In this document: positions 1 to 49,435 of the stretch, piece after piece
How the letters are laid out: each line of letters starts with the position of its first letter
How positions within the stretch are numbered: position 1 is the stretch's first letter
Virus record (IMG/VR): IMGVR_UViG_2526164669_000023
Location: 1-49,435 of that record
DNA from: a virus
Lineage: Duplodnaviria > Heunggongvirae > Uroviricota > Caudoviricetes
DNA length: 49,435 nucleotides
Reading direction: 5' to 3' (one strand)
Made by a program: the position numbers and the translations under genes
Notes under the pieces: generated by a model
What the model saw: the letters and a program-made list of their open reading frames with translations, nothing else
Databases searched by the model: none
What the model was told of the DNA's origin: nothing

Positions 1-1236
1 CTACGATAACCGCGCATTCAACATGGCTACCTGTTCGTCGTTCATGTCATCAATCCACATACCGTAAATTTCATACACCATCTGCGCAGTTTCATGCCCC
101 ATCTGGCTGGCTATAAACGCCGGGTTCGCTCCTGCCGTCAACAGCCAGCAGGCAAAAGTATGCCGCGTATGGTACGGATTACGGCGGCGAATACCAGCAC
201 GTTTTACTGCTGCATTCCATCTCGCACCCAAACTGCTTACCGAGTAATAAGGTTTCTGTTTTCCGTTACACACTCTGGGCATGAAAACAAAATGCAGTTT
301 TTGCTTTTCGGTTCTGCCGTACTCCCGATGATAAAAAGTGATTTCGCTTTTGCGATGATGCCCGGTCAGTTTGTATTGCTCCTTCAGTGCTTCAAGAGCA
401 GGCTGCAGTAGTGTTACCGTCCGGATCCCCGCATTTGTTTTTGGGGGACCGAACATATCCAGTATCGTCAGGTTTCTTCTGACATTCACAACTCCCTTCT
501 CGAAATCCACATCCTCCCACGCCAGAGCAGCCAGTTCCCCGTGACGAAGCCCGGAGTAAACGGCAAATTTCCACAAGTTCTGGCTCTGTCCTTTTTCACT
601 TTCCATTAATGCATTGAATTCTGTTTTAGATAACGGATCAGGCTTTATTCTGTTTCGCTGTAATTTTTTTACTCCTTCAAATGGTTTGGTTGATATAAAT
701 CCCGACTGATACGCAAAACGCAACAGCGAACAGAGCTGGGCGATATAGTTATCAACTGTGCGCACGGTTCTTCCTTTTTTGTTGGATCTTGGATTATCCA
801 GGTAAAGCGTTTCTCCATGCAGCAGTTCATTCCGGTAGTTTAAGATATCGCTATAACGAATATGTGATATCGGGGTACTTTCACAAATTATTATTCTGAG
901 TGTTTTTAATTGTGATTTCGTTTTCTTCATTGTGTTTGTTGTTAACTCTGTCTCTTTAATTTTTGTCCAGATATCACAAAGCTCTCCGAACGTTTTTATG
1001 ACTCTCGTTGTCACCATTTTTGCCCCAGTGCTGGACTGGGGAAAACGTCTTAAATACTCAAATTCACCGGAGTTTATTTCATGAACTATCAGCGCTCTTA
1101 AATTTCCGGCCTTTTTAATATTACTGTTTGTAATCTCCCAGCCTTTTAATGTTTCCCGACATCGTTTTCCTCGAAACATGAACCAGATGCGAATGTATCT
1201 ACCTCTAATCTCGACACCTGTTGGTAATTTAGACAT
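1..1236 (-). CDS. intR: Phage integrase, tyrosine recombinase (Rac-type)
   Basis: 411-aa ORF; C-terminal tyrosine-recombinase region (HTRHTFA...ASQMGHE); first gene of a Rac-like early arm; window starts at its stop codon. Confidence 0.85.
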   Translation of the reverse strand: MSKLPTGVEIRGRYIRIWFMFRGKRCRETLKGWEITNSNIKKAGNLRALIVHEINSGEFEYLRRFPQSSTGAKMVTTRVIKTFGELCDIWTKIKETELTTNTMKKTKSQLKTLRIIICESTPISHIRYSDILNYRNELLHGETLYLDNPRSNKKGRTVRTVDNYIAQLCSLLRFAYQSGFISTKPFEGVKKLQRNRIKPDPLSKTEFNALMESEKGQSQNLWKFAVYSGLRHGELAALAWEDVDFEKGVVNVRRNLTILDMFGPPKTNAGIRTVTLLQPALEALKEQYKLTGHHRKSEITFYHREYGRTEKQKLHFVFMPRVCNGKQKPYYSVSSLGARWNAAVKRAGIRRRNPYHTRHTFACWLLTAGANPAFIASQMGHETAQMVYEIYGMWIDDMNDEQVAMLNARLS

Positions 1237-1237
1237 A

Positions 1238-1453
1238 TCATGAGTCTTTGATAAACTGATTTATCTTTGGATAGTTGTACCAGATAATCCCTCGTTTGCT
1301 GTCTGGCTTACCTAAAGGAGATACTCGTTTGAAGTGGAAGCCCTCCACCCAACAGTTCTGGCGGTATGCTTCAATTTGTCTGGCCCCCAGACCAGTGCGA
1401 AGCATCAGGCCGTATTCAACCATCCACTCTTCATTAAAGATTACTTGTGCCAT
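1238..1453 (-). CDS. xisR: Excisionase-like protein (Rac XisR/YdaQ-like)
   Basis: Small ORF immediately upstream of int on the same strand; 71 aa from the internal Met [10 protein letters not shown], matching the length I recall for Rac YdaQ. Confidence 0.6.
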
Positions 1454-1531
1454 CGCATCACCTCTGGCAGGCGCCAATGTTAGACTGAAATTGACGCCCG
1501 ATGTTGATTATTAATAATCAGCTATGAAGTT

Positions 1532-1741
1532 TTAATTTGAATACAATGCAATTCTCGAGGACTGAAGTTTCTCGCAATTAAAATTTATCAGTTTTACTTT
1601 CTGCTCTCTGGAAACGCCTGCTTCTTTTTTACCTGAGAGCATTTTTTCGCATTCTGATTTCGTTAGTTTAGATTTTGAATATCTTGTCCAGTTAGTAGGA
1701 GTGCCACCTTCCTTTTCAATAGTGGCGGTAATTTTATACAT
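1532..1741 (-). CDS. ydaC: Rac-type small protein YdaC-like
   Basis: 69 aa from MYKITATIEKEGG; position between lar and xis as in Rac; start chosen by length recall. Confidence 0.5.
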   Translation of the reverse strand: MYKITATIEKEGGTPTNWTRYSKSKLTKSECEKMLSGKKEAGVSREQKVKLINFNCEKLQSSRIALYSN

Positions 1742-1928
1742 GAACACCTCCATTATTATTTCCAGTGGTTCGTTTATTCCATCTTTCGAGTGCTTCTTTT
1801 TCACTTCCACCATAACCGGTTCGGGATTCGCATCCGTTACACTTCGCTCGGTAATATCCTGAAATGGCTTTCACCGTTACTGATGGACAACCACAAAATG
1901 GACATGGTTTAACATTGTCATATCTCAT
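1734..1928 (-). CDS. ralR: Restriction alleviation protein Lar (RalR)
   Basis: 64-aa product MRYDNVKPCPFCGCPSVTVKAISGYYRAKCNGCESRTGYGG with Lar-family Cys motif; directly upstream of recT as in Rac. Confidence 0.8.
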   Translation of the reverse strand: MRYDNVKPCPFCGCPSVTVKAISGYYRAKCNGCESRTGYGGSEKEALERWNKRTTGNNNGGVHV

Positions 1929-1984
1929 AATCTTTCTCATAAAAAATATTTCAAGTTGGCGGTGCATTACACCGCCAGGCTGAA

Positions 1985-2794
1985 TTATTCCTCTGAATTA
2001 TCGATTACACTGTATTCCCCGGTTAATACAGAGGAATCTGCAGGATCGATTGTCAGTGGTTCCTTTTCATCCATTGATACTGCACGCTGGATCTCAATTG
2101 ATACGGGCAGATATTTGAACAGGCGACGAATAGCCGTTTTCTTTGCCATTTCTTCCCAGTGAGTTACCCACGGCCCGTTATTACCAGCTTTACTCAGGCT
2201 GCGCACCAGCTCAATCTGTTTGCGCGTCATAACTTCAAACTGAGTACCTCCGTCTTTCAGTCTTGCGACAGCATAGACGTGGGTAACCGGGGCATCTTCG
2301 TTTTCTCCCGGGCGGTGTATTAACTTTTCATCAAGGCCAAATTCGAAGCTAAACTCGTCACCTTCACGGACAACACGGGCTGACAGGCTGGCGATTTGAC
2401 CAGAACGGCGAGCCAGATCAATCATGCCGCGATAGCCAATGATTAGCTGAACGTTCTTTTTACCGCTCTTTTCGTTTTTATTACCAAAAGGCAGTAAATA
2501 TGCATGACCGAGGGCGCTACCTGGCTCAAGTCCGAGCTGTGAACACTGTACGATCGCACTGACAAAACTCATAGTGTCACAGTTTCCTAACGCCGGAACT
2601 TTACGAATTTCTGTGGTGGCGATACGGATCATACGTTCAGCCGTCATATGGCGTGGAAGAGCTGCTGCCAGTTGCTCTTTCATTGATGGCTGGTTAATAA
2701 AACTAATCACGTCGCTATTTTTAACTGCTGCTGGTGCACGGTTTCCCTGAGTTTTTTGCAGATCGGCTTTTGCGATTGGTGGTTGCTTAGTCAT
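1985..2794 (-). CDS. recT: Recombinase RecT (single-strand annealing protein)
   Basis: 269-aa product from [16 protein letters not shown] matches the RecT sequence I recall; the track ORF extends 19 codons upstream of the likely start. Confidence 0.9.
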
Positions 2795-5387
2795 TTGCAT
2801 ATTCCTTAGCCCAGCGGGGCAGTGATAATGTCTTAATAGCTGGCCATTCATCGGTATTCAGGCAGTCAGACAGGGTTCGCAGATTGCGGTGATATTCCTG
2901 TTGACCTGCCAGTTTTGCTTCTTCGCCCATCATGAAAATTTCAACCGGATAACGTCCGCATTCAATAGTTGTGCTGGCAACCAGAAAAACGAAAGTTGGC
3001 TGCACTCCAAACTGTGCTTCATAACCGTCACTGTAGAATGCATCCTGAACGTGATAGCGGTAGTCGTAATAAGCGGTTTTGAATCGTTGAATATCCGCCG
3101 TAGTTTTCACGTCCATGATCCAGTGAAATTCAGGGATAATTTTGTCCGGACGGCACCGACACAAAATTCCTGTTTCAGGATCTTCCCAGTAAATTGATGA
3201 TTCAGCGTGTCCGGCGCTTTCAACAAGCCATTGCCCCAGCGGCAAAGCCATAACGCTTTGATACATGAGTTCAATTTTCCGGCCTTCTTCCGCAGTGATA
3301 ACCGTTTTTCCTGTGCTTGCGCATTCCATCAGAAACGCTTTCTCTTCTTCTTTTCCGGCGTTTGTACGGCGGTTAAATTCAGGTGCTACGATAAAGCGGT
3401 TACTGAATTCTTCCGGTTCAAGTACCCGGCAGTGGAAAGCAGTTCCTAAATCGAGCGTTTTTGTCTTTGTGGTGTCCACGGGGGCATTTTTACGCCACAA
3501 ATATAGTGCCGGAGTATCAGCAATGTCATCGAGCTGAGACTTACTGATACCGGGACCCGCGTGGTAATTCTCATTCGAAATTCCGTAATAAATACCTGGC
3601 TCTATGTCTTCTACGATTACGGGATCTGCGACTTCGCCAGTTTCATCACTGCAATCGCGATGCGGATCGCTACCAGCATTCTCATTGTGCGGATGTTCAG
3701 CGCCTTCCATTTCCTCCGGATCATTTTCCTTAGCTTCAACCTGACTCTCTTCATCGAATGTTTCCTGGTATGTTGCGTCGCCCATCACCGCACCACAGTC
3801 AGGGCAGTTATCCCCGCCAGTCTGGCCGCAGGCATTGCAGGCTATTTCCGGTTCCTGTTGCACTACTGGCTCAGGTTGATTCATATCTGGGCTGGTTTTT
3901 TCCGTTTCTGGCTGGTTCTGGTACACACAATCGCGAGTCTGGATCCCCTTTACCCATTTCGGATCGTTCGGGTCGCTAATTCCGTCAACAAATTCACCAC
4001 GTGATGCAGCAAGCAATTTATCGGCATCGACAGGATTTTTTGATGGAATGTTTTTCCGGGCTTCATGGAGTTCTGCCCGCAGTTCCTGATATTTCGCATC
4101 AACAGAATTTACCTGTGACTGAGCATCCAGCGGCTGCGTGTCCTGATGATGTTCAGTTGCGTCCGGTTCCATTGTTTCAGCCTCTCCCTGTTCAACTGCC
4201 GTTGTTCCAGATGGTTGCGGTTTTTCTTCATCATCCTGTTTTCCTTCTTCTGTTACTCGCTGCGGCATCGGGGCAGAGGAGCGACCGCAGGCAATATCCA
4301 CGATTTCCGGATCAGGGTTGGCATGATCGGTTTCAGTCAGTACTTTGTTCAGATATTCAGTGACGTGCGCGGGGATGACCTCGATCCCAATTGGTGCTTC
4401 TTTTACGGACGCAACCACGATGGCGCGGGAATAATCCAGCCCGCCAGGCATGGTGATGAATTTGTCGCGGAAAACAGAAAAGGGCGGTTTATTTTCAGCG
4501 ATAATTTCCTCAATGCGTTTAGCGTGTGCCGGATGAAGGTTATAGATGTCCAGATCCATTGAACGGGCCAGTACGCCAGTGGCTACGTCGCGCGCCAGTG
4601 ACGTCAGATCGTGTACGAAACCTTCGCCGCGATCGGTGAGGTTTCCGCCGCCAGCATTAGCACCGGAAGCCGTGCGAGTGATGTGTGAAACACGATTACC
4701 CTTCATCCACTCTTTTGTCAGCAGTCCTCGATCGGTGTAGTCAGCGTTCAGGTATGCTTCGAAAAAAGCAGTTATCAGTCCCAGGTTTGAATTACCAGGA
4801 TTAGGGAAAACTTTGTCAGTGTCACGAACCAGTTTGTGGAGTTCGCGAATTTCCAGCGGGTCGAGCAGGCTGGTTTTGTGGGAAACAGCCAGGGCAGTAA
4901 CAGCCGGTAGTTCTTCAGCCCGAGCAATGTGTAATGCCTGGAGTCCGTCGCGTGAAACGTGCGTTACCGGTTTTTCGCTGCCGTGTTGAGCAAGCCAACG
5001 AATGGGCAGTTCCTGGCCAGAAATTGGGAGTAGCATATTCTCCTCAATCTCAGTCATGTCTTCGCCGTTGACGTTGGTATTGCCTTGATAGTGAGCGTTG
5101 TCTGGTGCTGCTCCCGGTTTTAGTTCCCATGTCATGGAGTCTTTGCTGAGTTGATAGCGTTCACTCCAGGTAAAATCGATCTCACCTTCAGCGGGCAGGT
5201 CATTAACGACAGGAAAATTCGTGGCAACAGCTTTAAAATAGCTGCTCAGTTTTTTACCTGACTTAACGATCAGGTAGTCCAGAGTGGCACAGGTCGATTC
5301 AAAATCGTTGCTTGCCCACAGGACGACGTCAGGTTCACCGGATGATTTTTTCGCTTTCCGTAACAGGAAGAGTGGTTTTGTGCTCAT
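2787..5387 (-). CDS. recE: Exodeoxyribonuclease VIII RecE
   Basis: 866-aa ORF; N-terminus [24 protein letters not shown] and the length match K-12 RecE; overlaps recT start by 8 nt. Confidence 0.9.
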
Positions 5388-5488
5388 TGTTTTTTAACCT
5401 CAACTCAGATTAAAATTCGTTTTGTTCAGTGAATGATCTTGCCGGATACACACTGTTCATAGCCTGCGCCATACGCAGGCTATTTCTT

Positions 5489-5764
5489 TCAGATTTCACC
5501 TTTTAATTTCATTGCAATTAGAGTTGCCAGAAATTCGGCTTTTTTTTCTGCGGGCAGATTCTTTCCGATATGCACCAGGCACATTTTTTTGACACCTTCA
5601 TCAAGTGTTTTTACGTTGCCTGATGGACCATCGATATCAACCACAGTGAATGGGGTTTCTTTATTTTCTGTTTTAATTACGTAGCCAATGCGCTTTCCTT
5701 CCAGATTCACCTCGTGAACAATGTCATCGGTAGTTACAACAGTGGCTTCATAATTGGTAATCAT
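5489..5764 (-). CDS. racC: RacC protein
   Basis: 91 aa from MITNYEATVVTTDDIVHEV; Rac gene order. Confidence 0.8.
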   Translation of the reverse strand: MITNYEATVVTTDDIVHEVNLEGKRIGYVIKTENKETPFTVVDIDGPSGNVKTLDEGVKKMCLVHIGKNLPAEKKAEFLATLIAMKLKGEI

Positions 5765-5838
5765 GTTTTTCTCCTTAATTAAGGTTGAGCGAATACCTGC
5801 CATTTCTGGCATAAATTCAGTTTCGAATAGTCAATTAA

Positions 5839-6009
5839 TTAAAGTTCATGTGCCATCTGGTCTTTTTCGGCACAAGCTTCACTGCAATATTTTCTCGGTT
5901 CGTCTTTTGATAAAATCCCGTGCATGAAGTGAAGCATTCTTTCAATAGCTTTGCTTTCTTCAACGTCTTTTTTGCAAAGGTGGTAAGCACATTTTATTTT
6001 CTTAGTCAT
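5839..6009 (-). CDS. ydaE: Small Cys-rich protein, YdaE-like
   Basis: ORF below the track size cutoff, between racC and kilR; start codon overlaps the kilR stop. My reading gives a 56-aa Cys-containing product only if a T-run near 5938-5941 is T3; homopolymer count and the left boundary (5838/5839) are uncertain. Confidence 0.4.
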   Translation of the reverse strand: MTKKIKCAYHLCKKDVEESKAIERMLHFMHGILSKDEPRKYCSEACAEKDQMAHEL

Positions 6010-6230
6010 CACCATGACTCCGCCTTTACAGGTAAACCATCACGACCGAGGAAGACTTTAATCATGCGGTCAGTAATGCATGTTTTTGTGGTCAGGTTAC
6101 GAATATATAGTTTTCGCTTTTTAATATTGTTTGCCGAGGCAATATATGTCCGGCCTTCATGAAGAACATAATCGCCAGGAGTCACACACTGACGTGGTAT
6201 TTCATCAGTTCCGAAGTGATGTGCAATCAT
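6009..6230 (-). CDS. kilR: Cell-division inhibitor KilR
   Basis: 73 aa from [32 protein letters not shown]; matches recalled KilR; Rac position. Confidence 0.85.
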
Positions 6231-6671
6231 AATTATCTCCATTTTTACAAATGAACTTTGTTGATGCGGTGCCTGGTGCCTCCAGGTGACTGCAACCAGT
6301 TAACAATTACAGTCGGCTTTCCCACCCAAACCAATAAGGACTAACATGACTTTTAACTGTGCCACGTGCGCTTAGCCGCATTCACCGCATCACAAAATTC
6401 ACTTTAAAAAGGGCGGACATCAGCCGAACTTCAAGAAAAAAACTGATGCCGCCAGGACTACACACAGCAATGTCGTTATTTACAACCGGAGGCGCACTCC
6501 CACCATTTAAATTTAACAGACAAGACCGACTCTTTATGGATATCGGAAATGCGCCTTCGTGTTGTGCCCGGTTTTATTTCACCACCTCCGGGCTTCGGTG
6601 GTCTCGGCTATACCCCTACAGCGAGAGCTTGTGTTAACATTTCAATACCCTTACAGTTGAGAGTTATTGAT

Positions 6672-7160
6672 ATGTTGGATGTATTTACTCCATTGTTGAA
6701 ACTTTTTGCTAACGAGCCACTCGAAAGACTTATGTATACGATTATCATTTTTGGTCTCACTCTCTGGCTGATACCGAAAGAGTTTACTGTCGCATTCAAT
6801 GCTTATACTGAAATACCTTGGCTCTTTCAGATTATCGTTTTTGCCTTTTCTTTCGTGGTCGCCATTTCCTTCTCAAGATTGCGAGCACATATTCAAAAGC
6901 ATTATTCATTACTACCAGAGCAACGAGTATTGCTTCGTTTATCTGAGAAAGAAATCGCTGTATTTAAAGATTTCCTTAAAACAGGAAATCTTATTATCAC
7001 TTCTCCTTGCCGTAACCCGGTTATGAAAAAATTAGAACGGAAGGGCATCATTCAACATCAGAGTGATAGCGCAAACTGTTCTTATTATCTCGTCACCGAA
7101 AAATACTCCCATTTTATGAAGTTATTCTGGAACAGCAGGAGTAGACGTTTTAATCGTTAG
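6672..7160 (+). CDS. sieB: Superinfection exclusion protein B
   Basis: 162 aa from internal Met MLDVFTPLLKLFANEPLER; membrane-protein-like N-terminus; opposite strand to the early leftward operon as in Rac. Confidence 0.8.
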   Translation: MLDVFTPLLKLFANEPLERLMYTIIIFGLTLWLIPKEFTVAFNAYTEIPWLFQIIVFAFSFVVAISFSRLRAHIQKHYSLLPEQRVLLRLSEKEIAVFKDFLKTGNLIITSPCRNPVMKKLERKGIIQHQSDSANCSYYLVTEKYSHFMKLFWNSRSRRFNR

Positions 7161-7312
7161 CTTACTGTGTGCTTCTCCAACCATCGGCGCGCACCAGTTT
7201 CGGTTTTAAATGTTTTGCTTTTGGTATACGTCATGGCAGTGAACGTTCCATCCTGGTTGGGGAACACGCCGCACACCAGGGATTCGTTGTTGCCGAGGTC
7301 GATTTTTTGCAT
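7157..7312 (-). CDS. ydaF: Small protein YdaF-like
   Basis: 51-aa ORF MQKIDLGNNESLVCGVFPNQDGTFTAMTYTKSK... read by hand on the minus strand; below track cutoff. Confidence 0.5.
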   Translation of the reverse strand: MQKIDLGNNESLVCGVFPNQDGTFTAMTYTKSKTFKTETGARRWLEKHTVS

Positions 7313-7321
7313 TTTGCGAAT

Positions 7322-7456
7322 CTCACATCTTGTTGCTACGTATAGCGACTTCTGCCTGCCAGAGATCCCAGTCGTTGCTGCGTAAAGCCTGCACAGCCTG
7401 GTTGTAAGTGATACCGCAACAATCCATCAAATACTGAACTACTTCGTAATGCACCA
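7322..7456 (-). CDS. ydaG: Small protein YdaG-like
   Basis: 44-aa ORF MVHYEVVQYLMDCCGITYNQAVQALRSNDWDLWQAEVAIRSNKM; good RBS (AAGGGGAGAG) upstream; first gene of the leftward operon. Confidence 0.5.
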
Positions 7457-7619
7457 TCTTATCTCTCCCCTTAACGCCGGGTGGCGGAACTAACTGCTGC
7501 ACTGCAAAATTTGAATCCCGCCGTCATGTTCATACGCCTCGGGCTGGCTACTTAACCCCTTACCACTGCCTGGTAACTCGAAGTATTGCCCGGCGTTCTG
7601 TGGGGCGGGGTGGGTGGTA

Positions 7620-7680
7620 TGCTGGAACTATAGGTAATGCCTAATTGATTGTCAATAGGCTATGCCTAATGTTTTGAGCG
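7620..7680 (-). promoter_or_regulatory. Leftward early promoter (PL-like) with operator half of a 24-bp inverted repeat
   Basis: Minus strand shows TTGACA (7650-7655), 17-bp spacer, TATAGT (7627-7632); operator-like 24-mer at 7648-7671 is the near-perfect reverse complement of 8294-8317. Confidence 0.55.
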
Positions 7681-7765
7681 TAACCTAATAGGTGATGGCG
7701 ACAGCAGAAAGTGATGGGGGGGTTAAATAACGGAATCCAGGAGTTTTCCGTCAGACCATATAAGT

Positions 7766-8242
7766 TTAAGTTCCAGTTTTTGTGATGTTCTGGCTTTTCC
7801 GTTCAGATTCTAGAGCTTTCAGATACTTACCCACTTTCATTTCCATCGCTGCTATGTAGGCGCGAACATCGTGGTCAACCCAATCTGGTTCTGTAGCATT
7901 TCCAGATAACAGGAAAGCTACAATCGCTCTTATTTCATCAGAGGCTGCTTGATAAAGGTTGTTTATATCTAAAAGTTCACTTTTTGTATCTGAATTGGTG
8001 GGAGTTGGTATGGGGTATTCGTTAAGCCCCCAATGCTCTGGACCAACAACATCAGAAAAGAAACGCCATAATTCTGGAAGTTTATCTTTACTTATAGAGC
8101 CTTTCTTAATCCAGTCATAAATTGATGGTGGTTGGACTTTGAAGTGGCGTGCGACCTCCGCCTTTGATTTGACGGATCCCGATGCGATTTTTTTGTTAAT
8201 GGCCTGCTCTATCGCTCGGCCTAAGTCTTTACCACTAAGCAT
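7766..8242 (-). CDS. racR: Prophage repressor RacR
   Basis: 158-aa ORF; N-terminus MLSGKDLGRAIEQAINKKIASGS (HTH region); divergent from ydaS as in Rac. Confidence 0.85.
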   Translation of the reverse strand: MLSGKDLGRAIEQAINKKIASGSVKSKAEVARHFKVQPPSIYDWIKKGSISKDKLPELWRFFSDVVGPEHWGLNEYPIPTPTNSDTKSELLDINNLYQAASDEIRAIVAFLLSGNATEPDWVDHDVRAYIAAMEMKVGKYLKALESERKSQNITKTGT

Positions 8243-8365
8243 TGCTTAATATTCTCCTATGCGCATTACATTAGGCAATCCCTACCCTTACCGCATTAGG
8301 CACAGCCTATTGACAATTGCGTTAGGCGTCGCCTAATATTTCTGTGTGTTTTTGGAGTTCATTCG
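8243..8365. promoter_or_regulatory. racR-ydaS divergent promoter/operator region
   Basis: Repeated ATTAGGC / GCCTAAT motifs, palindrome TTAGGCGTCGCCTAA, and TTGACA (8310-8315) followed by TAATAT about 18 bp downstream, oriented toward ydaS. Confidence 0.55.
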
Positions 8366-8662
8366 ATGAAAAAAGAGAACTATTCATTCAAGCAAGCTTG
8401 TGCTGTTGTCGGTGGGCAATCAGCAATGGCTAGGCTTTTAGGTGTATCACCTCCAAGCGTAAATCAATGGATCAAAGGGGTACGTCAATTGCCTGCCGAG
8501 AGATGTCCAGCAATTGAACGTGCAACAAGAGGTGAGGTTCTGTGCGAAGAACTTCGTCCTGATATTGACTGGTCATATTTACGACGTTCGGCATGTTGTT
8601 CGCAGAATATGTCAGTGAAGCAACTAAATGACAGTAACAAATCCTCATTTGATCATACCTGA
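8366..8662 (+). CDS. ydaS: Cro-like HTH protein YdaS
   Basis: 98-aa ORF with HTH-like N-terminus; first rightward gene opposite racR. Confidence 0.8.
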   Translation: MKKENYSFKQACAVVGGQSAMARLLGVSPPSVNQWIKGVRQLPAERCPAIERATRGEVLCEELRPDIDWSYLRRSACCSQNMSVKQLNDSNKSSFDHT

Positions 8663-8684
8663 AACATCAAGAGGCAAATGATTC

Positions 8685-9107
8685 ATGAAAATCAAGCATG
8701 AGCACATCGAATCAGTGTTGTTTGCCCTAGCAGCCGAAAAAGGGCAGGCATGGGTAGCCAATGCAATTACTGAAGAATATCTGCGCCAGGGGGGCGGCGA
8801 ATTGCCCCTGGTTCCAGGCAAGGACTGGAACAATCAGCAGAATATCTATCACCGTTGGTTGAAAGGTGAAACGAAAACGCAAAGAGAAAAAATTCAGAAG
8901 CTGATCCCAGCAATTCTGGCAATCCTTCCGCGCGAGCTGCGTCACCGACTCTGCATCTTCGATACCCTGGAACGCCGTGCATTACTGGCGGCGCAGGAAG
9001 CGTTAAGTACGGCAATTGATGCGCATGATGATGCAGTCCAGGCCGTTTACCGGAAAGCGCATTTCAGCGGCGGCGGTTCTTCCGACGATTCTGTCATTGT
9101 TCATTAA
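8685..9107 (+). CDS. ydaT: YdaT (toxic early protein / CII-like position)
   Basis: 140-aa ORF following ydaS; Rac gene order. Confidence 0.75.
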   Translation: MKIKHEHIESVLFALAAEKGQAWVANAITEEYLRQGGGELPLVPGKDWNNQQNIYHRWLKGETKTQREKIQKLIPAILAILPRELRHRLCIFDTLERRALLAAQEALSTAIDAHDDAVQAVYRKAHFSGGGSSDDSVIVH

Positions 9108-9119
9108 GCAAAAGTTTCC

Positions 9120-9977
9120 ATGCTGTTTGTGCTTATTCTAAGCCACCGGGCAGCATCATACGGGGCAATTATGGCCGCATTACCATACATGCAACTGTAC
9201 ATAGCTGATTACCTGGCTGACACCATGCATTTGTCAGCAGAGGAGCATGGTGCGTATTTGTTGCTGATGTTCAATTACTGGCAAACAGGAAAGCCAATAC
9301 CTAAAAACAGGCTGGCAAAAATTGCCCGTCTGACTAACGAGCGATGGGCTGATGTTGAACCATCCTTGCAGGAGTTTTTTTGCGATAACGGCGAGGAATG
9401 GGTGCATCTTCGGATTGAGGAAGATCTGGCATCAGTCAGGGAAAAATTAACCAAAAAATCAGCCGCAGGAAAAGCATCTGTTCAGGCCAGAAGAAGCAGA
9501 AAGGAAGCAGATGTTCAAACAAAACAAGAGAGAAATTTAACAGGTGTTCAAACAGATGTTGAAGTGGTGTTTGAACATGATGTCAACACAAAGGCAACTA
9601 ATAAAGATACAGATAAAGATCTAAAAACAGATCCCCCCCTAAATCCCCCCCGGGGGAATCGAGGTGTTAAAAAGTTTGACCCTCTGGATATTGCTTTGCC
9701 GAACTGGATTTCTGTCTCGCTTTGGCGTGAGTGGGTTGAATTTCGCCAGGCATTGCGTAAACCGATTCGAACGGAGCAGGGCGCTAACGGGGCGATACGG
9801 GAGCTGGAAAAATTCCGCCAGCAGGGTTTTTCACCTGAGCAGGTGATTCGATACAGCATCGCCAATGAATACCAGGGCTTGTTCGCGCCAAAAGGTGTTC
9901 GACCTGAGACGTTACTCCGACAGGTTAACACCGTCTCGTTACCGGATAGTGCGATCCCGCCAGGCTTCAGGGGGTAA
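9120..9977 (+). CDS. ydaU: Replication-initiation-like protein YdaU
   Basis: 285-aa ORF in the lambda O-equivalent position upstream of the DnaC-like gene. Confidence 0.7.
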   Translation: MLFVLILSHRAASYGAIMAALPYMQLYIADYLADTMHLSAEEHGAYLLLMFNYWQTGKPIPKNRLAKIARLTNERWADVEPSLQEFFCDNGEEWVHLRIEEDLASVREKLTKKSAAGKASVQARRSRKEADVQTKQERNLTGVQTDVEVVFEHDVNTKATNKDTDKDLKTDPPLNPPRGNRGVKKFDPLDIALPNWISVSLWREWVEFRQALRKPIRTEQGANGAIRELEKFRQQGFSPEQVIRYSIANEYQGLFAPKGVRPETLLRQVNTVSLPDSAIPPGFRG

Positions 9978-9983
9978 CTGACC

Positions 9984-10718
9984 ATGAAAAATATTGCGGC
10001 AGGCGGCATTCTTGAACGTATCCGCAGACTGGCCCCGCCACATGTAACCGCCCCATTCAAAACGGTAGCGGAGTGGCGCGAGTGGCAACTTTCCGAAGGC
10101 CAGAAACGTTGTGAGGAGATCAACCGTCAGAATCGTCAGTTGCGGGTGGAAAAAATTCTGAACCGCTCTGGCATCCAGCCATTGCACCGCAAATGCTCGT
10201 TTGCGAATTACCAGGTGCAGAACGACGGTCAGCGATACGCGTTGAACCAGGCGAAATCTATCGCTGATGAACTGATGACCGGGTGTACAAATTTTGCGTT
10301 CAGCGGAAAACCTGGTACCGGAAAAAACCATCTGGCGGCGGCTATCGGGAATCGCCTGCTGAAAGATGGCCAGACAGTGATTGTGGTTACCGTGGCTGAT
10401 GTCATGAGTGCTCTACACGCCAGCTATGACGACGGGCAATCAGGCGAAAAATTTTTGCGGGAACTGTGCCAAGTGGATCTGCTGGTTCTTGATGAAATTG
10501 GCATTCAGCGCGAGACAAAAAACGAGCAGGTGGTGCTGCACCAGATTGTTGATCGCCGGACAGCGTCGATGCGCAGCGTGGGGATGCTGACAAACCTGAA
10601 CTATGAGGCCATGAAAACATTGCTCGGCGAGCGGATTATGGATCGCATGACCATGAACGGCGGACGCTGGGTGAATTTTAACTGGGAGAGCTGGCGTTCG
10701 AATGTTGGCTTGCGATGA
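9984..10718 (+). CDS. ydaV: DnaC/IstB-like replication ATPase YdaV
   Basis: 244-aa ORF with Walker A GKPGTGKNHL and Walker B LLVLDEIG; lambda P-equivalent position. Confidence 0.8.
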   Translation: MKNIAAGGILERIRRLAPPHVTAPFKTVAEWREWQLSEGQKRCEEINRQNRQLRVEKILNRSGIQPLHRKCSFANYQVQNDGQRYALNQAKSIADELMTGCTNFAFSGKPGTGKNHLAAAIGNRLLKDGQTVIVVTVADVMSALHASYDDGQSGEKFLRELCQVDLLVLDEIGIQRETKNEQVVLHQIVDRRTASMRSVGMLTNLNYEAMKTLLGERIMDRMTMNGGRWVNFNWESWRSNVGLR

Positions 10719-10826
10719 TTTTTATGAGGAAATAATCGACGAATGAGGGCTAATGTCTGGTCACCCGGTTGACAATTACAAATATTTTATTGACGATGAA
10801 TGGAAAATGCGTGACGATTACAATAT

Positions 10827-11960
10827 ATGACTTGTCAAAGTATAATGAGAGATTGCATGAAGATTAACCATGAGGATTTAATTGATCTTATAAAGGCATC
10901 ACTGGATGCGAATTACAGCGAAGTTCGTAGTGTTAGTAATCGCATTGTTCGCGCAATTAGCGCTCAGGATGCTGACTTAGCAAAGCAAATTAAGTCTATC
11001 ATCCGTAAAAAAGGGGTACCATTACGTAGCTCTGGTTATACGGACAGTTTGCCCTTAGATCCGAAATCAAGGATGCCTTTAGTGGAAGAAGTCGAATGGC
11101 CTGCAACGCCTTTATTTCTTTCTGATGAATCACAGCATATTTTTCATGCTTTTATTCAGAATGTTATCCATCAGAATGAACTTATAGAGAATGGAATTCC
11201 AGGTAAATTGAATTTACTTCTTTCTGGTCCGCCAGGAACAGGTAAGACATTAGTCGCTGGTCATATCGCATCCAAATTAAACAAACCGCTCTATGTTGTT
11301 CGGCTTGACTCTGTTATTTCTTCTCTGTTAGGTGATACAGCGAAGAACCTAAGACAGATTTTTGACTTCGTCCCGACAAAAGATGGTGTGTTATTTCTTG
11401 ATGAAGTAGATGCGGTTGCTAAGCTTCGTGATGACAATCAGGAAGTTGGAGAGTTAAAAAGAGTTGTTAACACATTAATCCAAGGACTGGATTCTCTTGA
11501 TGATTCTGCTATTGTCATTGCTGCAACTAATCATTCGAAGCTATTGGATCCAGCAATTTGGAGACGTTTCCCATATAAAATTAGCTTTGGTTTGCCTGGA
11601 CAAGATGTCAGATGTGCTATGTGGGAACATTTTTTATTTAGAGATGATACGGATTCATTTCTAAGTAAAATGTTATCTATCATATCAACTGGGCTAACAG
11701 GTGCTGATATTGAAAATATCAGTTTATCTGCAAGAAGGCATAGTGTTTTATCTGGCAATGGACTGGATATACCATCTGTTGTTTATGCTATATTGAATAG
11801 CGTTGCAGATAGTACAGCAATTCCTTTTGGTAAGGATATAAATTCGAGTGTTAAGAAAAATTTAGCGAAGGAATTATCTAAGTTTAAATTATCACAGGCA
11901 GATATCGGTAGACTTTTAAATGTGAGCAGGCAAACTATATCAGGTTATTTCAAGGAATAA
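10827..11960 (+). CDS. Classical-clade AAA+ ATPase with C-terminal HTH (candidate defense ATPase, IetA-like)
   Basis: Walker A LLLSGPPGTGKT, Walker B VLFLDEVDA, sensor-1 IAATN, Arg-finger region LDPAIWRRFPY; C-terminal XRE-like HTH LSQADIGRLLNVSRQTISGYF. AT-rich relative to flanks. Alternative start at Met11 (10857). Confidence 0.75.
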   Translation: MTCQSIMRDCMKINHEDLIDLIKASLDANYSEVRSVSNRIVRAISAQDADLAKQIKSIIRKKGVPLRSSGYTDSLPLDPKSRMPLVEEVEWPATPLFLSDESQHIFHAFIQNVIHQNELIENGIPGKLNLLLSGPPGTGKTLVAGHIASKLNKPLYVVRLDSVISSLLGDTAKNLRQIFDFVPTKDGVLFLDEVDAVAKLRDDNQEVGELKRVVNTLIQGLDSLDDSAIVIAATNHSKLLDPAIWRRFPYKISFGLPGQDVRCAMWEHFLFRDDTDSFLSKMLSIISTGLTGADIENISLSARRHSVLSGNGLDIPSVVYAILNSVADSTAIPFGKDINSSVKKNLAKELSKFKLSQADIGRLLNVSRQTISGYFKE

Positions 11961-11962
11961 TT

Positions 11963-12538
11963 ATGGTCAGTGAAAATAAAGCTAAAATTTTAAACCCAAT
12001 AATTACTTTATTGAAGCCACCAACGCCAGAGGCGATTCCTGTTGGAGGGAAAAGTCGTAAAAATATTGTTGATTCACGGTTGAAACAACAGCGTGAAGTT
12101 TTATCCTCAGAGATAGATTCCATATTAAGAACAGAAGGTGAAATAGTTAAACATCGTGGTAAGTATCATATAGTAACAAGTATGTTTGAGGACTCATATG
12201 CACCATCGTTTATACCAGATTCATTATTCTGTCCCAGTGTTGAATGTAAGATAGTTGCACCAGCATACAATGGATATTTAATTGAGGTCAATAGCAATGC
12301 TTTATTGAAGTTGAAAAATAAAATTAATAATGCAAAAGCTATTACTGATCTTGTGGATATTTCAAGGGTTAGAAGTGTTAGTCTTTTTGATTCATCTTGT
12401 ACATTGCGAAATAGTAGCCTTGATTCGCTCTGGAATACAGTTAAGGCTTTGAATACATTTCAATTTAATATGTGGCTTATGCCTTTTTTTGATGAGCTTT
12501 CTAGAGAGTCTGTAGTTTCAACTTTTTTAAATTTTTAA
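11963..12538 (+). CDS. Hypothetical protein, middle gene of ATPase/protease cassette
   Basis: 191-aa ORF starting 3 nt after the ATPase stop; AT-rich; no motif I recognise. Confidence 0.55.
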   Translation: MVSENKAKILNPIITLLKPPTPEAIPVGGKSRKNIVDSRLKQQREVLSSEIDSILRTEGEIVKHRGKYHIVTSMFEDSYAPSFIPDSLFCPSVECKIVAPAYNGYLIEVNSNALLKLKNKINNAKAITDLVDISRVRSVSLFDSSCTLRNSSLDSLWNTVKALNTFQFNMWLMPFFDELSRESVVSTFLNF

Positions 12539-12741
12539 ATGATGGTATCATCGCTTTTGGTTATTCAGATTTTGACATAAAAACTATAAATCAAGATGCT
12601 GCTGTTGGCGGGGATAATATAGTCATAGTTCCACCGTTACTTATTGAAGCGATAAAAAAGTATCGTAAATCAGGTCAAGCATCCGTTACCGTCACTGTAG
12701 AGACTAAAGATAGTTTAAACAGGATACTGAATAGCAGTGCT

Positions 12742-14229
12742 GTGTATCGTATAGATCCTGTATCACCGCTAAACGTAACAGATACTCCTCCTGGTAATGG
12801 GGCTGAACCTGTTCCACCAATATTGGGGGATAAGAAAATGCCAACTGTAGTTGTAATTGATGGTGGGTGTAATGCGAAATCATATTCAAATTTAAATATA
12901 TATAAACTAAATCCGCTAATTCCAGATCATGATGCAGATTGTAAACATGGTAATAAAGTTGTATCGTTGTTATGTCACGGTTATGCTTGGAATAATAATT
13001 TAAACTTACCTAAATTGCAATGTAGCTATATAAGTGCACAGGCTATTGCGAAAAGGGGAGTGTTGAAACAACCAACTCCGGATCAATTTTTAAATTATTT
13101 AAGAATGGTTGCTGACAAAACGTCATCTATCGCCAAGGTCTGGAATCTTTCGTTTAATGAAGACGCTCCTCATTATAACTGTAATGAGATAAGTTATCTG
13201 GGACATAAAATCAGTTTGTTGGCTCGAGAATTTGGTATTCTGCCTGTAATATCTATCGGTAATGTTTCAAAGAACGAAAAACAAAAAAATCTTTGTCCGC
13301 CCGCAGATTGTGAGTCAGGAATTACAGTAAGTGGGAGAACGGCCAATCATGAAGGAATGCCTTCAGATGGCTGTCCTTTAAGTCGGAAAGGCCCTGCTCC
13401 TGCAGGAATGAAAAAACCTGAGTTATCATGGTTTTCTCGAGTTAGGGTGATAGGTGGAACAGTAGATATCGGAACAAGTTTTAGTGCTCCATTAGTTTCA
13501 TCTATTGCTGCTCATACCTTTTCGAATATTAAAAATGCCACTCCTGATTTGGTTAGGGCATTATTGATTAACAGGAGTGAGTTGCTTTCTCATGATGATG
13601 CATTAGGATGGGGGACTCCTTGGGATGGCGATTTACTGCCATGGTATTGTAAAGATGGCAGTGTCACATTAACGTGGATATCTAAGTTAAAGGCTGGGGC
13701 TGCTTATTATTGGAACGATCTTCCATTACCTCCAGAGATGTTAGTTAATGGTAAATTAGTTGGTGAGATATCTCTGACAGCTATACTAAAACCTAAGGTT
13801 TCTGAGTTCGGAAGTGAGAACTATTTTTCGACAAGGCTCCAATGTTCGTTACAGGCAATAAAAGAAATTAACGGAACGCTAAAAACAGAAAGCCTTCTTG
13901 GGTCAATGAAAGAATCTTCTGTTGATGAGCGTAAAGCTAGAAATGAACTTTCTAAATGGAGCCCTATTCGCCATCATGCAGAGTCGTTTAAGAGAAAAGA
14001 TATAACAGGGTGTAAAATTCGGCTTTATGCTAGGATATATGCTAGAGATTTGTATCAGTATGGGTTAAATAACCAACGGGAGCTTGAAGAGCAAGAGGTT
14101 TCCTTTGTTTTAACTTTTAAAAGTGTATCAGGATCGTCCTCAATATATACATCAATGGTTCAGCAACTTGGTGTTTATGTTGAAAGTGCTGTTATAGATA
14201 ATCACATTAACATAGATGTTAATAAGTGA
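12742..14229 (+). CDS. Subtilisin-like serine protease (peptidase S8) with C-terminal extension (IetS-like)
   Basis: D-H-S triad motifs in canonical order: VVVIDGGC, CKHGNKVV, GTSFSAPLVSSIAA; about 250 extra C-terminal residues. Track start is GTG; an ATG (MPTVVVIDGG) lies 32 codons downstream; in-frame stop at 12616. Confidence 0.75.
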   Translation: MYRIDPVSPLNVTDTPPGNGAEPVPPILGDKKMPTVVVIDGGCNAKSYSNLNIYKLNPLIPDHDADCKHGNKVVSLLCHGYAWNNNLNLPKLQCSYISAQAIAKRGVLKQPTPDQFLNYLRMVADKTSSIAKVWNLSFNEDAPHYNCNEISYLGHKISLLAREFGILPVISIGNVSKNEKQKNLCPPADCESGITVSGRTANHEGMPSDGCPLSRKGPAPAGMKKPELSWFSRVRVIGGTVDIGTSFSAPLVSSIAAHTFSNIKNATPDLVRALLINRSELLSHDDALGWGTPWDGDLLPWYCKDGSVTLTWISKLKAGAAYYWNDLPLPPEMLVNGKLVGEISLTAILKPKVSEFGSENYFSTRLQCSLQAIKEINGTLKTESLLGSMKESSVDERKARNELSKWSPIRHHAESFKRKDITGCKIRLYARIYARDLYQYGLNNQRELEEQEVSFVLTFKSVSGSSSIYTSMVQQLGVYVESAVIDNHINIDVNK

Positions 14230-14268
14230 TGTACAGAAACTGATTTATTATTATGTTAATTAATGTAT

Positions 14269-14295
14269 TACCCGCTTCGGCGGGTTTTTGTTTTT
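14269..14295 (+). terminator. Rho-independent terminator after the cargo cassette
   Basis: CCCGC-TTCG-GCGGG hairpin followed by TTTTTGTTTTT. Confidence 0.7.
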
Positions 14296-14419
14296 ATTTT
14301 CAATACGTTTGAAGTTATGGACGATGCCGGAATAGAATCAAAAATACTTAAGTAGCGCGCAGGGAGAAGAGTGATGGACCCCGAAGGGGAAGAGCTATTT
14401 ATCTGGAAGGATTCTGAAG

Positions 14420-14593
14420 ATGAAAATCGAAGAATTGCGTGAAATTTTTAGTGAAAATGGCCTCTATGCTGTGCGCGTTGAGAATGGGAAAGTTGTCTAC
14501 ACAACGTTAATCCCTGATGATCATGTAATTTTATCTATCGAGGCATTCATTGAATACCTTGAAAGGCTCGGTTTCAAGGTGATTCGGGAATGA
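14420..14593 (+). CDS. Small hypothetical ORF (57 aa)
   Basis: Hand-read ORF MKIEELREIFSENGLYAVRVENGKVVYTTLIPDDHV... in the gap between the cassette terminator and the next gene; below track cutoff. Confidence 0.3.
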   Translation: MKIEELREIFSENGLYAVRVENGKVVYTTLIPDDHVILSIEAFIEYLERLGFKVIRE

Positions 14594-14659
14594 GTTATAA
14601 TTCGTAAGCCAGCCTGAACAACTGGCATCTGCTGCACTGCGCCATCGAGAGATTGAGAA

Positions 14660-15259
14660 ATGGCGCATATACAACTGGTCAAACAAACTTCTTCTGGTTT
14701 ACTTCTCCCGGCGACGCCGGAGAGTTGCGATTTTCTGCATCAAATCAAAATAGGTGAGTGGATACACGCAGACTTTAAGCGTGTGCGTAACTACGCATTC
14801 CACAAGCGTTTTTTCAAACTCCTGCAACTGGGATTCGATTACTGGACTCCGGTCGGTGGGGCGATCACGCCTCGCGAACGAGAACTGCTGTCTGGTTTCG
14901 TTGATTACCTGTGCGAATCAGTTGGTCGGGAACACACGCCAGCCCTGAGTGATGCCGCAGAGCAATATCTGAATACAGTTGCGACACGCAGAACCCGGGA
15001 TACGGCATTGCTAAAGTCGTTTGAGGCTTTTCGCGAGTGGGTAACCATTCAGGCTGGATTTTACACCGAACATTTTTATCCGGACGGTAGCCGTGGACGC
15101 CGGGCGAAATCCATCGCTTTTGCGAATATGGACGAAACCGAGTTTCAGCAGGTTTATAAATCTGTACTGAATGTGCTGTGGAACTGGATCCTGTTCCGTA
15201 AATTTTCCTCTCCGGAGGAAGTCGAAAATGTGGTCGCACAGTTACTGGAGTTTGCGTAA
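14660..15259 (+). CDS. Lambdoid NinR-region protein (DUF1367-like)
   Basis: 199-aa ORF; first of three tightly coupled genes ending in Q; family assignment by recall only. Confidence 0.5.
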   Translation: MAHIQLVKQTSSGLLLPATPESCDFLHQIKIGEWIHADFKRVRNYAFHKRFFKLLQLGFDYWTPVGGAITPRERELLSGFVDYLCESVGREHTPALSDAAEQYLNTVATRRTRDTALLKSFEAFREWVTIQAGFYTEHFYPDGSRGRRAKSIAFANMDETEFQQVYKSVLNVLWNWILFRKFSSPEEVENVVAQLLEFA

Positions 15260-15549
15260 TGGTGGATTTACGTAAAGCGGCGCGGGGGCAGATGTGCACC
15301 GTCAGAATTCCTGGCTACTGCAATCACAATCCCGAAACTTCTGTGCTGGCGCATTACCGACTGGCGGGGACGTGCGGAACAGCGACAAAACCACACGATA
15401 TGCAGGCAGCGATTGCCTGTAGATCGTGCCACGATTTAATCGACGGGCGGGTAAAAACCAGTGATTACACCAAAGAAGAATTACGCCTGATGCATGCAGA
15501 AGGTGTTTTTCGCACACAAGAAATCTGGAGAAAGGAGGGATATTTATGA
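15259..15549 (+). CDS. Lambdoid small Cys-rich protein (DUF1364 / YbcO-like)
   Basis: 96-aa ORF with Cys/His pairs (CTVRIPGYCNHN...CRSCHD); start overlaps the previous stop. Confidence 0.5.
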   Translation: MVDLRKAARGQMCTVRIPGYCNHNPETSVLAHYRLAGTCGTATKPHDMQAAIACRSCHDLIDGRVKTSDYTKEELRLMHAEGVFRTQEIWRKEGYL

Positions 15550-16088
15550 TTTACCCAACGAATACAGGAAAAAGCGGAGAACACCTTCGTCTCACTACGC
15601 TGGAAAGTGTCTGGATTCAGGGAAAACTACGTATGTGGGGGCGCTGGTCATATATTGGTGGTGGCAGGTCAGGAAATATGTTCAATCAGTTGTTGGCATC
15701 CAAAAAATTGACGAAAACAGCCATCAATGAAGCCCTGCGCAGAATGAAAAAAGCGGGAATAGAGAAACCTGAGCTGGAAGCGTTTTTGCGAGAGATGATC
15801 AATGGTAAGCAAAAGAGCTGGCTGGCGCATTGTACTGATGCAGAGGCGTTATGTATTGATCGGGTTATAAGTGAGGTGCTGGCAGAACATCCGGGATTGA
15901 TTAGCATCCTCCGACAACGGTATGAGGGGCGAGGAATGAGTAAGAGAAGGATGGCCGGGTTACTAAACGAACAGTATCCAGAGTGGTGTTTTAGCACATG
16001 CGAAAAGCGAATTGCTAATTGGTTGGCTGTTGCTGAGTGTGCGCTATACATTCCCATGCGAGAATCATTTGCTCAAAAAATGGCTTGA
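15546..16088 (+). CDS. Late-gene antitermination protein Q-like
   Basis: 180-aa ORF immediately upstream of a promoter-plus-short-terminated-leader arrangement; position between NinR-type genes and the lysis cassette. Confidence 0.6.
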   Translation: MIYPTNTGKSGEHLRLTTLESVWIQGKLRMWGRWSYIGGGRSGNMFNQLLASKKLTKTAINEALRRMKKAGIEKPELEAFLREMINGKQKSWLAHCTDAEALCIDRVISEVLAEHPGLISILRQRYEGRGMSKRRMAGLLNEQYPEWCFSTCEKRIANWLAVAECALYIPMRESFAQKMA

Positions 16089-16171
16089 TTTCTTACGCAT
16101 AAACTGCTTCAATTCCGATACGCTTCGCAAAGCTGTATCGCGTGGCGAATTAATCGCATGAACTTCACCAG

Positions 16172-16198
16172 AACCCGCCATTGAGCGGGTTTTGTTGT
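16172..16198 (+). terminator. tR'-like intrinsic terminator of the late leader
   Basis: CCCGC-CATTGA-GCGGG hairpin then TTTTGTTGTT, about 85 nt downstream of Q; candidate pR' (TTGATT, 17-bp spacer, TTCAAT) at about 16085-16113. Confidence 0.55.
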
Positions 16199-16541
16199 TA
16201 TGTTTAACCATCTACGGGAGAGCTGGCGCTCTACTGACTGGTATTTTGATAACGAAATCTTAAATATTTTATATTGTGATTGTTAGTTGTCTAAATTTTA
16301 TGTATGTTAAGCGGCACAGGATTCCTCCTGCGACGAAGTTTTAGTGGAATCATTATTTACTTTTCTTATGCCAGCCTTTCCTTGAGGTTGGTTTTTTTAT
16401 ACCTGAAAAAGCAGGTTGGTACGTTAAACTTTATGATGGCTATGCAATTTTAGTTTCTCCTTTCCTGAACCCTATTGACTACATGGAATTTTCTTTGTTA
16501 TGTAAAGCGAGTTAATGTTGTTAAGTTGTTAGAGGATGATT

Positions 16542-17255
16542 ATGAGTGACAGTACTCTGCTCAGGAATTCTTCACTTTTTGTTGCTTACATGGGGTGTCT
16601 TGGGTGGGGAAGTGCTTATTTCTATGGCTGGGGTACTTCCTTTTACTATGGCTTTCCATGGTGGGTTGTCGGGGCCGGTGTTGATGATGTGGCCAGAAGC
16701 CTGTTTTATGCTGTCACAGTTATCGTTATATTCTTGGCTGGATGGGGGATCGGTATTGTCTTCTTTCTGGGGATCAAACAAAAAAATAATATGAAGGATT
16801 TGAGTGCTGTCAGGCTTTTTCTTGCGATATTGTTGCTTTTTGTTCCTCCGGCTCTGGAGTTTTCGGTAATTCATCAGCACTTTGTGCCAGATGCATTGGT
16901 TTTATGCGCTATTGTGGCATTAATAATTACCATGTTCGTCAGAACGGGCAGGAAGTTTATTTACGTTAAATGTATTTCTGAAGTGTCTTTTATTCGGCAT
17001 CACAAGATTGAGTGTGTTATGGCCGGATTCATGCTCTATTTCTGGTTGTTTTCGCTTATTGCTGGATGGTACAAACCTCAGTTTAAGAAGGAGTATCAGA
17101 CACTTCACTATGAGAGCGTTTGGTATTACGTTCTTGCTCGCTATGGTGATCGCTTGGTTTTATCAAAATCGTACAGGCACGGTAGTACGAATTTCGTTAT
17201 ACTTAATAGCGCACATACAGATGAATTTGAAATTAATATAGTCAAAGTGCGCTAA
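16542..17255 (+). CDS. Multi-pass membrane protein (moron, unknown function)
   Basis: About 237-aa ORF, AT-rich, aromatic/Gly-rich hydrophobic segments (GWGSAYFYGWGTSFYYGFPWWVVGAG...); RBS AGAGGA upstream of the second ATG. Confidence 0.6.
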   Translation: MSDSTLLRNSSLFVAYMGCLGWGSAYFYGWGTSFYYGFPWWVVGAGVDDVARSLFYAVTVIVIFLAGWGIGIVFFLGIKQKNNMKDLSAVRLFLAILLLFVPPALEFSVIHQHFVPDALVLCAIVALIITMFVRTGRKFIYVKCISEVSFIRHHKIECVMAGFMLYFWLFSLIAGWYKPQFKKEYQTLHYESVWYYVLARYGDRLVLSKSYRHGSTNFVILNSAHTDEFEINIVKVR

Positions 17256-17395
17256 AACATTATGAGTAACCGGGATATAGACTTTTCTGCTTGTTGTTCA
17301 GATATTTTTACTTGATTGTAGCTGACATACAAGATTTAAACGGTTGTGTTGGGTGGATTACAGCGCTAAACTGATTCAGTCAATATTTTTCAATC

Positions 17396-17471
17396 GGCCC
17401 TTTAGCTCAGTGGTGAGAGCGAGCGACTCATAATCGCCTGGTCGCTGGTTCAAATCCAGCAAGGGCCACCA
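17396..17471 (+). tRNA. tRNA with CAU anticodon (Ile2/Met type, ileZ-like)
   Basis: 76 nt; acceptor GGCCCTT/AAGGGCC, anticodon loop CTCATAA, T-arm GCTGG-TTCAAAT-CCAGC, 3' CCA. Confidence 0.8.
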
Positions 17472-17473
17472 TT

Positions 17474-17550
17474 CCGCCACTAGCTCATCGGGATAGAGCA
17501 TCAACCTTCTAAGTTGATTGTGCGAGGTTCGAGTCCTCGGTGGCGGACCA
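17474..17550 (+). tRNA. tRNA-Arg (anticodon UCU)
   Basis: 77 nt; acceptor CCGCCAC/GTGGCGG, anticodon loop CTTCTAA, T-arm CGAGG-TTCGAGT-CCTCG, 3' CCA. Confidence 0.8.
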
Positions 17551-18034
17551 TTCCATGCAAGTTTAGCTGGCAGCGCTATTAGCTCGGCGTAATAGGGCTA
17601 TTCGTTAGGCTCTGTTAGTTCACCATATTTCGTCAAAACTTTTCTTTTCAACGCTACAGTTAACGTTAATCATTACAAAAACTACTGCTGATGTAAGTCT
17701 TGTGAACTGTTATTTCTGAAGAGCTTACTGTGATTTATTGCGACAACGGAGTTAGCGTACTCCCAATTTGTTCATTTTTATGTTGTTTTTTTTCACAATT
17801 TCCTGTGAGAAATCAGAAGTCTGGATGAAATAATGCAAAATGGCATCTGAATCGATCGCAGTTTGGCATTCGAATCGATCATGATTTGGCATCCATCTCC
17901 GATCACAGTTTGGCATCACAATCGATCACGATTTGGCATACTTCCGATCATTGATTGGCATTCGCCAGTCACTCCGGGAATTAACTCTTTTCACCACAGT
18001 CTCCATTGCCGTGTTTAAACCAGTGGAGACGTCA

Positions 18035-19600
18035 ATGTCCAAAAAGAGAAAATCCAGGAGCACTATGGAAACTTGTTTTAAGATCCTTCAGCTCAAGTTC
18101 GATAAGAAGCTGACTAACCGTTGTATCGGACTGACGTTACACATCAGCGCCTCAACCGTTTTTGAGGTTCTTGCCCGCTTCAAAGCCTCTTCTCTGTCAT
18201 GGCCATTACCTGCTGATATATCCCATGACACGCTGGAGAAACTCATTTTCCCGCCCAAAGACACCTCTGCGTCAGAGCTTGTTATGCCTGACATGCTGTA
18301 CTTCGATACGGAAATGAGAAAACCTGGCGTGACGCGCCAACTGTTGTGGATGGAATACAAGGCACAGGCGGGTGACAAAGCGATGGGATACTCACACTTC
18401 TGCCGTTGCTACCGGAAGTGGAAAAAAACGCGACGCCTCTCCATGCGACAGGAGCATCGTGCTGGCGAAAAGCTCTTTATCGACTTCTGTGGTCCTACGC
18501 TTCCTGTTATTAATCCGGACACCGGAGAGATACGCCGCGTGGCAATCTTCGTGGCTGTAATGGGGGCGTCCAACTATACCTATGTTGAAGCGTGCGAAGG
18601 TCAGGACATGATGTCATGGTTAAATGCCCACAGCCGTTGCCTGACCTTCCTGGGCGGCGTACCGAAGCTGCTCATCCCCGATAACCTCAGAAGCGCAGTG
18701 AAAAAAGCCGATCGCTATGAGCCTGTCATCAACGACAGTTATCAGGCGCTGGCTGAGCACTATGGCACGGTTATTATCCCGGCCCGCCCGCGCAAACCTA
18801 AAGATAAACCAAAAGCAGAAAACGGCGTCCTCATCGTCGAGCGATGGCTTCTTGCCCGCATCCGTAATGAAACCTTCCACACGCTCAGGGCGCTGAATGC
18901 ACGCCTTCGGGAGTTGCTGACGGACATGAATAACCGACCAATGAAGGGATACGGTAATCAAACCCGCGCAGAACGCTTCCGCATGCTGGATGCACCAGCA
19001 CTCTCTCCGCTGCCTCTGGAGCCTTATGAATACACGGAATACAAAGCCGTGAAGGTTGGCCCTGACTACCACGTTGAATATGCCCGTCACTGGTACTCCG
19101 TTCCACACGAACTGGTCGGTCAGCGTCTGTCACTGAAGGTGGGGCAGTCGGTGGTACAGCTCTGGCACAAGGGGCAGTGTGTGGCGCAACATCCGCGCAG
19201 CACACATGAATATAAACACACAACCAATCCGCTTCACATGCCAGAACGCCACCGGCGGCATGGGACATGGACACCGGAACGCCTTATCGAGCAGGGAAAC
19301 CGTACAGGTCCGTCCACAGGCCGGGTGGTTGAATCCATGCTGAAAGCCAAACCCCATCCGGAGCTGGCTTACCGTGCAGTCCTGGGTCTGCTGGCACTTC
19401 AGAAAAAATACGGCCCGGAACGGCTGGAAAAGGCCTGTTACGTTGCCCTGCACTATAACGCCCCGGACAGACGCTTTATCGACAATCTGCTGCGTCATCA
19501 TCGGGATAACGTTGAGCTTCCGTTATCCCGCCAGGGCGAACAACATCCGGCATATGCTTCAGAGCATGAAAACCTGCGTGGTCCTGGCTACTACCACTGA
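18035..19600 (+). CDS. istA: IS21-family transposase IstA
   Basis: 521 aa from MSKKRKSRSTMETCF; N-terminal HTH and DDE-type core; followed by an IstB ATPase. Confidence 0.8.
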   Translation: MSKKRKSRSTMETCFKILQLKFDKKLTNRCIGLTLHISASTVFEVLARFKASSLSWPLPADISHDTLEKLIFPPKDTSASELVMPDMLYFDTEMRKPGVTRQLLWMEYKAQAGDKAMGYSHFCRCYRKWKKTRRLSMRQEHRAGEKLFIDFCGPTLPVINPDTGEIRRVAIFVAVMGASNYTYVEACEGQDMMSWLNAHSRCLTFLGGVPKLLIPDNLRSAVKKADRYEPVINDSYQALAEHYGTVIIPARPRKPKDKPKAENGVLIVERWLLARIRNETFHTLRALNARLRELLTDMNNRPMKGYGNQTRAERFRMLDAPALSPLPLEPYEYTEYKAVKVGPDYHVEYARHWYSVPHELVGQRLSLKVGQSVVQLWHKGQCVAQHPRSTHEYKHTTNPLHMPERHRRHGTWTPERLIEQGNRTGPSTGRVVESMLKAKPHPELAYRAVLGLLALQKKYGPERLEKACYVALHYNAPDRRFIDNLLRHHRDNVELPLSRQGEQHPAYASEHENLRGPGYYH

Positions 19601-19616
19601 CAGAAGGAACAACCGT

Positions 19617-20372
19617 ATGAGTGATAATCTGTTAAACAAACTGACCCAACTGAAACTCCCGGCGATGGCCGGGAGCCTGATACGGCAACGGGAAACGCCT
19701 CAGACTTACGACGAACTGTCGTTCGAGGAAAGGCTGACACTGCTGGTTGATGACGAGCTTCTGAGCAGAGAAAACAGTCGTGTGGCACGGTTGAGAAAAA
19801 ATGCCTGCCTGAAATATCAGGCAACACCGGAAGGGCTGCGTTATCCGGCCTCAAGAGGTCTGCGGGCTGAACAGATGAGGGAACTGCTGAACGGCCACTA
19901 CATAATCCACAGGAAAAACCTACTGATAACCGGTCCGACAGGATGCGGTAAGAGCTGGATAGCCAATGCGCTGGGCGAACAGGCATGTCGACAGAAATAC
20001 AGCGTCCGGTACTGTAGAACCGGGCGATTACTGGAACAGTTGGCTCAGGGACGTGTTGATGGCAGTTGGCTGAAATATCTGAAACAGTTGCAAAAAATAC
20101 AGGTTCTAATCCTGGACGATCTGGGGCTGGAACAGTTAAGTAACGCCCAGTGTAATGACCTTCTGGAGATCACAGAGGATCGTTACGGACAAAGCAGCAC
20201 GATAGTGGTAAGCCAGTTCCCGGTAGATAAATGGCATGGTCTGATGGAGAACCCAACAACAGCAGATGCCATCCTGGACAGACTGGTACATAACTCACAC
20301 AGAGTGGTCCTTCAGGGAGAGTCCCTGAGGAAAAATCCCCCGACAGTGGAAAGCAGCGAAAAAACGAGTTAA
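19617..20372 (+). CDS. istB: IS21-family helper ATPase IstB
   Basis: 251 aa from MSDNLLNKLTQLKLPAMAG; Walker A GPTGCGKSWIANAL, Walker B VLILDDLG. Confidence 0.8.
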   Translation: MSDNLLNKLTQLKLPAMAGSLIRQRETPQTYDELSFEERLTLLVDDELLSRENSRVARLRKNACLKYQATPEGLRYPASRGLRAEQMRELLNGHYIIHRKNLLITGPTGCGKSWIANALGEQACRQKYSVRYCRTGRLLEQLAQGRVDGSWLKYLKQLQKIQVLILDDLGLEQLSNAQCNDLLEITEDRYGQSSTIVVSQFPVDKWHGLMENPTTADAILDRLVHNSHRVVLQGESLRKNPPTVESSEKTS

Positions 20373-21147
20373 AAAGCGGTAGAAAAAGTTAAGTTCCCGG
20401 TTGATCGAATGGATGCGAATCGCTGATCGAACTTCGATGCCAATCCGTGATCGAATAGAGCGGAATACGCAAATAACGTAAATTGTATGCGTATGATACA
20501 TATTTATACATATATTTAAATATGAAAACTAATTAGTTTTTGATGTCATATAAATTATCGGTAATATTACTCCCGACCCGAAAGGCAGCAAGTTTCTGTT
20601 CACAGGGGTGTTACCCGCTGTCTTGCGGGTCATTGCAGGCATCCGTTTAATCATAATGAAGGGCTGTTATCAGTATCAGTGTCATTATTGTGGTTACGGA
20701 GGCCTGCTCTATGTGCAGGTATCGTATAGTGGTTATTACATCAGCCTTAGGTTGGTAATGCCGGTTCGATTCCTGTTCTCCGCAACTTCATTGTTTTTTG
20801 GACAAGTTTTTACAGCACTGGCGGTTTTCGTGAGGAACAGATCTCTTTAATACCTTTATCGTCCCTCATTCTGTAATGGAGATCGGTTACAGACTCAGTG
20901 CTGTATTTTTTATGACACAGAAATGGCGCATTGCCCACGAAAGGAAGCAGGATTTAGCGTGGAGTAACCAGTGATGCGCCATCTCTGTGTCGGAAAACAT
21001 GAATTGGGGCGTTCCTCAGTGCGAGGGTGGTTTATAGAGTCGGTTTAGCGGGAAACCACAGTATCCACGTAAAGTGGAATACTTCGGGAGGCACCCGATG
21101 CCCCAAACCCAATAATCATTATAATATTGTGTCCTTTTATCGTTTTA

Positions 21148-21316
21148 GCCGCCGCCCCGGGCGGTTTTTTTATTCAGTTTTTTATGGCTCGCTCCGGCGG
21201 GCCTTTTTCATATCCGCGCCACGCCCGGCGCACATCACATCAGATAACACCACACAAAAGGCATCTGCGGGTGCCTTTGACAGGGTGTTTTTACGGGCCG
21301 CTGGTGGCCCTTTTTT
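21148..21316 (+). terminator. Cluster of three to four tandem intrinsic terminators upstream of the lysis cassette
   Basis: Hairpin plus T-run units at about 21148-21172, 21186-21208, 21259-21279 (weak) and 21292-21316. Confidence 0.5.
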
Positions 21317-21335
21317 ATTTGTGGGAGGAAAAAGC

Positions 21336-21728
21336 ATGTCTGAACCCTTATCCGGTTCCGGTACGGCTGCGGCGCTCGGTGGGGCGACGGTATTTGGACT
21401 GTTTACCGGAACGGATTTCGGGATTGTGTTTGGTGCATTCGCCGGGGCGTTGTTTGTGGCGACGATACCCCAGCAGATTTCTGTCTGGCGTGTGGCGGCG
21501 CATTTTCTGGTGTCGTTTATCGTTGGCGTGCTGGGGGCGGATGTCATGGCGTCTTATCTGGTCGAAAAACTGGGGCTACACAGCACATCTCTCGACGCGC
21601 TTTGCGCGGTACTGGTATCGGTGATTTCGGTGAAGATTCTGTCGTTCATCCACCAGCAGGATATTGCATCACTGGTATCCGGCCTGTTCTCCCGCCTGCG
21701 GGATGGAGGAGGCGGCAATGTCAGGTAA
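21336..21728 (+). CDS. Holin (putative)
   Basis: 130-aa small protein with Gly/Ala-rich hydrophobic segments; RBS GGGAGGAA; first gene of the lysis cassette. Confidence 0.6.
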   Translation: MSEPLSGSGTAAALGGATVFGLFTGTDFGIVFGAFAGALFVATIPQQISVWRVAAHFLVSFIVGVLGADVMASYLVEKLGLHSTSLDALCAVLVSVISVKILSFIHQQDIASLVSGLFSRLRDGGGGNVR

Positions 21729-21993
21729 CCTTCCCGGATTGCTGAATGTGGCGTTATGCACGGTTATCGTACTGACGCTCTTTTTTTACCGTCGTCGTGA
21801 TTCCAGACATAAACCGCTGATGTCATGGCTGGCCTGGCTGTTGATGCTGCTTTATGCCTTTGCGCCACTCAGCTATCTGTGTGGTCGTCCGTTAGCAATG
21901 GGCTGGCTGGAAGTGTTTTTTAATCTGTTGTTCTGCGTGCTGGTAATACGCGCACGCGGGAACGTCACAAAAATCTTTCCATTGTTGAGGTGA
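21718..21993 (+). CDS. Second small lysis membrane protein (holin/antiholin-like)
   Basis: About 91 aa from MSGNLPGLLNVALCTVIVLTLFFY; two hydrophobic segments; overlaps the holin stop; RBS GGAGGAGG. Confidence 0.5.
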   Translation: MSGNLPGLLNVALCTVIVLTLFFYRRRDSRHKPLMSWLAWLLMLLYAFAPLSYLCGRPLAMGWLEVFFNLLFCVLVIRARGNVTKIFPLLR

Positions 21994-21995
21994 AT

Positions 21996-22373
21996 ATGTC
22001 GGGTAAATTCAGATTCAGCCGTCGCAGTGAAAAAAATCTGGAGGGCGTCAAACCACAGCTGGTTGCTGTCGTTCGCCGTGCGCTGGAGCTGACGGAGGTT
22101 GATTTCGGTATTACGGAAGGCCTGCGCAGTAAGTATCGCCAGAAACAGCTGGTTGCAGAAGGCAAGAGCCAGACCATGAACAGCCGCCACCTGACAGGTG
22201 ATGCGGTGGATGTTGTTGCCTACATTGGTAGCCAGGTGTCATGGGACTGGCCTCTGTACGAGAAAATCGCGCAGGCATTTAAGCAGGCTGCCGCAGAGCT
22301 GGGAACTGCCATCGAATGGGGCGGGGACTGGAAAACACTGAAAGACGGACCTCACTTTCAGTTGAAACGCTGA
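21996..22373 (+). CDS. Endolysin, peptidase M15-like (L-alanyl-D-glutamate peptidase type)
   Basis: About 125-aa ORF following the holin genes; motifs SRHLTGDAVDV and WGGDW fit my recollection of M15 endolysins; start 21990 (GTG) or 21996 (ATG). Confidence 0.6.
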   Translation: MSGKFRFSRRSEKNLEGVKPQLVAVVRRALELTEVDFGITEGLRSKYRQKQLVAEGKSQTMNSRHLTGDAVDVVAYIGSQVSWDWPLYEKIAQAFKQAAAELGTAIEWGGDWKTLKDGPHFQLKR

Positions 22374-22387
22374 TAACCAGGTGTGTT

Positions 22388-22570
22388 ATGAGCAGAAAAC
22401 ACTGGACACACAGAACGCCGCGAACAGCGGCGAAATGGGCACTGGTAGCGATACTGGTGCCTTTTTTATTGGTGGGATGCGTTAGCCTGGATAAGGCGCG
22501 CCAGCTTTTCGATACCGCGTCTCAGGTCTGTCAGCTTATTGATGGTGTTCGGCAGTGTATGCAGAACTGA
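22388..22570 (+). CDS. Lysis-associated lipoprotein (Rz1/o-spanin-like)
   Basis: 60 aa from MSRKHWTHRTPRT; signal peptide and lipobox LLVGC; downstream of the endolysin. Confidence 0.45.
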   Translation: MSRKHWTHRTPRTAAKWALVAILVPFLLVGCVSLDKARQLFDTASQVCQLIDGVRQCMQN

Positions 22571-22743
22571 TCGCCTGTAATAGCAGAATATTTTGCTGAA
22601 AAATGAAGGGTGCGCCAGCGTCCGGAAAGCATGAAATTCTGCTGCGTGTGCCAATTTTATCTTATTCATTCTAAATCTTGCCGAATCAAGATGAACTTTG
22701 ATCAACTGCCTGGCGGCAAGGGGCATTAAAACAGGAGAAAATT

Positions 22744-22851
22744 ATGTGGAAACCTACAGGTGACAAGTTAATCACCGCGTTGATTGACGGCAAGCCACAA
22801 TACTTACGCATTGAAATGAGTGGTCAGCATGCTCGTTTGATTCGTGAGTAA
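22744..22851 (+). CDS. Small hypothetical ORF (35 aa)
   Basis: Strong RBS AGGAGAAAATT before ATG; MWKPTGDKLITALIDGKPQYLRIEMSGQHARLIRE; below track cutoff. Confidence 0.35.
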   Translation: MWKPTGDKLITALIDGKPQYLRIEMSGQHARLIRE

Positions 22852-22974
22852 CAGGCATTACAGCAGCCCTTCATGGTGAGGGGTTGCGATAATGCCAAAG
22901 CTCGTCATCGGCACCCGCCGCGCACCCAGCGTACTGGCCGATAGCGGGCTTTTTTATTCATAAAGCGAGGCTGT

Positions 22975-23766
22975 ATGAGCGAGAAATTGAAGATCGTCTA
23001 TCGCCCGTTACAAGAACTGTCTCCGTATGCACACAATGCCAGGACACACAGCCCTGAGCAGGTGGCACAACTGGTAGAAAGCATTAAGCAATTCGGCTGG
23101 ACTAATCCAGTGCTGATTGATGAAAAGGGCGAAATTATTGCTGGTCACGGTCGCGTTATGGCGGCTGAGGCGCTCAAAATGGATTCGGTTCCGGTTATTG
23201 TTCTGTCTGGTCTGACGGATGATCAGAAAAAGGCGTACCGCCTGGCAGATAATCGCCTGCCGATGAATGCTGGCTGGGATGAAGATCTGTTACGGATGGA
23301 GCTGTCGGACCTAATCAATGCTGATTTTGATATCTCCCTGACAGGATGCAGCCCGACAGAAATTGATGAACTGTTGACGGATGTTTTGCCCGGTACAGGA
23401 AATGAGGAGGAACCGTACACGACGAAAATTGATACGCCTGTTTATGAGCCGTCGGGCGATAAACCAGATATCAGTGAACTGTACGACGATACGAAAACTC
23501 AGGAGTTGATCAGCCGGATACGTTCGGCGTCCCTTGATCCTGATATTGAGAAATTCCTCCTGTGTGCGGCAGAACGTCATACGGTGTTTAATTTCAGCAG
23601 AATTGCGGACTATTACGCTCACGCCCCCGCTGAAATTCAGTGCTTTTTCGAGGAATCGGCGCTGGTGATCATTGATTATCAGCAGGCTATTGAAAATGGA
23701 TTTGTCCGGATGACGCAGCGTATGGTGGAGATCATGCATGGCGGGGAGGAGGAGGAATATGCGTGA
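22975..23766 (+). CDS. ParB-like nuclease domain protein
   Basis: 263-aa ORF; N-terminal ParB/Srx-type motif (LIDEKGEIIAGHGRVMAA); acidic C-terminus; upstream of terminase genes. Confidence 0.6.
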   Translation: MSEKLKIVYRPLQELSPYAHNARTHSPEQVAQLVESIKQFGWTNPVLIDEKGEIIAGHGRVMAAEALKMDSVPVIVLSGLTDDQKKAYRLADNRLPMNAGWDEDLLRMELSDLINADFDISLTGCSPTEIDELLTDVLPGTGNEEEPYTTKIDTPVYEPSGDKPDISELYDDTKTQELISRIRSASLDPDIEKFLLCAAERHTVFNFSRIADYYAHAPAEIQCFFEESALVIIDYQQAIENGFVRMTQRMVEIMHGGEEEEYA

Positions 23767-24697
23767 TGATTTTTGCGCCTTTATTCTGACTCACGGGCGA
23801 CCGGACAAAGTTCTGACTTACCGGACGTTGCGTCGTGCTGGCTATACCGGGAAAATTTTTATCGTTGTTGATGATGAAGATAAAGATAATACACGGCATC
23901 ACTACATAGCTGAATTTAGTGAACAGGTGCTGGTGTTTTCCAAAGCCGATATCGCCAGTCGTTTTGACGAAGCCGATAATTTCGGTGACCGCCGATCAAT
24001 TTTTTACGCCCGTAATGCCTGTTTCGACCTGGCAAAACTGGTCGGGTGTAAATACTTCATTCAGCTCGATGATGATTATCACGAGTTCCAGTTTCGGGTG
24101 GATCGCAACTATGACCAGGCCTATTTCCCGATAAGAAAACTGGATGCGATCCTTTCTGAAATGCTGGCGTACTACGAATCAATACCTGCGCTTTCCATCG
24201 CTATGTCGCAGGGCGGAGATTTTCTTGGTGACAATGGCGGCCATGCTTCGTGGGTGAAACGCAAGGCAATGAACAGTTTTATCTGTTCCGTTGATCGACC
24301 GTTCTCATTCATGGGGCGCATTAACGAGGATGTGAATACGTATACGAATCTTGGTCGCTGTGGTGAATTGTTTATGACGATCGGTGCTGTCCAGTTAGGG
24401 CAGAAACAGACGCAGAAAAACAGCGGCGGAATGACCGAGCTGTATCTGGACTCCGGAACCTACGTTAAAAGTTTTTACTCCGTCATGTATGCGCCGTCGT
24501 GCGTAAAAATCTCACTGATGGGTGCCAGCCATAAACGCATTCACCATCAGGTCACCTGGAACAACGCTGCAGTAAAAATCCTTCACGAAAAATACAGGAA
24601 GAAGACACCCTGCATATCAATGGGGGTGACAAATGATTCCGTATTCGAAAGTAGAGTCTCTGGCAGCGTGCCGGATGACTGCACAACAAATCGCTGA
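23759..24697 (+). CDS. Hypothetical protein, possible GT-A-like glycosyltransferase
   Basis: 312 aa from MRDDFCAFILTHGRPDK; candidate DXD motif FIQLDDDY; RBS GGAGGAGGAA; overlaps the ParB-like gene by 8 nt. Function is a guess. Confidence 0.4.
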   Translation: MRDDFCAFILTHGRPDKVLTYRTLRRAGYTGKIFIVVDDEDKDNTRHHYIAEFSEQVLVFSKADIASRFDEADNFGDRRSIFYARNACFDLAKLVGCKYFIQLDDDYHEFQFRVDRNYDQAYFPIRKLDAILSEMLAYYESIPALSIAMSQGGDFLGDNGGHASWVKRKAMNSFICSVDRPFSFMGRINEDVNTYTNLGRCGELFMTIGAVQLGQKQTQKNSGGMTELYLDSGTYVKSFYSVMYAPSCVKISLMGASHKRIHHQVTWNNAAVKILHEKYRKKTPCISMGVTNDSVFESRVSGSVPDDCTTNR

Positions 24698-24884
24698 CGT
24701 TCTGGATGTTGATCTGAACCGACTGAAAGAAAATCGGGAAGCAATGACAGATTTTTACGCATCCATCCGTAAGGGCAGAGCGAAAGGTGAAGCCGAACTA
24801 CGGGCGGCATTGTTTAAGCTTGCCAGAAAAGGGGATGCCTTTGCCCTGCGTGAACTACTCAGGGTGGATAAAAATCAGGACTAA
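24675..24884 (+). CDS. Small hypothetical protein (possible HTH)
   Basis: Track ORF 24633-24884; likely start at MTAQQIADVLDVDL; immediately precedes the small terminase gene. Confidence 0.35.
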   Translation: MTAQQIADVLDVDLNRLKENREAMTDFYASIRKGRAKGEAELRAALFKLARKGDAFALRELLRVDKNQD

Positions 24885-24887
24885 CTA

Positions 24888-25979
24888 ATGAGCAGACCGG
24901 ACTGGGGGGCGTTGCAGCAGGAATATATTGCTGAATACACCCGCTCCGGTGTATCCCCGGTGGCATGGTGTGAGGCAAGGGGACTGAATTACGCAACAGC
25001 CCGTCGTTACATCAAAAAACCTCCGAAAAATGCGCAGACAGAAATGCGCAAAACTGCGCAACAAAGTGCGCAGAAAAAATCTGCGCAGACTGCGCAAAAG
25101 CGGAACGGAAAATCTCAGAAAAAAAAGCCAGTATCCGATGCGTGCCTGAATGAGGGCGACGCGGAGGAATTTTCGTTCTGCCCCGATGAATTCGGCATTT
25201 CTGACCAGCAGGCTAAGTTTGCGATGCTTGTTGCTCAGGGGAAAAAGCCGACAGAGGCATACCGACTGGCTGGTTATGAGGGGCAAGGTGCGACAGCTAA
25301 CAGCAACGCCAGCCGTATGCTTAGAAATGCCAGGGTTTATCGTGCTATCAGCTACTTCCGCAATCAGTATCAGAAACGCTATACCGCAGACCTGGATTTA
25401 CTGGTGAGTCAGTTGATGGCCATTGTCCAGGCCGACCCCAATCAGTTGGCACAATTTCGCCGTGTTAACTGCCGTTATTGCTGGGGCGAGAATCACCTCT
25501 ACCAGTGGCGTGATATTGCAGAATTCGATAAGGCAGCGGCACAGGCCTCCAGAGATGGCAAACCCGAGCCGGAATATGGAGGCCTCGGCTTTGTTGATAA
25601 CGCCATACCCAATCCGGATTGTCCGAAGTGCTGCGGTGAGGGAACGGGACAGCTTTATATGGCTGATACCACTCTGCTTGATGGGGATGCACGACAATTA
25701 TATGCAGGGGCAAAGCTCGGGAAATTTGGTGTTGAGATCCTGCTGGAGGATAAGGCTGCCGCCCGGCGCGAACTTATCAAGCTGATAATGGCGACGAAAG
25801 GAAGTTCTGCTGGTGGTGCAACTGACAGTCGCAATGATCTGGAGCTTGAAGGACTGAGGCTTCGCAACGAAAAGCTGCGCACTGAGATTGAAAACCTCAA
25901 AAAAGGCGTGGGTGGTGAGAATAACGAAATAATTATCCACAACTCTCTGCCGATGCCGGGAGTGGATAATGTCGATTGA
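24888..25979 (+). CDS. Terminase small subunit
   Basis: 363-aa ORF; HTH-like signature AKFAMLVAQGKKPTEAYRLAGYEG; Cys pairs (CRYCWGEN...CPKCCGEG); directly upstream of the large terminase. Confidence 0.6.
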   Translation: MSRPDWGALQQEYIAEYTRSGVSPVAWCEARGLNYATARRYIKKPPKNAQTEMRKTAQQSAQKKSAQTAQKRNGKSQKKKPVSDACLNEGDAEEFSFCPDEFGISDQQAKFAMLVAQGKKPTEAYRLAGYEGQGATANSNASRMLRNARVYRAISYFRNQYQKRYTADLDLLVSQLMAIVQADPNQLAQFRRVNCRYCWGENHLYQWRDIAEFDKAAAQASRDGKPEPEYGGLGFVDNAIPNPDCPKCCGEGTGQLYMADTTLLDGDARQLYAGAKLGKFGVEILLEDKAAARRELIKLIMATKGSSAGGATDSRNDLELEGLRLRNEKLRTEIENLKKGVGGENNEIIIHNSLPMPGVDNVD

Positions 25980-27297
25980 AATCTACCTCCCAAAACCTCA
26001 TGAGGGGCAAATAGCTGCATGGACGGCGGCAATAGAGGAACGCTTCCACGCGGTATGCTGTGGTCGTCGCTGGGGTAAAACGGTGATGCTGGTAAACATC
26101 GCTACCAGTTTCGCTACGCGGAAATTTGCCGTTCCTACCACCGGGCAACTTATCGCGGGTAGGGTGGGGATTTTTACCGCACAATACCGCCAGTACCAGG
26201 AAATCTGGGATGAAATTAGCGCCGTTCTGCAACCGCTGATCCTCAGCCAGTCAAAAAATGAAAAGCGCATTATTCTCCGTAATGGGGGGCGCATCGACTT
26301 TTGGGTAACGGACAATAACAAACTGGCCGGGCGTGGGCGTAAATATCACGCTGTGCTGATTGATGAGGCAGCATTCACTAAATCGCCGGAAATGCTCGAG
26401 GAAATCTGGCCCCGAGCTATACGCCCGACGCTTGTCGATTACCGCGGCTGTGCGTGGGTATTTTCCACACCAAACGGTATCGACGAGAGCAATTTTTTCT
26501 ACGCGATATGCCACGATGAATCCCTGGGATTTGTCATGCACCATGCGCCAACTTCATCGAATCCGTATATTCCGAAAGAAGAACTGGAGGAAACGGAGAA
26601 GAAATCCGATCCGCGCGTCTGGCAGCAGGAATATCTTGCCGAGTTCGTGGACTGGTCCAAAGACGCGTTACTCGATGTCGATAAGCTGCTGGTGGACGGT
26701 CAGCCGATTGAGATGCCGCCGTACTGCGACATGATTTTCGCAGTGATGGATACGGCGCTGAAAGGCGGGACCGAAAATGATGGTACTGGCGTGTTGTATT
26801 TCGCTTATGAGTCAACGTATTCGGAAGAGCCAAAACTGACGATTATTGACTGGGATGTGACGCAAATTAAAGCGTCATTGCTTCCTGAATATATCCCCGG
26901 CGTTTATGACAACCTTGAGCGCCTCGCGAAATTATGCCGTCCGCGTCTGGGCAGCCAGGGAATTTTTATGGAAGACGCCGCGATGGGGGCAATCCTCAAC
27001 CAGAAGGCGGAAACCGAAGGCTGGGATATGACGCCGATTAAATCGGCACTAACCAGCAAGGGCAAAGACGAACGGGCGGTGATGGCATCCAGCTACCACT
27101 ATCAGGGGATGTGCAAAATCGTCCGGGAGGCTTACGACAAGACCGTTTCATTCAAGCGCACCACCGCAAACCACCTCATAAAACAAATCGCCGGATTCCA
27201 CCTGGCGGATAAAGACGCGCATAAACGTGCTGATGACCTTTTCGATTGTTACACCTATGGATTGATCATCGCGCACGGTAATTACGCGGAGTTGTAA
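25969..27297 (+). CDS. Terminase large subunit
   Basis: 442-aa ORF; Walker A VCCGRRWGKT; Walker-B-like HAVLIDEAAF; position between TerS and portal. Confidence 0.7.
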   Translation: MSIEIYLPKPHEGQIAAWTAAIEERFHAVCCGRRWGKTVMLVNIATSFATRKFAVPTTGQLIAGRVGIFTAQYRQYQEIWDEISAVLQPLILSQSKNEKRIILRNGGRIDFWVTDNNKLAGRGRKYHAVLIDEAAFTKSPEMLEEIWPRAIRPTLVDYRGCAWVFSTPNGIDESNFFYAICHDESLGFVMHHAPTSSNPYIPKEELEETEKKSDPRVWQQEYLAEFVDWSKDALLDVDKLLVDGQPIEMPPYCDMIFAVMDTALKGGTENDGTGVLYFAYESTYSEEPKLTIIDWDVTQIKASLLPEYIPGVYDNLERLAKLCRPRLGSQGIFMEDAAMGAILNQKAETEGWDMTPIKSALTSKGKDERAVMASSYHYQGMCKIVREAYDKTVSFKRTTANHLIKQIAGFHLADKDAHKRADDLFDCYTYGLIIAHGNYAEL

Positions 27298-27311
27298 AAA
27301 TCAGGATATTT

Positions 27312-28751
27312 TTGATGGCAGAGATCGAGATTACTGGCGGCCTCGGTTCAGCACTGATGCGTATTCTTGAGGCTGAAGAAATTCAGCCGGGAACCGATAT
27401 TGGCTATGAATTGTGTAAGCTGCTGTGGCAATTCCATCCTCTGGGCGGAAAACTTGTCGAAAAACCCATACTGATGGCGATGTGTAAGCCGCGACAGTAT
27501 AACGTGGAGACAGATCCTGACGAGAGGGTTGTGCGGCGTTTCCAGGAGGTATGGGAACGTATGAGGGTCAACGAGAAGATAAAAAATCTGTTTTTTCTGT
27601 CTCGTTGCTACGGTGCTGCAGCGATCGGCGTGGGCACCGACAGTGTTTCATGTCGTGAGCCGCTTCCGACATTCGGGCTGACAGAAGAGGATGTGTATAT
27701 CAACGCGTGGGATCCGTTGAACGCTTCCGGTTCGATGGTGACTGACCAGAACCCAAACAGTCCGTTTTTCCAGGAAGCCAACAAAAGGCTGAAGATTGGC
27801 GGAAAAGACTGGCATCCGTCACGCACACTGAAAATCTTCAACGGCACACCGATTTATCTGGAGTTTCAGAGTTCATCGTTCGGATTCACCGGACGAAGTG
27901 TGTTTCAGCGCGTTCTTTATTCCCTGAAATCCTATATCAACACGATGGAGGCGAATGATCTCGTCAGTCAGAAGGCGGGCGTACTGGTAGCTAAAGTTGT
28001 GCAGTCCGGTTCGAAAATGGACGGGATCATGGCTGCTGCCACGGGGCGTAAAAGGGAAAACGTGAAAGCCGCCAAAAATAAAGGCGTGTTGAGTATTGGA
28101 AAAGACGAAGACGTAAGTTCACTGAACCTGCAAAACATCGACGGGGCGCTGAATACTGCCCGCGACAATATCATTGCTGATATTGCCGCCGGGAGTGACG
28201 TTCCGGCCATTATTATCAAGGAAGAAGCATTCAGTAACGGATTCGGTGAAGGTAAGGAGGACTCGAAAGCCATCAGCCAGTATATCGATGGTGTACGCCA
28301 GCAGATTGAACCTGTGATGGATTATTTCGAACGCCTGGTGCAGTACATCGCCTGGAACGAGGAATTTTATCAGTCGCTGAAAAATGATTACCCGGACATC
28401 ATAACCGAGGACTATAAAACCACGTTTTACCAGTGGCGGCGCGAGTTTACCGCGACGTGGCAGGAGCTGGTGGAGGAGTCGCCGGACAAACGCCGGGAAA
28501 GCGACAGTAAAGTGATTCAACAGGCGATAGCACTTTTCTCTGCCGTGTCGCTACAGGTTGATCCTGAAAACCGTGCCGCCGTCACTGAATGGCTGGCAAG
28601 CCTTGTTAATGCCACGCAGACCTATGGCGAAGCTCCACTCATCATTGATGTGGACGCCCTGGCGAATTATGAACCACCGAAGCAGGAGACGCCTGATGGC
28701 AATTTCCAGCCGGGCGGGGAGGAAGAAGAAACGGATCAGGACGCTGTATGA
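27312..28751 (+). CDS. Portal protein (putative)
   Basis: 479-aa ORF immediately after TerL; acidic C-terminus; assigned by position and size. Confidence 0.5.
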   Translation: MMAEIEITGGLGSALMRILEAEEIQPGTDIGYELCKLLWQFHPLGGKLVEKPILMAMCKPRQYNVETDPDERVVRRFQEVWERMRVNEKIKNLFFLSRCYGAAAIGVGTDSVSCREPLPTFGLTEEDVYINAWDPLNASGSMVTDQNPNSPFFQEANKRLKIGGKDWHPSRTLKIFNGTPIYLEFQSSSFGFTGRSVFQRVLYSLKSYINTMEANDLVSQKAGVLVAKVVQSGSKMDGIMAAATGRKRENVKAAKNKGVLSIGKDEDVSSLNLQNIDGALNTARDNIIADIAAGSDVPAIIIKEEAFSNGFGEGKEDSKAISQYIDGVRQQIEPVMDYFERLVQYIAWNEEFYQSLKNDYPDIITEDYKTTFYQWRREFTATWQELVEESPDKRRESDSKVIQQAIALFSAVSLQVDPENRAAVTEWLASLVNATQTYGEAPLIIDVDALANYEPPKQETPDGNFQPGGEEEETDQDAV

Positions 28752-37292: not shown

Positions 37293-39367
37293 TGGCTGGT
37301 AACCAGATGCCAGTTCTGACGCTGGATGTTAATGAAGAACACCTCAGGCGGCTTGAGGCGATATTTGAAAAGTATCGCAACGGACTGATGATTGGCCCTG
37401 CCGGTACGCCGCTTAAAATACCTTCAAATACAGGTCCGGGAGGTGGCTCCTGGCAGACAACCACAGGCGGAGAAGCCAATCAGGCTCCCAGGAAACCATC
37501 TTCACCTGCGCCAGTTCCGACTGCGTCCACTGATGGACGTTTAAGGGATGAAAAAGGGCGCTTTGTTGGCAGCGGGAAAACACCTGATTCGCTGGTGAGC
37601 AACTATAAAGGTCGCGGCGAAACGATGTTTGATAAGTACCTCAGCGGACTGGGGAAAAACGCCAAACAGACGCTGAAAACTTACAAGCAGATCAATTCTA
37701 CGCTACGGACGACCACTTCGAGATTAAACAACCTGTTTAAAACCACCGTATCGTGGGGGACAAAACTTGCGGTTATGGGCGTTGCCGGGCCGTTTGGCTT
37801 TGGCATGATGGCTCGTAATGTTGTAGAGAAACAGAAAAATGCTGATGAATTGCAGGCAACGCCAGGAGAGTTAAAGGCGGCAGAAAGCACTTATTCGCCT
37901 TATTTTTCCGGTGTTGGTAATTTGCTCAATACACTGGCAGCCGCGCAAAATGACACTCAGCATCCTGCCTACAACGGGCTAATTGGATTAGGGATAAATC
38001 CTAAAAAAGGGGCAGCAGAAAATCTTCCTGTATTGTTAGAAAGAGTTGCTGCTCTTGCAAAGGAGTATGAGGGAACCGGACTTACTCAGAGCATGCTCAG
38101 GGGTCGTGGCCTTGGATGGGTAAATTTTGGTATTGCTAACCAGTTAGTCAAATATCAGGACAAAATACCTGAACTCAACAAAGAGTTTTTATCGCGAGCT
38201 TCTCAGAATGACTCGTTGCTCACCTCTGGACATACAAGCCAGTATCAGAATCTTACCAGCAACTTAGAAAATAACTGGGATCAACTTACCAGCGGATTTC
38301 AGGGGGCAATGTCGGGTAACTCTGTACAGCTAATTAGAATATCTAATGGTGTAAAGAATGCTGGTCTAAATTTCCTTAACGGTGAGAACTTTAAAAGAAT
38401 TTTGACTGATGTTGAAACAGGTCTGGATAAACTTGGTAAGTATGTAAATGGCCCGGATATTAATAACGACCTGAATAATTTTGCCGAAAATGTTGCAAAG
38501 GTTGTTAAGGCACTTAGCGGGTTTGTTGGTTTTGCGGTTGAACATCCCTGGCTTTTTGGGGCCGCAGTACTTGCTGGACCATCGAGAGTTGGTGCTGTGG
38601 CAGCCACAACGACCGGAGTTGCCGCCCGTGTTGTTGGTGGAAGTCTTCTTGGGGCTACAGCCGGAACAGTAGCTGGATTGGCTATTCCTACAAATGACAC
38701 ACCTACCACCAGTGAGGAAATGAAAGGGCTGGAGGGGCGTTTCAACTTTGATTATTTTAACGAAGTGCAGGAGTGGCAAAAAAACAATCCGGGTAAGGTC
38801 TGGCCTGGAGGATTGCAGGGATTTTCAAATCAAGTAAACAGATCTGCATATTTATCCAGAGGGATCAGGAATAACAATCCCGGAAATCTTAATTTCGCAG
38901 GACAAAAAGGGGCTACCCTGGAATCGGGGCCAAATGCCCGTTTTGCCAGCTTCCCGACGATGCTGGAAGGCATTGCTGCCTTAGATCGGCAGGTAATGCT
39001 ATACCTGAAACGCGGCAAAAATACGATTGATCAGATTATTGATATTTATGCCCCTTCATCTGATGGAAATAACACATCGTCCTATAAAAGCTATCTCTCT
39101 CAGTACACCGGATTAGGTGTTAAGGAGAAAATCGATGGTTCTAATTTTAAGATAATGAGAAAGCTAATTCAGGGCATTATTAACCATGAAAATGGGGACG
39201 CCGCTCGTGCAGTAAGTGGCGATGATGTGATGCGGGCGCTGGCAATGAACCGGGGAAACGTATATTCACCAAATAATACTTCTCAGGTAATCAGGCTCGA
39301 CGTTCAACAAAAACCAGGTTCCGACATACTGGCACAACTCGCCGGAATGCAACAAATACCGGGGTAA
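37289..39367 (+). CDS. Tail tape measure protein (putative)
   Basis: 692-aa ORF, largest tail gene, directly after the chaperone pair; Gly/Ala-rich hydrophobic segments. Confidence 0.55.
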   Translation: MMAGNQMPVLTLDVNEEHLRRLEAIFEKYRNGLMIGPAGTPLKIPSNTGPGGGSWQTTTGGEANQAPRKPSSPAPVPTASTDGRLRDEKGRFVGSGKTPDSLVSNYKGRGETMFDKYLSGLGKNAKQTLKTYKQINSTLRTTTSRLNNLFKTTVSWGTKLAVMGVAGPFGFGMMARNVVEKQKNADELQATPGELKAAESTYSPYFSGVGNLLNTLAAAQNDTQHPAYNGLIGLGINPKKGAAENLPVLLERVAALAKEYEGTGLTQSMLRGRGLGWVNFGIANQLVKYQDKIPELNKEFLSRASQNDSLLTSGHTSQYQNLTSNLENNWDQLTSGFQGAMSGNSVQLIRISNGVKNAGLNFLNGENFKRILTDVETGLDKLGKYVNGPDINNDLNNFAENVAKVVKALSGFVGFAVEHPWLFGAAVLAGPSRVGAVAATTTGVAARVVGGSLLGATAGTVAGLAIPTNDTPTTSEEMKGLEGRFNFDYFNEVQEWQKNNPGKVWPGGLQGFSNQVNRSAYLSRGIRNNNPGNLNFAGQKGATLESGPNARFASFPTMLEGIAALDRQVMLYLKRGKNTIDQIIDIYAPSSDGNNTSSYKSYLSQYTGLGVKEKIDGSNFKIMRKLIQGIINHENGDAARAVSGDDVMRALAMNRGNVYSPNNTSQVIRLDVQQKPGSDILAQLAGMQQIPG

Positions 39368-39370
39368 ACC

Positions 39371-40039
39371 ATGTCACTTAATTACTTTGGACAAGCTTTC
39401 AAACTGGCGTTTGAAGTATCGCCCATTCTTTTAGTTGATGGCATAGCGTCGAAAATTCCCGGCGGGGTGATGCCGATTGCTGTTTTGACCGAAGGCCTAA
39501 GCATTGTGAACGGTCTGCTGCATGGCGAGATTCGTACACGCTCGATGGCGGCATTTACCCCGATGGCGGGGACAACGTTGGTTCAGCAGGATATTTGCAA
39601 CCTGAATTTCTATAACCAGGTAACGGCAGCGAATGCGACCGTCAAGAAGCCTAACCGGGTAGTCATGCAGATGATCCGTCCGGCATCAACGGAGGACGGT
39701 GGCTACATCACTAAGGGGATGACATTCACGGCGCTGAAAATGGCGCTCGATATGCATAACCAGTATGGCGGTTGTTACACCGTAATGACGCCATCTTTCA
39801 TCTACACGCGCTGTCTGATGCGGTCGTTTATCGATACATCCGGTTTCTCTGAGCAGAACAAGCAGGTTCAGCACACCTGGCAGATTGAGTTTGAGCAACC
39901 ATTGTCGTCTGTCGAACAAACGGTAAAAACGCTGGCGAGCGTTCTGGATAAATTTGATAAAGGGATGCCGTCAGACGGGGCGCTATCGTGGTCAGGTATT
40001 AAGAACCAGGTCGTGCAGGAGTTTGGTTTTGGCTTATGA
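39371..40039 (+). CDS. Hypothetical tail protein
   Basis: 222-aa ORF after the tape measure. Confidence 0.45.
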   Translation: MSLNYFGQAFKLAFEVSPILLVDGIASKIPGGVMPIAVLTEGLSIVNGLLHGEIRTRSMAAFTPMAGTTLVQQDICNLNFYNQVTAANATVKKPNRVVMQMIRPASTEDGGYITKGMTFTALKMALDMHNQYGGCYTVMTPSFIYTRCLMRSFIDTSGFSEQNKQVQHTWQIEFEQPLSSVEQTVKTLASVLDKFDKGMPSDGALSWSGIKNQVVQEFGFGL

Positions 40040-40302
40040 CAACGTTAATTCCTTTCAAACCTGACGGGCGAGGACCATTTCAGTTCACGGCCAGAATCGG
40101 AGAATATGAAACATTCGCCCGCGTTCCGTTTAATCTGTATGCAAATCGTTACTACCTGGAACTGAAAGACAGTTCAGGCGACGTGATTGTATACATGCCT
40201 TTGATCGCGTCACCTGACAGTTACGACATCAATCTGGCGCTGCCTTGCTCACCGGGGAAACTTGTTTTTCGCAAAAGTACGAATCAGTTTGAGGTTTCGT
40301 AA
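40036..40302 (+). CDS. Hypothetical small tail protein
   Basis: 88-aa ORF, overlapping start/stop with neighbours. Confidence 0.4.
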   Translation: MTTLIPFKPDGRGPFQFTARIGEYETFARVPFNLYANRYYLELKDSSGDVIVYMPLIASPDSYDINLALPCSPGKLVFRKSTNQFEVS

Positions 40303-41309
40303 TGCGTTATTACCGACTGGAAATTATTAATCCTAAAACAGGCAAGCCGCCAGTGGATAGCAATGGAAAACCCATTGGACCTTTTGATACCAATGAAACA
40401 CCAGGATGTGGGTTGCATGTTGAATTTGACTTTGAAGTAACCGGCCTGGATGTAGTCTGTTCGGGTACGATGCTGACGATCTATGGATTACCAATTGACA
40501 TGCTGAAGCAAAGCGTAAGTTTGCAGGGTTGTCTGGTACGTATGAAAGCAGGCTTTGTTCAGGGGTTACCACTGGCAAATAAGGATCAACAGGGGGAGGT
40601 AATCTATGGTGAAATTTATCTGGCCTATGCCAACTGGATCGGCACGAACCAGACTTTAAACCTGGTAATAAATCCAAGCATACGCAAAACCGATGACGGT
40701 AAACCTTTTTCAATTGAGGGGCAGGGGGAAGCAGGGGAAAGGGTGGGCGATGTTTTAGTCCGCGCTTTGCAAAAAGCATATCCCAATAAACTTATTGATT
40801 GCACAGTCAGCGACAACCTGGTTTTGCCAGAGCCGTGGACGGGCAAATATACGGAGATTGGTTCGCTGGCTATGGTCGTAAAAAACGCCTCTATTGCGAT
40901 GATGCGTAATGAAAGGTATAGCGGAATCGCCATCAGTATTCTTTCCGACAGAATACGAATCTACGATAACGCATCGGCAAAGTGGGGTGAGCCAAAAACA
41001 ATTCATGCCCATGAACTGGTCGGGCAGCCGACATGGATAGCGCCGTTTACCGTCAGTTTCAAATGCCCTATGAGAGGCGATATCAGATGTGGTGATGTGG
41101 TTAAACTGCCGGAGGGGCTATATTCTGGCGCTGCGTCGATTGTGATGGCTAATACAACGGTACCCAGCGTTATCGCAAAAAATTCGACCACGTTCACCGG
41201 GAAATTTCTTGTGAAATCAGTCAGACACATTGGTTCGTATCTGACAGCCGATGGCGATGCCTGGGTGACGGTATTTGAGGCATATGCTGAGAACTGGGCG
41301 AGGGTGTAA
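40302..41309 (+). CDS. Hypothetical tail/baseplate hub protein
   Basis: 335-aa ORF upstream of the spike-like gene. Confidence 0.45.
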   Translation: MRYYRLEIINPKTGKPPVDSNGKPIGPFDTNETPGCGLHVEFDFEVTGLDVVCSGTMLTIYGLPIDMLKQSVSLQGCLVRMKAGFVQGLPLANKDQQGEVIYGEIYLAYANWIGTNQTLNLVINPSIRKTDDGKPFSIEGQGEAGERVGDVLVRALQKAYPNKLIDCTVSDNLVLPEPWTGKYTEIGSLAMVVKNASIAMMRNERYSGIAISILSDRIRIYDNASAKWGEPKTIHAHELVGQPTWIAPFTVSFKCPMRGDIRCGDVVKLPEGLYSGAASIVMANTTVPSVIAKNSTTFTGKFLVKSVRHIGSYLTADGDAWVTVFEAYAENWARV

Positions 41310-42022
41310 TGTCAAACGCTCAAAAATTACCGTTTCTCCGAACACTGTCGGAGATGATGACCAGTTCTGGTAACCAGCAAGCCGAGCTTAAAGGCCGCGA
41401 ATTGCCCTGCCATGTTGTCGATATCTGCGGGCAAATAGTGACAGTTCAGTTTGATATGCTGCCGGAGGGGATCAACTTCCCGCAGATAACAATCCCTGTC
41501 GCCACATTCCCGTATATCCGTTACCCGATACAGCCGGGCGATCGAGGAGTAACAATTGCCGCTGATGTATCACTGCGCGGTGTGTCCGGATTGGGAACCG
41601 GTATGGCAACGCTTTCTTACTCGATGTCGCTCACTCCCCTGTTTTTCGTGCCACTGGCAAACAAGGAGTGGTCCGACGAAGATCCGCAAAAAATCGTTTT
41701 GTACGGTCCGGATGGCGCGATCCTCAAAACAGAGGACGGCAGTAGCTCGGTAATGGTGGCTCTGGAAGAAATCAGGCAAAAGTCGAAAGCTGTTTACCTC
41801 GAGGCCGAAGATATTTTCCTGAACGGGAAAATTCACCTCAACGGACCGATCGTCCAGGACAAAGCCCAGATGAAGGATACAACCGCTTCGCTGATTGGTC
41901 CTCTTAATGTCGAGATGGATGCAGTTATCAACGGCGTGAGCGTCAGCGGCCACAGCCACGATGTGACTGGTGTTCAAAGCGGCAGCAGCACGATTACGTC
42001 GAAGAAACCAAATCCTGGTTAA
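41309..42022 (+). CDS. Baseplate spike protein (gpV-like, putative)
   Basis: 237-aa ORF; position before W/J/I-like genes; followed by a terminator. Confidence 0.45.
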   Translation: MSNAQKLPFLRTLSEMMTSSGNQQAELKGRELPCHVVDICGQIVTVQFDMLPEGINFPQITIPVATFPYIRYPIQPGDRGVTIAADVSLRGVSGLGTGMATLSYSMSLTPLFFVPLANKEWSDEDPQKIVLYGPDGAILKTEDGSSSVMVALEEIRQKSKAVYLEAEDIFLNGKIHLNGPIVQDKAQMKDTTASLIGPLNVEMDAVINGVSVSGHSHDVTGVQSGSSTITSKKPNPG

Positions 42023-42064
42023 TACCGGTTCATTTCACTTTAAATTCTAACCATAAAACGAAAA

Positions 42065-42095
42065 CCCCGACTGTTGGCCCAGTCGGGGTTTTCTG
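42065..42095 (+). terminator. Intrinsic terminator inside the baseplate gene cluster
   Basis: Perfect 9-bp stem CCCCGACTG / CAGTCGGGG with 6-nt loop followed by TTTTCTGTTTCT. Confidence 0.65.
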
Positions 42096-42104
42096 TTTCT
42101 CACC

Positions 42105-42308
42105 TTGAATACGCAAGGGATGATTACGTATGTTTGGAGGTCTTCCGTGATTAATTTTAGCGGAGGAGACTGGATTGTGAAAGCCTTAAAATTAGTGGCA
42201 AAAAGCAATACCTTACGACGCATGTATTACACCGCTGCACTCGTAGCTTTAGCATTTGCCTTTTCACCAGTACTGACAGAGTTAGTTAAAGTGATGGGGG
42301 CACGATGA
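42105..42308 (+). CDS. Small hypothetical protein (67 aa)
   Basis: ORF with one hydrophobic segment (YYTAALVALAFAFSPVL); stop overlaps the next start (ATGA). Confidence 0.35.
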   Translation: MNTQGMITYVWRSSVINFSGGDWIVKALKLVAKSNTLRRMYYTAALVALAFAFSPVLTELVKVMGAR

Positions 42309-42652
42309 GAACATGGGGCCGCGTCACCGACGCGAACGGCAACAAAAAATGGGTTACAGTAGAATCTGACGCCAACGGTGATTTCTCCTATGGCTGGCTG
42401 ACGACGCTCATTCAGACGTTAAAGCTGGGATTGGGGGAGTCGCCGTTTTACGCGAATTACGGTATTCCTGCACAGCAGTGCATCGTGCAGCAGATTTACC
42501 CAGACTACTATGTGAACATGGTTCAGCAACAGTTTGCTGGGTATTTTGCATCACTGGCAATTTCAAAGGTAGATGGAGCAGATAACCCCACCTATAACAT
42601 CGATGTTGTGTTTTTTAATGGGACCAGTTACCGGACGCAGGTGCCGGTATGA
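42305..42652 (+). CDS. Baseplate protein (gpW/gp25-like, putative)
   Basis: 115-aa ORF, size and position as for gpW-type baseplate wedge proteins. Confidence 0.4.
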   Translation: MRTWGRVTDANGNKKWVTVESDANGDFSYGWLTTLIQTLKLGLGESPFYANYGIPAQQCIVQQIYPDYYVNMVQQQFAGYFASLAISKVDGADNPTYNIDVVFFNGTSYRTQVPV

Positions 42653-42802
42653 ATCACAGTTTTATGATAAAACTTTTACCTTGGTTTGGAGTGCTGTAGA
42701 GAGATATTTTAGGGGGGGCGAGTAATTTTCTAAGCTGGAGCATATTGACATATATTATTTCGGATTTGCAAAATACATATTGTTACCATGGAGGAGACAA
42801 GC

Positions 42803-43963
42803 ATGGAAAATTTTGCAAATAAGTTAAAAATACACACAGAGCATGTTGCAAAAATGGGGGTGTTTTGTACAACTGAAGAAACGACAAAACAAGCACTCAT
42901 TATGCCATTACTAGATATTCTTGGTTTTACTCCGTATGATCCAAGAAAAGTCAAAGCTGAGTATAGTGCTGACTTCCCCGGGGTTAAGGCTAATGAACGG
43001 GTTGATTACGCTTTATTTTGTCATGATGTTCCTGTGATGTTCATTGAGGCGAAATCGTTTTCAGAACAAATTGATAATCACTGCCCACAGCTATCAAGAT
43101 ATTTTAATTCAACACCGGAAGTTACTATATCAGCCATTACAAATGGTGTTGAATGGCGTTTTTTTACGGATTTGAAACAAAAAAACATAATGGATTCAAC
43201 GCCGTTTTTAAAAATAAGAATGGATTCTCTAACTCACTCCGATATTACACAATTATTTCGTTTTCGTTATGATAAATTCAAACCAGAGGCTTTACGGACA
43301 CTGGCTGAAGAAAGTGTTTATTTGAATTCATTTACTAAAACAATCAGTTCTAGTCTTCGTGAAGTTGATCTGGAGTTTGTTCGATATGTTGCTAGTCGTT
43401 CAAATATTGAGAGACAACTTAATCAGAGATTTCTTGAGTTCGTGACTCCATTAGTTAAACAGGCCGTTGAGCGCGCTGTTAGCGCAATGGTGGTTTCCGG
43501 GCTATCTACACAACCGGTAGAGCAAACTAAAGAAAATGATGCAACGGATACACAAGTTAATAACGCCATTGTTGATGAAGAAAACCCCAACATAATAACC
43601 ACAGCCAAAGAATTGGAGCTATTTGAAAGGGTAAAACAAATCATACAAACAGAAGATAATATAGAATATAAAGATACTGAGTCATATTTTGGTGTACTAT
43701 TGAATGGTAAAACTAATAGATGGCTGTTAAGATTTTATGATAAAAAATCTTCATTTATAACTTTACCTATTTCGCTTAGTGAAGTTCAGTTGAATGAAAT
43801 AAGACGAGCTCGACTTGATACGGATGGTAAAAGGATACATATAACTAATCCGGAAGATATACTTCGCATATCTGGTTTGATTCTGGATTCATACGAGTAT
43901 GTTAAAAATGATGATAATTTCCGCCGAGGGTCCAGAGCGAGCAGTTTAGAAGAGGTTGAATAA
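42803..43963 (+). CDS. PD-(D/E)xK nuclease-fold protein, HsdR N-terminal-like domain (moron; candidate defense gene)
   Basis: About 386-aa ORF; motif ERVDYALFCHDVPVMFIEAKSF (D...E-A-K); AT-rich, own RBS GGAGGAG, promoter-like AT-rich upstream region with TTGACA at about 42745, own terminator. Confidence 0.65.
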   Translation: MENFANKLKIHTEHVAKMGVFCTTEETTKQALIMPLLDILGFTPYDPRKVKAEYSADFPGVKANERVDYALFCHDVPVMFIEAKSFSEQIDNHCPQLSRYFNSTPEVTISAITNGVEWRFFTDLKQKNIMDSTPFLKIRMDSLTHSDITQLFRFRYDKFKPEALRTLAEESVYLNSFTKTISSSLREVDLEFVRYVASRSNIERQLNQRFLEFVTPLVKQAVERAVSAMVVSGLSTQPVEQTKENDATDTQVNNAIVDEENPNIITTAKELELFERVKQIIQTEDNIEYKDTESYFGVLLNGKTNRWLLRFYDKKSSFITLPISLSEVQLNEIRRARLDTDGKRIHITNPEDILRISGLILDSYEYVKNDDNFRRGSRASSLEEVE

Positions 43964-43965
43964 GT

Positions 43966-43992
43966 AAAAAACCCGCGAAAGCGGGTTTTTTA
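43966..43992 (+). terminator. Intrinsic terminator after the nuclease moron
   Basis: CCCGC-GAAA-GCGGG hairpin followed by TTTTTT. Confidence 0.75.
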
Positions 43993-44003
43993 ATGGAGTA
44001 AAT

Positions 44004-45230
44004 ATGTCAGAAATACCAATTACTATGACCAGTGCGGGGGCGCAGCCTACGCCACCCAATGATTTGCTTGCAAATCTTATCATCAGAGTTGCTGAAAAAG
44101 TACCTGGATATACAGCCAACCTTCCGGCGGGGCTTATTACTGACCTTGCCAGCACGGCAGTCGGGGCGCTGGCATTAATAGACCAGGCGCGGGTGGACCT
44201 TATTAACTCCGTAAGCCCATACGGCGCAAATATTCCGTTACTGATGCAACTCGGAAACATTTATGGAGCACAGAAGGGATTAAGTACAAATACGGCGGTA
44301 TACGTGGTGTTTGAGGCGTTGCCGGGGTTTGGTATCCCTAAAGGATTTGTTGTCGGTGACGGCAACTACCAGTATGCAGTTTCCCGCGATACGGTGGTGC
44401 CGGAAAGCGGGCAGACTGAGCCAGTCTACTGTGTGGCCACAACGTCAGGCTCATGGGCTGTACCGGAAGGAACCGTAACGCAGGTCATTACATCGGTACC
44501 CAAAGATCAGCCTGTAAAATGCACGAACCTTACCGCAGGGATGCCAGGTCAGGAGGCGCAAACGTGGGCATCTTACCGCGCCGAAGTCATGGAGTCCGGC
44601 ATGTTTGGTGTGCAGGGAACACCGGATTGCTTTAAAGCGATGCTCAAATCAGTAAGCGGTGTGCGAGAAAACCTGATTTCTTTCCGGCAGTCGTCGCTGG
44701 GGAAATGGGTTGCGGTTGTTGGTGGCGGTGATCCGTATGATGTGGCTTATGCTATTTACAAATCTGTACCGGATATTTCGAAACTGACCAACGATGTTAG
44801 CAATCCATCTGGTGCGGCAGTGGAAAAACGCACGGTTTCAATAACCGTTTCGCCAGATGTTTATCAGGTACCGTTCGTTATCCCGTCATCACAAAACGTC
44901 ATGGTGCTAATCACCTGGAACACTGTATCTGATGATTATGTTGATCCGGCGGGTATTGCTATGGCTGTGCAGCAAAACGTTGCTGATTACATCAATTCTA
45001 TTGAAGTCGGACACCCGATAAATCTGCTGCGAATCCAGGATATTTTTACCAGTTCCGTCAGATTGTTGGTTGATGCGACGTTGATCTCAACAATCAGTGT
45101 GAGCATTGGCATTAATGGCCATATTGTTCCTCCGGCAAAAGACACAAGCCTGGTTTATGGCGATACCTATTCCTATTTTTCGACGGTGGTATCACAGGTT
45201 CAAGTTAACAAGTATGCAATATCTGACTGA
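44004..45230 (+). CDS. Baseplate J-like protein (putative)
   Basis: 408-aa ORF; position after W-like and before I-like/tail-fiber genes. Confidence 0.5.
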   Translation: MSEIPITMTSAGAQPTPPNDLLANLIIRVAEKVPGYTANLPAGLITDLASTAVGALALIDQARVDLINSVSPYGANIPLLMQLGNIYGAQKGLSTNTAVYVVFEALPGFGIPKGFVVGDGNYQYAVSRDTVVPESGQTEPVYCVATTSGSWAVPEGTVTQVITSVPKDQPVKCTNLTAGMPGQEAQTWASYRAEVMESGMFGVQGTPDCFKAMLKSVSGVRENLISFRQSSLGKWVAVVGGGDPYDVAYAIYKSVPDISKLTNDVSNPSGAAVEKRTVSITVSPDVYQVPFVIPSSQNVMVLITWNTVSDDYVDPAGIAMAVQQNVADYINSIEVGHPINLLRIQDIFTSSVRLLVDATLISTISVSIGINGHIVPPAKDTSLVYGDTYSYFSTVVSQVQVNKYAISD

Positions 45231-45840
45231 AAAAATTCTCCCTGCTTATCCGTTTGTGCAGTACAGAGATGATCCGAATGTTGTTGCGTTCTTTGATGCA
45301 TACAATGAAATTGCTCAGGAATACCTCGATTCACTCAACAATCTGGCATTGCCATGCTGGACATCGGAATCAATAACCGGGCAATTGCTGGACTGGATTG
45401 CTCTCGGGATTTATGGCGTTGAAAGGCCTTTACTACAGGTTTCCGAGGAGGCTATTGCACGCGGCGCATACGATACCATTGAATACAATACAATCCCTTA
45501 TGCGGCAATGCGGAATTATGTTCCGGGGCAGGCATCGTATGTTCCGGATGATTATTTCAAGCGAATATTAACTTGGAATTTTTATAAGGCTGACGGTTCG
45601 CATTTCTGCATTGACTGGTTAAAGCGCCGTGTGGCACGGTTCATTCATGGGAAAAACGGAATAGACCCGCCGTTGCAGCACACTTTTGATGTGAGCGTGA
45701 CTGTATCGGACAGTGTTTTTTCTATTCAGATACCAGAATATGGTGATGGTATAGGCTATTTTCTGAAAGATGCCATTGACCAGAAATATGTAAAACTCCC
45801 TTTTATTTATTCCTATGCAACAACGGTGATTCAAAAATGA
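45214..45840 (+). CDS. Baseplate/tail protein (gpI-like, putative)
   Basis: About 208 aa from MQYLTEKILPAYPFV; overlaps the J-like gene end; precedes the tail fiber gene. Confidence 0.45.
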   Translation: MQYLTEKILPAYPFVQYRDDPNVVAFFDAYNEIAQEYLDSLNNLALPCWTSESITGQLLDWIALGIYGVERPLLQVSEEAIARGAYDTIEYNTIPYAAMRNYVPGQASYVPDDYFKRILTWNFYKADGSHFCIDWLKRRVARFIHGKNGIDPPLQHTFDVSVTVSDSVFSIQIPEYGDGIGYFLKDAIDQKYVKLPFIYSYATTVIQK

Positions 45841-47222
45841 TTCTTGGATTCGGAAATAACGTTGTTTCAGCACTGGCTGGTGATATTACGACGATTCAGA
45901 CTGATATTCCGGTGATGCCGGGCACGGGAGCTAAATTTGCAAAATTGCTTTCTGCCGATTTTGAAAATAAATCGAACGGGCAACGCGTCTATGCAAAAAT
46001 TACGCTTACCGATAATAAAGAGTCTGCATTTGAGATTTGTCATTTGGTATCGGTAAGCGGTGATGTGTTGAAAGTCATTCGTGGGCAGGAAGGAACAACC
46101 GCGAAAGGTTGGTCCCTTAATGATGTTGTGGCTAACTTTGCCACGCGTGGTTCGGAAAACTATTTCGTACAGATAGCGCAGCTTCAGAGCGGTCATTATA
46201 TTGCGGGTGTTGCTGGCGGCACTGCAAACGCACTGACGCTGGAACTTCCCTCGACGTTTTTTGTTAATGGAGGTACAGATTGGACGCTACGAACTCCGAT
46301 TATCGTTTTCCCCGTTCAGAACAATACCAACGCCGCGACGCTTCAATTAACACTAGGCGGAAAGGTTCTTGGTTCGTTCCCACTTTATAAGGGGAACAAG
46401 TCCGAGCTGGTAGCGAATGATATCATTAAGGGTATTCCTTTGATTTGCCTTCTTGATAGCGAGAAAAGCTATTTCAGTGTGATAAACCCCGGCAATATCT
46501 ATTCAGATTTTGATCTGCGATATGTAAAAAAATCTGGTGATTTGATGACCGGGGAGCTGAAAATCCGTGGTGTTAATGCGCTGAGGATTTTCAACGAAGC
46601 CTTTGGTCTGATTTTTCGTCGTTCGGAAGAGTGCCTGCATCTCATTCCTACCAGGGAAAATCAGGGCGAAAACGGCGATATTGGTCCACTTCGCCCGTTC
46701 ACTATTAATCTGCGGACGGGCGAAATATCCATGTCGCATAAAGTGTCTGTTGGCGGTGGTTCGCAGGTCAATGGTGCGCTGGGTATCGGCGTTCAGAACG
46801 CGCTGGGCGGAAACTCAATTGCTTTCGGGGATAACGATACGGGTATAAAGCAGAATGGCGACGGCCTGCTGGATATTTATGCCAATGGCCAGCATATATT
46901 CCGTTTTCAGAACGGGACGCTACAAAGCAACAGGGCCATGAACATTTCTGGTAGGGTAACACCGTCAGACTACGGAAACTTTGATGCAAGGTATAAGCAG
47001 CGAACAGAGGGAGTGCAGGATGTGCGCTATGGTTCCGAAATGTATTACAACCCTGGCAGCAATGTAATCTCCTGGACATATCACGCTCCTGCGGGACACG
47101 GATTGTCAGGGATATCGATATCGGATACTGGTAAAAATTCAGCGGATAACGTCAACGGCGTGTATTACCGACCGCTTCAGAAACTGATTAACGGCACCTG
47201 GTATAACGTGGCGAGTGTTTAA
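45837..47222 (+). CDS. Tail fiber protein
   Basis: 461-aa ORF directly upstream of a Tfa-type chaperone; Gly-rich C-terminal half. Confidence 0.55.
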   Translation: MILGFGNNVVSALAGDITTIQTDIPVMPGTGAKFAKLLSADFENKSNGQRVYAKITLTDNKESAFEICHLVSVSGDVLKVIRGQEGTTAKGWSLNDVVANFATRGSENYFVQIAQLQSGHYIAGVAGGTANALTLELPSTFFVNGGTDWTLRTPIIVFPVQNNTNAATLQLTLGGKVLGSFPLYKGNKSELVANDIIKGIPLICLLDSEKSYFSVINPGNIYSDFDLRYVKKSGDLMTGELKIRGVNALRIFNEAFGLIFRRSEECLHLIPTRENQGENGDIGPLRPFTINLRTGEISMSHKVSVGGGSQVNGALGIGVQNALGGNSIAFGDNDTGIKQNGDGLLDIYANGQHIFRFQNGTLQSNRAMNISGRVTPSDYGNFDARYKQRTEGVQDVRYGSEMYYNPGSNVISWTYHAPAGHGLSGISISDTGKNSADNVNGVYYRPLQKLINGTWYNVASV

Positions 47223-47224
47223 CA

Positions 47225-47770
47225 ATGTTGCATTTAAAAAATATTACTGCAGGCAATCCGAAAACCGCAGAACAATATCAGATGACAAAACAACATGGTA
47301 TCACCTGGCTTTTTTCGGAAGATGACAAAAACTGGTATGAAGAGCTGAAAAATTTTGCCAGTGACACCATAAAAATGGTTTACACCGGAGACGGGCGCGT
47401 GGTTTGGGTTGGTAAGGATGTGACAGGCATTGAACCCCGTAACGCCAGTGTTATTGAAGTTCCTGATATTACCGCTAACCGCCGTATTACCGTGCCTGGT
47501 TACTGGTTTTACCGCGACGATAAATTTGTCTTCGACTACAAACTTAAAGCGGAAGATGAGCGCGATGCCCTGTTACAACGGGTCAGCATCATGACCAGCG
47601 AATGGGAAAAAGACCTGCTGCTGGGATTAATCAGTGACGACGACAGGGAGAAGCTGAAAGCGTACCGCATTTACGCGAAATCGCTGCAGGCGATGGATTT
47701 CAGCACCATCACTGATAAAACCTCATATAACGCCATTGAATGGCCCGTCTCTCTGGAAGCCTCTTCCTGA
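47225..47770 (+). CDS. Tail fiber assembly protein (Tfa-like chaperone)
   Basis: 181-aa ORF; C-terminal region YRIYAKSLQAMDFSTITDKTSYNAIEWPV resembles the conserved ...DIEWP... C-terminus I recall for lambda-type Tfa proteins. Confidence 0.6.
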   Translation: MLHLKNITAGNPKTAEQYQMTKQHGITWLFSEDDKNWYEELKNFASDTIKMVYTGDGRVVWVGKDVTGIEPRNASVIEVPDITANRRITVPGYWFYRDDKFVFDYKLKAEDERDALLQRVSIMTSEWEKDLLLGLISDDDREKLKAYRIYAKSLQAMDFSTITDKTSYNAIEWPVSLEASS

Positions 47771-47793
47771 TTTAATTTATCGCGAGAAAAACT

Positions 47794-48527
47794 ATGTCTG
47801 TAGTGATATCAGGTGCACTGATTGATGGCGCAGGCATCCCCATGTACGGATGCCACATAACTCTGAAATCCCGGGTAAACACCTCAGAGGTGTGATGCGC
47901 ACAGTTGCCGATGTGGTGACAGGAAACTGTGGTGCAGGCGCAGCAGAGCGCGAAACAGCACAGGGACGAGGCGCAATGGATAGTTGATGATCTGAAGGGA
48001 AGCAATGCTTCCACGACAAAAAAGGTCTGGCGCAACTCTGTAGTGATACAGACAACGACAGCGAAGAACTGGCAGCCACGCCAAAGGCTGTCAAAACCGT
48101 CACGGACGAGACGAAAACAAAAGCGCCACTGGACAGCCCTGCGTTCACCGTCACGTCAGAACTTATCGCCGTGGGAAAGGATGCCAGAAAGCGGGAAATC
48201 GAGGTGTGGAGCACAGAACAGGAAGCGCAGCCGTTCACGTTCGAATGGAACGGTCGCACCTGGAATGCTGGCCCCGACTCAATGGCTCGTCTTTATCCGG
48301 CAGTAATGGCATCAAAGTCTGACACAGCGCGAAAAACCATGGTATGGGGCGATGCGGAAAACCAGCAGGTGAAGCTGTCAATGCCGGAACCGGAAGAACT
48401 GGCAGCAGCAATGGCGCAGGCTGTTGTTGAACGCAATGACGAGATTTATCGCCGTCAGCGAGAGAAGAAAGAAGCGTTAGACACTCTGGAGGATTTAGAT
48501 GCGATACGAGCATTTAATGTTGAGTAA
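47794..48527 (+). pseudogene. Degraded lambda-type side tail fiber (stf-like) remnant
   Basis: 33-codon ORF MSVVISGALIDGAGIPMYGCHITLKSRVNTSEV resembles the Stf N-terminus and ends at a stop; a shifted frame carries the collar motif SEELAATPKAVKTVTDETKTKAPLDSPAF and continues as the 48171-48527 ORF. Confidence 0.45.
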
Positions 48528-48763
48528 CGAATAGGTCGCAGTGAGTTGTTCTGGTATCTGAAGAATGAGGCTCCGGTTGCTGGCTGCAGTCGGAGGTTTA
48601 TGATGTGTACTCTCACATTGTTGAAGAAATCAATTGCGCAATTGGAGAGCAGGAACGTAAGAAAACAAGAGAAAGTCTACAATCGCTTGTAGGGTGTCAC
48701 TTCTTGATTTTTTCATAAATTTTATGATAAAATCATGAAGTAAAAGTGATGGGAGAAACTTTC

Positions 48764-49435
48764 ATGAATATGCCTCATTGTGTTCTGCATACAGGAATTG
48801 ATTCGGATTTTGTACTTAGTAAACTGGGCTTTACAGAAAATGATATTCGCGATGCGTTAATGTCTGCTTTATACGAGCGACGCAAATCCAGTAAGCTCCA
48901 CCCTAAAGTGGATGCTGGATTCCGCTTTTGGAGTGAGATGGTTGCCGCGCTTCGCCGTATTCTGATTGGTAAGGGTAACGGCTGGTCTTCTGAAGTAGTC
49001 AATCGCATGGAAATGGTCGTTAATTCAAGCAAAGGGGTTAATCTGATTATTACCTCAGGTGACGGACATACCGGGCGTCCTGATGGATTGCCTAAAACCA
49101 AAAATGCAAAGGGAGAGGCAACTCGCTCGATTGTTCACAACAATCCGGGTACATTCGATATGTTCCAAGCAGATACCTTACATTCAGGCAAAGCTGAGAT
49201 CACGCCGATAGATAGCACCCGAACTTATATCGTTCTGTATTATTATGATGCGGCAAATAAAGAAATTCGCTGTGAGGTGTCGTATCCGGTAGGGATGGTG
49301 AATCAGGACGGATTTGCCAGAGTAAGCGCGTGGAGTGAGCGAATTATTTTAGCTCCTCTGCAATTTGAAGGTGCGGATATTTTCCCTGAACAGGATTTTG
49401 ATGATGACATATCAATTTCAGTTGAAAGCAAATGA
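48764..49435 (+). CDS. Hypothetical protein (accessory gene at prophage right end)
   Basis: About 223 aa from MNMPHCVLHTGIDSDF; RBS GGGAGA; sigma70-like promoter (TTGATT ... TGATAAAAT) at about 48700-48735; stop is the last codon of the window. Confidence 0.55.
   Translation: MNMPHCVLHTGIDSDFVLSKLGFTENDIRDALMSALYERRKSSKLHPKVDAGFRFWSEMVAALRRILIGKGNGWSSEVVNRMEMVVNSSKGVNLIITSGDGHTGRPDGLPKTKNAKGEATRSIVHNNPGTFDMFQADTLHSGKAEITPIDSTRTYIVLYYYDAANKEIRCEVSYPVGMVNQDGFARVSAWSERIILAPLQFEGADIFPEQDFDDDISISVESK

Follow-up and report, generated by a model that had tools for sequence, protein, structure and literature searches.

The repressor gene racR of a Rac-like prophage lies between two near-identical 24-bp sequences that face each other as an inverted repeat. 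The question raised by this locus is what the two arms do, and whether the left arm, which is found downstream of racR, does the same work as the right arm upstream of it. Few transcription factors of E. coli K-12 are essential, and RacR is among them. The DNA analyzed here, called the window, is a stretch of 49,435 nucleotides that contains a full-length Rac-like E. coli prophage, running from intR at position 1 to tail-fiber genes at 49 kb. Over the 1.4 kb around the repeat, the identity is 100% with a bovine E. coli strain and 99.7% with Rac of E. coli K-12. Within 7300-8700, the four differences from K-12 are at 7811, 8003, 8141, and 8292, and the operator sequences are the same as in K-12.

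The genes around racR and the inverted repeat

The racR gene (7766-8242, minus strand) encodes a repressor of 158 amino acids and is positioned entirely between the two modules described below. RacR is without a Peptidase S24 domain and has no Pfam match except for a weak helix-turn-helix (HTH). A search for solved structures related to RacR gave none at an E-value of up to 1. On the right, the rightward operon begins with ydaS (8366-8662, plus strand), whose product is Cro-like (PF15943, PF14549 P22_Cro, and HTH_3; PMC5917428). The next gene, ydaT (8685-9107, plus strand), encodes a CII-like regulator (PMC11879457, PMC9986795). On the left, ydaG, ydaF, kilR, ydaE, racC, recE, recT, ralR, rcbA, xisR, and intR (1-7457, minus strand) form a leftward operon that is presumed to be driven by PL, the leftward early promoter. 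Here, ydaG occupies 7323-7457 and ydaF 7157-7312, both on the minus strand, and sieB (6672-7160, plus strand) is encoded on the strand opposite to the operon. The original description of Rac kil is said to be that of Conter et al. 1996 (J Bacteriol). The gene order is that of a lambdoid immunity region, in which a Cro-like gene is first in the rightward direction and the recombination, kil, xis, and int genes are found in the leftward direction. The layout is also lambdoid, with racR between divergent promoters at 7655-7627 and 8310-8339.

The left arm of the repeat (7648-7671) is ATTGTCAATAGGCTATGCCTAATG and the right arm (8294-8317) is CATTAGGCACAGCCTATTGACAAT. The original prediction, made from the DNA sequence, was that these arms form a 24-bp inverted repeat, and this is borne out: the reverse complement of 7648-7671 matches 8294-8317 at 23 of 24 positions, and the single mismatch falls in the central N3 of an operator. 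In the window, this is the sole 24-nt inverted repeat with at most one mismatch and with arms no more than 3 kb apart. Such a repeat was found in none of 100 dinucleotide-preserving shuffles of the window. A repeat search could extend the pair to 35 nt at 83% identity. This extension was dropped because the 11 added nucleotides match at 6 of 11 positions, which is chance level, and are unconserved elsewhere.

The arms are part of a larger cluster of sites. The GCCTAAT/ATTAGGC half-sites that had been seen to surround both arms belong to real, complete sites. When one mismatch is allowed, TAGGCNNNGCCTA has five matches in the window, and all of them are in this region, at 7631, 7656, 8272, 8297, and 8323. 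By chance, 0.91 matches are expected, and a count of five was reached in 1 of 100 shuffles. Taken together, the motif count and the shuffles exclude a chance origin of the repeat and of the motif cluster. The promoter scan also located the predicted TTGACA in both arms, leftward at 7655-7650 and rightward at 8310-8315, and the predicted TATAGT -10 of the leftward promoter at 7632-7627 after a 17-nt spacer.

The 24-bp identity is composed of one operator, its AT extensions, and the -35 hexamer. The near-perfect identity exaggerates the constraint on the arms, as approximately 20 positions are under constraint (the half-sites, the AT extensions, and the -35) and, in this lineage, the remaining positions match by chance. 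Differences at N3 and in the flanks of the arms are seen in other E. coli lineages. In other lineages, the identity between the arms is confined to the operator half-sites and the -35.

Two copies of a promoter and operator module

The right half of this arrangement is known from published work. Three GCCTAA/TTAGGC repeats have been noted in the racR-ydaS intergenic region, and RacR gives a three-step shift of this region (PMC5700373). The consensus (T/A)TAGGC-N3-GCCTA(T/A) came from DNase I footprints of RacR, which assigned operators to the ydaST promoter, the racR promoters, and the racR ATG (PMC9638921). A later count is four RacR operators (PMC11879457). Binding of RacR to the right sites has been demonstrated by electrophoretic mobility shift assay (EMSA), DNase I footprint, and ChIP-qPCR (PMC5700373, PMC9638921). 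The transcription start of PydaST was determined by primer extension together with mutagenesis of the -10 (PMC9638921; see also PMC11879457).

In the window, the right copy of the module (8294-8339), when read rightward, is cat-TAGGCACAGCCTA-TTGACA-attgcgt-TAGGCGTCGCCTA-ATAT. The operator TAGGCACAGCCTA (8297-8309) adjoins the -35 of PydaST, and the operator TAGGCGTCGCCTA (8323-8335) is located in the PydaST spacer and overlaps the -10 (PMC9638921 for both). The centers of these two sites are 26 bp apart. PydaST itself (8310-8339, plus strand), the PR equivalent, is composed of TTGACA, an 18-nt spacer, and TAATAT (8334-8339), and agrees with the consensus at 10 of 12 positions. Two further operators are found toward racR. 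One, TAGGCAATCCCTA (8272-8284), has one mismatch and lies in the racR promoter region (PMC9638921). The other, TAAGCATTGCTTA (8236-8248), has two mismatches, and its N3 falls inside the racR ATG, in agreement with the operator spacer that was placed over the racR ATG by footprinting (PMC9638921).

The left copy is a module of ~45 bp on the minus strand (7627-7671), in which a site, a -35, a linker, a second site, and a -10 follow one another. Read leftward on the minus strand, it is cat-TAGGCATAGCCTA-TTGACA-atcaat-TAGGCATTACCTA-TAGT. The first putative RacR site, OL1 (TAGGCTATGCCTA, 7656-7668), has two perfect half-sites, adjoins the upstream side of the leftward -35, is conserved in every lineage examined, and is the counterpart of the right operator at 8297. 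The second putative RacR site, OL2 (TAGGTAATGCCTA, 7631-7643), has one mismatch (TAGGT), fills the spacer, covers the first two nucleotides of the -10, and is the counterpart of the right operator at 8323. The centers of OL1 and OL2 are 25 bp apart. The putative leftward early promoter, PL of Rac, has its -35 TTGACA at 7650-7655 and its -10 TATAGT at 7627-7632, both on the minus strand and separated by 17 nt. In the promoter scan, it agrees with the consensus at 11 of 12 positions. Thus two sites are found on the left and four on the right, and in each module one site adjoins the -35 while the other spans the spacer and the -10.

Transcription from the putative PL would start near 7620, as predicted from the position of its -10. 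The untranslated leader of the leftward operon (7458-7620, minus strand) is ~160 nt long and has a C-rich 5' end. No Rfam family was matched in the leader or over the operators when 6000-10000 was scanned at a permissive threshold. The rightward operon was searched for another PL leader, of the kind expected in a put-like or nut-like pair, and none was found there. On the other side of OL1, the palindrome ACCTAATAGGT (7683-7693) is composed of two near half-sites in everted order, ~26 bp from the OL1 center. This palindrome is conserved in E. coli lineages only and is possibly a weak third left site.

The sites in the window have a consensus identical to that of the published operators, O1-O3 and later four, and the right arm is one of them. 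That work covers the intergenic region and the racR start, and the pair at 7631-7668 downstream of racR is absent from it. The published RacR studies (PMC5700373, PMC9638921, PMC11879457, PMC11014345, and the Jobling letter, PMC5917428) contained no site downstream of racR and no PL of Rac. Literature searches on RacR with ydaG, ChIP, sbcA, and DNA looping returned nothing further, within a coverage that left out most subscription journals, RegulonDB, and EcoCyc. The right half is already known. The left half is apparently undescribed, yet it is an expected lambdoid PL/OL and is new for Rac only in being named.

The two arms are very probably the cores of two opposite copies of one early-promoter and operator module, of which the right copy is PydaST and the left copy would be the PL/OL of Rac and would keep the leftward genes off. 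The shared module would be ATTAGGC-N3-GCCTA, TTGACA, 6-7 nt, and TTAGGC-N3-GCCTA overlapping the -10. The putative PL would be a strong sigma-70 promoter that fires leftward from ~7620 through the 160-nt leader and into ydaG and the following genes up to intR. RacR is predicted to bind and repress at the left copy. Its dimers would bind cooperatively to OL1, against the -35, and to OL2, in the spacer and over the -10, and would occlude RNA polymerase in the way seen at PydaST. Both early operons would in this way be kept off by a single repressor, whose loss would directly switch on the recombination, killing, and excision genes. By analogy with its CP-933P counterpart at PL933P (PMC8630535), YdaS may use the same left sites.

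Conservation of the left module and expression of the leftward operon

Loci encoding the RacR DNA-binding domain were gathered from GTDB genomes, metagenomes, and IMG/VR viral contigs. Homologues come from Mixta, Morganella, Proteus, and Klebsiella. Many metagenomic contigs, along with Achromobacter and Pigmentiphaga, have the N-terminal domain of RacR (69-84% identity) fused to other C-terminal domains. Among the Achromobacter, Pigmentiphaga, and metagenome homologues, the fused domain can be Peptidase_S24 (PF00717; E-values of 1e-13 and 4e-15), and the operators are unchanged. Every RacR-domain homologue found, with a DNA-binding domain of at least 69% identity, keeps TAGGC-N3-GCCTA, and no specificity switch is present among them. 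In unrelated immunity types at the equivalent position, the PL and PR operators change together.

A pair of sites is present downstream of the repressor in almost every locus with sufficient downstream DNA (~20 lineages). The two exceptions are a decayed Klebsiella sp. locus and a locus where the pair may fall beyond the 3.1 kb available. Each downstream pair is directed away from the repressor and has a spacing of 25 bp (26 bp in a single locus). A TTGAC-type -35 separates its two sites, and the second site is followed by a hexamer that resembles a -10. In loci of ~8 kb, the pair is, with few exceptions, the sole match to the motif with at most one mismatch outside of the right operators; one extra single match with one mismatch was seen in three lineages. 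In 19 lineages with unrelated flanks, the information content of the module is 1.43 bits per column compared to 0.29 for the flanks, and the conservation of the half-sites within this value is partly circular because the loci were picked by motif. That choice does not dictate that a pair is present at all, how it is spaced and oriented, or that a -35 separates its two sites.

Variation among 64 distinct sequences is restricted to N3 and the 6-nt linker. The left -35 is mostly TTGACA in 78 distinct sequences, with the variants TTGACT, TTGACG, TTGATA, and TTTACA, and the -10 at the equivalent place in other lineages is TAATAT, TAACAT, TAATAA, or TACTAT. The same operator layout is found in the Klebsiella phage KpF5, an isolated temperate phage. 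Across lineages, the left pair is ~0.6 to ~4 kb away from the right operators. The slot in between is empty in Rac and elsewhere carries cargo, for example HicAB, a HipA-like kinase, or an HSDR_N-domain protein. Outside of E. coli, the racR-ydaS intergenic region has three sites only.

The 160 nt of leader from the putative start at ~7620 to the ydaG ATG have matches of 80-90% identity in ~2,400 more E. coli genomes, where they fall in unannotated stretches. Two of these places were examined. One is of the CP-933P type, with an HTH repressor, RelB, and ParE, and the other has a LexA-family repressor upstream of ydfA-ydfB-ydfC-dicB. When the Rac, CP-933P-type, and LexA-family immunity types are aligned, the homology starts ~3 nt downstream of the -10. 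TTGAC(A) is found at one aligned position in all three types, with the -35 of the putative PL aligning with that of PL933P, and is followed by immunity-specific DNA. The CP-933P type likewise has PL and PR regions that repeat one module in inverted orientation, and GFP fusions established PL933P as a promoter under repression by PaaR2 and YdaS (PMC8630535). Because of the leader alignment and the verified PL933P, the Rac left module is placed at the left edge of the exchangeable immunity cassette, where PL belongs, and it marks that edge for Rac.

Published expression data bear on the left module as well. When racR is lowered by the C protein C.Csp231I, racR is the sole Rac gene to fall; ydaF, ydaG, ydaE, and racC rise ~40-fold, and kilR, ydaC, and ralA rise >70-fold (PMC6765115). 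Reduction of RacR raises xisR and intR ~100-fold (PMC11014345). CRISPRi with Cascade at +3 or +58 of racR lowers racR RNA 20-fold or 11-fold, respectively, and the leftward genes go up (bioRxiv 10.64898/2026.09.06.749655). Because the leftward genes rise while transcription through racR is blocked, read-through that starts at the racR promoters cannot account for the rise. The rise requires a RacR-sensitive promoter located downstream of racR, for which the left module is the evident candidate. An indirect route to the de-repression of the left genes, via YdaS or YdaT, is conceivable. Rho-dependent termination within racR has been given as the cause of kil silencing (PMC4150792). The original prediction had read the arms as an OL/OR-type operator pair for RacR. 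This reading is supported by the publications on the right arm, the conservation of the left arm, the position of PL933P, and the depletion data, with RacR binding on the left predicted from sequence.

Three other explanations of the arms have been weighed against this one. The left module could be an inactive relic, in which case the leftward de-repression would be an indirect effect of YdaS/YdaT, of excision or copy number, or of relief from Rho and H-NS. Rac of K-12 is a defective prophage, and Rho termination and H-NS silence the region (PMC4150792, PMC11014345), which would fit a relic. The present window, though, is a full-length prophage and not the K-12 remnant. Moreover, the module and its promoter hexamers are kept across bacterial orders with unconserved flanks and in an isolated phage, the variation is limited to N3 and the linker, and the equivalent position in CP-933P is a verified repressor-controlled promoter (PMC8630535). 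A relic is thus improbable. Still less probable, to the point of being hardly credible, is that the repeats are the termini of a small mobile or invertible racR cassette of a transposon-like or invertase type. One gene between near-identical 24-bp inverted repeats does have that appearance, and lambdoid phages exchange their immunity regions as cassettes. However, direct repeats are missing from the outer edges, and no transposase or invertase gene is found inside, where racR is the only gene. Elsewhere, the identity between the arms is limited to the half-sites and the -35, and the content and length between the arms vary. Homologous recombination within the shared leader and within ydaT accounts for the exchange itself.

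The arms could also act as RNA, either by long-range pairing in a transcript that spans racR or with the left palindrome as a terminator hairpin. A terminator scan does report 7656-7668 as a 5-bp stem followed by a T-rich stretch on the plus strand. That is the wrong strand for racR, and none of the plus-strand genes has its end at this place, with sieB already ending at 7160. On the minus strand, TTGACAAT and not a U run comes after the stem. The transcription starts of racR are at the right arm or downstream of it (PMC9638921). The arms are also without covariation, with N3 and the flanks changing independently across lineages, and an RNA role is about as implausible as the mobile cassette.

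Possible looping and comparison with other lambdoid immunity regions

If the two modules are opposite copies under RacR control, a further question is whether they are bridged. The centers of the left and right operator pairs are 641 and 692 bp apart. RacR elutes as an octamer in size-exclusion chromatography, and the authors of that work assign the octamer to the four racR-ydaS intergenic sites (PMC11014345). The proposal, speculative and made by analogy, is that an octamer bridges the left and right pairs as lambda CI bridges OL and OR. The reported octamer (PMC11014345) makes it no more than plausible. Bridging of the two pairs stands at roughly even odds, with the octamer and the 2+2 geometry for it and the variable distance against it.

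The counterpart of this proposal has about an equal chance of being right: both modules would be controlled by RacR but independently, through local cooperative dimers and with no OL-OR bridge, so that it differs from the preferred explanation at looping alone. The ~0.6 to ~4 kb between the modules, and the cargo between them that varies among lineages, speak for independence. The 25-bp spacing within a pair already suits local pairwise cooperativity, and the octamer has its published explanation in the four adjacent intergenic sites (PMC11014345). On the other hand, looping by lambda CI likewise tolerates variable distances. Two sites plus two sites is the geometry of the lambda CI octamer, which the reported RacR octamer would match, and the same argument has been made for PaaR2 (PMC8630535). 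The three intergenic sites outside of E. coli are ill-suited to one octamer on four adjacent sites. Among E. coli lineages, the OL-OR distance differs by 1-3 bp, which is uninformative on helical phasing at this loop size.

A more specific version, in which OL1-OL2 and the two PydaST operators are joined in an octamer loop of ~0.64 kb with consequences for racR autoregulation and read-through, is rather unlikely. In such an arrangement, the loop, or OL-bound RacR acting as a roadblock, would also set racR autoregulation. The loop or roadblock would stop racR read-through into the kil/recET operon, which would link it to the unusual zone of Rho-dependent termination that has been reported in racR. 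If true, a loop holding only the repressor's own gene would be the tightest natural CI-style loop known. The question is directly testable because the loop would be short, with a single gene inside.

Recent work treats RacR mainly as the repressor of ydaS/ydaT. A second operator pair on a leftward promoter would provide a direct mechanism for the 40-100-fold rise of kilR, recET, ralR, xisR, and intR at lowered RacR. It would equally be a direct mechanism for the excision of Rac after RacR depletion and for the zygotic induction of the rac recombination functions (PMC5917428). A left PL/OL is expected of any lambdoid prophage and will be of little surprise to the specialist.

One of the closest known systems is CP-933P of E. 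coli O157:H7, with PaaR2, PR933P, PRM933P, and PL933P. CP-933P is like Rac in its gene order, its ydaT family, and its PL leader, and PaaR2 is an octamer (PMC8630535), as reported for RacR. Unlike Rac, CP-933P has another repressor, whose operator consensus is composed of GTTTAGTAA-type repeats, and carries the paaA2-parE2 toxin-antitoxin pair between the repressor and OL. Its PL is verified, whereas the left promoter of Rac is putative. Qin (dicA-dicC, dicBp) also has a short repressor that is not cleaved. Its operators are found between dicA and dicC and between dicA and dicBp (10.1101/2023.04.14.536235). As a further likeness to Rac, ydfA, a DUF1391 gene (compare ydaF), is first in the leftward operon of Qin, which also codes for a cell-division inhibitor. 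Qin differs from Rac in its repressor family and operator sequence, and dicBp has been characterized experimentally.

Lambda shares with Rac a repressor gene between divergent early promoters, a Cro-like gene first on the right, and recombination, kil, xis, and int genes on the left. In both, operators of one consensus are found at both promoters, ~24-25 bp from center to center and over the -35 and -10. CI is an octamer, as is RacR by report (PMC11014345). Unlike CI, RacR lacks an S24 autocleavage domain, and the C-terminal domains of the two repressors are unrelated (PMC11014345). YdaS is reported not to repress racR (PMC9638921), which is a further difference from lambda. The left set of Rac has two clear operators compared to three in lambda. 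Finally, Rac is without rexAB-type genes between the repressor and OL, and its modules are ~0.64 kb apart, compared to ~2.3-2.4 kb in lambda.

Modularity of the RacR DNA-binding domain and its operators

RacR-type DNA-binding domains are also found fused to a Peptidase_S24 domain of the LexA/CI type. These fusions are encoded in Achromobacter, Pigmentiphaga, and metagenomic relatives, at locus L011 (positions 3001-4098 of that locus), locus L012 (3001-3906), and loci L155, L157, L163, L166, and L170. The fusion repressors share ~75% identity with the DNA-binding domain of RacR (residues 1-77), and the operators and the OL/OR layout of their loci are unchanged. The DNA-binding domain and its operators therefore travel together, and the domain for induction or oligomerization is exchanged.

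On the right, the E. coli lineages have one operator beyond the number present in any other lineage, as seen when window 8272-8317 is set against L007, L008, L010, and others. In the other lineages, the site adjoining the -35 is TAGGCAATTCCTA. In the E. coli lineages, TAGGCAATTCCTA is followed by an extra ~26-bp unit that carries a new site and the -35. This unit is more similar to OL1, the predicted left operator at 7656-7668, than its neighboring site is, which suggests an origin by duplication or by gene conversion involving the left and right modules.

On the left, the palindrome ACCTAATAGGT (7683-7693) pairs two near half-sites, arranged in everted order, and lies ~26 bp from the center of OL1. 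It is kept in all three E. coli lineages (3/3) despite divergence of the adjoining DNA and is missing from other genera. It is a candidate for a weak third site on the left.

In Klebsiella sp. R390 (L009), a racR homologue retains three upstream sites. It has a degraded PR -35, and a left operator pair was not found within 3 kb. This locus is probably a decaying prophage remnant. The 5.2-kb contig JARKOR010000130.1 (L005) is labelled as a Candidatus Nanosynbacter MAG. The RacR that it encodes shows 100% protein identity to that of E. coli, its operators differ from the E. coli sequences at a single flanking base, and the bin is almost certainly contaminated by E. coli DNA.

Leader and RNA-like elements of the leftward operon

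The leader that runs from the putative PL start to ydaG (7458-7624, minus strand) is ~160 nt long. Approximately 2,400 further E. coli genomes and several induced phages carry it at 80-90% identity, mostly without annotation. At least three unrelated immunity cassettes have this leader downstream of them. Its 5' end, ACCACCCACCCCGCCCCACAG, is C-rich and G-poor and resembles a Rho-loading site. The leader had no match in Rfam and folds with a z-score of only -1.76, and no second copy was found within the window.

Two Rfam matches on the minus strand are located between sieB and kilR: a DicF-like element at 6411-6466 (39.1 bits, under the gathering score of 48) and an STnc100-like element at 6223-6409 (35.5 bits, under the gathering score of 47). 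The DicF-like element keeps the terminator hairpin and differs in its 5' part. These sub-gathering matches fit a reading of the leftward operon as a counterpart of the Qin dicBF operon.

Accessory genes and the repressor-OL slot

Directly after ydaV, the window, which is a full-length relative of Rac, encodes an AAA-family ATPase and an S8 serine peptidase (10857-14230), where K-12 Rac has ydaW, rzpR, and trkG. This region may be a defense or accessory island.

In other lineages, cargo genes occupy the slot that separates the repressor gene from OL (L137, 4648-5802; L168, 6337-6919; L167, 4489-5196; L248, 2428-3582). The cargo is an HSDR_N-domain protein, a HicA/HicB pair, or a HipA-like kinase, and Klebsiella phage KpF5 likewise has an HSDR_N-domain protein there. 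Equivalent positions are occupied by rexAB in lambda and by paaA2-parE2 in CP-933P. The slot is empty in Rac.

Follow-up and report, generated by a model that had tools for sequence, protein, structure and literature searches.

Does the AT-rich block that follows the replication gene ydaV encode an undescribed three-gene defence system or one that is already catalogued? We addressed this question for three co-directional ORFs called on the + strand (10827-11960, 11963-12538 and 12742-14229) of a 49,435-nt stretch of DNA, hereafter the window. The original prediction had placed these ORFs correctly and regarded them as the window's best candidate for an undescribed defence system, likening the pair of an AAA+ ATPase and a subtilisin-like protease to ietAS and pointing to a third, middle gene, a C-terminal HTH on the ATPase and a long extension on the protease as departures from it. 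We instead consider it highly probable that the locus is a two-gene IetAS cargo module of a Rac-type prophage beside ttcA, in which ietS is split because a run of six Ts has lost one of them. The features to which we refer are as follows.

10709 to 14265, no strand: AT-rich cargo insert, delimited by homology breakpoints and GC 0.365
10817 to 10846, + strand: candidate promoter-like site (ATTACA-18-TATAAT, 10/12 matches) just upstream of ietA
10857 to 11960, + strand: ietA, AAA+ ATPase, 367 aa, from PADLOC IetA, NCBIfam IteA, Pfam AAA and the PGAP start
11963 to 14229, + strand: ietS, subtilisin-like S8 protease, 755 aa when intact (allele in NZ_AP042478.1), frameshifted here (-1 nt)
11963 to 12538, + strand: ORF2, the "middle gene" (191 aa), IetS residues 1-190, an incomplete N-terminal domain followed by a premature TAA
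12532 to 12536, + strand: T5 homopolymer, the frameshift site (T6 in the intact allele), from comparison of the window with NZ_AP042478.1
12742 to 14229, + strand: ORF3 (495 aa as called, GTG start), IetS residues 261-755
14270 to 14295, + strand: predicted intrinsic terminator closing the cassette, hairpin ACCCGCTTCGGCGGGT and then a T-run

The Rac-type prophage in the window contains an AT-rich cargo insert of ~3.56 kb at 10709-14265. At its left edge, similarity to other E. coli ydaV copies ends at ~10705-10708, and at its right edge, similarity to other lambdoid prophages restarts at ~14265-14270. As had been proposed, the cassette is more AT-rich than its surroundings (GC 0.365 in the insert, compared with ~0.49 on either side and 0.471 across the window) and ends at a strong terminator-like hairpin, with a 6-bp stem containing five GC pairs and a TTCG loop followed by TTTTGTTTTT. 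The proposed cargo position was likewise borne out, with the DnaC/IstB-like ydaV adjoining the cassette upstream, a DUF1367/DUF1364/DUF1133 (Q-like) block downstream, and unrelated cargo (ydaW, rzpR/rzoR and trkG) at the equivalent position of K-12 Rac. The evidence supports a Rac-type prophage integrated beside ttcA as the carrier, with the cassette as cargo in a variable slot after ydaV, making it one further example of prophage-borne defence cargo. IetAS has been reported as prophage-borne in E. coli (bioRxiv 10.1101/2022.08.21.504612). In a phage database search, the cassette was absent from sequenced phages, and only distant S8 peptidases matched (<=27% identity). Promoter-like sites in this region were as numerous as expected from shuffling, and the one at 10817-10846 is listed as a weak candidate only.

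Gene 1 is ietA. The expected AAA+ motif set was found, with a Pfam AAA match (E 4e-29), an intact Walker A motif (GPPGTGKT, G124-T131, including K130) and an intact Walker B motif (LFLDEVD, D182/E183). Translation from 10857 (367 aa) is better supported than from the ATG at 10827 (377 aa), because PGAP uses the former and, when the 367-aa form is aligned with the NCBIfam IteA model, its residue 8 pairs with model position 7. The protein matched the PADLOC IetA profile PDLC02196 over residues 6-366 (profile positions 5-369 of 374; E 5e-100) and NCBIfam IteA_antiphage (NF042959) over model positions 7-367 of 367 (E 1e-88). Its C-terminus is HTH-like and falls inside the region covered by the IetA family profile, indicating that this part is canonical for the family and not a departure from ietAS.

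Genes 2 and 3 together make up a single ietS. Adding one T to the run at 12532-12536 merges ORF2, the 204-nt gap and ORF3 into a single 755-aa ORF, as in NZ_AP042478.1, in which RefSeq/PGAP annotates one intact S8 peptidase of this length (WP_096150140.1). With five Ts, a premature TAA arises at 12536-12538 and the ietS frame is interrupted in the window; three ORFs were called because this loss splits ietS at codon 190/191 and the second fragment begins at an internal GTG. This GTG lies 204 nt past the ORF2 stop and lacks a convincing Shine-Dalgarno sequence, and the ORF3 frame is open upstream as far as ~12503, overlapping the 3' end of ORF2. ORF2 matched positions 21-166 of the 749-position PADLOC IetS profile (PDLC02197; E 2e-5) and ORF3 matched the remainder, with E values for IetS of 1e-58 to 1e-65 and the latter value for the repaired protein. 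Residues 30-736 of the repaired protein aligned to positions 22-731 of 747 in NCBIfam IteS_antiphage (NF042956). What was taken for a third, middle gene is thus the N-terminal part of IetS, a conserved domain severed by a 1-nt frameshift.

ORF3 contains the last strand of the N-domain, a linker, the S8 core and a C-terminal beta domain. The protease extension that had seemed unusual is canonical, lying inside the coverage of the IetS profile. The subtilase triad noted in the original prediction was confirmed by a Pfam Peptidase_S8 match (E 2e-14) and by D300, H329 and S506 (codons at 12859-12861, 12946-12948 and 13477-13479) being invariant across 64 homologues. Invariant columns also occur in the ORF2 region (17 among 13 homologues and 9 among 64), and invariant residue Y234 falls within the 204-nt "intergenic" gap. 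An AlphaFold (AF2) model of IetS (pLDDT 87, pTM 0.90) contains a folded N-domain at residues 8-266, with the break inside its helix 178-193 and the ORF3 start within its last strand, so that by this prediction the ORF2/ORF3 break is not a domain boundary. The family profile did not match any PDB sequences, and therefore no solved IetS-type structure is available.

Homologous loci elsewhere are consistent with this assignment. We found 277 IetS homologues, and nearly all of the best 120 of these are 730-770 aa with 98-100% coverage; down to 44% identity, nearly all homologues are single proteins of this length conserved through the ORF2 region and the gap. Three diverged loci, in Klebsiella, a P. 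aeruginosa prophage and Mesorhizobium, have unrelated flanks and encode an AAA protein (~365 aa) directly followed by the S8 protease. A separate middle gene is present at none of the three. The window has the same two-gene layout, with ietA ending at 11960 and ietS starting at 11963 on the same strand.

Considered as a family assignment, the profile searches that had been suggested for checking the locus (Pfam AAA, Peptidase_S8 and PADLOC) all returned matches, and the PADLOC and NCBIfam profiles place the pair in IetAS, such that the resemblance to ietAS proved to be actual membership. The anti-phage system was described by Gao et al. 2020 (Science 369:1077), as cited in PMC13069673; its proteins are named IetA and IetS in PADLOC and IteA and IteS (NF042959/NF042956) in NCBIfam. 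In the PADLOC/DefenseFinder sense, the locus has a full-length IetA, a ~750-aa IetS with the triad in the repaired ORF, and ietA directly upstream of ietS, and what the window lacks is an uninterrupted ietS frame. Both proteins align end to end with the NCBIfam models but score below the equivalog cut-offs (297.7 vs 510 bits for IteA and 178.3 vs 900 bits for IteS), indicating that the pair is homologous to, but not of, the curated IteA/IteS equivalog subtype. Judged from these alignments, the cassette is a member of the already described IetAS family, as a diverged but catalogued subtype. With none of the three supposed departures from ietAS upheld, the claim of an undescribed system is unsupported. 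The IetAS system is already known, and existing defence-finder profiles detect the cassette.

We compared the cassette with the PGAP-named iteA-iteS pair of E. coli CT282 (NZ_CP095798.1). Both are two-gene operons in which the protease gene directly follows the ATPase gene. The proteins are similar in size (367 vs 382 aa for the ATPase and 755 vs 752 aa for the protease), and both pairs have a classical AAA+ core, an S8 core with the D/H/S triad and a conserved C-terminal domain. Identity is 36% for IetA and 27% for IetS, the latter only over residues 278-736, and therefore we regard the cassette as a diverged subtype with putative anti-phage activity. The ORF2 part of IetS had no significant pairwise BLASTP match to CT282 IteS, and its identity as the IetS N-domain was seen only via profiles and closer homologues. 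The cassette also differs from this comparator in being prophage-borne rather than in a tRNA-Thr island, and in its frameshifted ietS in the window.

By description rather than by sequence identity, the cassette also resembles ietAS of the Agrobacterium Ti plasmid pTiC58 (Yamamoto et al. 2009, by way of PMC5006074 and PMC13069673) and sgiAT of Salmonella Genomic Island 1 (Huguet et al. 2016, PMC5006074), in each of which a subtilisin-like protease serves as the toxin and an AAA-ATPase as the antitoxin. These are addiction modules of a plasmid and an island, whereas the present carrier is a lambdoid prophage; in them, the toxin gene always adjoins the antitoxin gene and the module stabilises the mobile element (PMC5006074, PMC13069673). 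The ietHAS system (Liu-DS4; PMC13069673) shares the IetA and IetS core and requires protease activity for defence, but it has a true third gene, for an SNF2-family helicase; here, by contrast, the apparent third gene is only a product of the split ietS.

The literature presents IetS as a protease toxin and IetA as an ATPase antitoxin with toxin-antitoxin behaviour (PMC5006074, PMC13069673), and for pTiC58 ietAS and SGI1 sgiAT the accounts given in these two sources describe a protease that is toxic alone and neutralised by the ATPase. Other IetAS members are reported to cut phage plating in a manner dependent on the catalytic serine (PMC13069673; bioRxiv 10.1101/2022.08.21.504612; 10.1101/2022.08.27.505566), and a phage protein is reported to trigger release of IetS toxicity and an abortive infection for which that serine is essential (bioRxiv 10.1101/2022.08.27.505566). 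For the present pair, toxin-antitoxin and anti-phage roles are putative by family membership. We read the cassette as a canonical two-gene IetAS in which ietA encodes the AAA+ ATPase and ietS the ~755-aa subtilisin-like protease. The closest matches to the ATPase core of IetA are the Cdc48/p97/VAT unfoldases (E 1e-41), and we infer that IetA would hold IetS in check by remodelling it at the expense of ATP until disturbed by a product of the phage.

Several explanations for the split ietS have to be weighed against this background. A genuine three-gene system, in which an ATPase-HTH acts with a small adaptor and an N-terminally shortened protease, could draw on the three ORFs called both in the window and in the DEC11B draft (AIGW01000029.1), which carries the same T5, and on ORF2 alone having no Pfam match and no match in a word index of 5.8 billion proteins. 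That index should have returned at least the 755-aa representative of ORF2's own cluster; as it missed this protein and a full-length query succeeded, we regard the blank as a failure of sensitivity. Such a system is effectively refuted, with ORF2, the gap and ORF3 collinear with a single ~750-aa IetS in every homologue examined, one nucleotide restoring the ORF of a finished genome, the break within a folded domain of the model, and the ORF3 GTG far downstream of the ORF2 stop without a clear ribosome-binding site. A genuine T5 that leaves the gene alive, through T5/T6 phase toggling or -1 ribosomal slippage at A_AAT_TTT-TAA to tune a toxic protease, is scarcely more credible. The 0-frame TTA AAT TTT TAA does form an X_XXY_YYZ heptamer adjoining the stop, and a -1 slip would give ...STFLNFLNDG..., identical to intact IetS, but T6 is the common allele, homologues are unsplit, a run of five or six Ts is short for slipped-strand phase variation, and a heptamer of this kind would arise by chance whenever a T-run lost 1 nt. 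We detected no stimulatory structure downstream (z -0.80; 41/200 shuffles fold equally well), and with T6 as the norm we rejected programmed -1 frameshifting. Were such a switch real, it would supply trace full-length IetS or a heritable dimmer or on-off control of an abortive-infection protease.

The remaining choice is between an error and a real lesion. A real frameshift would make ietS a very recent pseudogene, ietA an orphan antitoxin and the system dead here, and we give this a substantial but lesser chance. A toxin gene is costly, and for SGI1-type systems 412 homologues of the antitoxin stand against 187 of the toxin (PMC5006074); a public assembly carries the T5 allele; and another sample has a mobile-element (IS-type) end inside ietS at ~12673, an independent disruption. 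Over all 49,435 nt, though, the sole difference between the window and E. coli OkiPb01675 (NZ_AP042478.1:1643578-1693013), which has the intact allele, is T5 vs T6, with zero substitutions and thus no other decay, and the lesion is exactly of the homopolymer-sequencing-error type. A second assembly of this prophage, built from a read set, conflicts with T5 here, since it has T6 but also a separate 1-nt insertion located 12 nt upstream. Because a single homopolymer indel stands among zero substitutions in 49.4 kb and the second assembly disagrees here, we favour, by a modest preference, the view that the DEC11B draft contains a homopolymer error from sequencing or assembly; the strain itself would then carry an intact, normal IetAS. 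With the indel here probably derived from an older draft assembly, a single homopolymer indel in AT-rich cargo genes can make a known two-gene system resemble a novel three-gene one, and for split ORFs profile coordinates and sister genomes should be compared before a new architecture is claimed.

The exact IetA protein is present on 136 public contigs and the exact intact 755-aa IetS on 50, and in E. coli this subtype of IetAS is a rarity (1/5,426 complete genomes). Records of the split IetS products are limited to DEC11B and two Logan read assemblies, and in one of these two assemblies the gene is IS-disrupted and not frameshifted. IS-type disruption of ietS elsewhere shows that real inactivation of this gene happens.

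The AT-rich cassette 3' of ydaV, a DnaC/IstB-like replication gene, belongs to the known IetAS family. It is a two-gene module representing a diverged subtype and carried on a Rac-type prophage, in which a one-base difference in a homopolymer splits ietS. It does not represent a novel system of three genes, and the undescribed defense system of the original prediction was not borne out. The window presents the following features.

10827-11960, + strand: ORF1 (gene 1), 377 aa
11963-12538, + strand: ORF2 (the middle gene), 191 aa
12742-14229, + strand: ORF3 (gene 3), 495 aa, GTG start
14270-14295: good intrinsic terminator, confirming the one expected at the cassette end

The proposed AT richness was also verified, with a GC content of 0.365 over 10709-14265 versus 0.49 in both flanks and 0.471 in the whole window. 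Homology to other ydaV genes stops at ~10705-10708, and that to other lambdoid prophages returns at ~14265-14270, delimiting an insert of ~3.56 kb. Just 3' of the terminator, a 57-aa ORF (14420-14593) has a precomputed Pfam 'Rem' match (PF27490) in the locus of E. coli DEC11B; PGAP places only a 78-nt partial pseudogene there.

Consistent with its prediction as a classical AAA+ protein, gene 1 matched Pfam AAA (E 4e-29) and contains the Walker motifs A (GPPGTGKT) and B (LFLDEVD). Its ATPase core most resembles the AAA+ protein unfoldases Cdc48/p97/VAT (E ~1e-41). PADLOC profile PDLC02196 identified gene 1 as full-length IetA (E 5e-100), aligning residues 16-376 of the 377-aa form to positions 5-369 of 374. 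Because this alignment extends through the C-terminal HTH-like tail, the tail is a family feature rather than an addition and does not set this ATPase apart, as had been suggested.

Gene 3 is the anticipated subtilisin-like protease (Pfam Peptidase_S8, E 2e-14). It matched PADLOC IetS profiles only from ~position 266 on (E 1e-58), and the 191-aa ORF2 matched these ~750-800-aa profiles over their first ~170 positions (E 2e-5). Since the two match consecutive parts of the same profiles, they are two pieces of a single gene. The ORF3 frame is open far 5' of its GTG and overlaps the end of ORF2 in an A/T homopolymer patch, AACTTTTTTAAATTTTTAAATG. The cassette occurred in 1 of 5,426 complete E. coli genomes, that of strain OkiPb01675 (NZ_AP042478.1), which has zero substitutions relative to the entire 49,435-nt window and differs solely by six Ts (T6) for five (T5) at 12532-12536. 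This one T fuses ORF2 and ORF3 into a 755-aa IetS, which RefSeq annotates as one S8 family peptidase (WP_096150140.1) right after the 367-aa AAA ATPase (WP_000700156.1).

The fused form predominates in the family. Exact intact 755-aa IetS is present on 50 public contigs, and members of its 90%-identity cluster are mostly 755 aa; the exact 191-aa product is recorded only from the DEC11B draft, and the exact 495-aa product from that draft and two Logan read-set assemblies. The repaired protein retrieved 277 homologues, the best 120 of which are nearly all 730-770 aa with 98-100% query coverage. Alignments of 13 and 64 homologues, with identity down to 43-44%, placed the D-H-S triad at D300/H329/S506 and revealed invariant residues in the ORF2 region (including P12, P22, G29, M74, P85, G104, E108, R135, and W171) and within the supposed intergenic gap (Y234). 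In all three neighborhoods of diverged homologues inspected (Klebsiella michiganensis chromosome, P. aeruginosa lambdoid prophage, and Mesorhizobium chromosome), the gene for a 735-757-aa S8 peptidase begins only a few bases after that for a 363-371-aa AAA ATPase, with no middle gene between them and with unrelated flanks.

An AlphaFold2 model of cluster representative P0004, 99% identical to intact IetS, was confident (pLDDT 87.4, pTM 0.90) and predicted the following regions.

~8-266: N-terminal alpha/beta domain
275-281: short disordered linker
~295-545: S8 core
~560-745: C-terminal beta domain

The frameshift point (residue 190/191) lies inside helix 178-193 and the ORF3 GTG start (V261) within the last strand of the N-terminal domain, so the split falls off any domain boundary in the model, which argues against an evolved two-polypeptide IetS.

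Public data contain three distinct ietS disruptions: T6 to T5 in the DEC11B draft, an added T at 12519/12520 in run SRR096907, and an element at ~12673 in run SRR29694602. The window matches DEC11B contig AIGW01000029.1 exactly over 13.5 kb, T5 included, and thus probably derives from that draft. The Logan assembly of SRR096907 is identical over 6.77 kb of the same prophage segment and has T6, yet its extra T, 12 nt 5' in the same homopolymer patch, creates a different frameshift. With zero substitutions and one homopolymer indel in 49.4 kb, and two assemblies disagreeing within the same 15 nt, we lean toward sequencing error rather than biology as the source of T5. Genuine ietS inactivation does occur, as ietS in the SRR29694602 Logan assembly is cut by the terminus of a multi-copy mobile element (TACCAAAATCATTAGGGGATTCATCAG, present in 3,079 plasmid records), presumably the IS10/Tn10 outer end. 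We also considered programmed recoding, as the T5 allele reads A_AAT_TTT TAA, where slippage by -1 would recover the wild-type sequence; however, the usual allele has T6, homologues are single proteins, and downstream structure is not outstanding (z -0.80).

The suggested resemblance of the ATPase-S8 protease pair to ietAS held, and the subtype is already represented in the PADLOC IetA and IetS profiles. NCBIfam models aligned end to end (IteA_antiphage, residues 8-361 to positions 7-367 of 367; IteS_antiphage, residues 30-736 to positions 22-731 of 747), with scores below the strict equivalog cut-offs (298 versus 510 bits and 178 versus 900 bits, respectively). Relative to the PGAP-named iteA-iteS pair of E. 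coli CT282, protein lengths are almost equal, but IetA is 36% identical and IetS, over its residues 278-736, 27% identical. Together, these findings support a diverged subtype of a known family.

The ietAS locus of pTiC58 and sgiAT of SGI1 are toxin-antitoxin systems with a protease toxin and an ATPase antitoxin, the toxin gene always adjoining that of the antitoxin (PMC5006074; PMC13069673). Defense requires protease activity (PMC13069673). In B. cereus, a phage protein of unknown function sets off ietAS, which works through abortive infection (bioRxiv 10.1101/2022.08.27.505566), and E. coli ietAS has been seen in prophage regions (bioRxiv 10.1101/2022.08.21.504612). The window itself shows how the cassette is built, that its ATPase and protease motifs are intact, and that the ATPase core is unfoldase-like. 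IetA would hold IetS in check through ATP-dependent remodeling, and a phage product would disturb this restraint, freeing the IetS protease to cause cell arrest.

The description of the post-ydaV position as a cargo hotspot was fair, as other Rac-type prophages carry different genes there.

A locus of NZ_CP026085.1 (locus positions 7153-10356): DUF1627 and DUF977, then a DUF262 protein, AAA family ATPase, and hypothetical protein
Another Rac-type prophage: DNA methyltransferases
K-12 Rac: ydaW, rzpR/rzoR, trkG

The NZ_CP026085.1 trio resembles another defense-type cargo. A second AT-rich island in the window (42305-43963, GC ~0.35), between baseplate genes, encodes two proteins, a hypothetical one of 115 aa and one of 386 aa whose N-terminal domain is HSDR_N nuclease-like (Pfam PF04313, E 5e-14); PGAP names the latter 'type I restriction endonuclease'. 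Neither matched PADLOC, and the island is possibly a stand-alone nuclease moron. A 478-aa head-module protein (27315-28751) is named 'anti-CBASS protein Acb1 family' in PGAP annotation only, with no PADLOC match. An IS21-family element (ISSso4 istA, istB; ~18065-20373) is inserted with the tRNA-Ile/tRNA-Arg pair of the prophage on one side and the lysis genes on the other. Just 5' of the terminase genes (22975-24697), a ParB/Srx-N-terminal protein that matches PDLC03229, a PADLOC profile for type II methyltransferases (E 2e-37), precedes a 'GREB1-related' protein.

Follow-up and report, generated by a model that had tools for sequence, protein, structure and literature searches.

What is a DNA-binding-type tail doing at the end of a prophage-encoded AAA+ ATPase, and what might it bind? 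The question is raised by an open reading frame at positions 10827-11960 (+ strand, 377 aa) of a 49,435-nucleotide stretch of viral DNA, referred to here as the window. The reading frame is present as first described in the initial annotation, where it was read as a Vps4/FtsH-type ATPase with an XRE-type helix-turn-helix (HTH) appended to its C-terminus, a protein that could sense or remodel DNA or autoregulate its own cassette.

The window is a Rac-type prophage of Escherichia coli OkiPb01675 and equals NZ_AP042478.1:1643578-1693013 but for one base over 49.4 kb. The reading frame belongs to a gene pair, ietAS, a pair of low GC content inserted where this prophage passes from its replication genes to its nin-like genes. 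The prophage genes run in the order intR, xisR, recET, kilR, sieB, racR, ydaS, ydaT, ydaU and ydaV, followed by a 3.6-kb segment of 32-40% GC with flanks of about 50% GC. In this segment the ietA reading frame comes first, then a gene for an S8 peptidase and last a terminator-like hairpin; homology to other E. coli prophages starts again at the hairpin, and the nin-like genes (DUF1367, DUF1364, DUF1133) resume after the cassette. The cassette is rare in E. coli, being found in one of 5426 complete genomes. E. albertii-type contigs and one IMG/VR contig carry an identical cassette, at the corresponding place in another lambdoid prophage.

The reading frame encodes IetA, the ATPase partner in IetAS, a known phage-defence and toxin-antitoxin pair. 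The protein matches the PADLOC IetA profile PDLC02196 with E=5.2e-100, covering profile positions 5-369 of 374, and a second PADLOC IetA profile, PDLC02195, with E=1.5e-85. The best NCBIfam model is IteA (NF042959), which aligns over its full length with a score of 297.7 bits. The equivalog cut-off of 510 bits is not reached, so that the protein is a member at the family level rather than the equivalog level, and thus represents a divergent subfamily. An S8 peptidase is encoded directly 3' of ietA in every homologous locus examined, among them loci of Pectobacterium, Salmonella, Serratia, Photorhabdus, Pseudomonas, Bradyrhizobium, Modicisalibacter and phage contigs, and directly after ietA in 38 of the 42 viral loci. 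When genome contigs were scanned with the IetA alignment, at least 75 of 80 loci proved to encode unrelated AAA proteins, one of the two patterns being a generic Walker A, and a single useful locus (L002) was obtained. The fusion of an AAA+ domain to an HTH is thus no novelty. It is ordinary for IetA: the HTH is part of the architecture of this known family, to which the gene belongs as a divergent member.

The ietAS genes of pTiC58 were reportedly described as a toxin-antitoxin pair by Yamamoto in 2009, and IetAS is said to have been found to act against phage by Gao in 2020. A recent paper, citing Yamamoto 2009, casts IetS as the toxin and IetA as the antitoxin and states that no plasmid carrying a mutant ietA can be made (PMC13069673). 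IetAS works by abortive infection (bioRxiv 10.1101/2022.08.27.505566).

The partner gene, ietS, coding for a subtilisin-like S8 protease, matches PADLOC IetS and lies on the same strand directly 3' of ietA, in the region 11963-14229. Here, one missing T splits the 755-aa IetS into ORFs of 191 aa and 495 aa (Table 1), while an intact 755-aa IetS is encoded in the RefSeq record and in three other loci (L082, L083 and L227). The distal part matches IetS profile positions ~266-760 and carries, as read from the translation, the protease motifs Asp (VIDGG), His (KHGNK) and Ser (GTSFSAP). The best NCBIfam model for the product is IteS, with a score below the equivalog cut-off. Since ietS is frameshifted in the window, IetA may act there as an orphan regulator or antitoxin; the frameshift could be an assembly error.

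Table 1. Features of the ietAS cassette. Positions are those of the window; residues are numbered from Met11 of the longest ORF.
Feature	Positions	Strand	Remarks
Box 1, TTGACA	10769-10774	+	First of the 21-bp-spaced boxes
Box 2, TTGACG	10790-10795	+	21 bp after box 1
Box 3, GTGACG	10811-10816	+	21 bp after box 2; abuts the -35-like ATTACA
Best promoter-like site of the cassette, ATTACA-18 nt-TATAAT	10817-10846	+	10/12 consensus matches
In-frame upstream extension of the longest ORF, 10 codons	10827-10856	+	Probably untranslated
Box 4, TTGTCA	10832-10837	+	21 bp after box 3; same pseudo-palindrome, its central base inverted
Shine-Dalgarno-like GAGAGA	10847-10852	+	4 nt before the ATG at 10857; read from sequence
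ietA coding sequence, from Met11 of the longest ORF	10857-11960	+	367 aa + stop; identical to WP_000700156.1
N-terminal three-helix bundle, residues 5-52	10869-11012	+	AlphaFold2 helices 5-16, 20-35, 39-52
Conserved linker, residues 53-89	11013-11123	+	Low-confidence model; GVPLRSSGY..LP.D.KSR.PL.EE..WP..P.F
Walker A, GPPGTGKT	11226-11249	+	T131 is T or S among homologues
Walker B, D182-E183	11400-11405	+	Invariant (49 homologues)
Arginine fingers R236-R237 of LDPAIWRRF	11562-11567	+	Vps4-like RRF form; invariant (49 homologues)
AAA lid domain, residues 249-314, G(A)DI motif	11601-11798	+	Model helices 249-260, 267-276, 282-299, 305-314; Pfam AAA and fold matches
C-terminal three-helix HTH, residues 330-366	11844-11954	+	
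ietS N-terminal part, 191 codons	11963-12538	+	Ends at frameshift-made stop; PADLOC IetS profile positions 21-166
T5 run	12532-12536	+	T6 in the RefSeq record; sole difference between the window and NZ_AP042478.1
ietS remainder, +1 frame, S8 protease domain	12537-14229	+	Pfam Peptidase_S8 E=2.1e-14; PADLOC IetS E=1e-58
Intrinsic-terminator-like hairpin and T-tract, cassette end	14270-14295	+	Hairpin 14270-14285

Judged by annotation and homology, the true start of ietA is Met11 (10857), as had been suspected from the sequence. RefSeq annotates this start, all 49 homologues begin there, and the ATG is preceded by a Shine-Dalgarno-like hexamer at a position occupied in homologous loci by AGGAG-, GGGG- or AGAGG-type sites. 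In the alignment of these homologues none aligns the ten extension codons, and the few longer N-termini are unrelated extensions. A longer start at 10827 was rejected, as it is preceded by no Shine-Dalgarno sequence and the extension overlaps box 4 and the TATAAT. The perfect TATAAT noticed earlier just inside the longest ORF is indeed present, although at 10841-10846 rather than 10840-10845. With the -35-like hexamer ATTACA at 10817-10822, it forms a promoter-like site which is not significant alone: 13 promoter-like sites are found in the region against 14.4 expected from shuffles. An Rfam scan of the leader region gave no credible match.

The description of the core as a Vps4/FtsH-type ATPase with an arginine-finger region was borne out. 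Pfam AAA (PF00004) matches with 102.2 bits against a cut-off of 21.2 (E=3.9e-29), the IetA family profile matches p97/Cdc48 in the PDB with E ~1e-57, and the AlphaFold2 model of IetA (pLDDT 81) finds the folds of p97, FtsH, PAN, spastin and Vps4 with E ~1e-12. It had been recognized that degenerate motifs would count against this description. In an alignment of 49 IetA homologues of 53-81% identity, G124, P126, G127, T128, G129 and K130 of the Walker A motif (GPPGTGK, residues 124-130) are invariant and P125 nearly so; T224 and N225 of sensor 1 are invariant. The catalytic columns being invariant, the ATPase motifs are not degenerate, and all are intact. Pore-loop 1 reads as an invariant S-L-L-G-D-T (L157/L158/G159) that has no aromatic residue, judged from the 49 homologues and an alignment with p97; it is not, then, the aromatic-hydrophobic-Gly pore loop 1 associated with substrate threading.

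The N-terminal three-helix bundle recalls, in its position, the MIT domain of Vps4. An MIT-like assignment is nevertheless unsupported, because a Pfam scan of the N-terminal 90 residues of IetA gave no match. The linker that follows (residues 53-89) has many invariant columns, and pLDDT is 46-55 at residues ~51-70 and 73-84 thereafter. The predicted domain order of IetA is thus a three-helix bundle, a conserved flexible linker, a classic-clade ATPase, a tether of ~15 residues and a minimal three-helix HTH.

The HTH proposed for the tail stretch LSQADIGRLLNVSRQTISGYFKE (23 residues, 11889-11957) is real. HTH_3 matches whole IetA with E=0.004 (17.6 bits) and the isolated 50-aa tail with E=1.9e-4 (21.8 bits), both below the 23-bit cut-off, and the match covers only profile positions 7-31 of 55. 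The initial annotation would have been undermined by a failure of profile searches to support an HTH; the homologous tails and their profile do support one. When 36 homologous tails were scanned singly, HTH_23 was matched in 24 (best 1.3e-8) and HTH_3 in 20 at E up to 0.01 (best 1.4e-7), with further Pfam matches to HTH_11, HTH_24, HTH_7 (5.8e-7) and sigma-70 region 4. A profile of the tails matches, besides the Pfam family 'Antitoxin Xre-like HTH', the XRE repressor CylR2 (E=1.6e-6) and PezA (E=0.0038). Structure prediction, named at the outset as a check on the C-terminus, returned a three-helix HTH with pLDDT ~90, the AlphaFold2 helices spanning residues 330-341, 347-354 and 358-366 (pLDDT 83-90 across both models). 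The Foldseek neighbours of the 50-aa domain are nearly all DNA-binding HTH domains (TM 0.64-0.75), with E-values that are not significant. Within the tail, the motif (S/T)Q.(D/E)IA.LL.VSRQ.(V/I)S.YLK is kept in 49/49 close homologues, and in the recognition helix, SRQTISGYF, R358 is invariant and Q359 and Y364 are near-invariant among the 49.

The label 'XRE-type' holds only in part. Helices 2-3 resemble those of XRE/HTH_3 domains, but the IetA tail has three helices only and lacks the helices 4-5 that follow the HTH in the five-helix XRE domain. As the protein ends one residue past the recognition helix, the tail is a minimal three-helix HTH and not a five-helix XRE domain. By its three-helix bundle and its structural and profile likeness to known DNA binders, it falls instead in the class of simple three-helix HTHs (HTH_23, resolvase HTH_7 or IS21 IstA type), and HTH_23 is the commonest Pfam match to tails across the IetA family.

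The HTH is a trait of the IetA family, common to most of its members. An exhaustive HMMER search gave 150 representatives of 50%-identity clusters, 100 of them IetA-sized, and an HMM iterated from the close tails found a C-terminal HTH in 79 of these 100. The same HMM found none in negative controls consisting of shuffled tails, mid-protein segments and N-termini (0/100 each). Several of the 21 representatives that it missed still look HTH-like by eye, and many of the tails, taken singly, match Pfam HTH families.

A candidate target for this tail lies immediately upstream. Four boxes spaced by 21 bp, at 10769-10837, precede ietA and overlap the best promoter-like site of the cassette, box 4 sitting in the spacer between ATTACA and TATAAT. 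Within the 49-kb window the three-box pattern is found a single time against 0.05 expected and, among 99 loci, solely in front of ietA. Six other genera show the same layout in upstream regions that otherwise cannot be aligned; the box centres keep to about -86, -65, -44 and -23 relative to the ietA ATG, and most close loci have an inverted fourth box. Eleven loci contain 40 TGAC/GTCA cores in the 120 bp preceding ietA, where shuffles predict 8.3±2.7, and 21 pairs have a spacing of exactly 21 bp, where 0.04 would be expected. Taken together, 44 sites give the consensus tTGACAww. A 21-bp peak also emerges without any motif when the 130 bp preceding ietA are autocorrelated: z=18.6 in 16 non-redundant close loci and, in 26 non-redundant remote viral loci, z=21.9, with a further peak at 20 bp (z=15.1). 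A periodicity of ~21 bp thus recurs in 42 non-redundant loci. The pattern TGACA-N16-TGACA-N16-TGACA, which with 15 specified bases is unspecific at database scale, is found in 120 stretches of IMG/VR, none of them encoding IetA.

The phased box array not only travels with the cassette, it co-varies with the HTH. In every subfamily, boxes phased at 20-21 bp precede ietA. The word that they repeat varies with the IetA subfamily and follows the recognition helix: TGACA/TTWACA boxes accompany SRQ helices (15 loci with a mean of 3.1 boxes and no CGTTC), CGTTC boxes accompany SK[ST]T helices (7 loci, mean 3.0) and ATAAC boxes accompany xR[RQ][VI]R helices (4 loci, mean 3.25), a co-variation which is confounded by shared ancestry. 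Single loci add the helix SPSTVNHHLKK with ATTCGAT boxes in a Paenibacillus phage and the helix HASTVSRILQK with GCAACA boxes in a Pf phage. Such co-variation would be expected just as well of any other DNA binder encoded by the cassette, although none besides the IetA HTH is predicted.

Taken together, these comparisons suggest that the IetA HTH binds the boxes upstream of its own gene and thereby autoregulates ietAS, a reading to which we give a probability of roughly 0.6. The autoregulation of the cassette first proposed from a single sequence thus appears to gain comparative support from conserved, 21-bp-periodic boxes which change with the recognition helix. Since 21 bp is two helical turns, the boxes would all point to the same side of the DNA. 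Every IetA subunit could then use its HTH to engage one TTGACA-type box of the four-box array, and oligomeric IetA assembled there might repress or tune ietAS transcription, as type II antitoxins do. Occupation of boxes 3 and 4 would be expected to occlude the promoter, giving an antitoxin-style autoregulation, while the ATPase core, according to the literature, would keep IetS harmless until infection.

The same tail could be an infection sensor instead, binding phage DNA or replication intermediates, switching the ATPase and so freeing IetS, with the boxes being ordinary promoter elements. Phage mutants that escape IetAS map with a replication-machinery gene group, and the system of B. cereus is triggered by yosG of phage SPbeta (bioRxiv 10.1101/2022.08.27.505566); the HTH is, moreover, predicted to sit on a flexible tether. 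We nevertheless consider this unlikely. The word in the boxes changes with the recognition helix while the 20-21 bp phase is kept in 42 non-redundant loci, which argues for a cognate cis target that travels with the cassette rather than for foreign DNA, and a sequence-specific HTH would make a poor general sensor of diverse phages. Promoter elements enter into another alternative, in which the tail is a protein-protein module, docking for example IetS or neighbouring subunits without binding DNA, and the boxes are tandem promoters or sites of another factor. TTGACA is also the -35 consensus of sigma-70, and the TTGACA of one box and the GACAAT of the next are 17 bp apart, so that part of the array could be tandem promoters and not operators. 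This 17-bp promoter spacing of TTGACA(n) and GACAWT(n+1), the weak Foldseek E-values and the fact that HTH-like three-helix bundles can be interaction modules all speak for such a view. By eye, no conserved -10 element relative to the boxes was found among the loci.

A purely protein-binding tail seems doubtful to us all the same, as it would leave the co-variation of helix and box unexplained. The conserved Arg-Gln with which the recognition helix opens is typical of DNA readers, as is the tail's net basic charge, and nearly all of the structural neighbours are DNA-binding domains. The boxes also move with the cassette across Alpha- and Gammaproteobacteria, Firmicutes phages and Pf phages, a distribution that speaks against host factors as their ligands. 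Finally, a helical C-terminus might resemble an HTH by chance, and the TATAAT might be fortuitous. The protein's own HTH_3 match does fall short of the cut-off (17.6-21.8 bits against 23), and promoter-like sites are no commoner than in shuffles, but this explanation is effectively refuted by the Pfam matches of the homologous tails, the CylR2 match, the structural neighbours and the 79/100 detections set against 0/100 in controls, and can be regarded as very improbable indeed.

Binding of IetA to its own upstream boxes, if it occurs, might extend to a more elaborate scheme, which we put forward only tentatively and hold to be improbable as it stands. IetA would be a promoter-tethered AAA+ machine, with six HTH tails on the phased boxes and IetS held in check; a phage trigger would take IetA off the DNA, or would let IetS cut the conserved disordered linker or the tether, whereupon ietAS would be derepressed and, at the same time, the protease released. 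If true, promoter-tethered IetA would couple sensing, transcriptional amplification and effector release in one protein. A tail that reads TTGACA boxes in the manner of sigma region 4, which would put it in competition with RNA polymerase, was also entertained. The HTH profile aligns with E. coli sigma-70 region 4 with an hhalign E of 0.057 over 18 columns, too weak a match for a claim, and this is retained as an idea only.

IetAS is widespread on prophages, plasmids and islands. The family-wide HTH and the phased upstream boxes are apparently undescribed, neither being mentioned in the accessible literature on IetAS. A DNA-binding-type tail combined with phased boxes that track its recognition helix leads to a testable model of IetAS regulation, and possibly of its switching, and gives a concrete starting point for studying a defence system that recent papers describe as mechanistically unknown (PMC13069673, PMC11878078). 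The phased boxes also provide a cis-element signature for annotating IetAS operons.

Among known proteins, IetA shares with the classic-clade AAA ATPases (Vps4, spastin/katanin, p97/Cdc48, FtsH, PAN) the Walker A and B motifs, sensor 1, the RRF arginines in the second region of homology and the GADI lid, and its LLG pore-loop 1 resembles that of p97 D1 in having no aromatic residue. It differs from those compared in its C-terminal HTH, which is not a feature of theirs, and in being partnered with a separate S8 protease, not a fused or proteasomal one. A C-terminal HTH on an AAA+ protein that acts on site arrays is seen in DnaA (domain IV) and in the NtrC-type enhancer-binding proteins (Fis-type HTH); these are of other clades and serve as analogy only, and the HTH of IetA, unlike theirs, consists of three helices without extra elements. 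Nor does IetA belong with the sigma-54 enhancer-binding proteins: Sigma54_activat matches the Walker A region only, with E=0.0037 and 17.4 bits against a cut-off of 20.2, and the GAFTGA loop is absent.

In its proposed regulation IetA recalls the type II antitoxins (HigA, MqsA, PezA, HipB), in which the HTH is likewise on the antitoxin partner and repeated operators lie over its own promoter. IetA, however, is an ATP-driven machine of ~370 aa rather than a small binder, and IetAS has three to five direct boxes at a 21-bp phase in place of a pair of palindromes. A spacing of ~21-22 bp from centre to centre, which presents one DNA face to an oligomer, is known from the tandem ARG boxes bound by hexameric ArgR and from iteron arrays; the comparison concerns spacing only, the proteins and folds being unrelated to IetA. 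With IetAS itself, the locus shares a full-length IetA profile match, an adjacent S8 IetS, a length of ~370 aa and a location on a prophage or mobile element, and with other members of the IetA family both the C-terminal HTH and the upstream periodic boxes. It departs from IetAS in scoring below the equivalog cut-off, in its rarity in E. coli and in the frameshift in ietS in the window. IetAS is here a known system, and not a new kind of system.

Apart from one T, the 49.4 kb of the prophage are identical to NZ_AP042478.1:1643578-1693013 by sequence comparison. The missing T lies within ietS, at a position where NZ_AP042478.1 has a T6 run, and its deletion shifts the reading frame such that the 755-aa IetS protease, the toxin half of the IetAS pair, becomes two ORFs of 191 and 495 aa. 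The missing T may reflect an error in assembling the homopolymer, phase variation or a genuine inactivation of the toxin.

Damage to ietS is also found in other genomes. In a Serratia locus, the gene is cut to 609 aa and adjoins a DDE transposase, while in Photorhabdus it is broken into ORFs of 51, 555 and 84 aa; ietA is intact in both. Repeated loss of the toxin gene, with the HTH-ATPase kept, fits a toxin-antitoxin-like relationship. Elsewhere ietAS adjoins other defence or toxin-antitoxin modules, as is typical of defence islands.

Positions of features in the prophage (window) and in comparison loci with ietAS from other genomes or phages (L numbers)
Sequence	Positions	Feature
Window	10769-10837	Box array upstream of ietA
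Window	10869-11012	IetA N-terminal three-helix bundle, residues 5-52
Window	11013-11123	IetA linker, residues 53-89
Window	11322-11336	IetA pore-loop 1, S155-G159
Window	12532-12536	Missing T in ietS
Window	14420-14593	57-aa ORF just 3' of the ietAS cassette
Window	17397-20373	IS21-family element (ISSso4), tRNA-Ile and tRNA-Arg genes
Window	27316-28752	'anti-CBASS protein Acb1 family protein' gene (RefSeq)
Window	42804-43964	'type I restriction endonuclease'-like gene (RefSeq)
L085	4059-4503	RelE/MqsA-like module beside ietAS
L092	239-2515	Schlafen-like helicase with MazG beside ietAS
L094	249-2887	Ubiquitin-like Bub/JAB/E1/E2 set beside ietAS
L095	1-180	AbiEi beside ietAS
L090 (Serratia)	4113-5942	Truncated ietS
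L091 (Photorhabdus)	4113-6349	Broken ietS
L098 (Paenibacillus phage Yyerffej)	3358-3490	ATTCGAT/ATCGAAT, five copies, upstream of ietA
L099 (Pseudomonas phage PfAC08)	93-200	GCAACA, four copies, and TTCGACATT, two copies, upstream of ietA

In the prophage itself, the right-hand junction of the inserted ietAS cassette is marked by a stretch that begins at about 14270, contains the 57-aa ORF and is homologous to other lambdoid prophages in their 'rem' gene region; RefSeq treats the start of this stretch as an incomplete pseudogene. RefSeq also annotates two further genes of the same prophage: the one labelled Acb1 adjoins the terminase genes, in the slot expected for the portal gene, and the restriction endonuclease-like gene lies among baseplate and tail genes.

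Within the box array, the candidate IetA operators, exactly 17 bp separate the TTGACA of each box from the GACAAT or GACGAT of the next; the array therefore also has an overlapping, weak sigma-70 promoter geometry. Pfam models of sigma-70 region 4 match 15-16 of 36 IetA tails; compared directly with E. coli sigma-70 region 4, the tails gave no significant match (E=0.057). The remote IetAS operons of phages Yyerffej and PfAC08 each have repeated boxes of their own, and their recognition helices, the last of the C-terminal HTH, differ too. The GenBank record of PfAC08 has the two labels the wrong way round, with the ATPase called IetS and the peptidase IetA.

The linker is among the best-conserved parts of IetA, with G53, P55, L56, G60, P66, D68, K70, L75, E78 and P85 invariant, and yet in the model pLDDT is just 46-55 over its first half. 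One possibility is that the linker is an extended peptide docking into a partner, for instance a trigger protein or the active site of IetS. The N-terminal bundle that precedes it, which has no Pfam match, could be a domain recognising the substrate or trigger, and is placed as the MIT domain is in Vps4. In pore-loop 1, S-L-L-G is invariant and there is no aromatic residue, which suggests that IetA may not unfold proteins processively; in its aromatic-free pore-loop 1, IetA is like p97 D1.

Follow-up and report, generated by a model that had tools for sequence, protein, structure and literature searches.

A one-base break in ietS underlies an apparent third gene in the IetAS locus of a Rac-like Escherichia coli prophage

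The 191-codon open reading frame (ORF191) lying between an AAA+ ATPase gene and a serine protease gene in the stretch of viral DNA analysed here (49,435 nt, called the window throughout) is almost certainly a severed piece of the protease gene ietS, whichever cause, an error or a mutation, broke the frame. The locus is a two-gene IetA/IetS defence module on a Rac-like E. coli prophage; it represents an already known system, and the supposed middle component is no new part of it. With a single T missing, an ORF finder would see a 495-aa "protease" set apart by a 204-nt "gap" from a 191-aa "gene", and in this manner one homopolymer indel has made a known two-gene defence system look like a three-gene one with an "orphan" protein.

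Position, composition and reading frames of the locus

Reading of the ORFs in the window places ORF191 on the + strand, with 191 codons from an ATG at 11963 to a TAA at 12536-12538, and its ATG lies 3 nt beyond the stop codon of the upstream ATPase gene (TAA, 11958-11960). The GC profile is low over 11-14 kb (0.35-0.39) as compared to the flanks (0.45-0.52). The location, the 3-nt spacing and the AT-rich composition given by an earlier note on this DNA were all confirmed by reading of the sequence, and its placement of ORF191 in the same unit as the ATPase also holds, as low GC is common to these two and the protease and ORF191 is translationally coupled to the ATPase gene through what is a normal 3-nt ietA-ietS junction. 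The ietAS genes are located in a low-GC insert between the ydaU/ydaV replication genes and the nin-like genes of a Rac-type prophage, with the following features.

10857..11960, + strand: ietA, encoding the AAA+ ATPase ("antitoxin"/regulator of IetAS); RefSeq start, the longest ORF beginning at 10827; WP_000700156.1
11963..12538, + strand: ORF191, ietS codons 1-191 followed by a premature TAA from the frameshift; identical to WP_096150140.1 residues 1-191
12523..12529, + strand: slippery-heptamer-like T TTT TTA in the ORF191 frame, judged coincidental
12532..12536, + strand: lesion, T5 where all intact alleles have T6 (1-nt deletion), from base-by-base comparison
12535..14229, + strand: remaining ietS codons, 192-755 plus the stop, shifted by -1 against ORF191 and encoding the rest of alpha/beta module 2, the linker, the S8 catalytic domain and the C-terminal beta-sandwich
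12859-12861, 12946-12948 and 13477-13479, + strand: codons of the catalytic residues D300, H329 and S506, to which N434 is added
14270..14295, + strand: intrinsic-terminator-like hairpin with a T-tract closing the ietAS unit, the sole such site in 10600-14500

The frame of the downstream protease is open from 12505 through 14229 and overlaps the end of ORF191 by 34 nt (12505-12538). In that frame, the sequence of the apparent 204-nt gap (12539-12741) is open and coding. The ORF finder begins its 495-aa protease ORF at a GTG (12742), which is ietS codon 261 and, from reading of the sequence, is without a well-placed Shine-Dalgarno sequence. The 69 ietS codons 192-260 hence fall outside both called ORFs. 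Two -1-related open frames that overlap within a T6-AAA-T5 stretch suggest a frameshift inside one gene.

Just past the ietAS terminator, a small ORF on the + strand (14420-14593) marks the right-hand junction of the low-GC insert; it is annotated in RefSeq as an incomplete pseudogene and by another gene call as a 57-aa protein of the "Rem" family (PF27490).

Identification of the two genes as ietA and ietS

The ATPase matches the PADLOC IetA profile with an E value of 5.2e-100 and the NCBIfam IteA_antiphage profile with an E value of 1.3e-88, with residues 8-361 aligned to positions 7-367 of 367, and contains a Pfam AAA domain (E 3.9e-29) with Walker A (GPPGTGKT) and Walker B (LFLDEVD) motifs. 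The 495-aa ORF matches PADLOC IetS profiles over positions ~250-760 (E 1e-58). With the frame restored, the 755-aa protein matches PADLOC IetS with an E value of 1.4e-65 and NCBIfam IteS with an E value of 2.2e-52 (residues 30-736 against positions 22-731 of 747). IetS exhibits a Peptidase_S8 profile match above threshold and a subtilase fold, and the codons of the D300/H329/S506 triad are present, with the ORF of the window copy broken after codon 191. The earlier note had found no assignable motif in ORF191, which stands insofar as a Pfam search with ORF191 matched no family. However, it does not extend to the N-terminal regions of the IetS profiles, since ORF191 matches PADLOC IetS over profile positions 21-166 of 749 (E 2.3e-5) and NCBIfam IteS over positions 21-152 of 747 (E 0.0087), and taken over the IetS profiles together its alignment covers positions ~21-190.

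Bit scores against the NCBIfam profiles are below the equivalog cutoffs, with 297.7 as compared to 510 for IteA and, for the restored IetS, 178.3 as compared to 900 for IteS. Such sub-cutoff scores, as would be given by a divergent subfamily, explain the generic RefSeq names. The E. coli IetA/IetS pair is a divergent subfamily, to which a defence role may be assigned by analogy with other members.

At the C-terminus of IetA (window 11880-11957; LSQADIGRLLNVSRQTISGYF), a weak Pfam HTH_3 match was observed (E 0.004, residues 352-376 of the 377-aa ORF). This suggests that the IetA ATPase may also autoregulate the operon via DNA binding.

A single base separates the window from an intact ietS gene

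A megablast search for the module in complete E. coli genomes found one genome, that of OkiPb01675 (NZ_AP042478.1), and base-by-base comparison revealed that the 49,435-nt window equals NZ_AP042478.1:1643578-1693013 save one base. This sole difference resides in the T-run at 12532-12536, which is T5 in the window and T6 in NZ_AP042478.1. With T6, NZ_AP042478.1 contains one RefSeq CDS of 2,268 nt, which encodes a 755-aa "S8 family serine peptidase" (WP_096150140.1) and spans the region from the ORF191 ATG to the protease stop. ORF191 is identical to residues 1-191 of this protein and has no altered residues at its end. The presence of T5 instead of T6 at codons 191-192 means that the frame stops after residue 191 and that the remainder is found in the -1 frame. 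Three further independent T6 copies, two in NCBI assemblies at 98% nt identity and one on a Logan contig at 99.7%, each contain an intact 755-aa ORF. The identical intact 755-aa protein is encoded on 50 contigs, and other 755-aa alleles are found on 20, 18 and more. The dN/dS of IetS between close alleles was uninformative, with 8 differences in the gene. The proposal of a separate middle component is contradicted by these comparisons, as ORF191 comprises the first 191 ietS codons, which are fused to the rest in all homologous loci examined.

Homologues of the ORF191 region

A total of 277 full-length IetS homologues were obtained at E <= 0.001, and nearly all of the 120 matches listed out of these 277 are 730-769 aa in length with 98-100% query coverage. 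Their sources are Klebsiella, Pectobacterium, Serratia, Yersinia, Pseudomonas, Halomonas, Mesorhizobium and a Bdellovibrionales MAG. In these homologues, the ORF191 region either opens a ~735-768-aa S8 peptidase or lies in a collinear fragment of such a protein. When ORF191 alone was used in a phmmer search against 1.84e9 representatives, 117 matches were returned, all at the target N-terminus, collinear with IetS except for two weak repetitive ones, and none of the 117 had an alternative architecture for this region. Matches shorter than full length occur at all sizes between ~40 and 600 residues in a continuous spread, and blastp aligns them collinearly with IetS, starting at residue ~1; judged from these alignments, they are IetS fragments, as from short metagenome contigs.

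In none of the homologues and related loci examined was a ~190-aa gene found to stand on its own between those of the ATPase and the protease. In the Pectobacterium, P. aeruginosa and Mesorhizobium loci, the AAA gene is directly followed by a 735-757-aa S8 gene, with an ietA-ietS junction that is either a gap of 4-6 nt or an overlap of 11 nt; in the two NCBI assemblies at 98% nt identity, a co-oriented AAA gene likewise precedes the S8 gene. The P. aeruginosa ietAS locus is also prophage-borne and is located beside YdaS/YdaT-like genes. Conservation of ORF191 as a separate ORF alongside the ATPase and the protease, which the earlier note had linked to its proposal, has no example, since the region always constitutes the N-terminal ~190 residues of a ~750-aa protease.

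A word-indexed protein search with ORF191 alone gave zero matches, despite the 117 obtained by exhaustive phmmer, and ORF191 shares a 90% cluster with intact IetS. The empty result is a limit of tool sensitivity and not a sign of orphan status, as short AT-rich-encoded queries can be missed.

Predicted structure of IetS and of its N-terminal region

The AF2 model of intact IetS, based on an alignment with 114 homologues (pLDDT 88, pTM 0.89), starts with an N-terminal arm composed of strands 14-16 and 21-23 and then helix 37-56, with two alpha/beta modules downstream of it. Module 1 (~67-141) is modelled with strands 67-74, 95-101, 104-110 and 136-141 and helices 113-135. Module 2 (~167-266) is modelled with strand 167-172, helix 178-193, strands 213-216 and 219-222, helix 225-237, strand 241-245, helix 249-257 and strand 261-266, the last of which contains the conserved YRIEPV. 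A low-confidence linker (270-293) leads to the S8 domain (295-540), in which D300, H329, N434 and S506 are invariant, and the protein is completed by a C-terminal beta-sandwich (565-740). In the alignment of 114 homologues, the N-terminal region is well conserved, and its invariant residues are P12, P22, G29, M74, P85, G104, E108, R135 and W171.

In this model, the frameshift falls inside helix 178-193, and hence cuts module 2 at a point off the domain boundary. When ORF191 is modelled in isolation, it folds confidently over residues 31-165 (AF2 pLDDT 86.6), while residues 1-30 and strand 167-172 are unstructured; these two elements would seem to depend on parts encoded past the break. The best fold matches of the ORF191 model, which are weak, are subtilase/sedolisin prodomains, namely pro-kumamolisin (1t1e), ProN-Tk-SP (3afg), CspB (4i0w) and PCSK9, with scores of 5.0 for ProN-Tk-SP, 4.8 for fervidolysin, 4.8 for the CspB prodomain, 4.3 for TPP1, 4.1 for the PCSK9 prodomain, 3.8 for POIA1 and 3.6 for the Tk-subtilisin propeptide. 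Foldseek returned nothing significant, and its highest-probability matches were the prosegments of CspB, Tk-SP, subtilisin E and BPN'.

At the sequence level, no Pfam domain, including PF05922 (I9), was found in the N-terminal region of 65 full-length homologues at E values up to 1, and a profile of residues 160-296 gave chance-level matches only, with no propeptides, among PDB sequences at E values up to 10. Assignment of the N-terminal region as an I9 propeptide is unsupported by these sequence methods. A comparison of the two modules by hhalign gave a probability of 0.1, and hence no detectable homology that would indicate their duplication. With the full IetS profile, distant subtilases only and no solved IetS were retrieved from the PDB sequences, and no structural or mechanistic papers on IetAS were found in the literature.

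Based on the predicted fold, the N-terminal ~270 residues of IetS probably serve as a built-in prodomain-like chaperone/inhibitor, or as a handle for control by IetA. The guess of an inhibitor or adaptor made in the earlier note is compatible with such an intact N-terminal region, given its weak prodomain-like predicted fold, but applies to a domain of IetS and not to a separate protein. A Pfam-free N-terminal region whose predicted fold weakly resembles prodomains provides a testable idea for IetA-IetS control.

Origin of the T5 allele and alternative readings

The exact ORF191 sequence is present on one public contig only, AIGW01000029.1 of the E. coli DEC11B draft (GCA_000250135.2), which is identical to the window over 7963-16538. 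In public records, ORF191 is named WP_000253228.1 ("hypothetical protein") and the 3' part EHX04608.1 (ECDEC11B_1533). Two Logan contigs also yield the 495-aa product, and in each of them the frame is broken upstream by another lesion. The contig of SRR096907, an old run, has T6 at the site and an extra T located 13 nt upstream (GTTTC^TAAC; at ~2776-2780 of the contig, which corresponds to ~12519-12520 of the window and is flanked by the same sequence), resulting in a 193-aa singleton ORF, and the SRR29694602 contig has an extra G near the contig end. Since any upstream frame break makes the gene caller pick GTG 12742, the shared 495-aa product is no evidence of a shared allele.

We regard an error in homopolymer length, made in the 2012 draft assembly, as the likeliest cause of the missing T, with a confidence that is somewhat above even and well short of certainty. 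Homopolymer-length differences are a classic error class of draft assemblies of the early 2010s. An error is favoured because the change is one of homopolymer length in an AT-rich, homopolymer-dense stretch (T7 at 12484, T6 at 12523 and T6 at 12532 in the reference), because the T5 allele is a singleton as compared to more than 90 contigs with intact alleles, and because the SRR096907 contig disagrees with the GenBank assembly in showing T6 at the same run. The alternative, to which we attach a lesser yet substantial probability, is that the single-T deletion is genuine and very recent and inactivates ietS in DEC11B, with ORF191 as a functionless truncated product. It opposes only the assignment to an assembly artefact and shares with it that ORF191 is a piece of ietS. 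The presence of the T5 allele in a deposited GenBank assembly is in line with a genuine deletion, as is the lack of any other difference in 49.4 kb, which fits two members of a clone differing by one indel. Moreover, toxin genes of toxin-antitoxin and abortive-infection modules are often hit by inactivating mutations, and the SRR096907 contig is also frameshifted, by a different lesion. This contig suggests an indel-prone region in the reads, and its lesion reflects either error-prone reads of the same strain or an independent lesion. If SRR096907 represents another strain, a second independent frameshift would be at hand, which could point to selection against an active toxin. Were the deletion real, the output would be a truncated 21-kDa fragment and, at most, a core that is misfolded or escapes regulation, and the module would probably be inactive, with the system most likely dead.

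Readings in which ORF191 has a function of its own, or in which the T5 allele still yields full-length IetS, are much less probable. A free-standing 191-aa intermediary of the ATPase and the protease, be it a sensor, an adaptor or an inhibitor in trans, or in a softer version a real split with the N-terminal fragment working in trans, is very unlikely, and from the sequences compared it is largely refuted by comparative data. ORF191 is tightly coupled to ietA, has good coding potential and folds confidently on its own over most of its length; further, subtilisin propeptides work in trans, and PDB 1spb is among the weak fold matches. Against it, no homologous locus has a separate gene, the gene is fused in a genome identical over the window but for that base, ORF191 ends inside a predicted helix of module 2 with codons 192-260 in neither called ORF, and the GTG at 12742 is poorly equipped for initiation. 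Somewhat less improbable, but still a long shot, is that T5 is real and both halves are made, with the 191-residue fragment acting in trans on an internally initiated core; IetS would then be a zymogen whose tandem prodomain-like N-terminal region constitutes the handle by which an IetA AAA+ ring holds or releases the protease. If true, this would be a natural split IetS with its N-terminal region as a detachable regulatory/chaperone module, and would supply the missing IetAS mechanism. Least probable of all is recoding, by a -1 ribosome slip on T TTT TTA or by RNA polymerase slippage on the T-runs, that would let the T5 allele produce a low, tuned amount of full-length IetS. A canonical X XXY YYZ heptamer is indeed found in the correct phase within the 34-nt overlap, and a -1 slip on it restores IetS with the single substitution N189K. 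However, the downstream RNA is without a stimulatory structure (z -0.42), the arrangement is an unconserved singleton, 5-6 T make a short run for transcriptional slippage, and intact T6 alleles, which need no recoding and whose protein a slip would truncate, have the heptamer just as well. A programmed -1 frameshift was hence rejected and the heptamer regarded as coincidental, given the lack of a stimulatory structure and of conservation. The preferred reading remains that of one ietS gene with a broken frame.

Other loci of the prophage

A second low-GC insert (0.35) is present at 42803-43963 (+ strand) within the baseplate/tail-fibre module and encodes a 386-aa protein, which shares with type I restriction R subunits just their nuclease-like N-terminal domain (HSDR_N, E 5e-14) and gave no match with PADLOC. 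A role in defence or exclusion, as for ietAS on the same prophage, may be considered for this gene. The CDS at 27315-28751 (+ strand) is named "anti-CBASS protein Acb1 family protein" in RefSeq; from its position right behind the terminase and a Pfam Phage_portal_3 match (E 2e-14), it probably encodes the portal protein, which makes the Acb1 name doubtful. An IS21-family element (ISSso4 istA/istB; 17933-20373, + strand) is inserted between a tRNA-Ile/tRNA-Arg pair (~17396-17551) and the lysis genes, and this insertion may have disrupted late-gene regulation of the Rac-like prophage.

Comparison with known systems

IetAS is presented in PMC5006074 as first described as a toxin-antitoxin/stability module of the Agrobacterium plasmid pTiC58 (Yamamoto et al. 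2009), and in PMC13069673 as later shown to be anti-phage (Gao et al. 2020). [quoted passage not shown] For a Bacillus IetAS, the mode of action is abortive infection, with the expression of SPbeta yosG as the trigger (bioRxiv 10.1101/2022.08.27.505566). Going by this literature on other members, in the intact system IetA would keep the toxic IetS harmless until a phage protein triggers its toxicity, leading to abortive infection.

The locus in the window resembles IetAS in the content, order and tight coupling of its two genes and in product sizes of ~370 aa and ~750 aa, in the end-to-end matches to the IetA and IetS profiles, in the conserved D/H/S triad and in being carried by a mobile element. 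It differs in that the ietS of the window is broken by a 1-nt deletion, and in that the enterobacterial subfamily is divergent, below the NCBIfam equivalog cutoffs, with defence known for other members. In defence-system surveys, the appropriate entry for the window copy is an IetAS whose ietS is frameshifted or mis-assembled. Another relative is sgiAT (S026/S025) of SGI1, an IetAS homologue whose two genes were shown to work as toxin and antitoxin in E. coli (PMC5006074). It likewise combines an AAA-ATPase antitoxin with a subtilisin-like toxin on an enterobacterial mobile element, the element being SGI1 and not a Rac-like prophage.

A genuine three-gene variant exists in ietHAS (Liu-DS4), which is IetAS with an SNF2 helicase (PMC13069673), and hence extra components do occur in this family. 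However, its extra gene encodes a helicase upstream of ietA and not a small protein between ietA and ietS, and no helicase of this kind is found in the ietAS locus of the window. With respect to the N-terminal region of IetS, the predicted structure is weakly reminiscent of subtilase/sedolisin prodomains (MEROPS I9-type propeptides among them) in placing an alpha/beta ferredoxin-like module N-terminal to the S8 domain with a flexible linker in between. It differs from them in that it has no sequence-level match and in that it would comprise two modules and an arm, over ~270 residues as compared to ~75.

Follow-up and report, generated by a model that had tools for sequence, protein, structure and literature searches.

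A putative ietA-ietS (IetAS) cassette in a Rac-like prophage of Escherichia coli DEC11B, its ietS frame split by one missing T

A subtilase-like open reading frame (ORF) in a prophage of Escherichia coli raises the question of whether it is a protease gene in its own right, with an unclear start and a regulatory gap in front of it, or a part of a larger gene. The window, i.e. the whole stretch of 49,435 nucleotides analysed here, is contig AIGW01000029.1 of E. coli DEC11B (GCA_000250135.2), and all features given below lie on its plus strand. Its ORF listing contains a 495-aa ORF with a GTG start (12742-14229), whose product is deposited as EHX04608.1 (ECDEC11B_1533), and before it a 191-aa ORF (11963-12538). 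A preliminary description took the former for a subtilase starting at either GTG 12742 or ATG 12838, with an in-frame stop at 12616, and saw between the two ORFs a 204-bp gap that could hold an internal promoter or a regulatory RNA. Here, I argue that 10857-14229 is very probably a known ietA-ietS (IetAS, 'Gao_Iet') cassette, in which ietS encodes one 755-aa protein and is split by the shortening of a run of six Ts (T6) to five (T5).

The supposed stop at 12616 does not exist: in the subtilase frame, codon 12616-12618 is AAT, and the nearest in-frame stop upstream is the TAG at 12502-12504. The stretch 12539-12741 is not intergenic, because the frame lacks a stop at 12616 and is open in translation from 12505. 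Upstream of 12742 it translates as ordinary protein (DGIIAFGYSDFDIKTINQDAAVGGDNIVIVPPLLIEAIKKYRKSGQASVTVTVETKDSLNRILNSSAVYR...), and between 12505 and 12742 it is devoid of any ATG, GTG or TTG. GTG 12742, with no Shine-Dalgarno sequence, and ATG 12838, with a weak Shine-Dalgarno-like GGGGGA 7 nt upstream, are the earliest canonical starts in this frame. The start was thus rightly described as problematic; the choice between the two codons, however, is irrelevant, as a 1-nt deletion at 12532-12536 cuts the gene. The 191-aa ORF, for its part, begins with the ATG at 11963, 2 nt past the ietA stop, and this start has AAGGA as its Shine-Dalgarno sequence.

The deletion emerges from comparison with a complete genome. 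Megablast of 10750-14350 (a 3601-base query) against 5426 complete E. coli genomes returned a full-length match, of 3602 bases, in one genome out of the 5426, that of OkiPb01675 (NZ_AP042478.1), and no more distant ietS is found by DNA beyond it in these complete genomes. The similarity is not confined to the cassette: the whole 49,435-base window aligns to positions 1643578-1693013 of NZ_AP042478.1, and among the 49,436 aligned positions there is no mismatch and a single gap. This lone difference falls at 12529-12539, where OkiPb01675 reads AAATTTTTTAAA and the window AAATTTTTAAA, namely T6 in the intact allele versus T5 (12532-12536) in the window, at the frameshift site A_AAT_TTT_TAA (12529-12538). 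An uninterrupted ietS frame is consequently absent from the window. Once the T is restored, the 191-aa ORF and the subtilase frame fuse (...STFLNF-LNDGIIAFG...) into a 755-aa protein, and in OkiPb01675 RefSeq annotates two genes only, one for an AAA family ATPase and one, a single CDS of 2268 nt, for an "S8 family serine peptidase" (WP_096150140.1, 755 aa).

Read in this way, the 191-aa ORF and the subtilase frame together form one ietS gene of 755 codons, starting at ATG 11963. Its 5' segment (11963-12538) comprises codons 1-191, which encode the first N-terminal subdomain and are identical to residues 1-191 of WP_096150140.1, and the premature TAA (12536-12538) produced by the frameshift; its 3' segment (12535-14229), in the -1 frame with respect to the former, comprises codons 192-755, identical to the same residues of the intact allele, and the stop. 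The 12742-14229 ORF has no start of its own and belongs to this 3' part, the back three-quarters of the gene. Both the ambiguous start and the false 204-bp gap arise because the T5 reading leaves ietS in two pieces, an ORF of 191 aa and a 3' frame that has no start.

Profile searches indicate to which family the reconstructed gene belongs. The PADLOC profile IetS (PDLC02197) matches the 755-aa protein at E 6e-66; taken separately, the 191-aa ORF matches profile positions 21-166 weakly, and the 3' frame positions ~200-749 at E 1e-60. A search of 5.8 billion proteins retrieved more than 100 homologues of 735-770 aa covering 98-100% of the 755 aa, and all 37 of those aligned (37/37) read through the junction and continue across the alleged gap, which encodes the conserved IetS residues 194-260. 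In this 37-sequence alignment D300, H329, N395/N399 and S506 are invariant, as are a CPPADCE motif and many N-terminal positions; conservation of the triad (D300/H329/S506), on which the subtilase assignment had been made to depend, is therefore upheld. Near-identical DNA was not found in phage records, where tblastn matches are to distant S8 proteins of 23-27% identity.

Directly upstream of the S8 gene, and co-oriented with it, lies ietA (10857-11960; an alternative ATG is present upstream, at 10827), the AAA+ ATPase that would be the antitoxin or regulator partner. Its product matches the PADLOC profile IetA (PDLC02196) at E 5e-100 over profile positions 5-369 of 374, and Pfam AAA at E 4e-29; on direct reading both Walker motifs are intact, A as GPPGTGKT and B as LFLDEVD. 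IetA belongs to the classic-clade AAA+ proteins, with PAN, FtsH and Cdc48 as kin at E ~1e-23, and RefSeq calls an identical gene in OkiPb01675 with a start equivalent to 10857. The two distant homologues checked, those of P. aeruginosa (in a prophage-like setting) and Mesorhizobium, are likewise single S8 genes immediately preceded by an AAA gene. As a side observation, the C-terminal tail of IetA (residues 352-376; window 11880-11957) matches HTH_3 weakly and below cut-off (E 0.004), which may hint at autoregulation of the cassette.

The best NCBIfam models for the two proteins are IteA_antiphage and IteS_antiphage, and they align end to end: IteA_antiphage scores 297.7 bits, below its equivalog cut-off of 510, and IteS_antiphage 178.5 bits (cut-off 900), residues 41-736 of the reconstructed protein being placed onto positions 32-731 of 747. 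With neither cut-off reached, the locus may be regarded as a putative divergent subtype of the IetAS family, and not as an equivalog of the seed subtype.

The protease proper stands much as first described. The stretch 12742-14229 does code for an S8 subtilase (Pfam PF00082, 53.5 bits; cut-off 21.8), with the triad in the order Asp-His-Ser (D300 at 12859-12861, H329 at 12946-12948, S506 at 13477-13479), the oxyanion Asn (N395, 13144-13146) and a subtilisin fold. The triad residues are numbers 40, 69 and 246 of the 495-aa ORF, in good agreement with the catalytic core previously placed at residues 35-245. Nor was a signal peptide overlooked: none is present, and IetS is cytoplasmic.

AlphaFold2, run on the alignment (pLDDT 83.5, pTM 0.87), returns an alpha/beta region at residues 1-193, a small beta-alpha-beta-alpha-beta module at residues 214-266 (12601-12759), just before the protease domain and possibly propeptide-like, a conserved Pro/Gly-rich linker at residues 267-294 (of low confidence in the model), the S8 catalytic domain at residues about 290-550 (12829-13611), which bears the triad and N395 and whose modelled core runs from about 295 to 550, and a C-terminal beta-jelly-roll domain, i.e. 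a beta-sandwich, at residues 556-745 (13627-14196). Prodomain-containing entries (pro-subtilisin E, PCSK9, EpiP and pro-kumamolisin) align 45-70 more residues than catalytic-only entries, and for this reason residues 214-290 would seem to occupy the position of a propeptide. The IetS-specific N-terminal region spans residues 1 to about 290; profile searches with it return no sequence relative in the PDB, even at E 10, and scattered chance matches only in Pfam. No solved structure of an IetS was retrieved, the only matches being remote subtilases at E ~4e-4.

The C-terminal half, for which a domain of roughly 250 residues had been proposed, possibly an effector, turns out to be different on both counts. 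The S8 fold extends ~40 residues beyond the catalytic Ser, leaving a separate domain of ~190-200 residues, and this directly follows the catalytic domain and superposes on the C-domains of the subtilases Tk-SP and KP-43. A profile search of this half in Pfam and NCBIfam yields IetS itself only; the domain has a plain jelly-roll fold with no enzyme match, and an effector enzyme was discarded as a candidate. Neither the jelly-roll nor the N-terminal region looks like an enzyme, and both would most likely provide docking or regulatory surfaces for IetA, for the trigger or for substrates.

Could 12742-14229 still be a stand-alone gene, i.e. a protease of 463-495 aa translated from GTG 12742 or ATG 12838, driven or regulated by an element in the gap, with the 191-aa ORF as a separate gene? 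Gene callers did give 191-aa and 495-aa proteins for DEC11B, and a start at ATG 12838, with GGGGGA 7 nt upstream, would retain D300; this reading is nonetheless very improbable. The frame across the gap is open and protein-like, the 191-aa ORF matches the N-terminus of IetS, the homologues are all single proteins of ~750 aa, and OkiPb01675, whose DNA differs by one additional T, has a single CDS here. As to the starts, GTG 12742 has no Shine-Dalgarno sequence, and M291, the residue encoded by ATG 12838, is not conserved, the consensus there being Leu. Finally, the gap shows neither promoter nor RNA signal: a promoter consensus scan is empty within 12539-12741 and at chance in the region (13 sites found versus 14.4 expected), Rfam at gathering thresholds has no match in 12000-14400, and the RNA of 12536-12615 folds no better than its shuffled versions (z = -0.09). 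The internal promoter and the regulatory RNA once envisaged in this coding stretch are accordingly rejected. The split IetAS cassette being retained, what has to be weighed is the nature of the T5 allele, which may be an assembly error, a mutation or a site of recoding.

Homopolymer undercalls are the classic leftover error of older drafts, and a single indel left per ~50 kb, and no substitution, is what drafts of the pyrosequencing era usually show. That the missing T is a homopolymer error of a 2012-era draft assembly is, by a modest degree, probable: the indel is located in a homopolymer, and the T5 allele is known from one assembly only, the exact intact 755-aa protein being on 50 contigs and the 191-aa product on AIGW01000029.1 alone. 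The 495-aa product occurs on AIGW01000029.1 and on two Logan contigs, neither of which confirms T5. The Logan contig from SRR29694602 was set aside as uninformative in this respect, since it begins downstream of the frameshift site. That of SRR096907 matches the window base for base over 4558 nt, except at two indels; its positions 2761-2800, corresponding to 12504-12541, have T6 at the run and a different, extra T 13 nt upstream (GTTTCTAAC) in this AT-rich stretch, so that the frame is broken there too, and the contig terminates in the T-tract of the terminator. Indel-only differences and an end in a T-tract look like pyrosequencing noise, assuming that platform. Against an assembly error, the other 317 homopolymer runs of at least 5 nt in the window (104 of them of at least 6 nt) agree perfectly with OkiPb01675, which bespeaks a draft accurate at homopolymers, and the sole discrepancy in 49.4 kb strikes the toxin gene; ietS holds 17 of the 318 runs and makes up ~5% of the length of the window. 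Toxin genes are commonly inactivated, and an ietA next to a dead toxin is a typical decay route of toxin-antitoxin and abortive-infection modules. A real and recent inactivation of the toxin gene, by which T5 would be genuine in DEC11B, ietS dead, and ietA left with an inactive toxin, thus has a chance only somewhat short of even. The SRR096907 frameshift 13 nt away would count as a second independent event if it comes from a different strain; on the other side, the same contig has T6 at the very run, and the lack of any substitution between the two prophages leaves very little time for real mutations. A quite different outcome would be that T5 is real and corrected in translation: -1 ribosomal frameshifting on the slippery heptamer A_AAU_UUU (X_XXY_YYZ; 12529-12535, read directly) before the UAA would make full-length IetS, as a small dose of wild-type toxin. 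A -1 slip at this point restores exactly the wild-type ...NFLNDG..., and A_AA.U_UU.U is one of the -1 slippery heptamers of the described type H_HH.U_UU.Y, which shift efficiently in E. coli if a stimulator is present (PMC4066793). The hallmarks of a programmed -1 frameshift are wanting, though: the frame is intact in every homologue and on all 50 contigs with the identical protein, no downstream stimulatory structure is found (fold z = -0.09), and unstimulated motifs shift at about background to a few tenths of a percent. With no downstream structure and no conserved frameshift, recoding is a curiosity with a very slim chance of being true; were T5 real and slippage to occur, the abortive-infection toxin would be 'dimmed' and not dead, a natural case in which correction during translation sets the amount of a defence toxin.

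Whatever the origin of T5, the split cassette belongs to a system that is already known and recognised by existing defence-system profiles. IetAS is introduced, in a passage of PMC13069673, as originally described on Agrobacterium pTiC58, a plasmid-stabilising pair of a serine protease toxin and an ATPase antitoxin; defence against phage depends on the protease activity, and constructs with a mutated ietA could not be made (PMC13069673). One IetAS from B. cereus works through abortive infection and turns toxic once the phage SPbeta protein YosG is expressed (10.1101/2022.08.27.505566), and in E. coli ietAS can be prophage-borne (10.1101/2022.08.21.504612). By analogy with this literature, the AAA+ ATPase IetA of the present locus would hold the protease toxin IetS in check, a phage protein or process would lift this control, and the proteolysis by freed IetS would then arrest or kill the infected cell.

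Along the same line, the locus resembles the IetAS of pTiC58 in that an AAA+ ATPase gene is followed 2 nt later by a gene for a cytoplasmic S8 protease of ~750 aa, in the full-length matches to the IetA and IetS profiles with triad and Walker motifs intact, and in its location on a mobile element, which is common for ietAS in E. coli. It differs in scoring below the NCBIfam cut-offs, in its rarity (1 of 5426 complete E. coli genomes) and in an ietS that is frameshifted in this assembly. The SNF2-helicase variant of the system, ietHAS (Liu-DS4), shares the same IetA/IetS core and likewise requires protease activity for defence (PMC13069673); unlike ietHAS, the locus has no helicase gene, the gene upstream of ietA being the prophage DnaC/IstB-like ydaV. 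Beyond the family, Tk-SP of Thermococcus kodakarensis (PDB 3afg, 9ues) and KP-43 (PDB 1wmd) are, like IetS, subtilases with a C-terminal beta-jelly-roll, the sequence identity in this domain being at most 12%. They are, however, secreted degradative enzymes made with a signal peptide and a cleavable propeptide, whereas IetS is cytoplasmic, has a 290-residue N-terminal region and, on analogy, would depend on its AAA+ partner.

The cassette is an insert that forms a low-GC island (31-40% GC versus ~50% in the flanks), with ydaV on one side and the DUF1367/DUF1364/DUF1133 genes on the other. The DEC11B prophage that hosts it is Rac-like, adjoins ttcA and carries intR, xisR, rcbA, ralR, recT, recE, racC, kilR, sieB, racR and ydaSTUV. 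It ends at an intrinsic terminator-like hairpin with a T-tract (14270-14295; ACCCGCTTCGGCGGGT then TTTTTGTTTTT). Just 3' of this terminator, a 57-aa ORF (~14420-14593) matches the Rem family (PF27490), and RefSeq treats this region in OkiPb01675 as an incomplete pseudogene.

Several other features of the prophage deserve mention in their own right. RalA, the sRNA antitoxin of the RalR type I toxin-antitoxin system, lies at 1557-1735 (Rfam RF02694, 225 bits). A prophage tRNA pair at 17396-17550 consists of a tRNA with a CAT anticodon (Met according to ARAGORN, Ile according to RefSeq) and Arg-TCT; a third, weak tRNA-like Rfam match at 20715-20784 (31.8 bits against a cut-off of 29) is not called by ARAGORN. 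Between the tRNA and lysis genes sits an IS21-like ISSso4 (istA/istB, ~18066-20373), as annotated by RefSeq in the identical sequence. Just upstream of the terminase genes, at 22975-24697, a ParB_N-domain protein is followed by a TET-associated glycosyltransferase (TAGT, PF20691, E 1e-32), and the pair may be a phage DNA-modification module. The gene at 27312-28751, which RefSeq names 'anti-CBASS protein Acb1 family protein', matches Pfam Phage_portal_3 at E 2e-14 and directly follows the terminase large subunit, and match and position together make it the probable portal gene. Amid baseplate and tail genes, the ORF at 42788-43963 codes for 391 aa that include the HSDR_N nuclease domain of type I restriction (E 6e-14); it may be another inserted accessory gene, possibly of defence.

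To sum up, what had been called as three genes, for an AAA ATPase, a hypothetical protein of 191 aa and a subtilase of 495 aa with an odd start, reduces to an ordinary IetAS cassette of two genes, and the supposed regulatory gap owes its appearance to a frameshift of one base. The locus alone raises no new question and is mostly a correction. It adds one rare E. coli subtype of IetAS, putative by sequence, and the domain map of IetS, i.e. an N-terminal region without detectable relatives, a module in propeptide position, the S8 core and a jelly-roll, could guide work on the mechanism of IetAS.

Follow-up and report, generated by a model that had tools for sequence, protein, structure and literature searches.

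The region described here belongs to a prophage that was analysed as a single stretch of 49,435 nucleotides (the window), which starts with intR beside ttcA, i.e. at the Rac attachment locus, and corresponds to RefSeq record NZ_AP042478.1 (E. coli OkiPb01675). All of the features discussed below are on the plus strand. The ydaV gene (9984-10718, 244 aa), within whose last codons a breakpoint falls, is followed by a cargo segment of 3.56 kb and low GC content (~35%; 10706-14269), which fills the place of DUF1627 to hok/sok in related prophages and contains IetA (10857-11960; PADLOC 5e-100) and IetS (11963-14229; PADLOC 1e-58 plus an N-terminal fragment). There follow a putative intrinsic terminator, recognised by consensus match and folding and made up of the hairpin ACCCGCTTCGGCGGG and a T-run (14270-14295), a small gene of the Rem family (PF27490; 14420-14593, 57 aa), which we refer to as rem-short, and an operon that opens with irsA, encoding a DUF1367 protein (14660-15259), and continues with YbcO (15259-15549) and a DUF1133 Q-like antiterminator (15546-16088). 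The stretch between the cargo and this operon, which irsA follows directly, is referred to as the seam.

Comparison with the Rac prophage of E. coli K-12 divides the window sharply. Positions 1-10705 are 99.35% identical to K-12 Rac, the similarity ending 13 nt before the ydaV stop codon, and to the right of 10705 the sole K-12 Rac match is at 22952-23228 (91.7%), within ynaK. The first-pass annotation had described an early arm that follows K-12 Rac to about 10.7 kb and a right-hand part that departs from it, and this description is borne out by the alignment. Of the ParB/Srx gene with which the late arm of the window begins, K-12 keeps a 277-bp remnant as ynaK, and K-12 ydaW matches the first ~450 nt of the DUF1627 gene found in E. 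coli RM13745 and then continues as Rz sequence; the late arm is thus missing from K-12 Rac because a deletion fused the DUF1627 N-terminus to Rz. At the DNA level the window has nothing that corresponds to K-12 rzpR/rzoR (Rz/Rz1), lomR or stfR/tfaR, and K-12 Rac is not purely a deletion derivative of a window-type late arm.

Other prophages at the same chromosomal site present a different picture from K-12. That of RM13745 sits at ttcA/intR, as in the window. Its colinearity with the window begins at exactly 14270 and continues up to the window end, with identities of 98.2% (14270-17833), 98.1% (21145-46915) and 99.2% (46959-49435), and is interrupted solely by an IS21-family element that the window carries at 17834-20470. 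In strain GmM062 a prophage with the window's late arm ends at uspF/ompN, the right border of the Rac locus, and at least 80% of the late arm is covered in 71 complete genomes. The published phage Rac-SA53 (KU052037.1), whose attP is annotated in ttcA, has the order hok-rem-irsA-ybcO-q followed by the structural genes of the window, and matches the late arm at 96.6% over 12.7 kb and at 91.6-94.4% over further blocks; elements of this kind have been termed full-sized Rac-like prophages in a letter by Jobling (PMC5917428). The likeness extends over the early genes (intR to recET, kilR, ydaT-U-V and then hok, a rem of 58 aa, irsA, ybcO and q). Rac-SA53 differs from the window in an immunity region of DicA/DicC type, in having DUF1627 to hok in place of IetA/IetS, in a seam allele with 83% DNA identity and 72% protein identity, and in carrying LT-IIa and pertussis-like toxin morons, both of which the window lacks. 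The whole-prophage alignment proposed in the first-pass annotation, which had accepted that a close relative of K-12 Rac with the same late arm would reduce the difference to a deletion in K-12, has thus been carried out: Rac-locus relatives do carry this late arm, although deletion does not account for all of the K-12 difference.

What is particular to the window is the cargo. The IetA/IetS cassette (10827-14229) is a Gao_Iet defence system as defined by PADLOC, an IetA ATPase adjacent to an IetS S8 peptidase, and IetS, which both the RefSeq record and relatives have as an intact protein of 755 aa, is interrupted in the window alone, by a 1-nt frameshift at a T5/T6 difference. Between ydaV and the position equivalent to 14270, RM13745 has DUF1627, DUF977, small genes, DUF551 fragments and hokD, and IetA/IetS has replaced this DUF1627 to hok/sok segment downstream of ydaV. 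The left breakpoint lies within ydaV, the last similarity to K-12 Rac being at 10705 and the last to RM13745 at 10708. The usual order in these prophages is replication genes, DUF1627, variable small genes, hok/sok and optional cargo, and then a 20-nt hairpin, rem, DUF1367 (irsA), YbcO and DUF1133 (Q-like). Other cargos found between hok and rem are a 59-aa ORF with Fic and a two-gene HTH cassette, and prophages with cargo in this position have two copies of the 20-nt hairpin, one behind hok and the other immediately ahead of the rem block. Among 5426 complete RefSeq E. coli genomes a single one has the IetA/IetS cassette; a wider collection contains 290 assembly blocks with the exact IetA protein, which at all nine places examined lies directly after a 244-aa ydaV in a Rac-family prophage. 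In these relatives the window-like stretch runs from inside ydaU through the hairpin to 14289. Two of them (L017 and L023) then have the rem seam, as in the window, and the others have an unrelated seam of ~467 bp with a 70-aa ORF, homology returning at 14660, the irsA start codon. A variable slot at a fixed backbone position, filled by IetA/IetS, by Fic with a small partner or by hok/sok, is what is expected of a prophage defence hotspot; this slot differs in lying within the Rac-type early-right operon, with the replication genes on one side and the antirepressor and Q genes on the other. The window also departs from Gao_Iet as known elsewhere in its frameshifted IetS, and a role in defence here is a prediction from the genes.

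The right edge of the replaced segment is sharp. The terminator-like hairpin ACCCGCTTCGGCGGGT at 14270-14289 (-10.9 kcal/mol, z -2.8) has a 6-bp stem with five GC pairs and a TTTTTGTTTTT tail, matching the consensus of an intrinsic terminator, and in relatives it lies ~70 nt past the hok stop codon. It is the pivot common to the 3' ends of hok, the 3' ends of cargos and the 5' ends of seams. Similarity to hok-bearing relatives breaks at 14269/14270 and similarity to IetA/IetS relatives with another seam breaks at 14289/14290, with further breaks at ~14491 against Qin-type rem and at ~14669 against 118UI. These abrupt changes of identity at matching positions in independent genome pairs are those of a lambdoid mosaic boundary, and the true boundary, the right edge of the cargo swap, is the 20-nt hairpin 14270-14289. 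The first-pass annotation had placed a mosaic junction between a Rac-type early arm and a different late arm at 14300-14660, after a terminator that it assigned to the cassette. The break in sequence and its sharpness are real, as is the terminator-like hairpin, but the break lies ~30 bp to the left of that interval, the putative terminator (14270-14295) is part of the conserved backbone rather than of the cassette alone, and the junction unites a defence cassette with a backbone module rather than an early with a late arm. The ORF of 57 aa that it noted is present on the plus strand at 14420-14593; it is the surrounding seam that has to be seen differently, not as debris of recombination but as a widespread conserved module whose gene is under purifying selection.

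In lambdoid prophages of the Rac/Qin type the 400-bp region 14270-14669 forms a conserved module of the backbone. Of 5426 complete E. coli genomes, 3333 match the region at least in part, and in 286 of these the match covers 80% or more of it; most matches span 14270-14491 only and are annotated 'rem: protein Rem' (Qin type), and some span 14610-14669 only. The seam behaves as an exchangeable unit of ~370-400 bp with at least four alleles, containing a short form of rem, a long form of rem, a 70-aa ORF or, in GmM062, no obvious ORF. Its leader up to ATGGCGCATA precedes genes that differ (DUF1367, a gene for a 90-aa protein and ORFs of ~30 aa starting 'MAQ...'), and the right boundary of the module is placed at ~14669 because this block is common to the differing downstream genes.

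The short form of rem has a Shine-Dalgarno sequence, GGAAGGA (14405-14411), 8 nt ahead of its start codon, and its start is placed at 14420 because a 2-nt indel at 14379-14389 throws an ATG further upstream out of frame. When compared with PADLOC and with a Pfam set that lacked the PF27490 model, the 57-aa product was assigned to no family, and gave only sub-threshold PASTA and DsbC_N noise; precomputed hits place PF27490, 'Rem', in all 82 homologues, including one that is 98% identical (P0001). A 'YcfA/HicA-like' source label on another homologue (P0033) has no Pfam support. Short forms of 54-58 aa and long forms of 83-95 aa align throughout except for an insert of ~28 aa in the long forms, the short form thus being without the 83-86 aa architecture and central segment of the characterised member; the two are 49-60% identical, mostly over the N-terminal 26 residues. 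Across the population there is a breakpoint within rem at ~14491, on the left of which lie 24-26 shared N-terminal codons and on the right the separate C-termini of short and long forms. Among short-form alleles dN/dS is 0.1-0.45, which is the pattern of a real gene under purifying selection and not of a chance ORF. An AlphaFold2 model predicts an alpha-beta-beta-alpha fold, for which a fold search returned no matches. A tblastn search of phage records with the short form matched Escherichia phages only, and hence no Gifsy record that the collection may include. A scan of species-representative genomes for Rem relatives yielded nine loci only, and Rem diversity was sampled through contig look-ups of exact proteins and pattern scans of IMG/VR.

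Several non-coding elements surround rem. Upstream, a sigma-70-like promoter (TTGAAG-18-TAGAAT, 14309-14338) is predicted by consensus match, and its TAGAAT and the 5'UTR block downstream are conserved across E. coli alleles, including that of K-12 Qin. Within the 5'UTR a stem-loop, CCCC-GAA-GGGG (14379-14389), has a stem that is kept in relatives and a loop that varies (GAA, GAACA, GAGA, CAUAAA), and was rejected as a boxB-like N-utilisation site as its loop is not conserved. A second promoter-like element (TTCAAG-17-TATAAT, 14573-14601), proposed from its sequence, lies at the stop-codon end of rem and is followed at 14608-14626 by a hairpin of stem GCCAG/CTGGC with a 9-nt loop, CCUGAACAA, which we refer to as the UGAAC hairpin; a TAnnnT hexamer, often TGnTAnnnT, lies 5-7 nt upstream of it in every allele inspected. 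Last comes a hairpin GCGCCAT...ATGGCGC (14639-14666), predicted by folding to enclose the ribosome-binding region and to pair with the irsA start codon, of which one relative has a compensatory GTGCCA/TGGCAC version. Neither the 22 seam alleles nor window positions 14230-14700 contain a LexA box (CTG-N10-CAG), and no dinI is present, the gap between terminator and rem being 150 bp without an ORF.

Loci gathered through Rem and IetA homologues, independently of the UGAAC hairpin, have six different stem sequences, all with a UGAAC loop; further stem variants came from an IMG/VR pattern scan in which the pattern fixed the loop, so that an invariant loop in that set cannot count as independent evidence. 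With 32 distinct variants, pairing extends to 90.6% of cells as against 64% in shuffles (a level that none of 500 attains), double changes are seen in 51 cells as against 15.8 in shuffles, compensatory changes occur at all five pairs, and registers slid along the sequence give only 14-44% pairing. Counts of G-U versus C-A are ambiguous as to the strand. Searches of Rfam at gathering score over the whole window and 10 related loci gave no match at the seam, and at E up to 10 over 14100-14800 matches were at chance level only, with none at the seam. The hairpin was also considered as half of a nutL/nutR-like pair and set aside: it occurs in a single copy in the window, and loop-matching or complementary sequences are at chance level.

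Two known systems give this arrangement its likely meaning. The first is the Qin prophage of K-12, whose Rem (b1561) is an antirepressor of DicA, ectopic expression raising dicBp activity 165-fold (PMC10448788). Over the terminator hairpin and onwards to about codon 24 of rem, the seam is ~90% identical in DNA to Qin, the two Rem proteins belong to PF27490, in Qin as in the window's relatives rem lies downstream of hokD and upstream of nin/Q genes, and both resident repressors are of the short, uncleaved CI type. In the window itself hok has been replaced by IetA/IetS and the terminator kept. The proteins differ in that the window Rem has 57 aa and that of Qin 83 aa, the central ~28-aa insert being missing and the C-terminal half being another allele, and the putative partner repressor is RacR in the window and DicA in Qin. 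The RacR of the window has 158 aa, with a weak HTH hit only and no Peptidase_S24 domain; in K-12, RacR is essential.

The second system is the induction locus of the Gifsy prophages, which lies ~1.3 kb downstream of the replication genes and in which LexA controls an operon where dinI, a small antirepressor gene and irsA follow one another behind a terminator-like palindrome (PMC3121763). The same work names RacR and DicA as short, uncleaved repressors of the GfoR/GtgR type (Lemire, Figueroa-Bossi and Bossi 2011; PMC3121763), and Rem has been linked to the Gifsy antirepressor GfoA through PSI-BLAST intermediates (Ragunathan et al. 2023; PMC10448788). The window shares with gfoA/gftA the succession of palindrome, promoter (predicted in the window) and small gene immediately upstream of irsA (DUF1367), shortly after the replication genes, and a short resident repressor without an autocleavage domain. 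It differs from them in lacking a LexA box and a dinI homologue, and in that tblastn gives no match outside Escherichia phage records. Given the palindrome-promoter-rem-irsA order and the uncleaved RacR, we therefore read the seam as the Rac-type counterpart of the Gifsy induction locus.

Our preferred interpretation, which we consider probable, is that the seam is a backbone control module with a Rem-type antirepressor gene, lying beside a cargo hotspot that is filled here by IetA/IetS. From left to right the module would comprise a terminator, which in most relatives closes hok/sok, a promoter-like region, the 57-aa rem and a leader made up of the -10-like hexamer, the UGAAC hairpin and the hairpin hiding the start codon, leading into irsA (DUF1367), ybcO and Q. 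The terminator would keep early transcription from reading through into rem and the Q operon, and the promoter-like sites would be active. By analogy with Rem and DicA and with GfoA and GftA, and judging from homology and position, Rem-short would bind the short, non-cleavable RacR and lift repression, in response to an inducing signal other than one acting through a canonical LexA box.

The cassette swap itself would most likely have come about through homology-driven recombination between co-resident Rac-type prophages, with ydaU/ydaV as the homology on the left and the terminator/rem block as that on the right, and Rad52-type recombinases, for example the prophage's own RecET, are its likely agents. 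In lambdoid phages such recombinases drive exchange between diverged sequences, the median length of mosaics is ~400-500 bp, and the Rac recombinase RecT acts on homologous stretches that are short and diverged (De Paepe 2014; PMC3945230). The window resembles this general picture in its sharp breaks at gene and signal boundaries, its unit of ~400 bp, the reuse of its boundaries in many combinations and the presence of RecET in the prophage itself. It differs in that the left pivot is only a 20-nt hairpin, duplicated around cargo and shorter than the homology usually invoked. A minimum of ~30 bp of homology is cited for Red-beta, and exchange exactly at the hairpin may be illegitimate or selection-driven because 20 nt falls short of this.

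A further reading keeps Rem-short as a RacR antirepressor that is not SOS-induced and takes the UGAAC hairpin for an undescribed cis-acting RNA element, belonging to lambdoid phages of enterobacteria and gating irsA-ybcO-Q. This reading, which we hold to be possible but doubtful, emphasises a freely covarying 5-bp stem under a loop YY-UGAAC-AM that includes a YUNR U-turn motif; the hairpin could serve as a site for a phage or host factor, as an antisense RNA site or as a 5'-terminal stabiliser. If true, it would mean that the cascade from lysogeny to lysis is gated through expression of irsA-ybcO-Q.

We think it unlikely, though worth weighing, that Rem-short is a real protein with some other target and that the seam mainly controls transcription or translation of irsA-ybcO-Q through its terminator, promoters and UGAAC hairpin. 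It speaks for this explanation that the hexamer and the UGAAC hairpin are the most constant features of the seam and are kept where rem gives way to the 70-aa ORF or to no ORF, that a third of the characterised protein is missing from the short form, and that there is no strict pairing with one repressor type, a short-form allele being seen with at least two (RacR and a 154-aa HTH_3 protein). Gifsy antirepressors, however, act across several repressors, and a loose pairing of rem with repressors is to be expected for that reason. The protein is moreover homologous to an antirepressor of shown activity, and its gene occupies the same site relative to irsA as the Gifsy antirepressor genes.

It is more improbable still that the 57-aa ORF is a decaying remnant of the long form of rem, so that only the non-coding signals of the seam matter. 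Such a view might be taken from the annotation, PGAP calling only the first 26 codons in several genomes, as a truncated pseudogene ('incomplete; missing C-terminus'), and from DNA identity with Qin rem that stops at about codon 24-26. Decay is nevertheless hard to reconcile with a length of 54-58 aa and a stop position that are kept from E. coli to Salmonella-like alleles, down to 56% amino acid identity, or with distant pairs in which dS exceeds 1 (synonymous sites being saturated) while dN is 0.14-0.35. The C-terminus aligns with that of long Rem through the motif D-x-x-[IL]-L-x-x-E-x-F, the fold is predicted with confidence (pLDDT 88), and the short form is found in the published Rac-SA53 genome. 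Finally, the idea that the seam is a one-off scar joining a Rac early arm to a foreign late arm, with an incidental ORF, to which the near-complete loss of K-12 Rac similarity beyond 10705 and the single genome in 5426 with the cassette lend some appearance, can be given almost no credence against a seam and late arm that are contiguous in other Rac-locus prophages and Rac-SA53, a seam present whole or in part in 3333 genomes, an ORF under purifying selection and a K-12 gap explained by the ydaW-Rz deletion.

Much of this is known in kind, as the window presents ordinary lambdoid mosaicism at a cargo slot beside a member of a named family. What is new is modest: a short-form Rem in the antirepressor slot of RacR-type prophages, lacking SOS control, together with a 20-nt terminator acting as a pivot for cargo and a covarying leader hairpin that is absent from Rfam. 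That hairpin, lying upstream of the Q operon, is a cheap regulatory lead, and the slot bounded by ydaV and the 20-nt terminator hairpin, which holds defence or toxin genes in the prophages examined, should be useful for mining cargo. K-12 Rac is a poor reference for Rac prophages, and the late arm that looks foreign beside it is normal for full-size Rac-like phages. For the family as a whole, the seam in our preferred reading, that of an antirepressor module beside a cargo hotspot, points to a Rem-type antirepressor, encoded beside irsA in intact Rac-family prophages, as a candidate for lifting RacR repression.

The seam that follows the 20-nt terminator hairpin (14270-14289) in the window, occupied there by rem-short, is replaced by other sequences in related loci. 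In L019, an IetAS-bearing relative, one such allele fills the stretch from that hairpin to irsA (9435-9901), and it is also found in L018, L020-L022 and L024. It carries an unrelated 70-aa ORF (MKNSQESFSTKF...) that gave no match in Pfam, and in L018 it is broken by an inserted element carrying transposase-like ORFs. In what is a small sample, the 70-aa-ORF seam occurs together with 139-140-aa HTH_3 repressors and rem-short with RacR. A fourth, AT-rich allele, located between hokD and irsA in the GmM062 locus (L049, 10108-10573), contains no convincing conserved ORF, and its 3' end still consists of TATACT, the UGAAC hairpin (GTCAG/CTGGC) and the start-codon hairpin.

This same arrangement of hexamer, UGAAC hairpin and start-codon hairpin precedes ORFs of approximately 30 aa (MAQ...ASDFL...) in many viral contigs of IMG/VR (e.g. 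L056, L051 and L062). The stop codon of these small ORFs overlaps the start codon of the next gene (ATGA), and because of this overlap the sequences suggest a role as leader peptides or in translational coupling.

The terminator hairpin itself can bracket cargo, as hok-rem cargo is flanked on both sides by copies of the 20-nt sequence in direct repeat, at 3170-3189 and 5005-5024 in L004, at 4948 and 5789 in L007, and at 4947 and 5790 in L008, L009, L012 and L013, the upstream copy being degenerate in some cases. The cargo found between hok and rem is either a two-gene HTH cassette or a 59-aa ORF with Fic. In the cassette of the window (10706-14269), IetS is split into ORFs of 191 and 495 aa by a run of five T residues at 12532-12537, where this strain's RefSeq record shows six; the protein is intact (755 aa) in that record and in relatives, and the discrepancy may have arisen from sequencing or polishing of the homopolymer.

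Downstream of Q is the usual position for morons, and the stretch from the Q-like gene to the lysis genes holds, at 16536-17547 and 20715-20784, tRNA genes (Ile, Arg and one more) and a 239-aa predicted membrane protein. In L023, where the relative of this protein is identical, it is assigned to PF27470 (TfpB). Relative to the Rac-locus prophage of RM13745, an IS21-family element (istA/istB, annotated ISSso4; 17834-20470) is inserted here with tRNA genes on one side and lysis genes on the other, and in RM13745 the alignments flanking it share 6 bp, suggesting that the target site was duplicated.

As in K-12 Rac, the RalA antitoxin sRNA lies opposite ralR (1557-1735; Rfam RF02694, 225 bits). 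In the late region, K-12 Rac is matched only at 22952-23228: ynaK of K-12 is what remains, over 277 bp (91.7%), of the 5' part of the ParB/Srx gene located ahead of the terminase genes. Amid the baseplate genes is a 391-aa gene annotated as a 'type I restriction endonuclease' (42788-43986), followed by a terminator-like hairpin (ACCCGCGAAAGCGGGTTTTT) at 43971 that resembles the seam terminator; this gene could be a moron, or serve in defence, within the tail region.

Follow-up and report, generated by a model that had tools for sequence, protein, structure and literature searches.

Gene neighbourhood and coding sequence

The window, by which we mean the whole 49,435-nt stretch of DNA analysed here, belongs to an E. 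coli prophage of the Rac type. A Q-like late antiterminator gene forms the upstream boundary of the region of interest, and between it and a pair of tRNA genes lies a single open reading frame together with its leader. In order along the window, the features are as follows:

15546..16088, plus strand, Q-like late antiterminator gene of the DUF1133 type (Pfam DUF1133, 2.3e-106; Phage_antitermQ, 1.4e-06, a weak match)
16169..16204, plus strand, tR'-like intrinsic terminator with a 10-bp stem, CAGAACCCGC...GCGGGTTTTG, then a T-rich tail (terminator scan; hairpin of the scan at 16169-16194)
16195..16369, plus strand, AT-rich prophage-specific spacer, missing from two other aligned contexts
16246-16275, plus strand, promoter-like match TTGATA-18-TATATT inside this spacer
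16370..16400, plus strand, second hairpin of terminator-like form with a T-run, weaker than the first; left end of the cassette conserved across contexts
16475..16504, plus strand, conserved promoter-like element (-35 TTGACT at 16475-16480, an 18-nt spacer, TATGTA at 16499-16504)
16532..16535, plus strand, Shine-Dalgarno sequence GAGG, 6 nt 5' of the ATG at 16542
16536..17255, plus strand, open reading frame of 239 aa in the open reading frame list
16542..17255, plus strand, coding sequence of a TfpB/STM1630-family inner-membrane protein, 237 aa, identical to RefSeq WP_001285363.1 ('hypothetical protein')
17396..17550, plus strand, tRNA(CAU) and tRNA-Arg(UCU) genes, 140 nt 3' of the gene, neighbours that lie outside the cassette

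The gene does sit between a tR'-like terminator and tRNA genes, as the original prediction had proposed, and 454 nt separate the Q stop codon from its reading frame. The terminator itself starts 80 nt 3' of the Q stop codon and resembles the hairpin preceding a homologous gene in strain 08-00022; the interval that covers it (16100-16199) is 91-93% identical to phage records. The second hairpin aligns with terminator hairpins 5' of the homologues in strain 08-00022 and in phage 434, where it is annotated as a terminator, and E. coli matches of ~81% identity start close by, at window position ~16390. On the other side, no terminator was found downstream of the gene, Rfam recognised no RNA family beyond the two tRNAs between 15900 and 18100, and some 4 kb holding the tRNAs and an IS21-like element lie between the gene and the holin genes. 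Defence genes found elsewhere in this prophage are sieB (at about 6671-7160) and IetAS.

The likely start codon is the ATG at 16542, the start of the same 237-aa coding sequence in the RefSeq annotation. The product length given in the original prediction agrees with this start and with RefSeq; its span of 16230-17260 does contain the gene, but begins too early, taking in ~310 nt of non-coding leader. A small reading frame within that leader (16304-16453) was judged to have arisen by chance. The description of the gene as AT-rich is likewise accurate, at 41.3% GC and 36.7% T against 47.1% GC for the whole window. The spacers flanking the gene are poorer still in GC (34-37%, with 34.6% for the leader, 16195-16541), and the nin-region genes upstream have 46-50%. 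Five ATA codons occur in the gene, and six of its ten Arg codons are AGA or AGG. RefSeq labels the tRNA(CAU) as tRNA-Ile, so it is presumably lysidine-modified and reads AUA; the two tRNAs read ATA and AGA/AGG, rare codons of which the moron gene makes heavy use.

With 127 homologous clusters of the protein, and dN/dS of 0.05-0.15 in all homologue pairs whose synonymous changes are unsaturated, this is a real gene and not a chance reading frame. It is strongly conserved, most of all over the N-terminal 55 residues, where dN/dS falls to 0.00-0.07.

Family membership

The homology search proposed with the original prediction leads directly to the TfpB/STM1630 family. Residues 19-239 match phrog_1521 at 1.7e-85, precomputed PF27470 (TfpB) assignments are present on all 120 of the homologues listed, and NCBI names members 'protein tfpB' or 'STM1630 family protein'. 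The protein found no real match in NCBIfam, in PADLOC or in our local copy of Pfam-A, which does not contain PF27470, and the 54 aligned members found none in the same Pfam copy; a sub-cut-off Pfam match to an apicomplexan microprotein (E 0.013) was dismissed. The family is already catalogued and does not represent a new kind of system.

Among 1.8 billion proteins the family has 71 representatives, all in animal-associated Gamma- and Betaproteobacteria. Of 5426 complete E. coli genomes, 1197 (~22%) carry the gene, with up to four copies per genome; in the phage database it appears in three records only. Strains of Aggregatibacter actinomycetemcomitans have two family loci per genome. The phage 434 protein CPT_434_68 (gp68) is 58% identical to the moron protein, and the Salmonella relative is 46-48% identical over the full length (residues 1-237). 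The latter is STM1630 (SL1344_1560), a 717-nt gene annotated as a 'putative membrane protein', located between steB and sseJ and divergent from sseJ, for which a published deletion primer encodes NSSMLLAYLGGLGWG. More distant is a 261-aa reading frame of Moraxella bovis (28% identical to the moron protein in residues 10-233; tblastn E 8e-18). The indexed literature does not link tfpB to Moraxella or piv, nor does it mention PF27470. Acinetobacter baylyi TfpB, which is reported to be a pilus extension-motor protein, is a different protein with only the name in common.

Predicted architecture

Kyte-Doolittle analysis gives four strong hydrophobic segments, an uncharged aromatic- and glycine-rich N-terminal segment (14 F/W/Y and 8 Gly among the first 55 residues) and a non-hydrophobic C-terminus of ~60 aa. 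An AlphaFold2 model from 24 close sequences was too poor (pLDDT 61), and a model from 54 sequences (pLDDT 78.9, pTM 0.72) was used in its place. In this model we distinguish:

residues 4-36, 47-78, 89-111, 116-135 and 155-181, predicted helices
residues 184-235, predicted C-terminal domain of five beta strands

Averaged over the 54 sequences, Lys and Arg residues number 2.0 in the N-terminus, 2.7 in loop 2 and 3.6 in loop 4, against 0.67 in loop 1 and 0.70 in loop 3. The predicted topology has a short cytoplasmic N-terminus and five transmembrane helices, in keeping with the multi-pass protein with a soluble C-terminal region that was anticipated from the start. The near-invariant aromatic/glycine loop after helix 1 (...GWGSAYFYGWGxSFYYGFPWW..GxDDxARSL) is predicted to face the periplasm, as is a C-terminal five-stranded beta-barrel of ~55 residues that looks SH3/Sm-like in the model. 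Family members have ~235-260 aa and share an aromatic/Gly motif at the N-terminus, about five hydrophobic helices and, at the C-terminus, a short beta domain; alignments show the N-terminal region to be nearly invariant across genera. Family-wide conservation is limited to A, G, P, F and Y residues, with no polar catalytic residue among them, and fold searches returned no significant match that would back a binding role.

The name TfpB points to type IV pili, and an accessory factor that aids or modulates pilin assembly in the manner of TfpY or FimB should accordingly be considered. M. bovis TfpB, the namesake of PF27470, shares with the moron protein a similar length and the motif W..AY.YGW(G/A)...YYG(F/Y)PWW/E...IARSL, and it is encoded inside the pilin inversion region, between the pilin gene and piv; the relatives in M. 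lacunata, M. equi and M. oblonga likewise lie between a type IV pilin gene and the gene for the Piv recombinase. The predicted cytoplasmic N-terminus, odd number of membrane-spanning helices and C-terminal domain in the periplasm are also reminiscent of TfpY (PMC11841053). At the same time, TfpY, TfpZ and FimB, which we compared with the moron protein by description only, have three transmembrane helices, a larger two-sheet domain of mixed alpha/beta structure and an invariable link to pilin (PMC11841053), whereas the moron protein has a predicted five helices and a small barrel. The E. coli gene is a moron in a lambdoid prophage, there is no pilin or pilus gene in the window or near the Enterobacteriaceae, Pasteurellaceae and Conchiformibius copies examined, and every Moraxella copy but the M. 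bovis one is truncated (to 195-197 aa or less). A pilus function for the moron protein is therefore most improbable.

A self-contained moron

The promoter-like element at 16475-16504 has an extended -10 TG (16496-16497) ahead of TATGTA, a hexamer that lacks the final T of the consensus. Five Escherichia copies, with proteins of only ~57% identity, have it in nearly invariant form, and it is conserved more strongly than the coding sequence; one of these copies (L007) retains it with unrelated sequence further upstream. We infer that the element may function as a promoter.

The hairpin, ~150 conserved bp and the gene together form a cassette that recurs behind Q proteins of three unrelated families (PF06576, PF03589 and PF06323). 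In this window, phage 434, O157 Sakai and strain 08-00022 the gene stands directly after Q and a terminator and 5' of the holin-endolysin genes, and in a Stx prophage of Enterobacter cloacae the cassette follows stxAB, between stxB and the lysis genes. Phage 434 CPT_434_68 and Sakai WP_001299184.1 share with the present copy both this site and the promoter-like element, but their Q proteins (PF06323 and PF03589) are unlike the DUF1133-type protein here, and they are succeeded by DUF3927/TciB-like, esterase and pinholin genes where this prophage has tRNAs and an IS element. The name 'TciB' occurs in the indexed literature only for P1-type plasmid prophages. In phage 434 the gene is within a segment that has been exchanged for DLP12 DNA in 434B, which is viable despite the replacement (PMC9119081), and according to the literature the gene is dispensable for this phage. 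Beyond phages, the gene is solitary in Pasteurellaceae and Conchiformibius, with unrelated housekeeping genes on either side, and solitary Citrobacter copies have no lysis genes nearby.

A membrane protein encoded directly after Q and tR', and 5' of the holin-endolysin cassette in several phages, might be expected to serve late in the phage cycle, tuning lysis timing, envelope breakdown or the release of virions or Shiga toxin. We consider such an accessory lysis function quite improbable. At 237 aa and with five predicted helices the protein is unlike holins or antiholins (a holin would be expected to have about 60-150 aa and 1-4 transmembrane helices and to be encoded beside an endolysin), and tRNAs, other morons and, here, the IS21-like element intervene before the lysis genes. 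Moreover, 434B grows without the segment that holds the gene, the Salmonella chromosome has intact members under purifying selection, and solitary copies exist in Citrobacter and Pasteurellaceae, all away from lysis genes. The same features, namely size, helix number, the distance from the holin genes and the solitary chromosomal members, set it apart from a holin or lysis component. The analysis identified it neither as such a component nor as a transporter fragment, findings that would have spoken against the original prediction.

Because the cassette is found with three Q families, has its own promoter-like element, is absent from 434B and has solitary chromosomal counterparts, we conclude that the gene is a self-contained moron, neither a lysis nor a structural gene. 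The original prediction had already placed it where lambdoid phages carry morons, and the deviant composition of the gene adds to the case. Overall, we are roughly 95% confident of this identity, a prophage moron that stands by itself and whose product is a TfpB/STM1630-family (PF27470, PHROG 1521) inner-membrane protein.

The Salmonella orthologue

STM1630 is the only member of the family with experimental data, and the phenotypes reported concern host infection rather than phage. Like the moron gene it is AT-rich and horizontally acquired, and it has its own promoter; unlike the moron gene it is chromosomal, fixed in many serovars and removed from Q and lysis genes, and the sequence upstream of it bears no relation to the promoter-like element of E. 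coli. H-NS binds and silences STM1630, which is induced under SPI-2 conditions and inside macrophages, and its deletion leaves growth in LB unaffected while raising intramacrophage fold-replication in strain 4/74 (PMC6785131 S1 Text). For both calves and chicks, attenuation of signature-tagged mutants has been reported (PMC6785131 S1 Text), and the gene clusters with SPI-2 and PhoP-type envelope genes, including pagD, ugtL, pqaA and lpxO (PMC2639726). Hypermotility was recorded in one screen (PMC4219756), but a clean-deletion study does not list it among the confirmed phenotypes (PMC4534456), and we have set it aside for that reason. The phenotypes in Salmonella are weak, with a macrophage effect in a single strain and signature-tagged insertions that could have polar effects on steB or sseJ.

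Protection against phages or toxins

Superinfection exclusion or abortive infection, in which the loop and barrel would block genome entry or infection would trigger membrane failure, is an explanation that we regard as rather unlikely. The known exclusion proteins SieB of lambda and P22, Imm and Sp of T4 and gp15 of HK97 are likewise small inner-membrane proteins of phages, made from the prophage or early in infection. The moron is an autonomous, prophage-borne single-gene cassette, apparently with a promoter of its own, and it encodes an inner-membrane protein whose conserved parts are predicted to face the periplasm. Its frequency and often multiple copies in prophage-rich E. coli, its scattered solitary distribution in other genera, which is like that of defence genes, and the presence of sieB and IetAS in the same prophage all point in this direction. 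Against exclusion, however, PADLOC returned no family (0) and the matching PHROG is of unknown function. In searches of Pfam, NCBIfam and PHROGs, neither SieB, Imm, Sp and HK97 gp15 nor any other known Sie or Abi family proved similar, and these four proteins differ in size and topology from a protein with a predicted five transmembrane helices and a periplasmic barrel. The parts predicted to be exposed to the periplasm are the most conserved (dN/dS 0-0.07 and 0.02-0.17) and bear no sign of an arms race; indeed, no region of the protein shows diversifying selection by dN/dS. In addition, the Pasteurellaceae copies are outside defence islands, the Salmonella orthologue shares its regulation with virulence genes, and no phage phenotype is reported in the indexed papers that mention STM1630.

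The protein might instead be an orphan immunity protein against a membrane-targeting toxin, whether a pore-forming colicin or bacteriocin or an effector delivered by a CDI system or a T6SS, and would then neutralise the toxin in the inner membrane or the periplasm. Immunity to pore-forming toxins is conferred by small multi-pass proteins of the inner membrane that have no enzymatic activity. The present family appears non-enzymatic from its conservation pattern, and its genes are solitary, sometimes multi-copy (as at the two loci of A. actinomycetemcomitans) and phage-mobile. Yet none of the contexts examined has a toxin gene as a consistent neighbour, cdtA and an HlyD-like gene each being found alongside once only, and strong purifying selection together with a nearly invariant N-terminal region is unlike the polymorphism of toxin immunity. 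An immunity function is improbable on these grounds.

A possible role in lysogenic conversion

The moron shares a Q-controlled late region with Shiga toxin and other conversion genes. Other morons between Q and the lysis genes (stxAB, NanS-p/SASA esterases, TerB/DUF3927, with bor/iss-like genes and LpxR nearby) occupy the same niche and have Q-dependent late transcription; they are mosaic, coming and going between related phages, and encode unrelated proteins, several with known host-directed activities. LpxR, an Iss-like lipoprotein, an SASA esterase and Stx are among the conversion genes encoded next to family members in phages. Given its position and the strong selection on the family, the gene can reasonably be considered a candidate for a role in lysogenic conversion or exclusion.

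Of these, we favour lysogenic conversion by an envelope factor over a gene of the phage cycle, as a tentative explanation to which we would give somewhat less than even odds. The general pathway might be as follows. In a lysogen, the gene would be expressed from its own promoter-like element, which, by analogy with the Salmonella orthologue, is probably silenced by H-NS and responds to environmental signals that turn it on. Standing first after tR', the gene would be transcribed late as well, under Q antitermination. The product may act without catalysis, its periplasmic loop and barrel binding a conserved component of the envelope, which could be a glycan (peptidoglycan, for example) or else a conserved membrane protein, and the result would be altered behaviour of the envelope in the animal host. 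The site immediately after tR' would equally fit a role confined to lytic growth. It is also not evident what a general envelope factor would gain from up to four copies per genome.

A further idea, distinctly unlikely in our estimate, is that the family constitutes a single-gene, non-enzymatic factor for envelope protection or exclusion, with the loop and barrel binding peptidoglycan or the DNA-entry channel. If so, it would be a shield against muralytic or genome-injection attack by superinfecting phages, against host lysozyme, or against both. Envelope protection of this kind would explain why roughly one complete E. coli genome in five carries the gene and why it is found beside stx in some phages, as well as the restriction of the family to lysozyme-rich animal niches (eye, mouth, gut and macrophage).

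Regardless of the specific function, E. coli often carries several prophages with the gene, which is also present in phage 434, O157:H7 Sakai and the Enterobacter Stx prophage. The relationship described here links phage 434 gp68, STM1630 and Moraxella TfpB, three systems that are tractable for experimenters.

The gene and its surroundings

The gene under study lies within a + strand ORF at 16536..17255 and probably starts at the ATG at 16542, with a GAGG Shine-Dalgarno sequence 6 nt to its 5' side, giving a product of 237 aa. RefSeq holds this product as WP_001285363.1, labelled 'hypothetical protein', with an annotation derived from the Rac-site prophage of E. coli OkiPb01675, which is 100% identical to window 16100-17400. 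The original prediction had placed an AT-rich membrane protein gene at 16230-17260, between a terminator and tRNA genes. The gene itself and its placement are borne out, as is its composition (41.3% GC, with T at 36.7%, versus 47.1% in the window and 46-50% in the nin-region genes), but not the start, which took in some 310 nt of leader.

Features around the gene, in order along the window
Upstream, first in order: DUF1367 gene
After the DUF1367 gene and before the Q-like gene: YbcO-like nuclease gene
15546-16088, +: Q-like late antiterminator (DUF1133, 2e-106, and a weak Phage_antitermQ match)
16169-16194, +: strong intrinsic terminator (terminator scan)
Between terminator and gene: AT-rich leader
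16475-16480 (-35), 16496-16497 (TG) and 16499-16504 (TATGTA), +: promoter-like element
16542-17255, +: TfpB/STM1630-family gene (ORF and RefSeq CDS)
17396-17550, +: tRNA(CAU) and tRNA-Arg(UCU)
~17600-20400, +: IS21-like element, ISSso4-family (istA 18065-19600, istB 19617-20372)
21336-22373, downstream of the IS21-like element: two holins and an M15 endolysin

Rare codons are abundant in the gene (five ATA; AGA or AGG at 6 of the 10 Arg codons), and the two tRNAs immediately 3' of it would decode them; the first, with anticodon CAU, is tRNA-Met according to ARAGORN versus tRNA-Ile in RefSeq. The IS21-like element splits the tRNA genes from the holin and endolysin genes within the Q-dependent late transcription unit, where it may exert polar effects on lysis and structural genes and thereby cripple the prophage.

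A small family under purifying selection

A search of 5.8 billion proteins returned 127 homologous clusters, annotated always as hypothetical or 'membrane protein'. Local Pfam, NCBIfam and PADLOC searches gave no match for the 237-aa protein; PHROGs matched phrog_1521 (E 1.7e-85, category unknown function), and every homologue among the matches listed carries a precomputed assignment to Pfam PF27470, named 'TfpB' in the homologues' contig annotations. One E. coli member is labelled 'protein tfpB', and the O157:H7 Sakai copy is currently an 'STM1630 family protein' at NCBI. STM1630 itself corresponds to the Salmonella members, which are 717 nt long, divergent from the 408-aa SseJ gene, and covered by a published deletion primer that encodes NSSMLLAYLGGLGWG. 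The family is small, since only 71 proteins emerged when 1.84 billion cluster representatives were searched exhaustively by HMM. It is already catalogued in RefSeq, Pfam and PHROGs, and nothing in this analysis sets the gene apart from known kinds of prophage cargo; what we add is the tie between phage 434 gp68, the EHEC and Stx-prophage copies, Salmonella STM1630 and Moraxella TfpB, together with a predicted topology, cassette boundaries, a candidate promoter and a pattern of selection.

That pattern was obtained by the Nei-Gojobori method from the window allele, the strain 08-00022 allele (81% amino-acid identity to it), phage 434, another Escherichia copy and three Salmonella copies. For pairs with unsaturated synonymous change, dN/dS was 0.05-0.15 overall; the first 55 residues gave 0.00-0.07 and the C-terminal domain 0.02-0.17, and no segment of these copies showed diversifying selection. 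Window 16542-17255 is a genuine gene on which selection acts.

When one genome per species was scanned by pattern, relatives outside Enterobacteriaceae turned up in Moraxella bovis, M. lacunata, M. equi, M. oblonga, many Pasteurellaceae and Conchiformibius; all members seen so far come from animal-associated Enterobacteriaceae, Pasteurellaceae, Moraxella and Neisseriaceae. The Moraxella relatives have a type IV pilin gene on one side and the gene for a 322-aa IS110/Piv-type recombinase on the other; this is the classical pilin inversion region, where the ORF tfpB got its name. The ORF is full-length (261 aa) in M. bovis and shortened (195-197 aa or 76 aa) in the other three species. Only this location suggests a role in the type IV pilus, which all non-Moraxella contexts contradict and which we regard as highly improbable.

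A self-contained cassette

A DNA match to the gene occurs in 1197 of 5426 complete E. coli genomes, at a median of 2 and a maximum of 4 places per genome (3 in the window's reference strain). In an Enterobacter cloacae Stx prophage (CP017475 locus, 2162-7017), a PF03589 Q is present and stxA-stxB are followed by the family member and then by holin/lysozyme genes. The phage 434 gene falls within the segment exchanged for DLP12 DNA in the viable laboratory phage 434B (PMC9119081), so it is dispensable for lytic growth; an accessory lytic function seems distinctly unlikely. In Pasteurellaceae and Conchiformibius the gene is solitary, flanked by unrelated housekeeping genes (ribA/gmd, ilvE/mdh, tsaB/cdtA, smc/ftsK, dld/plsB, purF), and Aggregatibacter actinomycetemcomitans strains have two solitary copies at different housekeeping loci (L011/L024 and L012/L016). 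A distant Klebsiella subfamily lies between yedK and umuDC, next to a prophage integrase. No conserved partner gene was found across these contexts; orphan immunity against a membrane-acting toxin is an improbable reading of such a gene. The gene is a self-contained moron.

In Citrobacter rodentium the family member adjoins an LpxR pseudogene, at a chromosomal locus syntenic with Salmonella's. Both there (3863-5717 of that locus) and in phage 434 (2666-5717 of its locus), the family member has a gene for the lipid A deacylase LpxR a short way upstream on the opposite strand; in phage 434, ylcG and Q separate the two. Because this neighbour is common to both, the Citrobacter/Salmonella locus may be what is left of a lambdoid Q region.

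The cassette comprises a terminator-like hairpin, about 150 conserved bp and the gene. The Q protein that it follows varies and comes from three unrelated families in Pfam: it is PF06576 here, PF03589 in both strain 08-00022 and O157 Sakai, and PF06323 in phage 434. Matches of ~81% identity in other E. coli genomes set its limits at window ~16390-17270. A leader element, CT(C/A)TTGAC(T/G)nCAT(G/T)GAAT....TTTGTTATG, hardly varies among five Escherichia copies, even though the encoded proteins share only ~57% identity; one of these copies has an unrelated upstream context. Judged from its sequence, the element is a candidate for an extended -10 promoter of the gene's own, with an imperfect hexamer. 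The window has tandem terminator-like hairpins at 16169-16400, with a 175-bp AT-rich spacer between them that contains a 10/12 promoter-like match (16246-16275); two other aligned contexts have one hairpin only, and the window's first closely resembles the sole hairpin of strain 08-00022.

Protein anatomy

The several hydrophobic segments and soluble C-terminus originally proposed are also recovered: hydropathy gives four strong segments plus an uncharged aromatic/glycine-rich one at residues 9-47, and AlphaFold2, run on a 54-sequence alignment (pLDDT 78.9, pTM 0.72), predicts helices at 4-36, 47-78, 89-111, 116-135 and 155-181 and a C-terminal five-strand beta domain at 184-235. Over the 54 sequences, mean K+R is 2.0 at the N-terminus, 2.7 in loop 2 and 3.6 in loop 4, and 0.67 and 0.70 in loops 1 and 3, with the same trend in all three subfamilies; by the positive-inside rule, the N-terminus is predicted to be cytoplasmic and loop 1 and the C-terminal barrel periplasmic. 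Loop 1 with its flanks, GWGSAYFYGWGxSFYYGFPWW..GxDDxARSL, is the best-conserved part, and only A15, A25, Y26, Y28, G37, P39, P102, F167, G175 and Y195 are at least 90% conserved family-wide. No acidic, basic, His, Ser or Cys position is conserved in the whole-family alignment, which suggests that the protein binds or scaffolds instead of catalysing a reaction. Fold searches gave no significant match; the C-terminal domain faintly resembles SH3-like barrels, a likeness that describes shape only.

Possible function

Experimental data in the family concern STM1630 only. H-NS binds this gene, which is expressed in SPI-2-inducing medium and within macrophages; two SNPs in the promoter -10 silence it in ST313 strains; its deletion leaves growth in LB unaffected and raises intramacrophage fold-replication in strain 4/74; and attenuation of signature-tagged mutants in calves and chicks has been reported (PMC6785131 S1 Text). 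In regulator-mutant profiling it clusters with SPI-2 and PhoP-type envelope genes (PMC2639726). A hypermotility score came from a screen (PMC4219756) and is missing among phenotypes confirmed by clean deletions (PMC4534456).

Overall, we tentatively favour, at a probability of roughly 40%, a lysogenic-conversion envelope factor. A promoter of its own, probably silenced by H-NS, would drive its expression, as would the Q-dependent late transcript, and it would work in the periplasm by binding rather than catalysis. The STM1630 data, the animal-associated distribution, the conversion genes that accompany family members (LpxR, Iss-like, SASA esterase, Stx) and the lack of arms-race signatures argue for it. 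Superinfection exclusion or abortive infection, as first proposed, agrees with the prophage-borne, autonomous and membrane nature of the gene, and we consider it doubtful given the same lack of arms-race signatures. Should an exclusion or envelope-protection phenotype prove true, the interest of the gene would be greater.

Other cargo in the prophage

The nin region carries an IetA/IetS anti-phage defence pair, an AAA ATPase and an S8 protease (10827-14229, +; PADLOC 5e-100 and 1e-58). IetS is here two ORFs in different frames (11963-12538 and 12742-14229) and a single 755-aa CDS in an otherwise matching RefSeq genome, hence the two differ by 1 bp, through either a frameshift or an error in sequencing. 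A 'type I restriction endonuclease' gene inside the baseplate/tail-fibre module (42803-43963, +) is probably another defence-type moron. Directly 3' of the large terminase, a 478-aa gene (27315-28751, +) carries the RefSeq label 'anti-CBASS protein Acb1 family protein'; it has the position and size of a portal protein, so the label may stem from misannotation or from a fused domain. An unusual pair, encoding a ParB/Srx-domain protein and one labelled 'GREB1-related' (22975-24697, +), separates the lysis genes from the small terminase.

Follow-up and report, generated by a model that had tools for sequence, protein, structure and literature searches.

Insertion of IS5376, an element whose IstA transposase has the catalytic residues D124, D187 and E233, yields 5-bp repeats (PMC10122671). 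Insertion sequences have also been described in the late region of lambdoid phages. In Stx2a phages of the Sakai type IS629 lies downstream of stx2, and DNA of these phages is still recovered from ciprofloxacin-induced cultures (PMC4587872). [quoted passage not shown] The interval between Q and the lysis genes is known to hold cargo. In phage 2851 the gene order is Q, tRNA-Ile, tRNA-Arg, tRNA-Arg, stx2c and S, while in Rac-SA53 the order is Q, eplBA, holin1 and holin, with the toxin genes eplBA filling the gap between Q and holin.

The stretch of DNA analysed here (the window, 49,435 nucleotides) represents the ~51-kb Rac-site lambdoid prophage of the bovine isolate E. coli OkiPb01675, in which an IS21-family element occupies the corresponding interval. 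A 1-nt indel separates the window from the RefSeq record.

Prophage setting and identity of the element

The prophage extends over ~51 kb from int to tail fibres and none of its late genes is annotated as a pseudogene. The genes framing the insertion are as follows.

15546-16088, + strand, Q-like late antiterminator (DUF1133; PF06576 at 353 bits, PF06530 Phage_antitermQ at 28.6 bits with a cut-off of 26)
17396-17471, + strand, tRNA with CAU anticodon, annotated as tRNA-Ile
17474-17550, + strand, tRNA-Arg(UCU)
21336-21728, + strand, holin, first gene of the lysis cassette (21336-22373)
21718-21993, + strand, second holin, lysis cassette
21996-22373, + strand, M15 endolysin, lysis cassette

The Q-like gene belongs to phrog_753 ("anti-termination protein Q-like") and is 92.6% identical to an annotated Q in phage records. 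We know of no biochemical characterisation of antitermination by a Q of the DUF1133 type. The insertion point is non-coding and lies 283 bp past tRNA-Arg and 864 bp ahead of the holin gene, with istAB, the Q-like gene, the tRNAs and holin all on the + strand. An earlier note on this DNA had placed the element downstream of Q/pR' and the tRNAs, upstream of holin and on the late strand. This placement stands, with the qualification that pR' itself is represented by two candidates, both of them upstream of the element.

The ends of the element were set by the points at which similarity to ~1900 other ISSso4 copies breaks off. Across ~1900 E. coli records and 517 plasmids, similarity runs precisely from 17834 to 20471, which defines the following features.

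17834-20471, + strand, complete ISSso4 (IS21 family), 2638 bp; termini 5'-TGCAAAATGG...GGAATACGCA-3'
17834-17964, + strand, left terminal inverted repeat region; five direct CGATCN5TTGGCAT copies at 17853, 17876, 17900, 17923 and 17945
18065-19600, + strand, istA, DDE transposase, 511 aa, RefSeq WP_000447017.1, not flagged as pseudogene
19617-20372, + strand, istB, AAA+ helper ATPase, 251 aa, Walker A GPTGCGKS
20413-20471, - strand, right terminal inverted repeat; motif copies at 20413-20429 and 20437-20453, terminal CA

The intact IS21-family element proposed in the earlier note was thus recovered, with full-length istA and istB, TG...CA ends and terminal repeats, although the span given for it (17830-20450) was 4 bp off at the left end and ~21 bp short at the right. 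The multi-repeat ends were likewise confirmed, as motif CGATCNNNNNTTGGCAT occurs in five direct copies at 17853-17961 and two inverted copies at 20413-20453 (8 matches in total versus 0.26 expected by chance, one stray match outside the element included). These copies are presumed to be IstA binding sites by analogy with the IS21 family (PMC10122671).

The two genes are 16 nt apart and free of internal stops. IstA scored 285.8 bits with NF033546 (NCBIfam IS21 transposase, cut-off 160) and 71 bits with PF22483 Mu-transpos_C_2, while the rve domain at 31.5 bits fell just below its cut-off of 32.6. Residues D140, D206 and E252 align with D124/D187/E233 of IS5376 IstA (PDB 8b4h, 8q4d). IstB scored 252 bits with NF038214 (cut-off 200) and 203 bits with PF01695. 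The istA-istB order, the DDE triad in an RNase H-like (rve) domain ahead of a Mu-type beta-barrel, the TG...CA multi-repeat ends and the short target-site duplication of the IS21 family are accordingly all present.

The copy is 99.7-99.9% identical to plasmid copies of Shigella sonnei, E. coli and E. albertii. Against the copy on S. sonnei Ss046 pSS_046 the alignment is gap-free over 2638/2638 nt at 99.735% identity (7 nucleotide differences), with 3 residues differing in IstA; the IstB accession, WP_001282649.1, is common to the copies in E. coli PapRG-04-4 and E. albertii. ISfinder usually counts an element as an isoform at a nucleotide identity of at least 95% to the reference element over its full length. 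The element falls in this range with respect to ISSso4 (at least 95% full-length identity), and in RefSeq both genes go under the name "IS21-like element ISSso4 family". The termini are identical in 4 full-length comparison copies, while a fifth (CE0026f) has a rearranged right end. One chromosomal copy of ISSso4 was found and a transposition burst is not evident; the first 50 kb of plasmid pOkiPb01675_1 held no copy. Judged by its sequence, the element is a full-length and apparently functional ISSso4. Genes and ends are intact, the target duplication is perfect and the location is specific to this strain, all of which suggests competence for transposition.

Empty site and cargo slot

The element is flanked by a perfect duplication.

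17829-17833, no strand assigned, target-site duplication AATAA, left copy, perfect 5 bp
20472-20476, no strand assigned, target-site duplication AATAA, right copy, perfect 5 bp

The comparison with IS-free relatives that the earlier note had called for both defined the empty site and identified this duplication. The empty site was reconstructed by joining the flanks with one AATAA retained. It is uninterrupted, at 98.9% identity over 919 nt, in E. coli RM11911, RM13745, RM13752 and VG48B2, and two food-metagenome contigs also carry it uninterrupted. The IS-free sequences have a single AATAA at the flank join, as in RM11911 (GGATGAAATAAC), while the occupied site was found in 1 out of 5426 E. 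coli genomes. A target duplication of 4-8 bp, typically 5, was taken as the criterion for the IS21 family; ISSso4 copies, including that of the window, have duplications of 5, 5, 6, 7 and 7 bp. No match was obtained for the element with its flanks in the phage collection by megablast, or for the left flank in GTDB representative genomes, and when the empty site was used in a distant search, only short tRNA-cassette matches were obtained.

Since four E. coli genomes besides OkiPb01675 and both contigs have the interval uninterrupted, the insertion is simple and strain-specific. Occupied and empty sequences together indicate a single transposition that neither removed nor imported phage DNA. Following the mechanism of the family, the IstA DDE transposase would bind the repeated end sequences and, together with IstB as AAA+ target-capture ATPase, would make a 5-bp staggered cut in the target through which AATAA is duplicated. 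The sole structural consequence is a late leader that is longer by 2.64 kb.

The site had also been described as the toxin position of Stx-converting phages, and the gene orders of phage 2851 and Rac-SA53 agree with this. The interval from Q, the late promoter and the tRNAs to holin corresponds to the cargo (moron) slot of toxin-converting phages. The tRNA pair of the window is 91.8% identical to tRNA-Ile/tRNA-Arg of phages 2851 and Nil2 and matches the first two tRNAs of phage 2851; such a pair precedes stx in Stx phages. Rac-SA53 shares the Q family and the holin pair. No toxin gene is present in the window. It could be argued that the element replaced, deleted or mobilised a toxin or other moron genes formerly in the slot, as the slot is known for cargo (stx2c in phage 2851, eplBA in Rac-SA53) and relatives hold ~680 bp of extra DNA, a tRNA-Gly cassette, further downstream. 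This is highly improbable given the perfect 5-bp duplication and six independent sequences in which the empty site is seamless. The proposal that cargo had been replaced or mobilised is therefore refuted by the 98.9% identical empty site in four genomes and two contigs together with the perfect AATAA duplication.

The tRNA-Gly cassette, which the window lacks, begins ~740 bp past the end of the element and lies between 67-nt direct repeats, and the single repeat copy of the window is a hybrid of the two copies of the relatives. Since the repeats bound the cassette and the window copy is hybrid, its absence is ascribed to recombination between the repeats and not to an IS-mediated adjacent deletion. 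Loss of the cassette linked to the element was rejected on the same grounds and on account of the ~740 bp distance.

Late transcription across the element

Two candidates for pR' were found upstream of the element. The first, TTGATT-17-TTCAAT at 16086-16114, is followed by a hairpin at 16169-16194, and its start, TTGATT(T)CTTACGCA, is conserved directly after the Q stop in Rac-SA53. The second, TTGATA-18-TATATT at 16246-16275, is followed by a terminator at 16370-16392. The promoter scan as such was at chance level, with 8 found versus 7.0 expected. The native leader contains several strong intrinsic terminators (four or five), located at 16169-16194, 16370-16392 and 21147-21310, the last of these within a cluster ahead of the lysis genes.

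21147-21316, + strand, intrinsic terminator cluster immediately 5' of holin; 21147-21166, 21186-21203 and 21295-21310 with T tracts, and a hairpin at ~21258-21279

Over the whole leader 13 terminator-like sites were counted versus 5.7 expected, while the terminator scan found no strong sense-strand (+) intrinsic terminator inside the element. Late transcripts, starting downstream of Q, would be expected to pass the element in the sense direction. Given the several strong terminators of the native leader, late transcription has to be termination-resistant, and as the transcripts must already pass these terminators, a polar effect on lysis and morphogenesis genes would be weak or absent. A single simple transposition of ISSso4 into the late leader with weak or no polarity is the best account of the locus, to which we assign a probability of roughly 0.7.

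The insertion might instead be strongly polar, so that late transcription is blocked or severely reduced and the prophage is locked in, defective in lysis and particle formation with its genes intact. The 2.64 kb of foreign DNA within a single late transcription unit and the 231-nt untranslated stretch ahead of istA point in this direction, and processivity of the uncharacterised DUF1133-type Q across the ~5 kb leader is an assumption. The untranslated left end could allow Rho loading if antitermination were incomplete. Against this, polymerase already has to read through four or five intrinsic terminators in the native leader, to which the element adds no strong one on the sense strand; Q complexes resist both terminator classes (PMC4914094), and Stx2a phages with IS629 in the late region are still induced (PMC4587872). 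We infer read-through from these observations and regard strong polarity on the late genes as unlikely. Packaging might be affected by the extra 2.6 kb.

Weak or absent polarity of a simple insertion is compatible with a further, additional effect in which sense read-through driven by Q, or a promoter made at the junction by the insertion, raises istA/istB expression and couples transposition to prophage induction. The istAB genes are on the late strand, and the promoter of IS21 itself is weak, with stronger upstream promoters at tandem junctions raising transposition activity (PMC10122671). At the left junction the sequence is TG-A-AATAA|T, which resembles an extended -10 motif and could add constitutive expression; the motif depends on the element being present, since the empty site reads AATAAC. 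However, promoter-like matches are at the chance level noted above (8 versus 7.0), buffering against external read-through is common among insertion sequences, and the single chromosomal copy gives no sign of a burst. Such coupling is consequently a doubtful proposition. As the element is sense-oriented in a transcription unit that is active only upon induction and termination-proofed by Q, ISSso4 may even be a hitchhiker whose transposase and transposition are switched on by prophage induction, although we consider this slightly more doubtful again. If true, ISSso4 would be active just when many phage genome copies serve as targets and vehicles.

Significance and comparison with known systems

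The simple insertion is an ordinary event and already known biology. As one more strain-specific insertion in a prophage, with no toxin or other cargo involved, it has little significance beyond annotation. It does provide a clean pair of occupied and empty sites for ISSso4, with target AATAA and a 5-bp duplication. OkiPb01675 and the IS-free RM11911 and VG48B2 furthermore form a natural pair for carriage of DUF1133-type Q transcription through 2.6 kb of foreign DNA. Of these relatives RM11911 still has Q, while VG48B2 retains just part of the gene.

ISSso4 and IS5376/IS21 (PDB 8b4h, 8q4d) are alike in their istA-istB operon, DDE triad, terminal CA, multi-repeat terminal inverted repeats and 5-bp target duplication (PMC10122671). 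They differ in that ISSso4 is ~500 bp longer than IS5376, its IstA has 511 aa compared to ~400 aa, its left end has five repeats compared to two, and protein similarity is distant (E = 1e-13). IS21 has an outward-facing -35 element in its right end, whereas none was seen by eye in the right end of ISSso4 here.

IS629 in Stx2a prophages (Sakai Sp5-type, PST1-1) is, like ISSso4 here, an insertion sequence in a lambdoid late region, its position being downstream of Q as well as of the tRNAs and toxin genes (PMC4587872). It is however of the IS3 family, resides in a different phage and interrupts the gene for a predicted phage protein, whereas ISSso4 in the window is intergenic. The position of IS629 relative to the lysis genes is not stated in PMC4587872, and the comparison does not imply that the two sites are equivalent. 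The ISSso4 copies on pSS_046 and on F-type plasmids of E. coli and E. albertii have the same 2638 bp and the same termini as the window copy, which differs from known copies in location alone, being chromosomal and situated in the late leader of a prophage.

Identity and boundaries of the IS

The IS in the late leader was delimited from the ends of similarity in a megablast search of 5426 complete E. coli genomes with 17560-20900 as query. This returned 1919 matching records, nearly all over query positions 275-2912, equivalent to 17834-20471 of the window, and identical element limits were found in 517 records of the plasmid collection. Genes in the matching E. coli records were annotated as 'IS21-like element ISSso4 family', and the top plasmid matches were from S. 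sonnei, E. coli and E. albertii (99.7-99.9% identity). Relative to the copy on pSS_046 of S. sonnei Ss046 there were 7 nucleotide differences, with three amino-acid changes in IstA, one in IstB and no frameshifts or stops. An intact IS21-family element, as proposed in the earlier note, is borne out with refined coordinates.

Features of the IS
17834-20471, + strand: ISSso4, IS21 family, 2638 bp
18065-19600, + strand: istA, 511 aa, IS21 transposase
19617-20372, + strand: istB, 251 aa, IS21 helper ATPase

The ORF map gave two long + strand ORFs, 17933-19600 and 19374-20372; the shorter gene extents listed use the RefSeq starts. The products scored 285.8 bits (cut-off 160) and 252 bits (cut-off 200) against the NCBIfam IS21 transposase and helper ATPase models, respectively, and Pfam matches were IstB_IS21 (203 bits), Mu-transpos_C_2 (71 bits) and, at borderline level, rve. 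Catalytic residues D124/D187/E233 of IS5376 IstA, for which a structure is solved (PMC10122671), align with D140/D206/E252. The IS terminates in TGCAAAATGG...GGAATACGCA and carries five direct copies of CGATCN5TTGGCAT at 17853-17961 and two inverted copies at 20413-20453. Including one stray match outside the IS this amounts to 8 matches, compared to 0.26 expected by chance. The multi-repeat ends noted previously are real, in agreement with IS21-family TIRs, described as repeated units with a CA terminus (PMC10122671).

The host prophage and the empty site

Over 40.9 kb compared, the window equals the chromosome of E. coli OkiPb01675, isolated from bovine faeces in Okinawa, except for one base: 12532-12536 is a run of five T, compared with six in RefSeq NZ_AP042478.1. 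The shorter run puts IetS of the window out of frame, with an ORF restart at 12742; it may reflect homopolymer sequencing, a difference between versions or a genuine frameshift of the phase type. The window opens with the integrase of a ~51-kb prophage, which occupies the ttcA (Rac) site and ends near uspF. Gene order from the left is intR, xisR, recET, racR, ydaSTUV, IetA/IetS, ninB-like and ybcO-like genes, a DUF1133 Q-like antiterminator, a membrane-protein ORF, tRNA(CAU), tRNA-Arg(UCU), the IS, two holins and an M15 endolysin, followed by terminase, head, tail and baseplate genes. None of the prophage late genes carries a pseudogene flag.

Features upstream of the IS
10857-11960, + strand: IetA, AAA ATPase (PADLOC 333.6 bits)
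11963-14229, + strand: IetS, S8 peptidase (PADLOC 220 bits)
15546-16088, + strand: Q-like putative antiterminator, DUF1133

Q was assigned from a Phage_antitermQ match (28.6 bits against a cut-off of 26), a match to phrog_753 and the annotation Q in phage records of 92.6% identity. The IetA/IetS anti-phage defence pair is placed between replication genes and the nin region. The low-GC ORF at 16536-17255 (+), between Q and the tRNAs, encodes a 239-aa multi-pass membrane protein (phrog_1521). Related DNA occurs in phages 434 and 2B8 (~75-76% identity), and the ORF resembles a moron of the late leader. A 'type I restriction endonuclease' annotation falls amid the baseplate/tail genes at ~42803-43963 (+; record 1686381-1687541).

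The empty site was queried as 919 nt, both flanks joined with a single AATAA retained. It was complete and unbroken in E. coli RM11911, RM13745, RM13752 and VG48B2 (98.9% identity), and a further seven genomes held 96-99% of it at ~85% identity, one split by IS1. Directly compared with RM11911, window segments 14270-17833 and 20471-21211 abut with a 6-nt overlap, the 5-bp duplication AATAA plus a coincidental A. Two food-metagenome contigs, found by scanning with a 27-nt left flank, were also empty. Other ISSso4 copies are bordered by duplications of 5, 6, 7 and 7 bp, and IS5376 generates 5-bp duplications in vitro (PMC10122671). As relatives have empty sites and AATAA is duplicated, the event is a simple insertion into intergenic DNA with no deletion, replacement or imported DNA. 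The suggestion that cargo had been replaced or mobilised is refuted by the seamless site with one AATAA. Only 1 of the 5426 E. coli genomes was occupied; the insertion is therefore strain-specific and probably recent.

IS-free relatives carry an extra ~680-bp cassette with an intact tRNA-Gly(UCC) between 67-nt direct repeats, each containing twin terminators (6954-7020 and 7633-7699 in RM11911, handle L002; compared with window 21145-21211). The window has a single hybrid repeat copy without the cassette, which suggests that the cassette was lost through recombination between the repeats, independently of the IS. A degenerate tRNA-like sequence at 20715-20784 (+; Rfam tRNA 31.8 bits, gathering score 29; no ARAGORN call) is a diverged paralogue of tRNA-Gly in the relatives' neighbouring cassette. 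The AT-rich motif GATACATAT(T/G)TATACATAT lies 5' of both tRNA cassettes, ~25 bp downstream of the IS.

On the F-type plasmid pOkiPb01675_1 of the host (17500-18694) a truncated colicin M immunity gene adjoins the gene of a site-specific integrase. The homologues of these two genes in E. albertii pEA25_2 flank ISSso4, and since IS1A has that place in pOkiPb01675_1, a former plasmid-borne ISSso4 donor is hinted at.

Transcription through the IS

Candidate late promoters and terminators
16086-16114: pR' candidate 1, upstream of the IS
16246-16275: pR' candidate 2, upstream of the IS
16169-16194 and 16370-16392, + strand: hairpins with T tract, native leader
21147-21166, 21186-21203, ~21258-21279 and 21295-21310, + strand: three or four terminators directly 5' of holin

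The earlier note suggested that the IS might be polar on the late genes. The scan found 13 terminator-like sites compared to 5.7 expected, and as the native + strand leader is heavily terminated, expression of holin and downstream genes must already require an elongation complex that resists termination. Within the IS there is one weak + strand hairpin (18265-18277), without a T tract. In Sakai-type Stx2a phages (PST1-1) IS629 lies downstream of stx2, and cultures induced with ciprofloxacin still yielded phage DNA (PMC4587872). This precedent is imperfect since IS629 interrupts the gene of a predicted phage protein, and its position relative to the lysis genes is unstated in that paper. We therefore infer weak or no polarity, with a probability of roughly 0.7; strong polarity appears unlikely.

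Sense-strand read-through would transcribe istAB upon induction. IS21 transposition activity rises with a stronger upstream promoter (PMC10122671), making induction-coupled transposition of ISSso4 conceivable. At the left junction (17805-17834, +) insertion yields TG-A-AATAAT in place of the AATAAC of the empty site. The new sequence is similar to an extended -10 element oriented into istA, with GTGAGA 18 nt upstream, but promoter-like matches in the region are no more frequent than chance would give (8 versus 7.0 expected).

Relation to the toxin position of other phages

ISSso4 has been catalogued before, and insertion of IS elements into the late regions of prophages is amply documented. 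Its insertion in the late leader is known biology. The earlier note correctly placed the IS in the late-operon slot between tRNAs and lysis cassette, where Stx phages carry toxin genes; there is no toxin gene in the window itself. On the homologies at hand the slot between Q, tRNAs and holin is the toxin position beyond analogy alone, because the tRNA pair shares 91.8% identity with tRNA-Ile/tRNA-Arg of phage 2851, located between Q and stx2c, and likewise with that of Nil2, and because Rac-SA53, which has the Q family and holin1/holin arrangement in common with the window, carries the pertussis-like toxin genes eplBA in its Q-to-holin interval.
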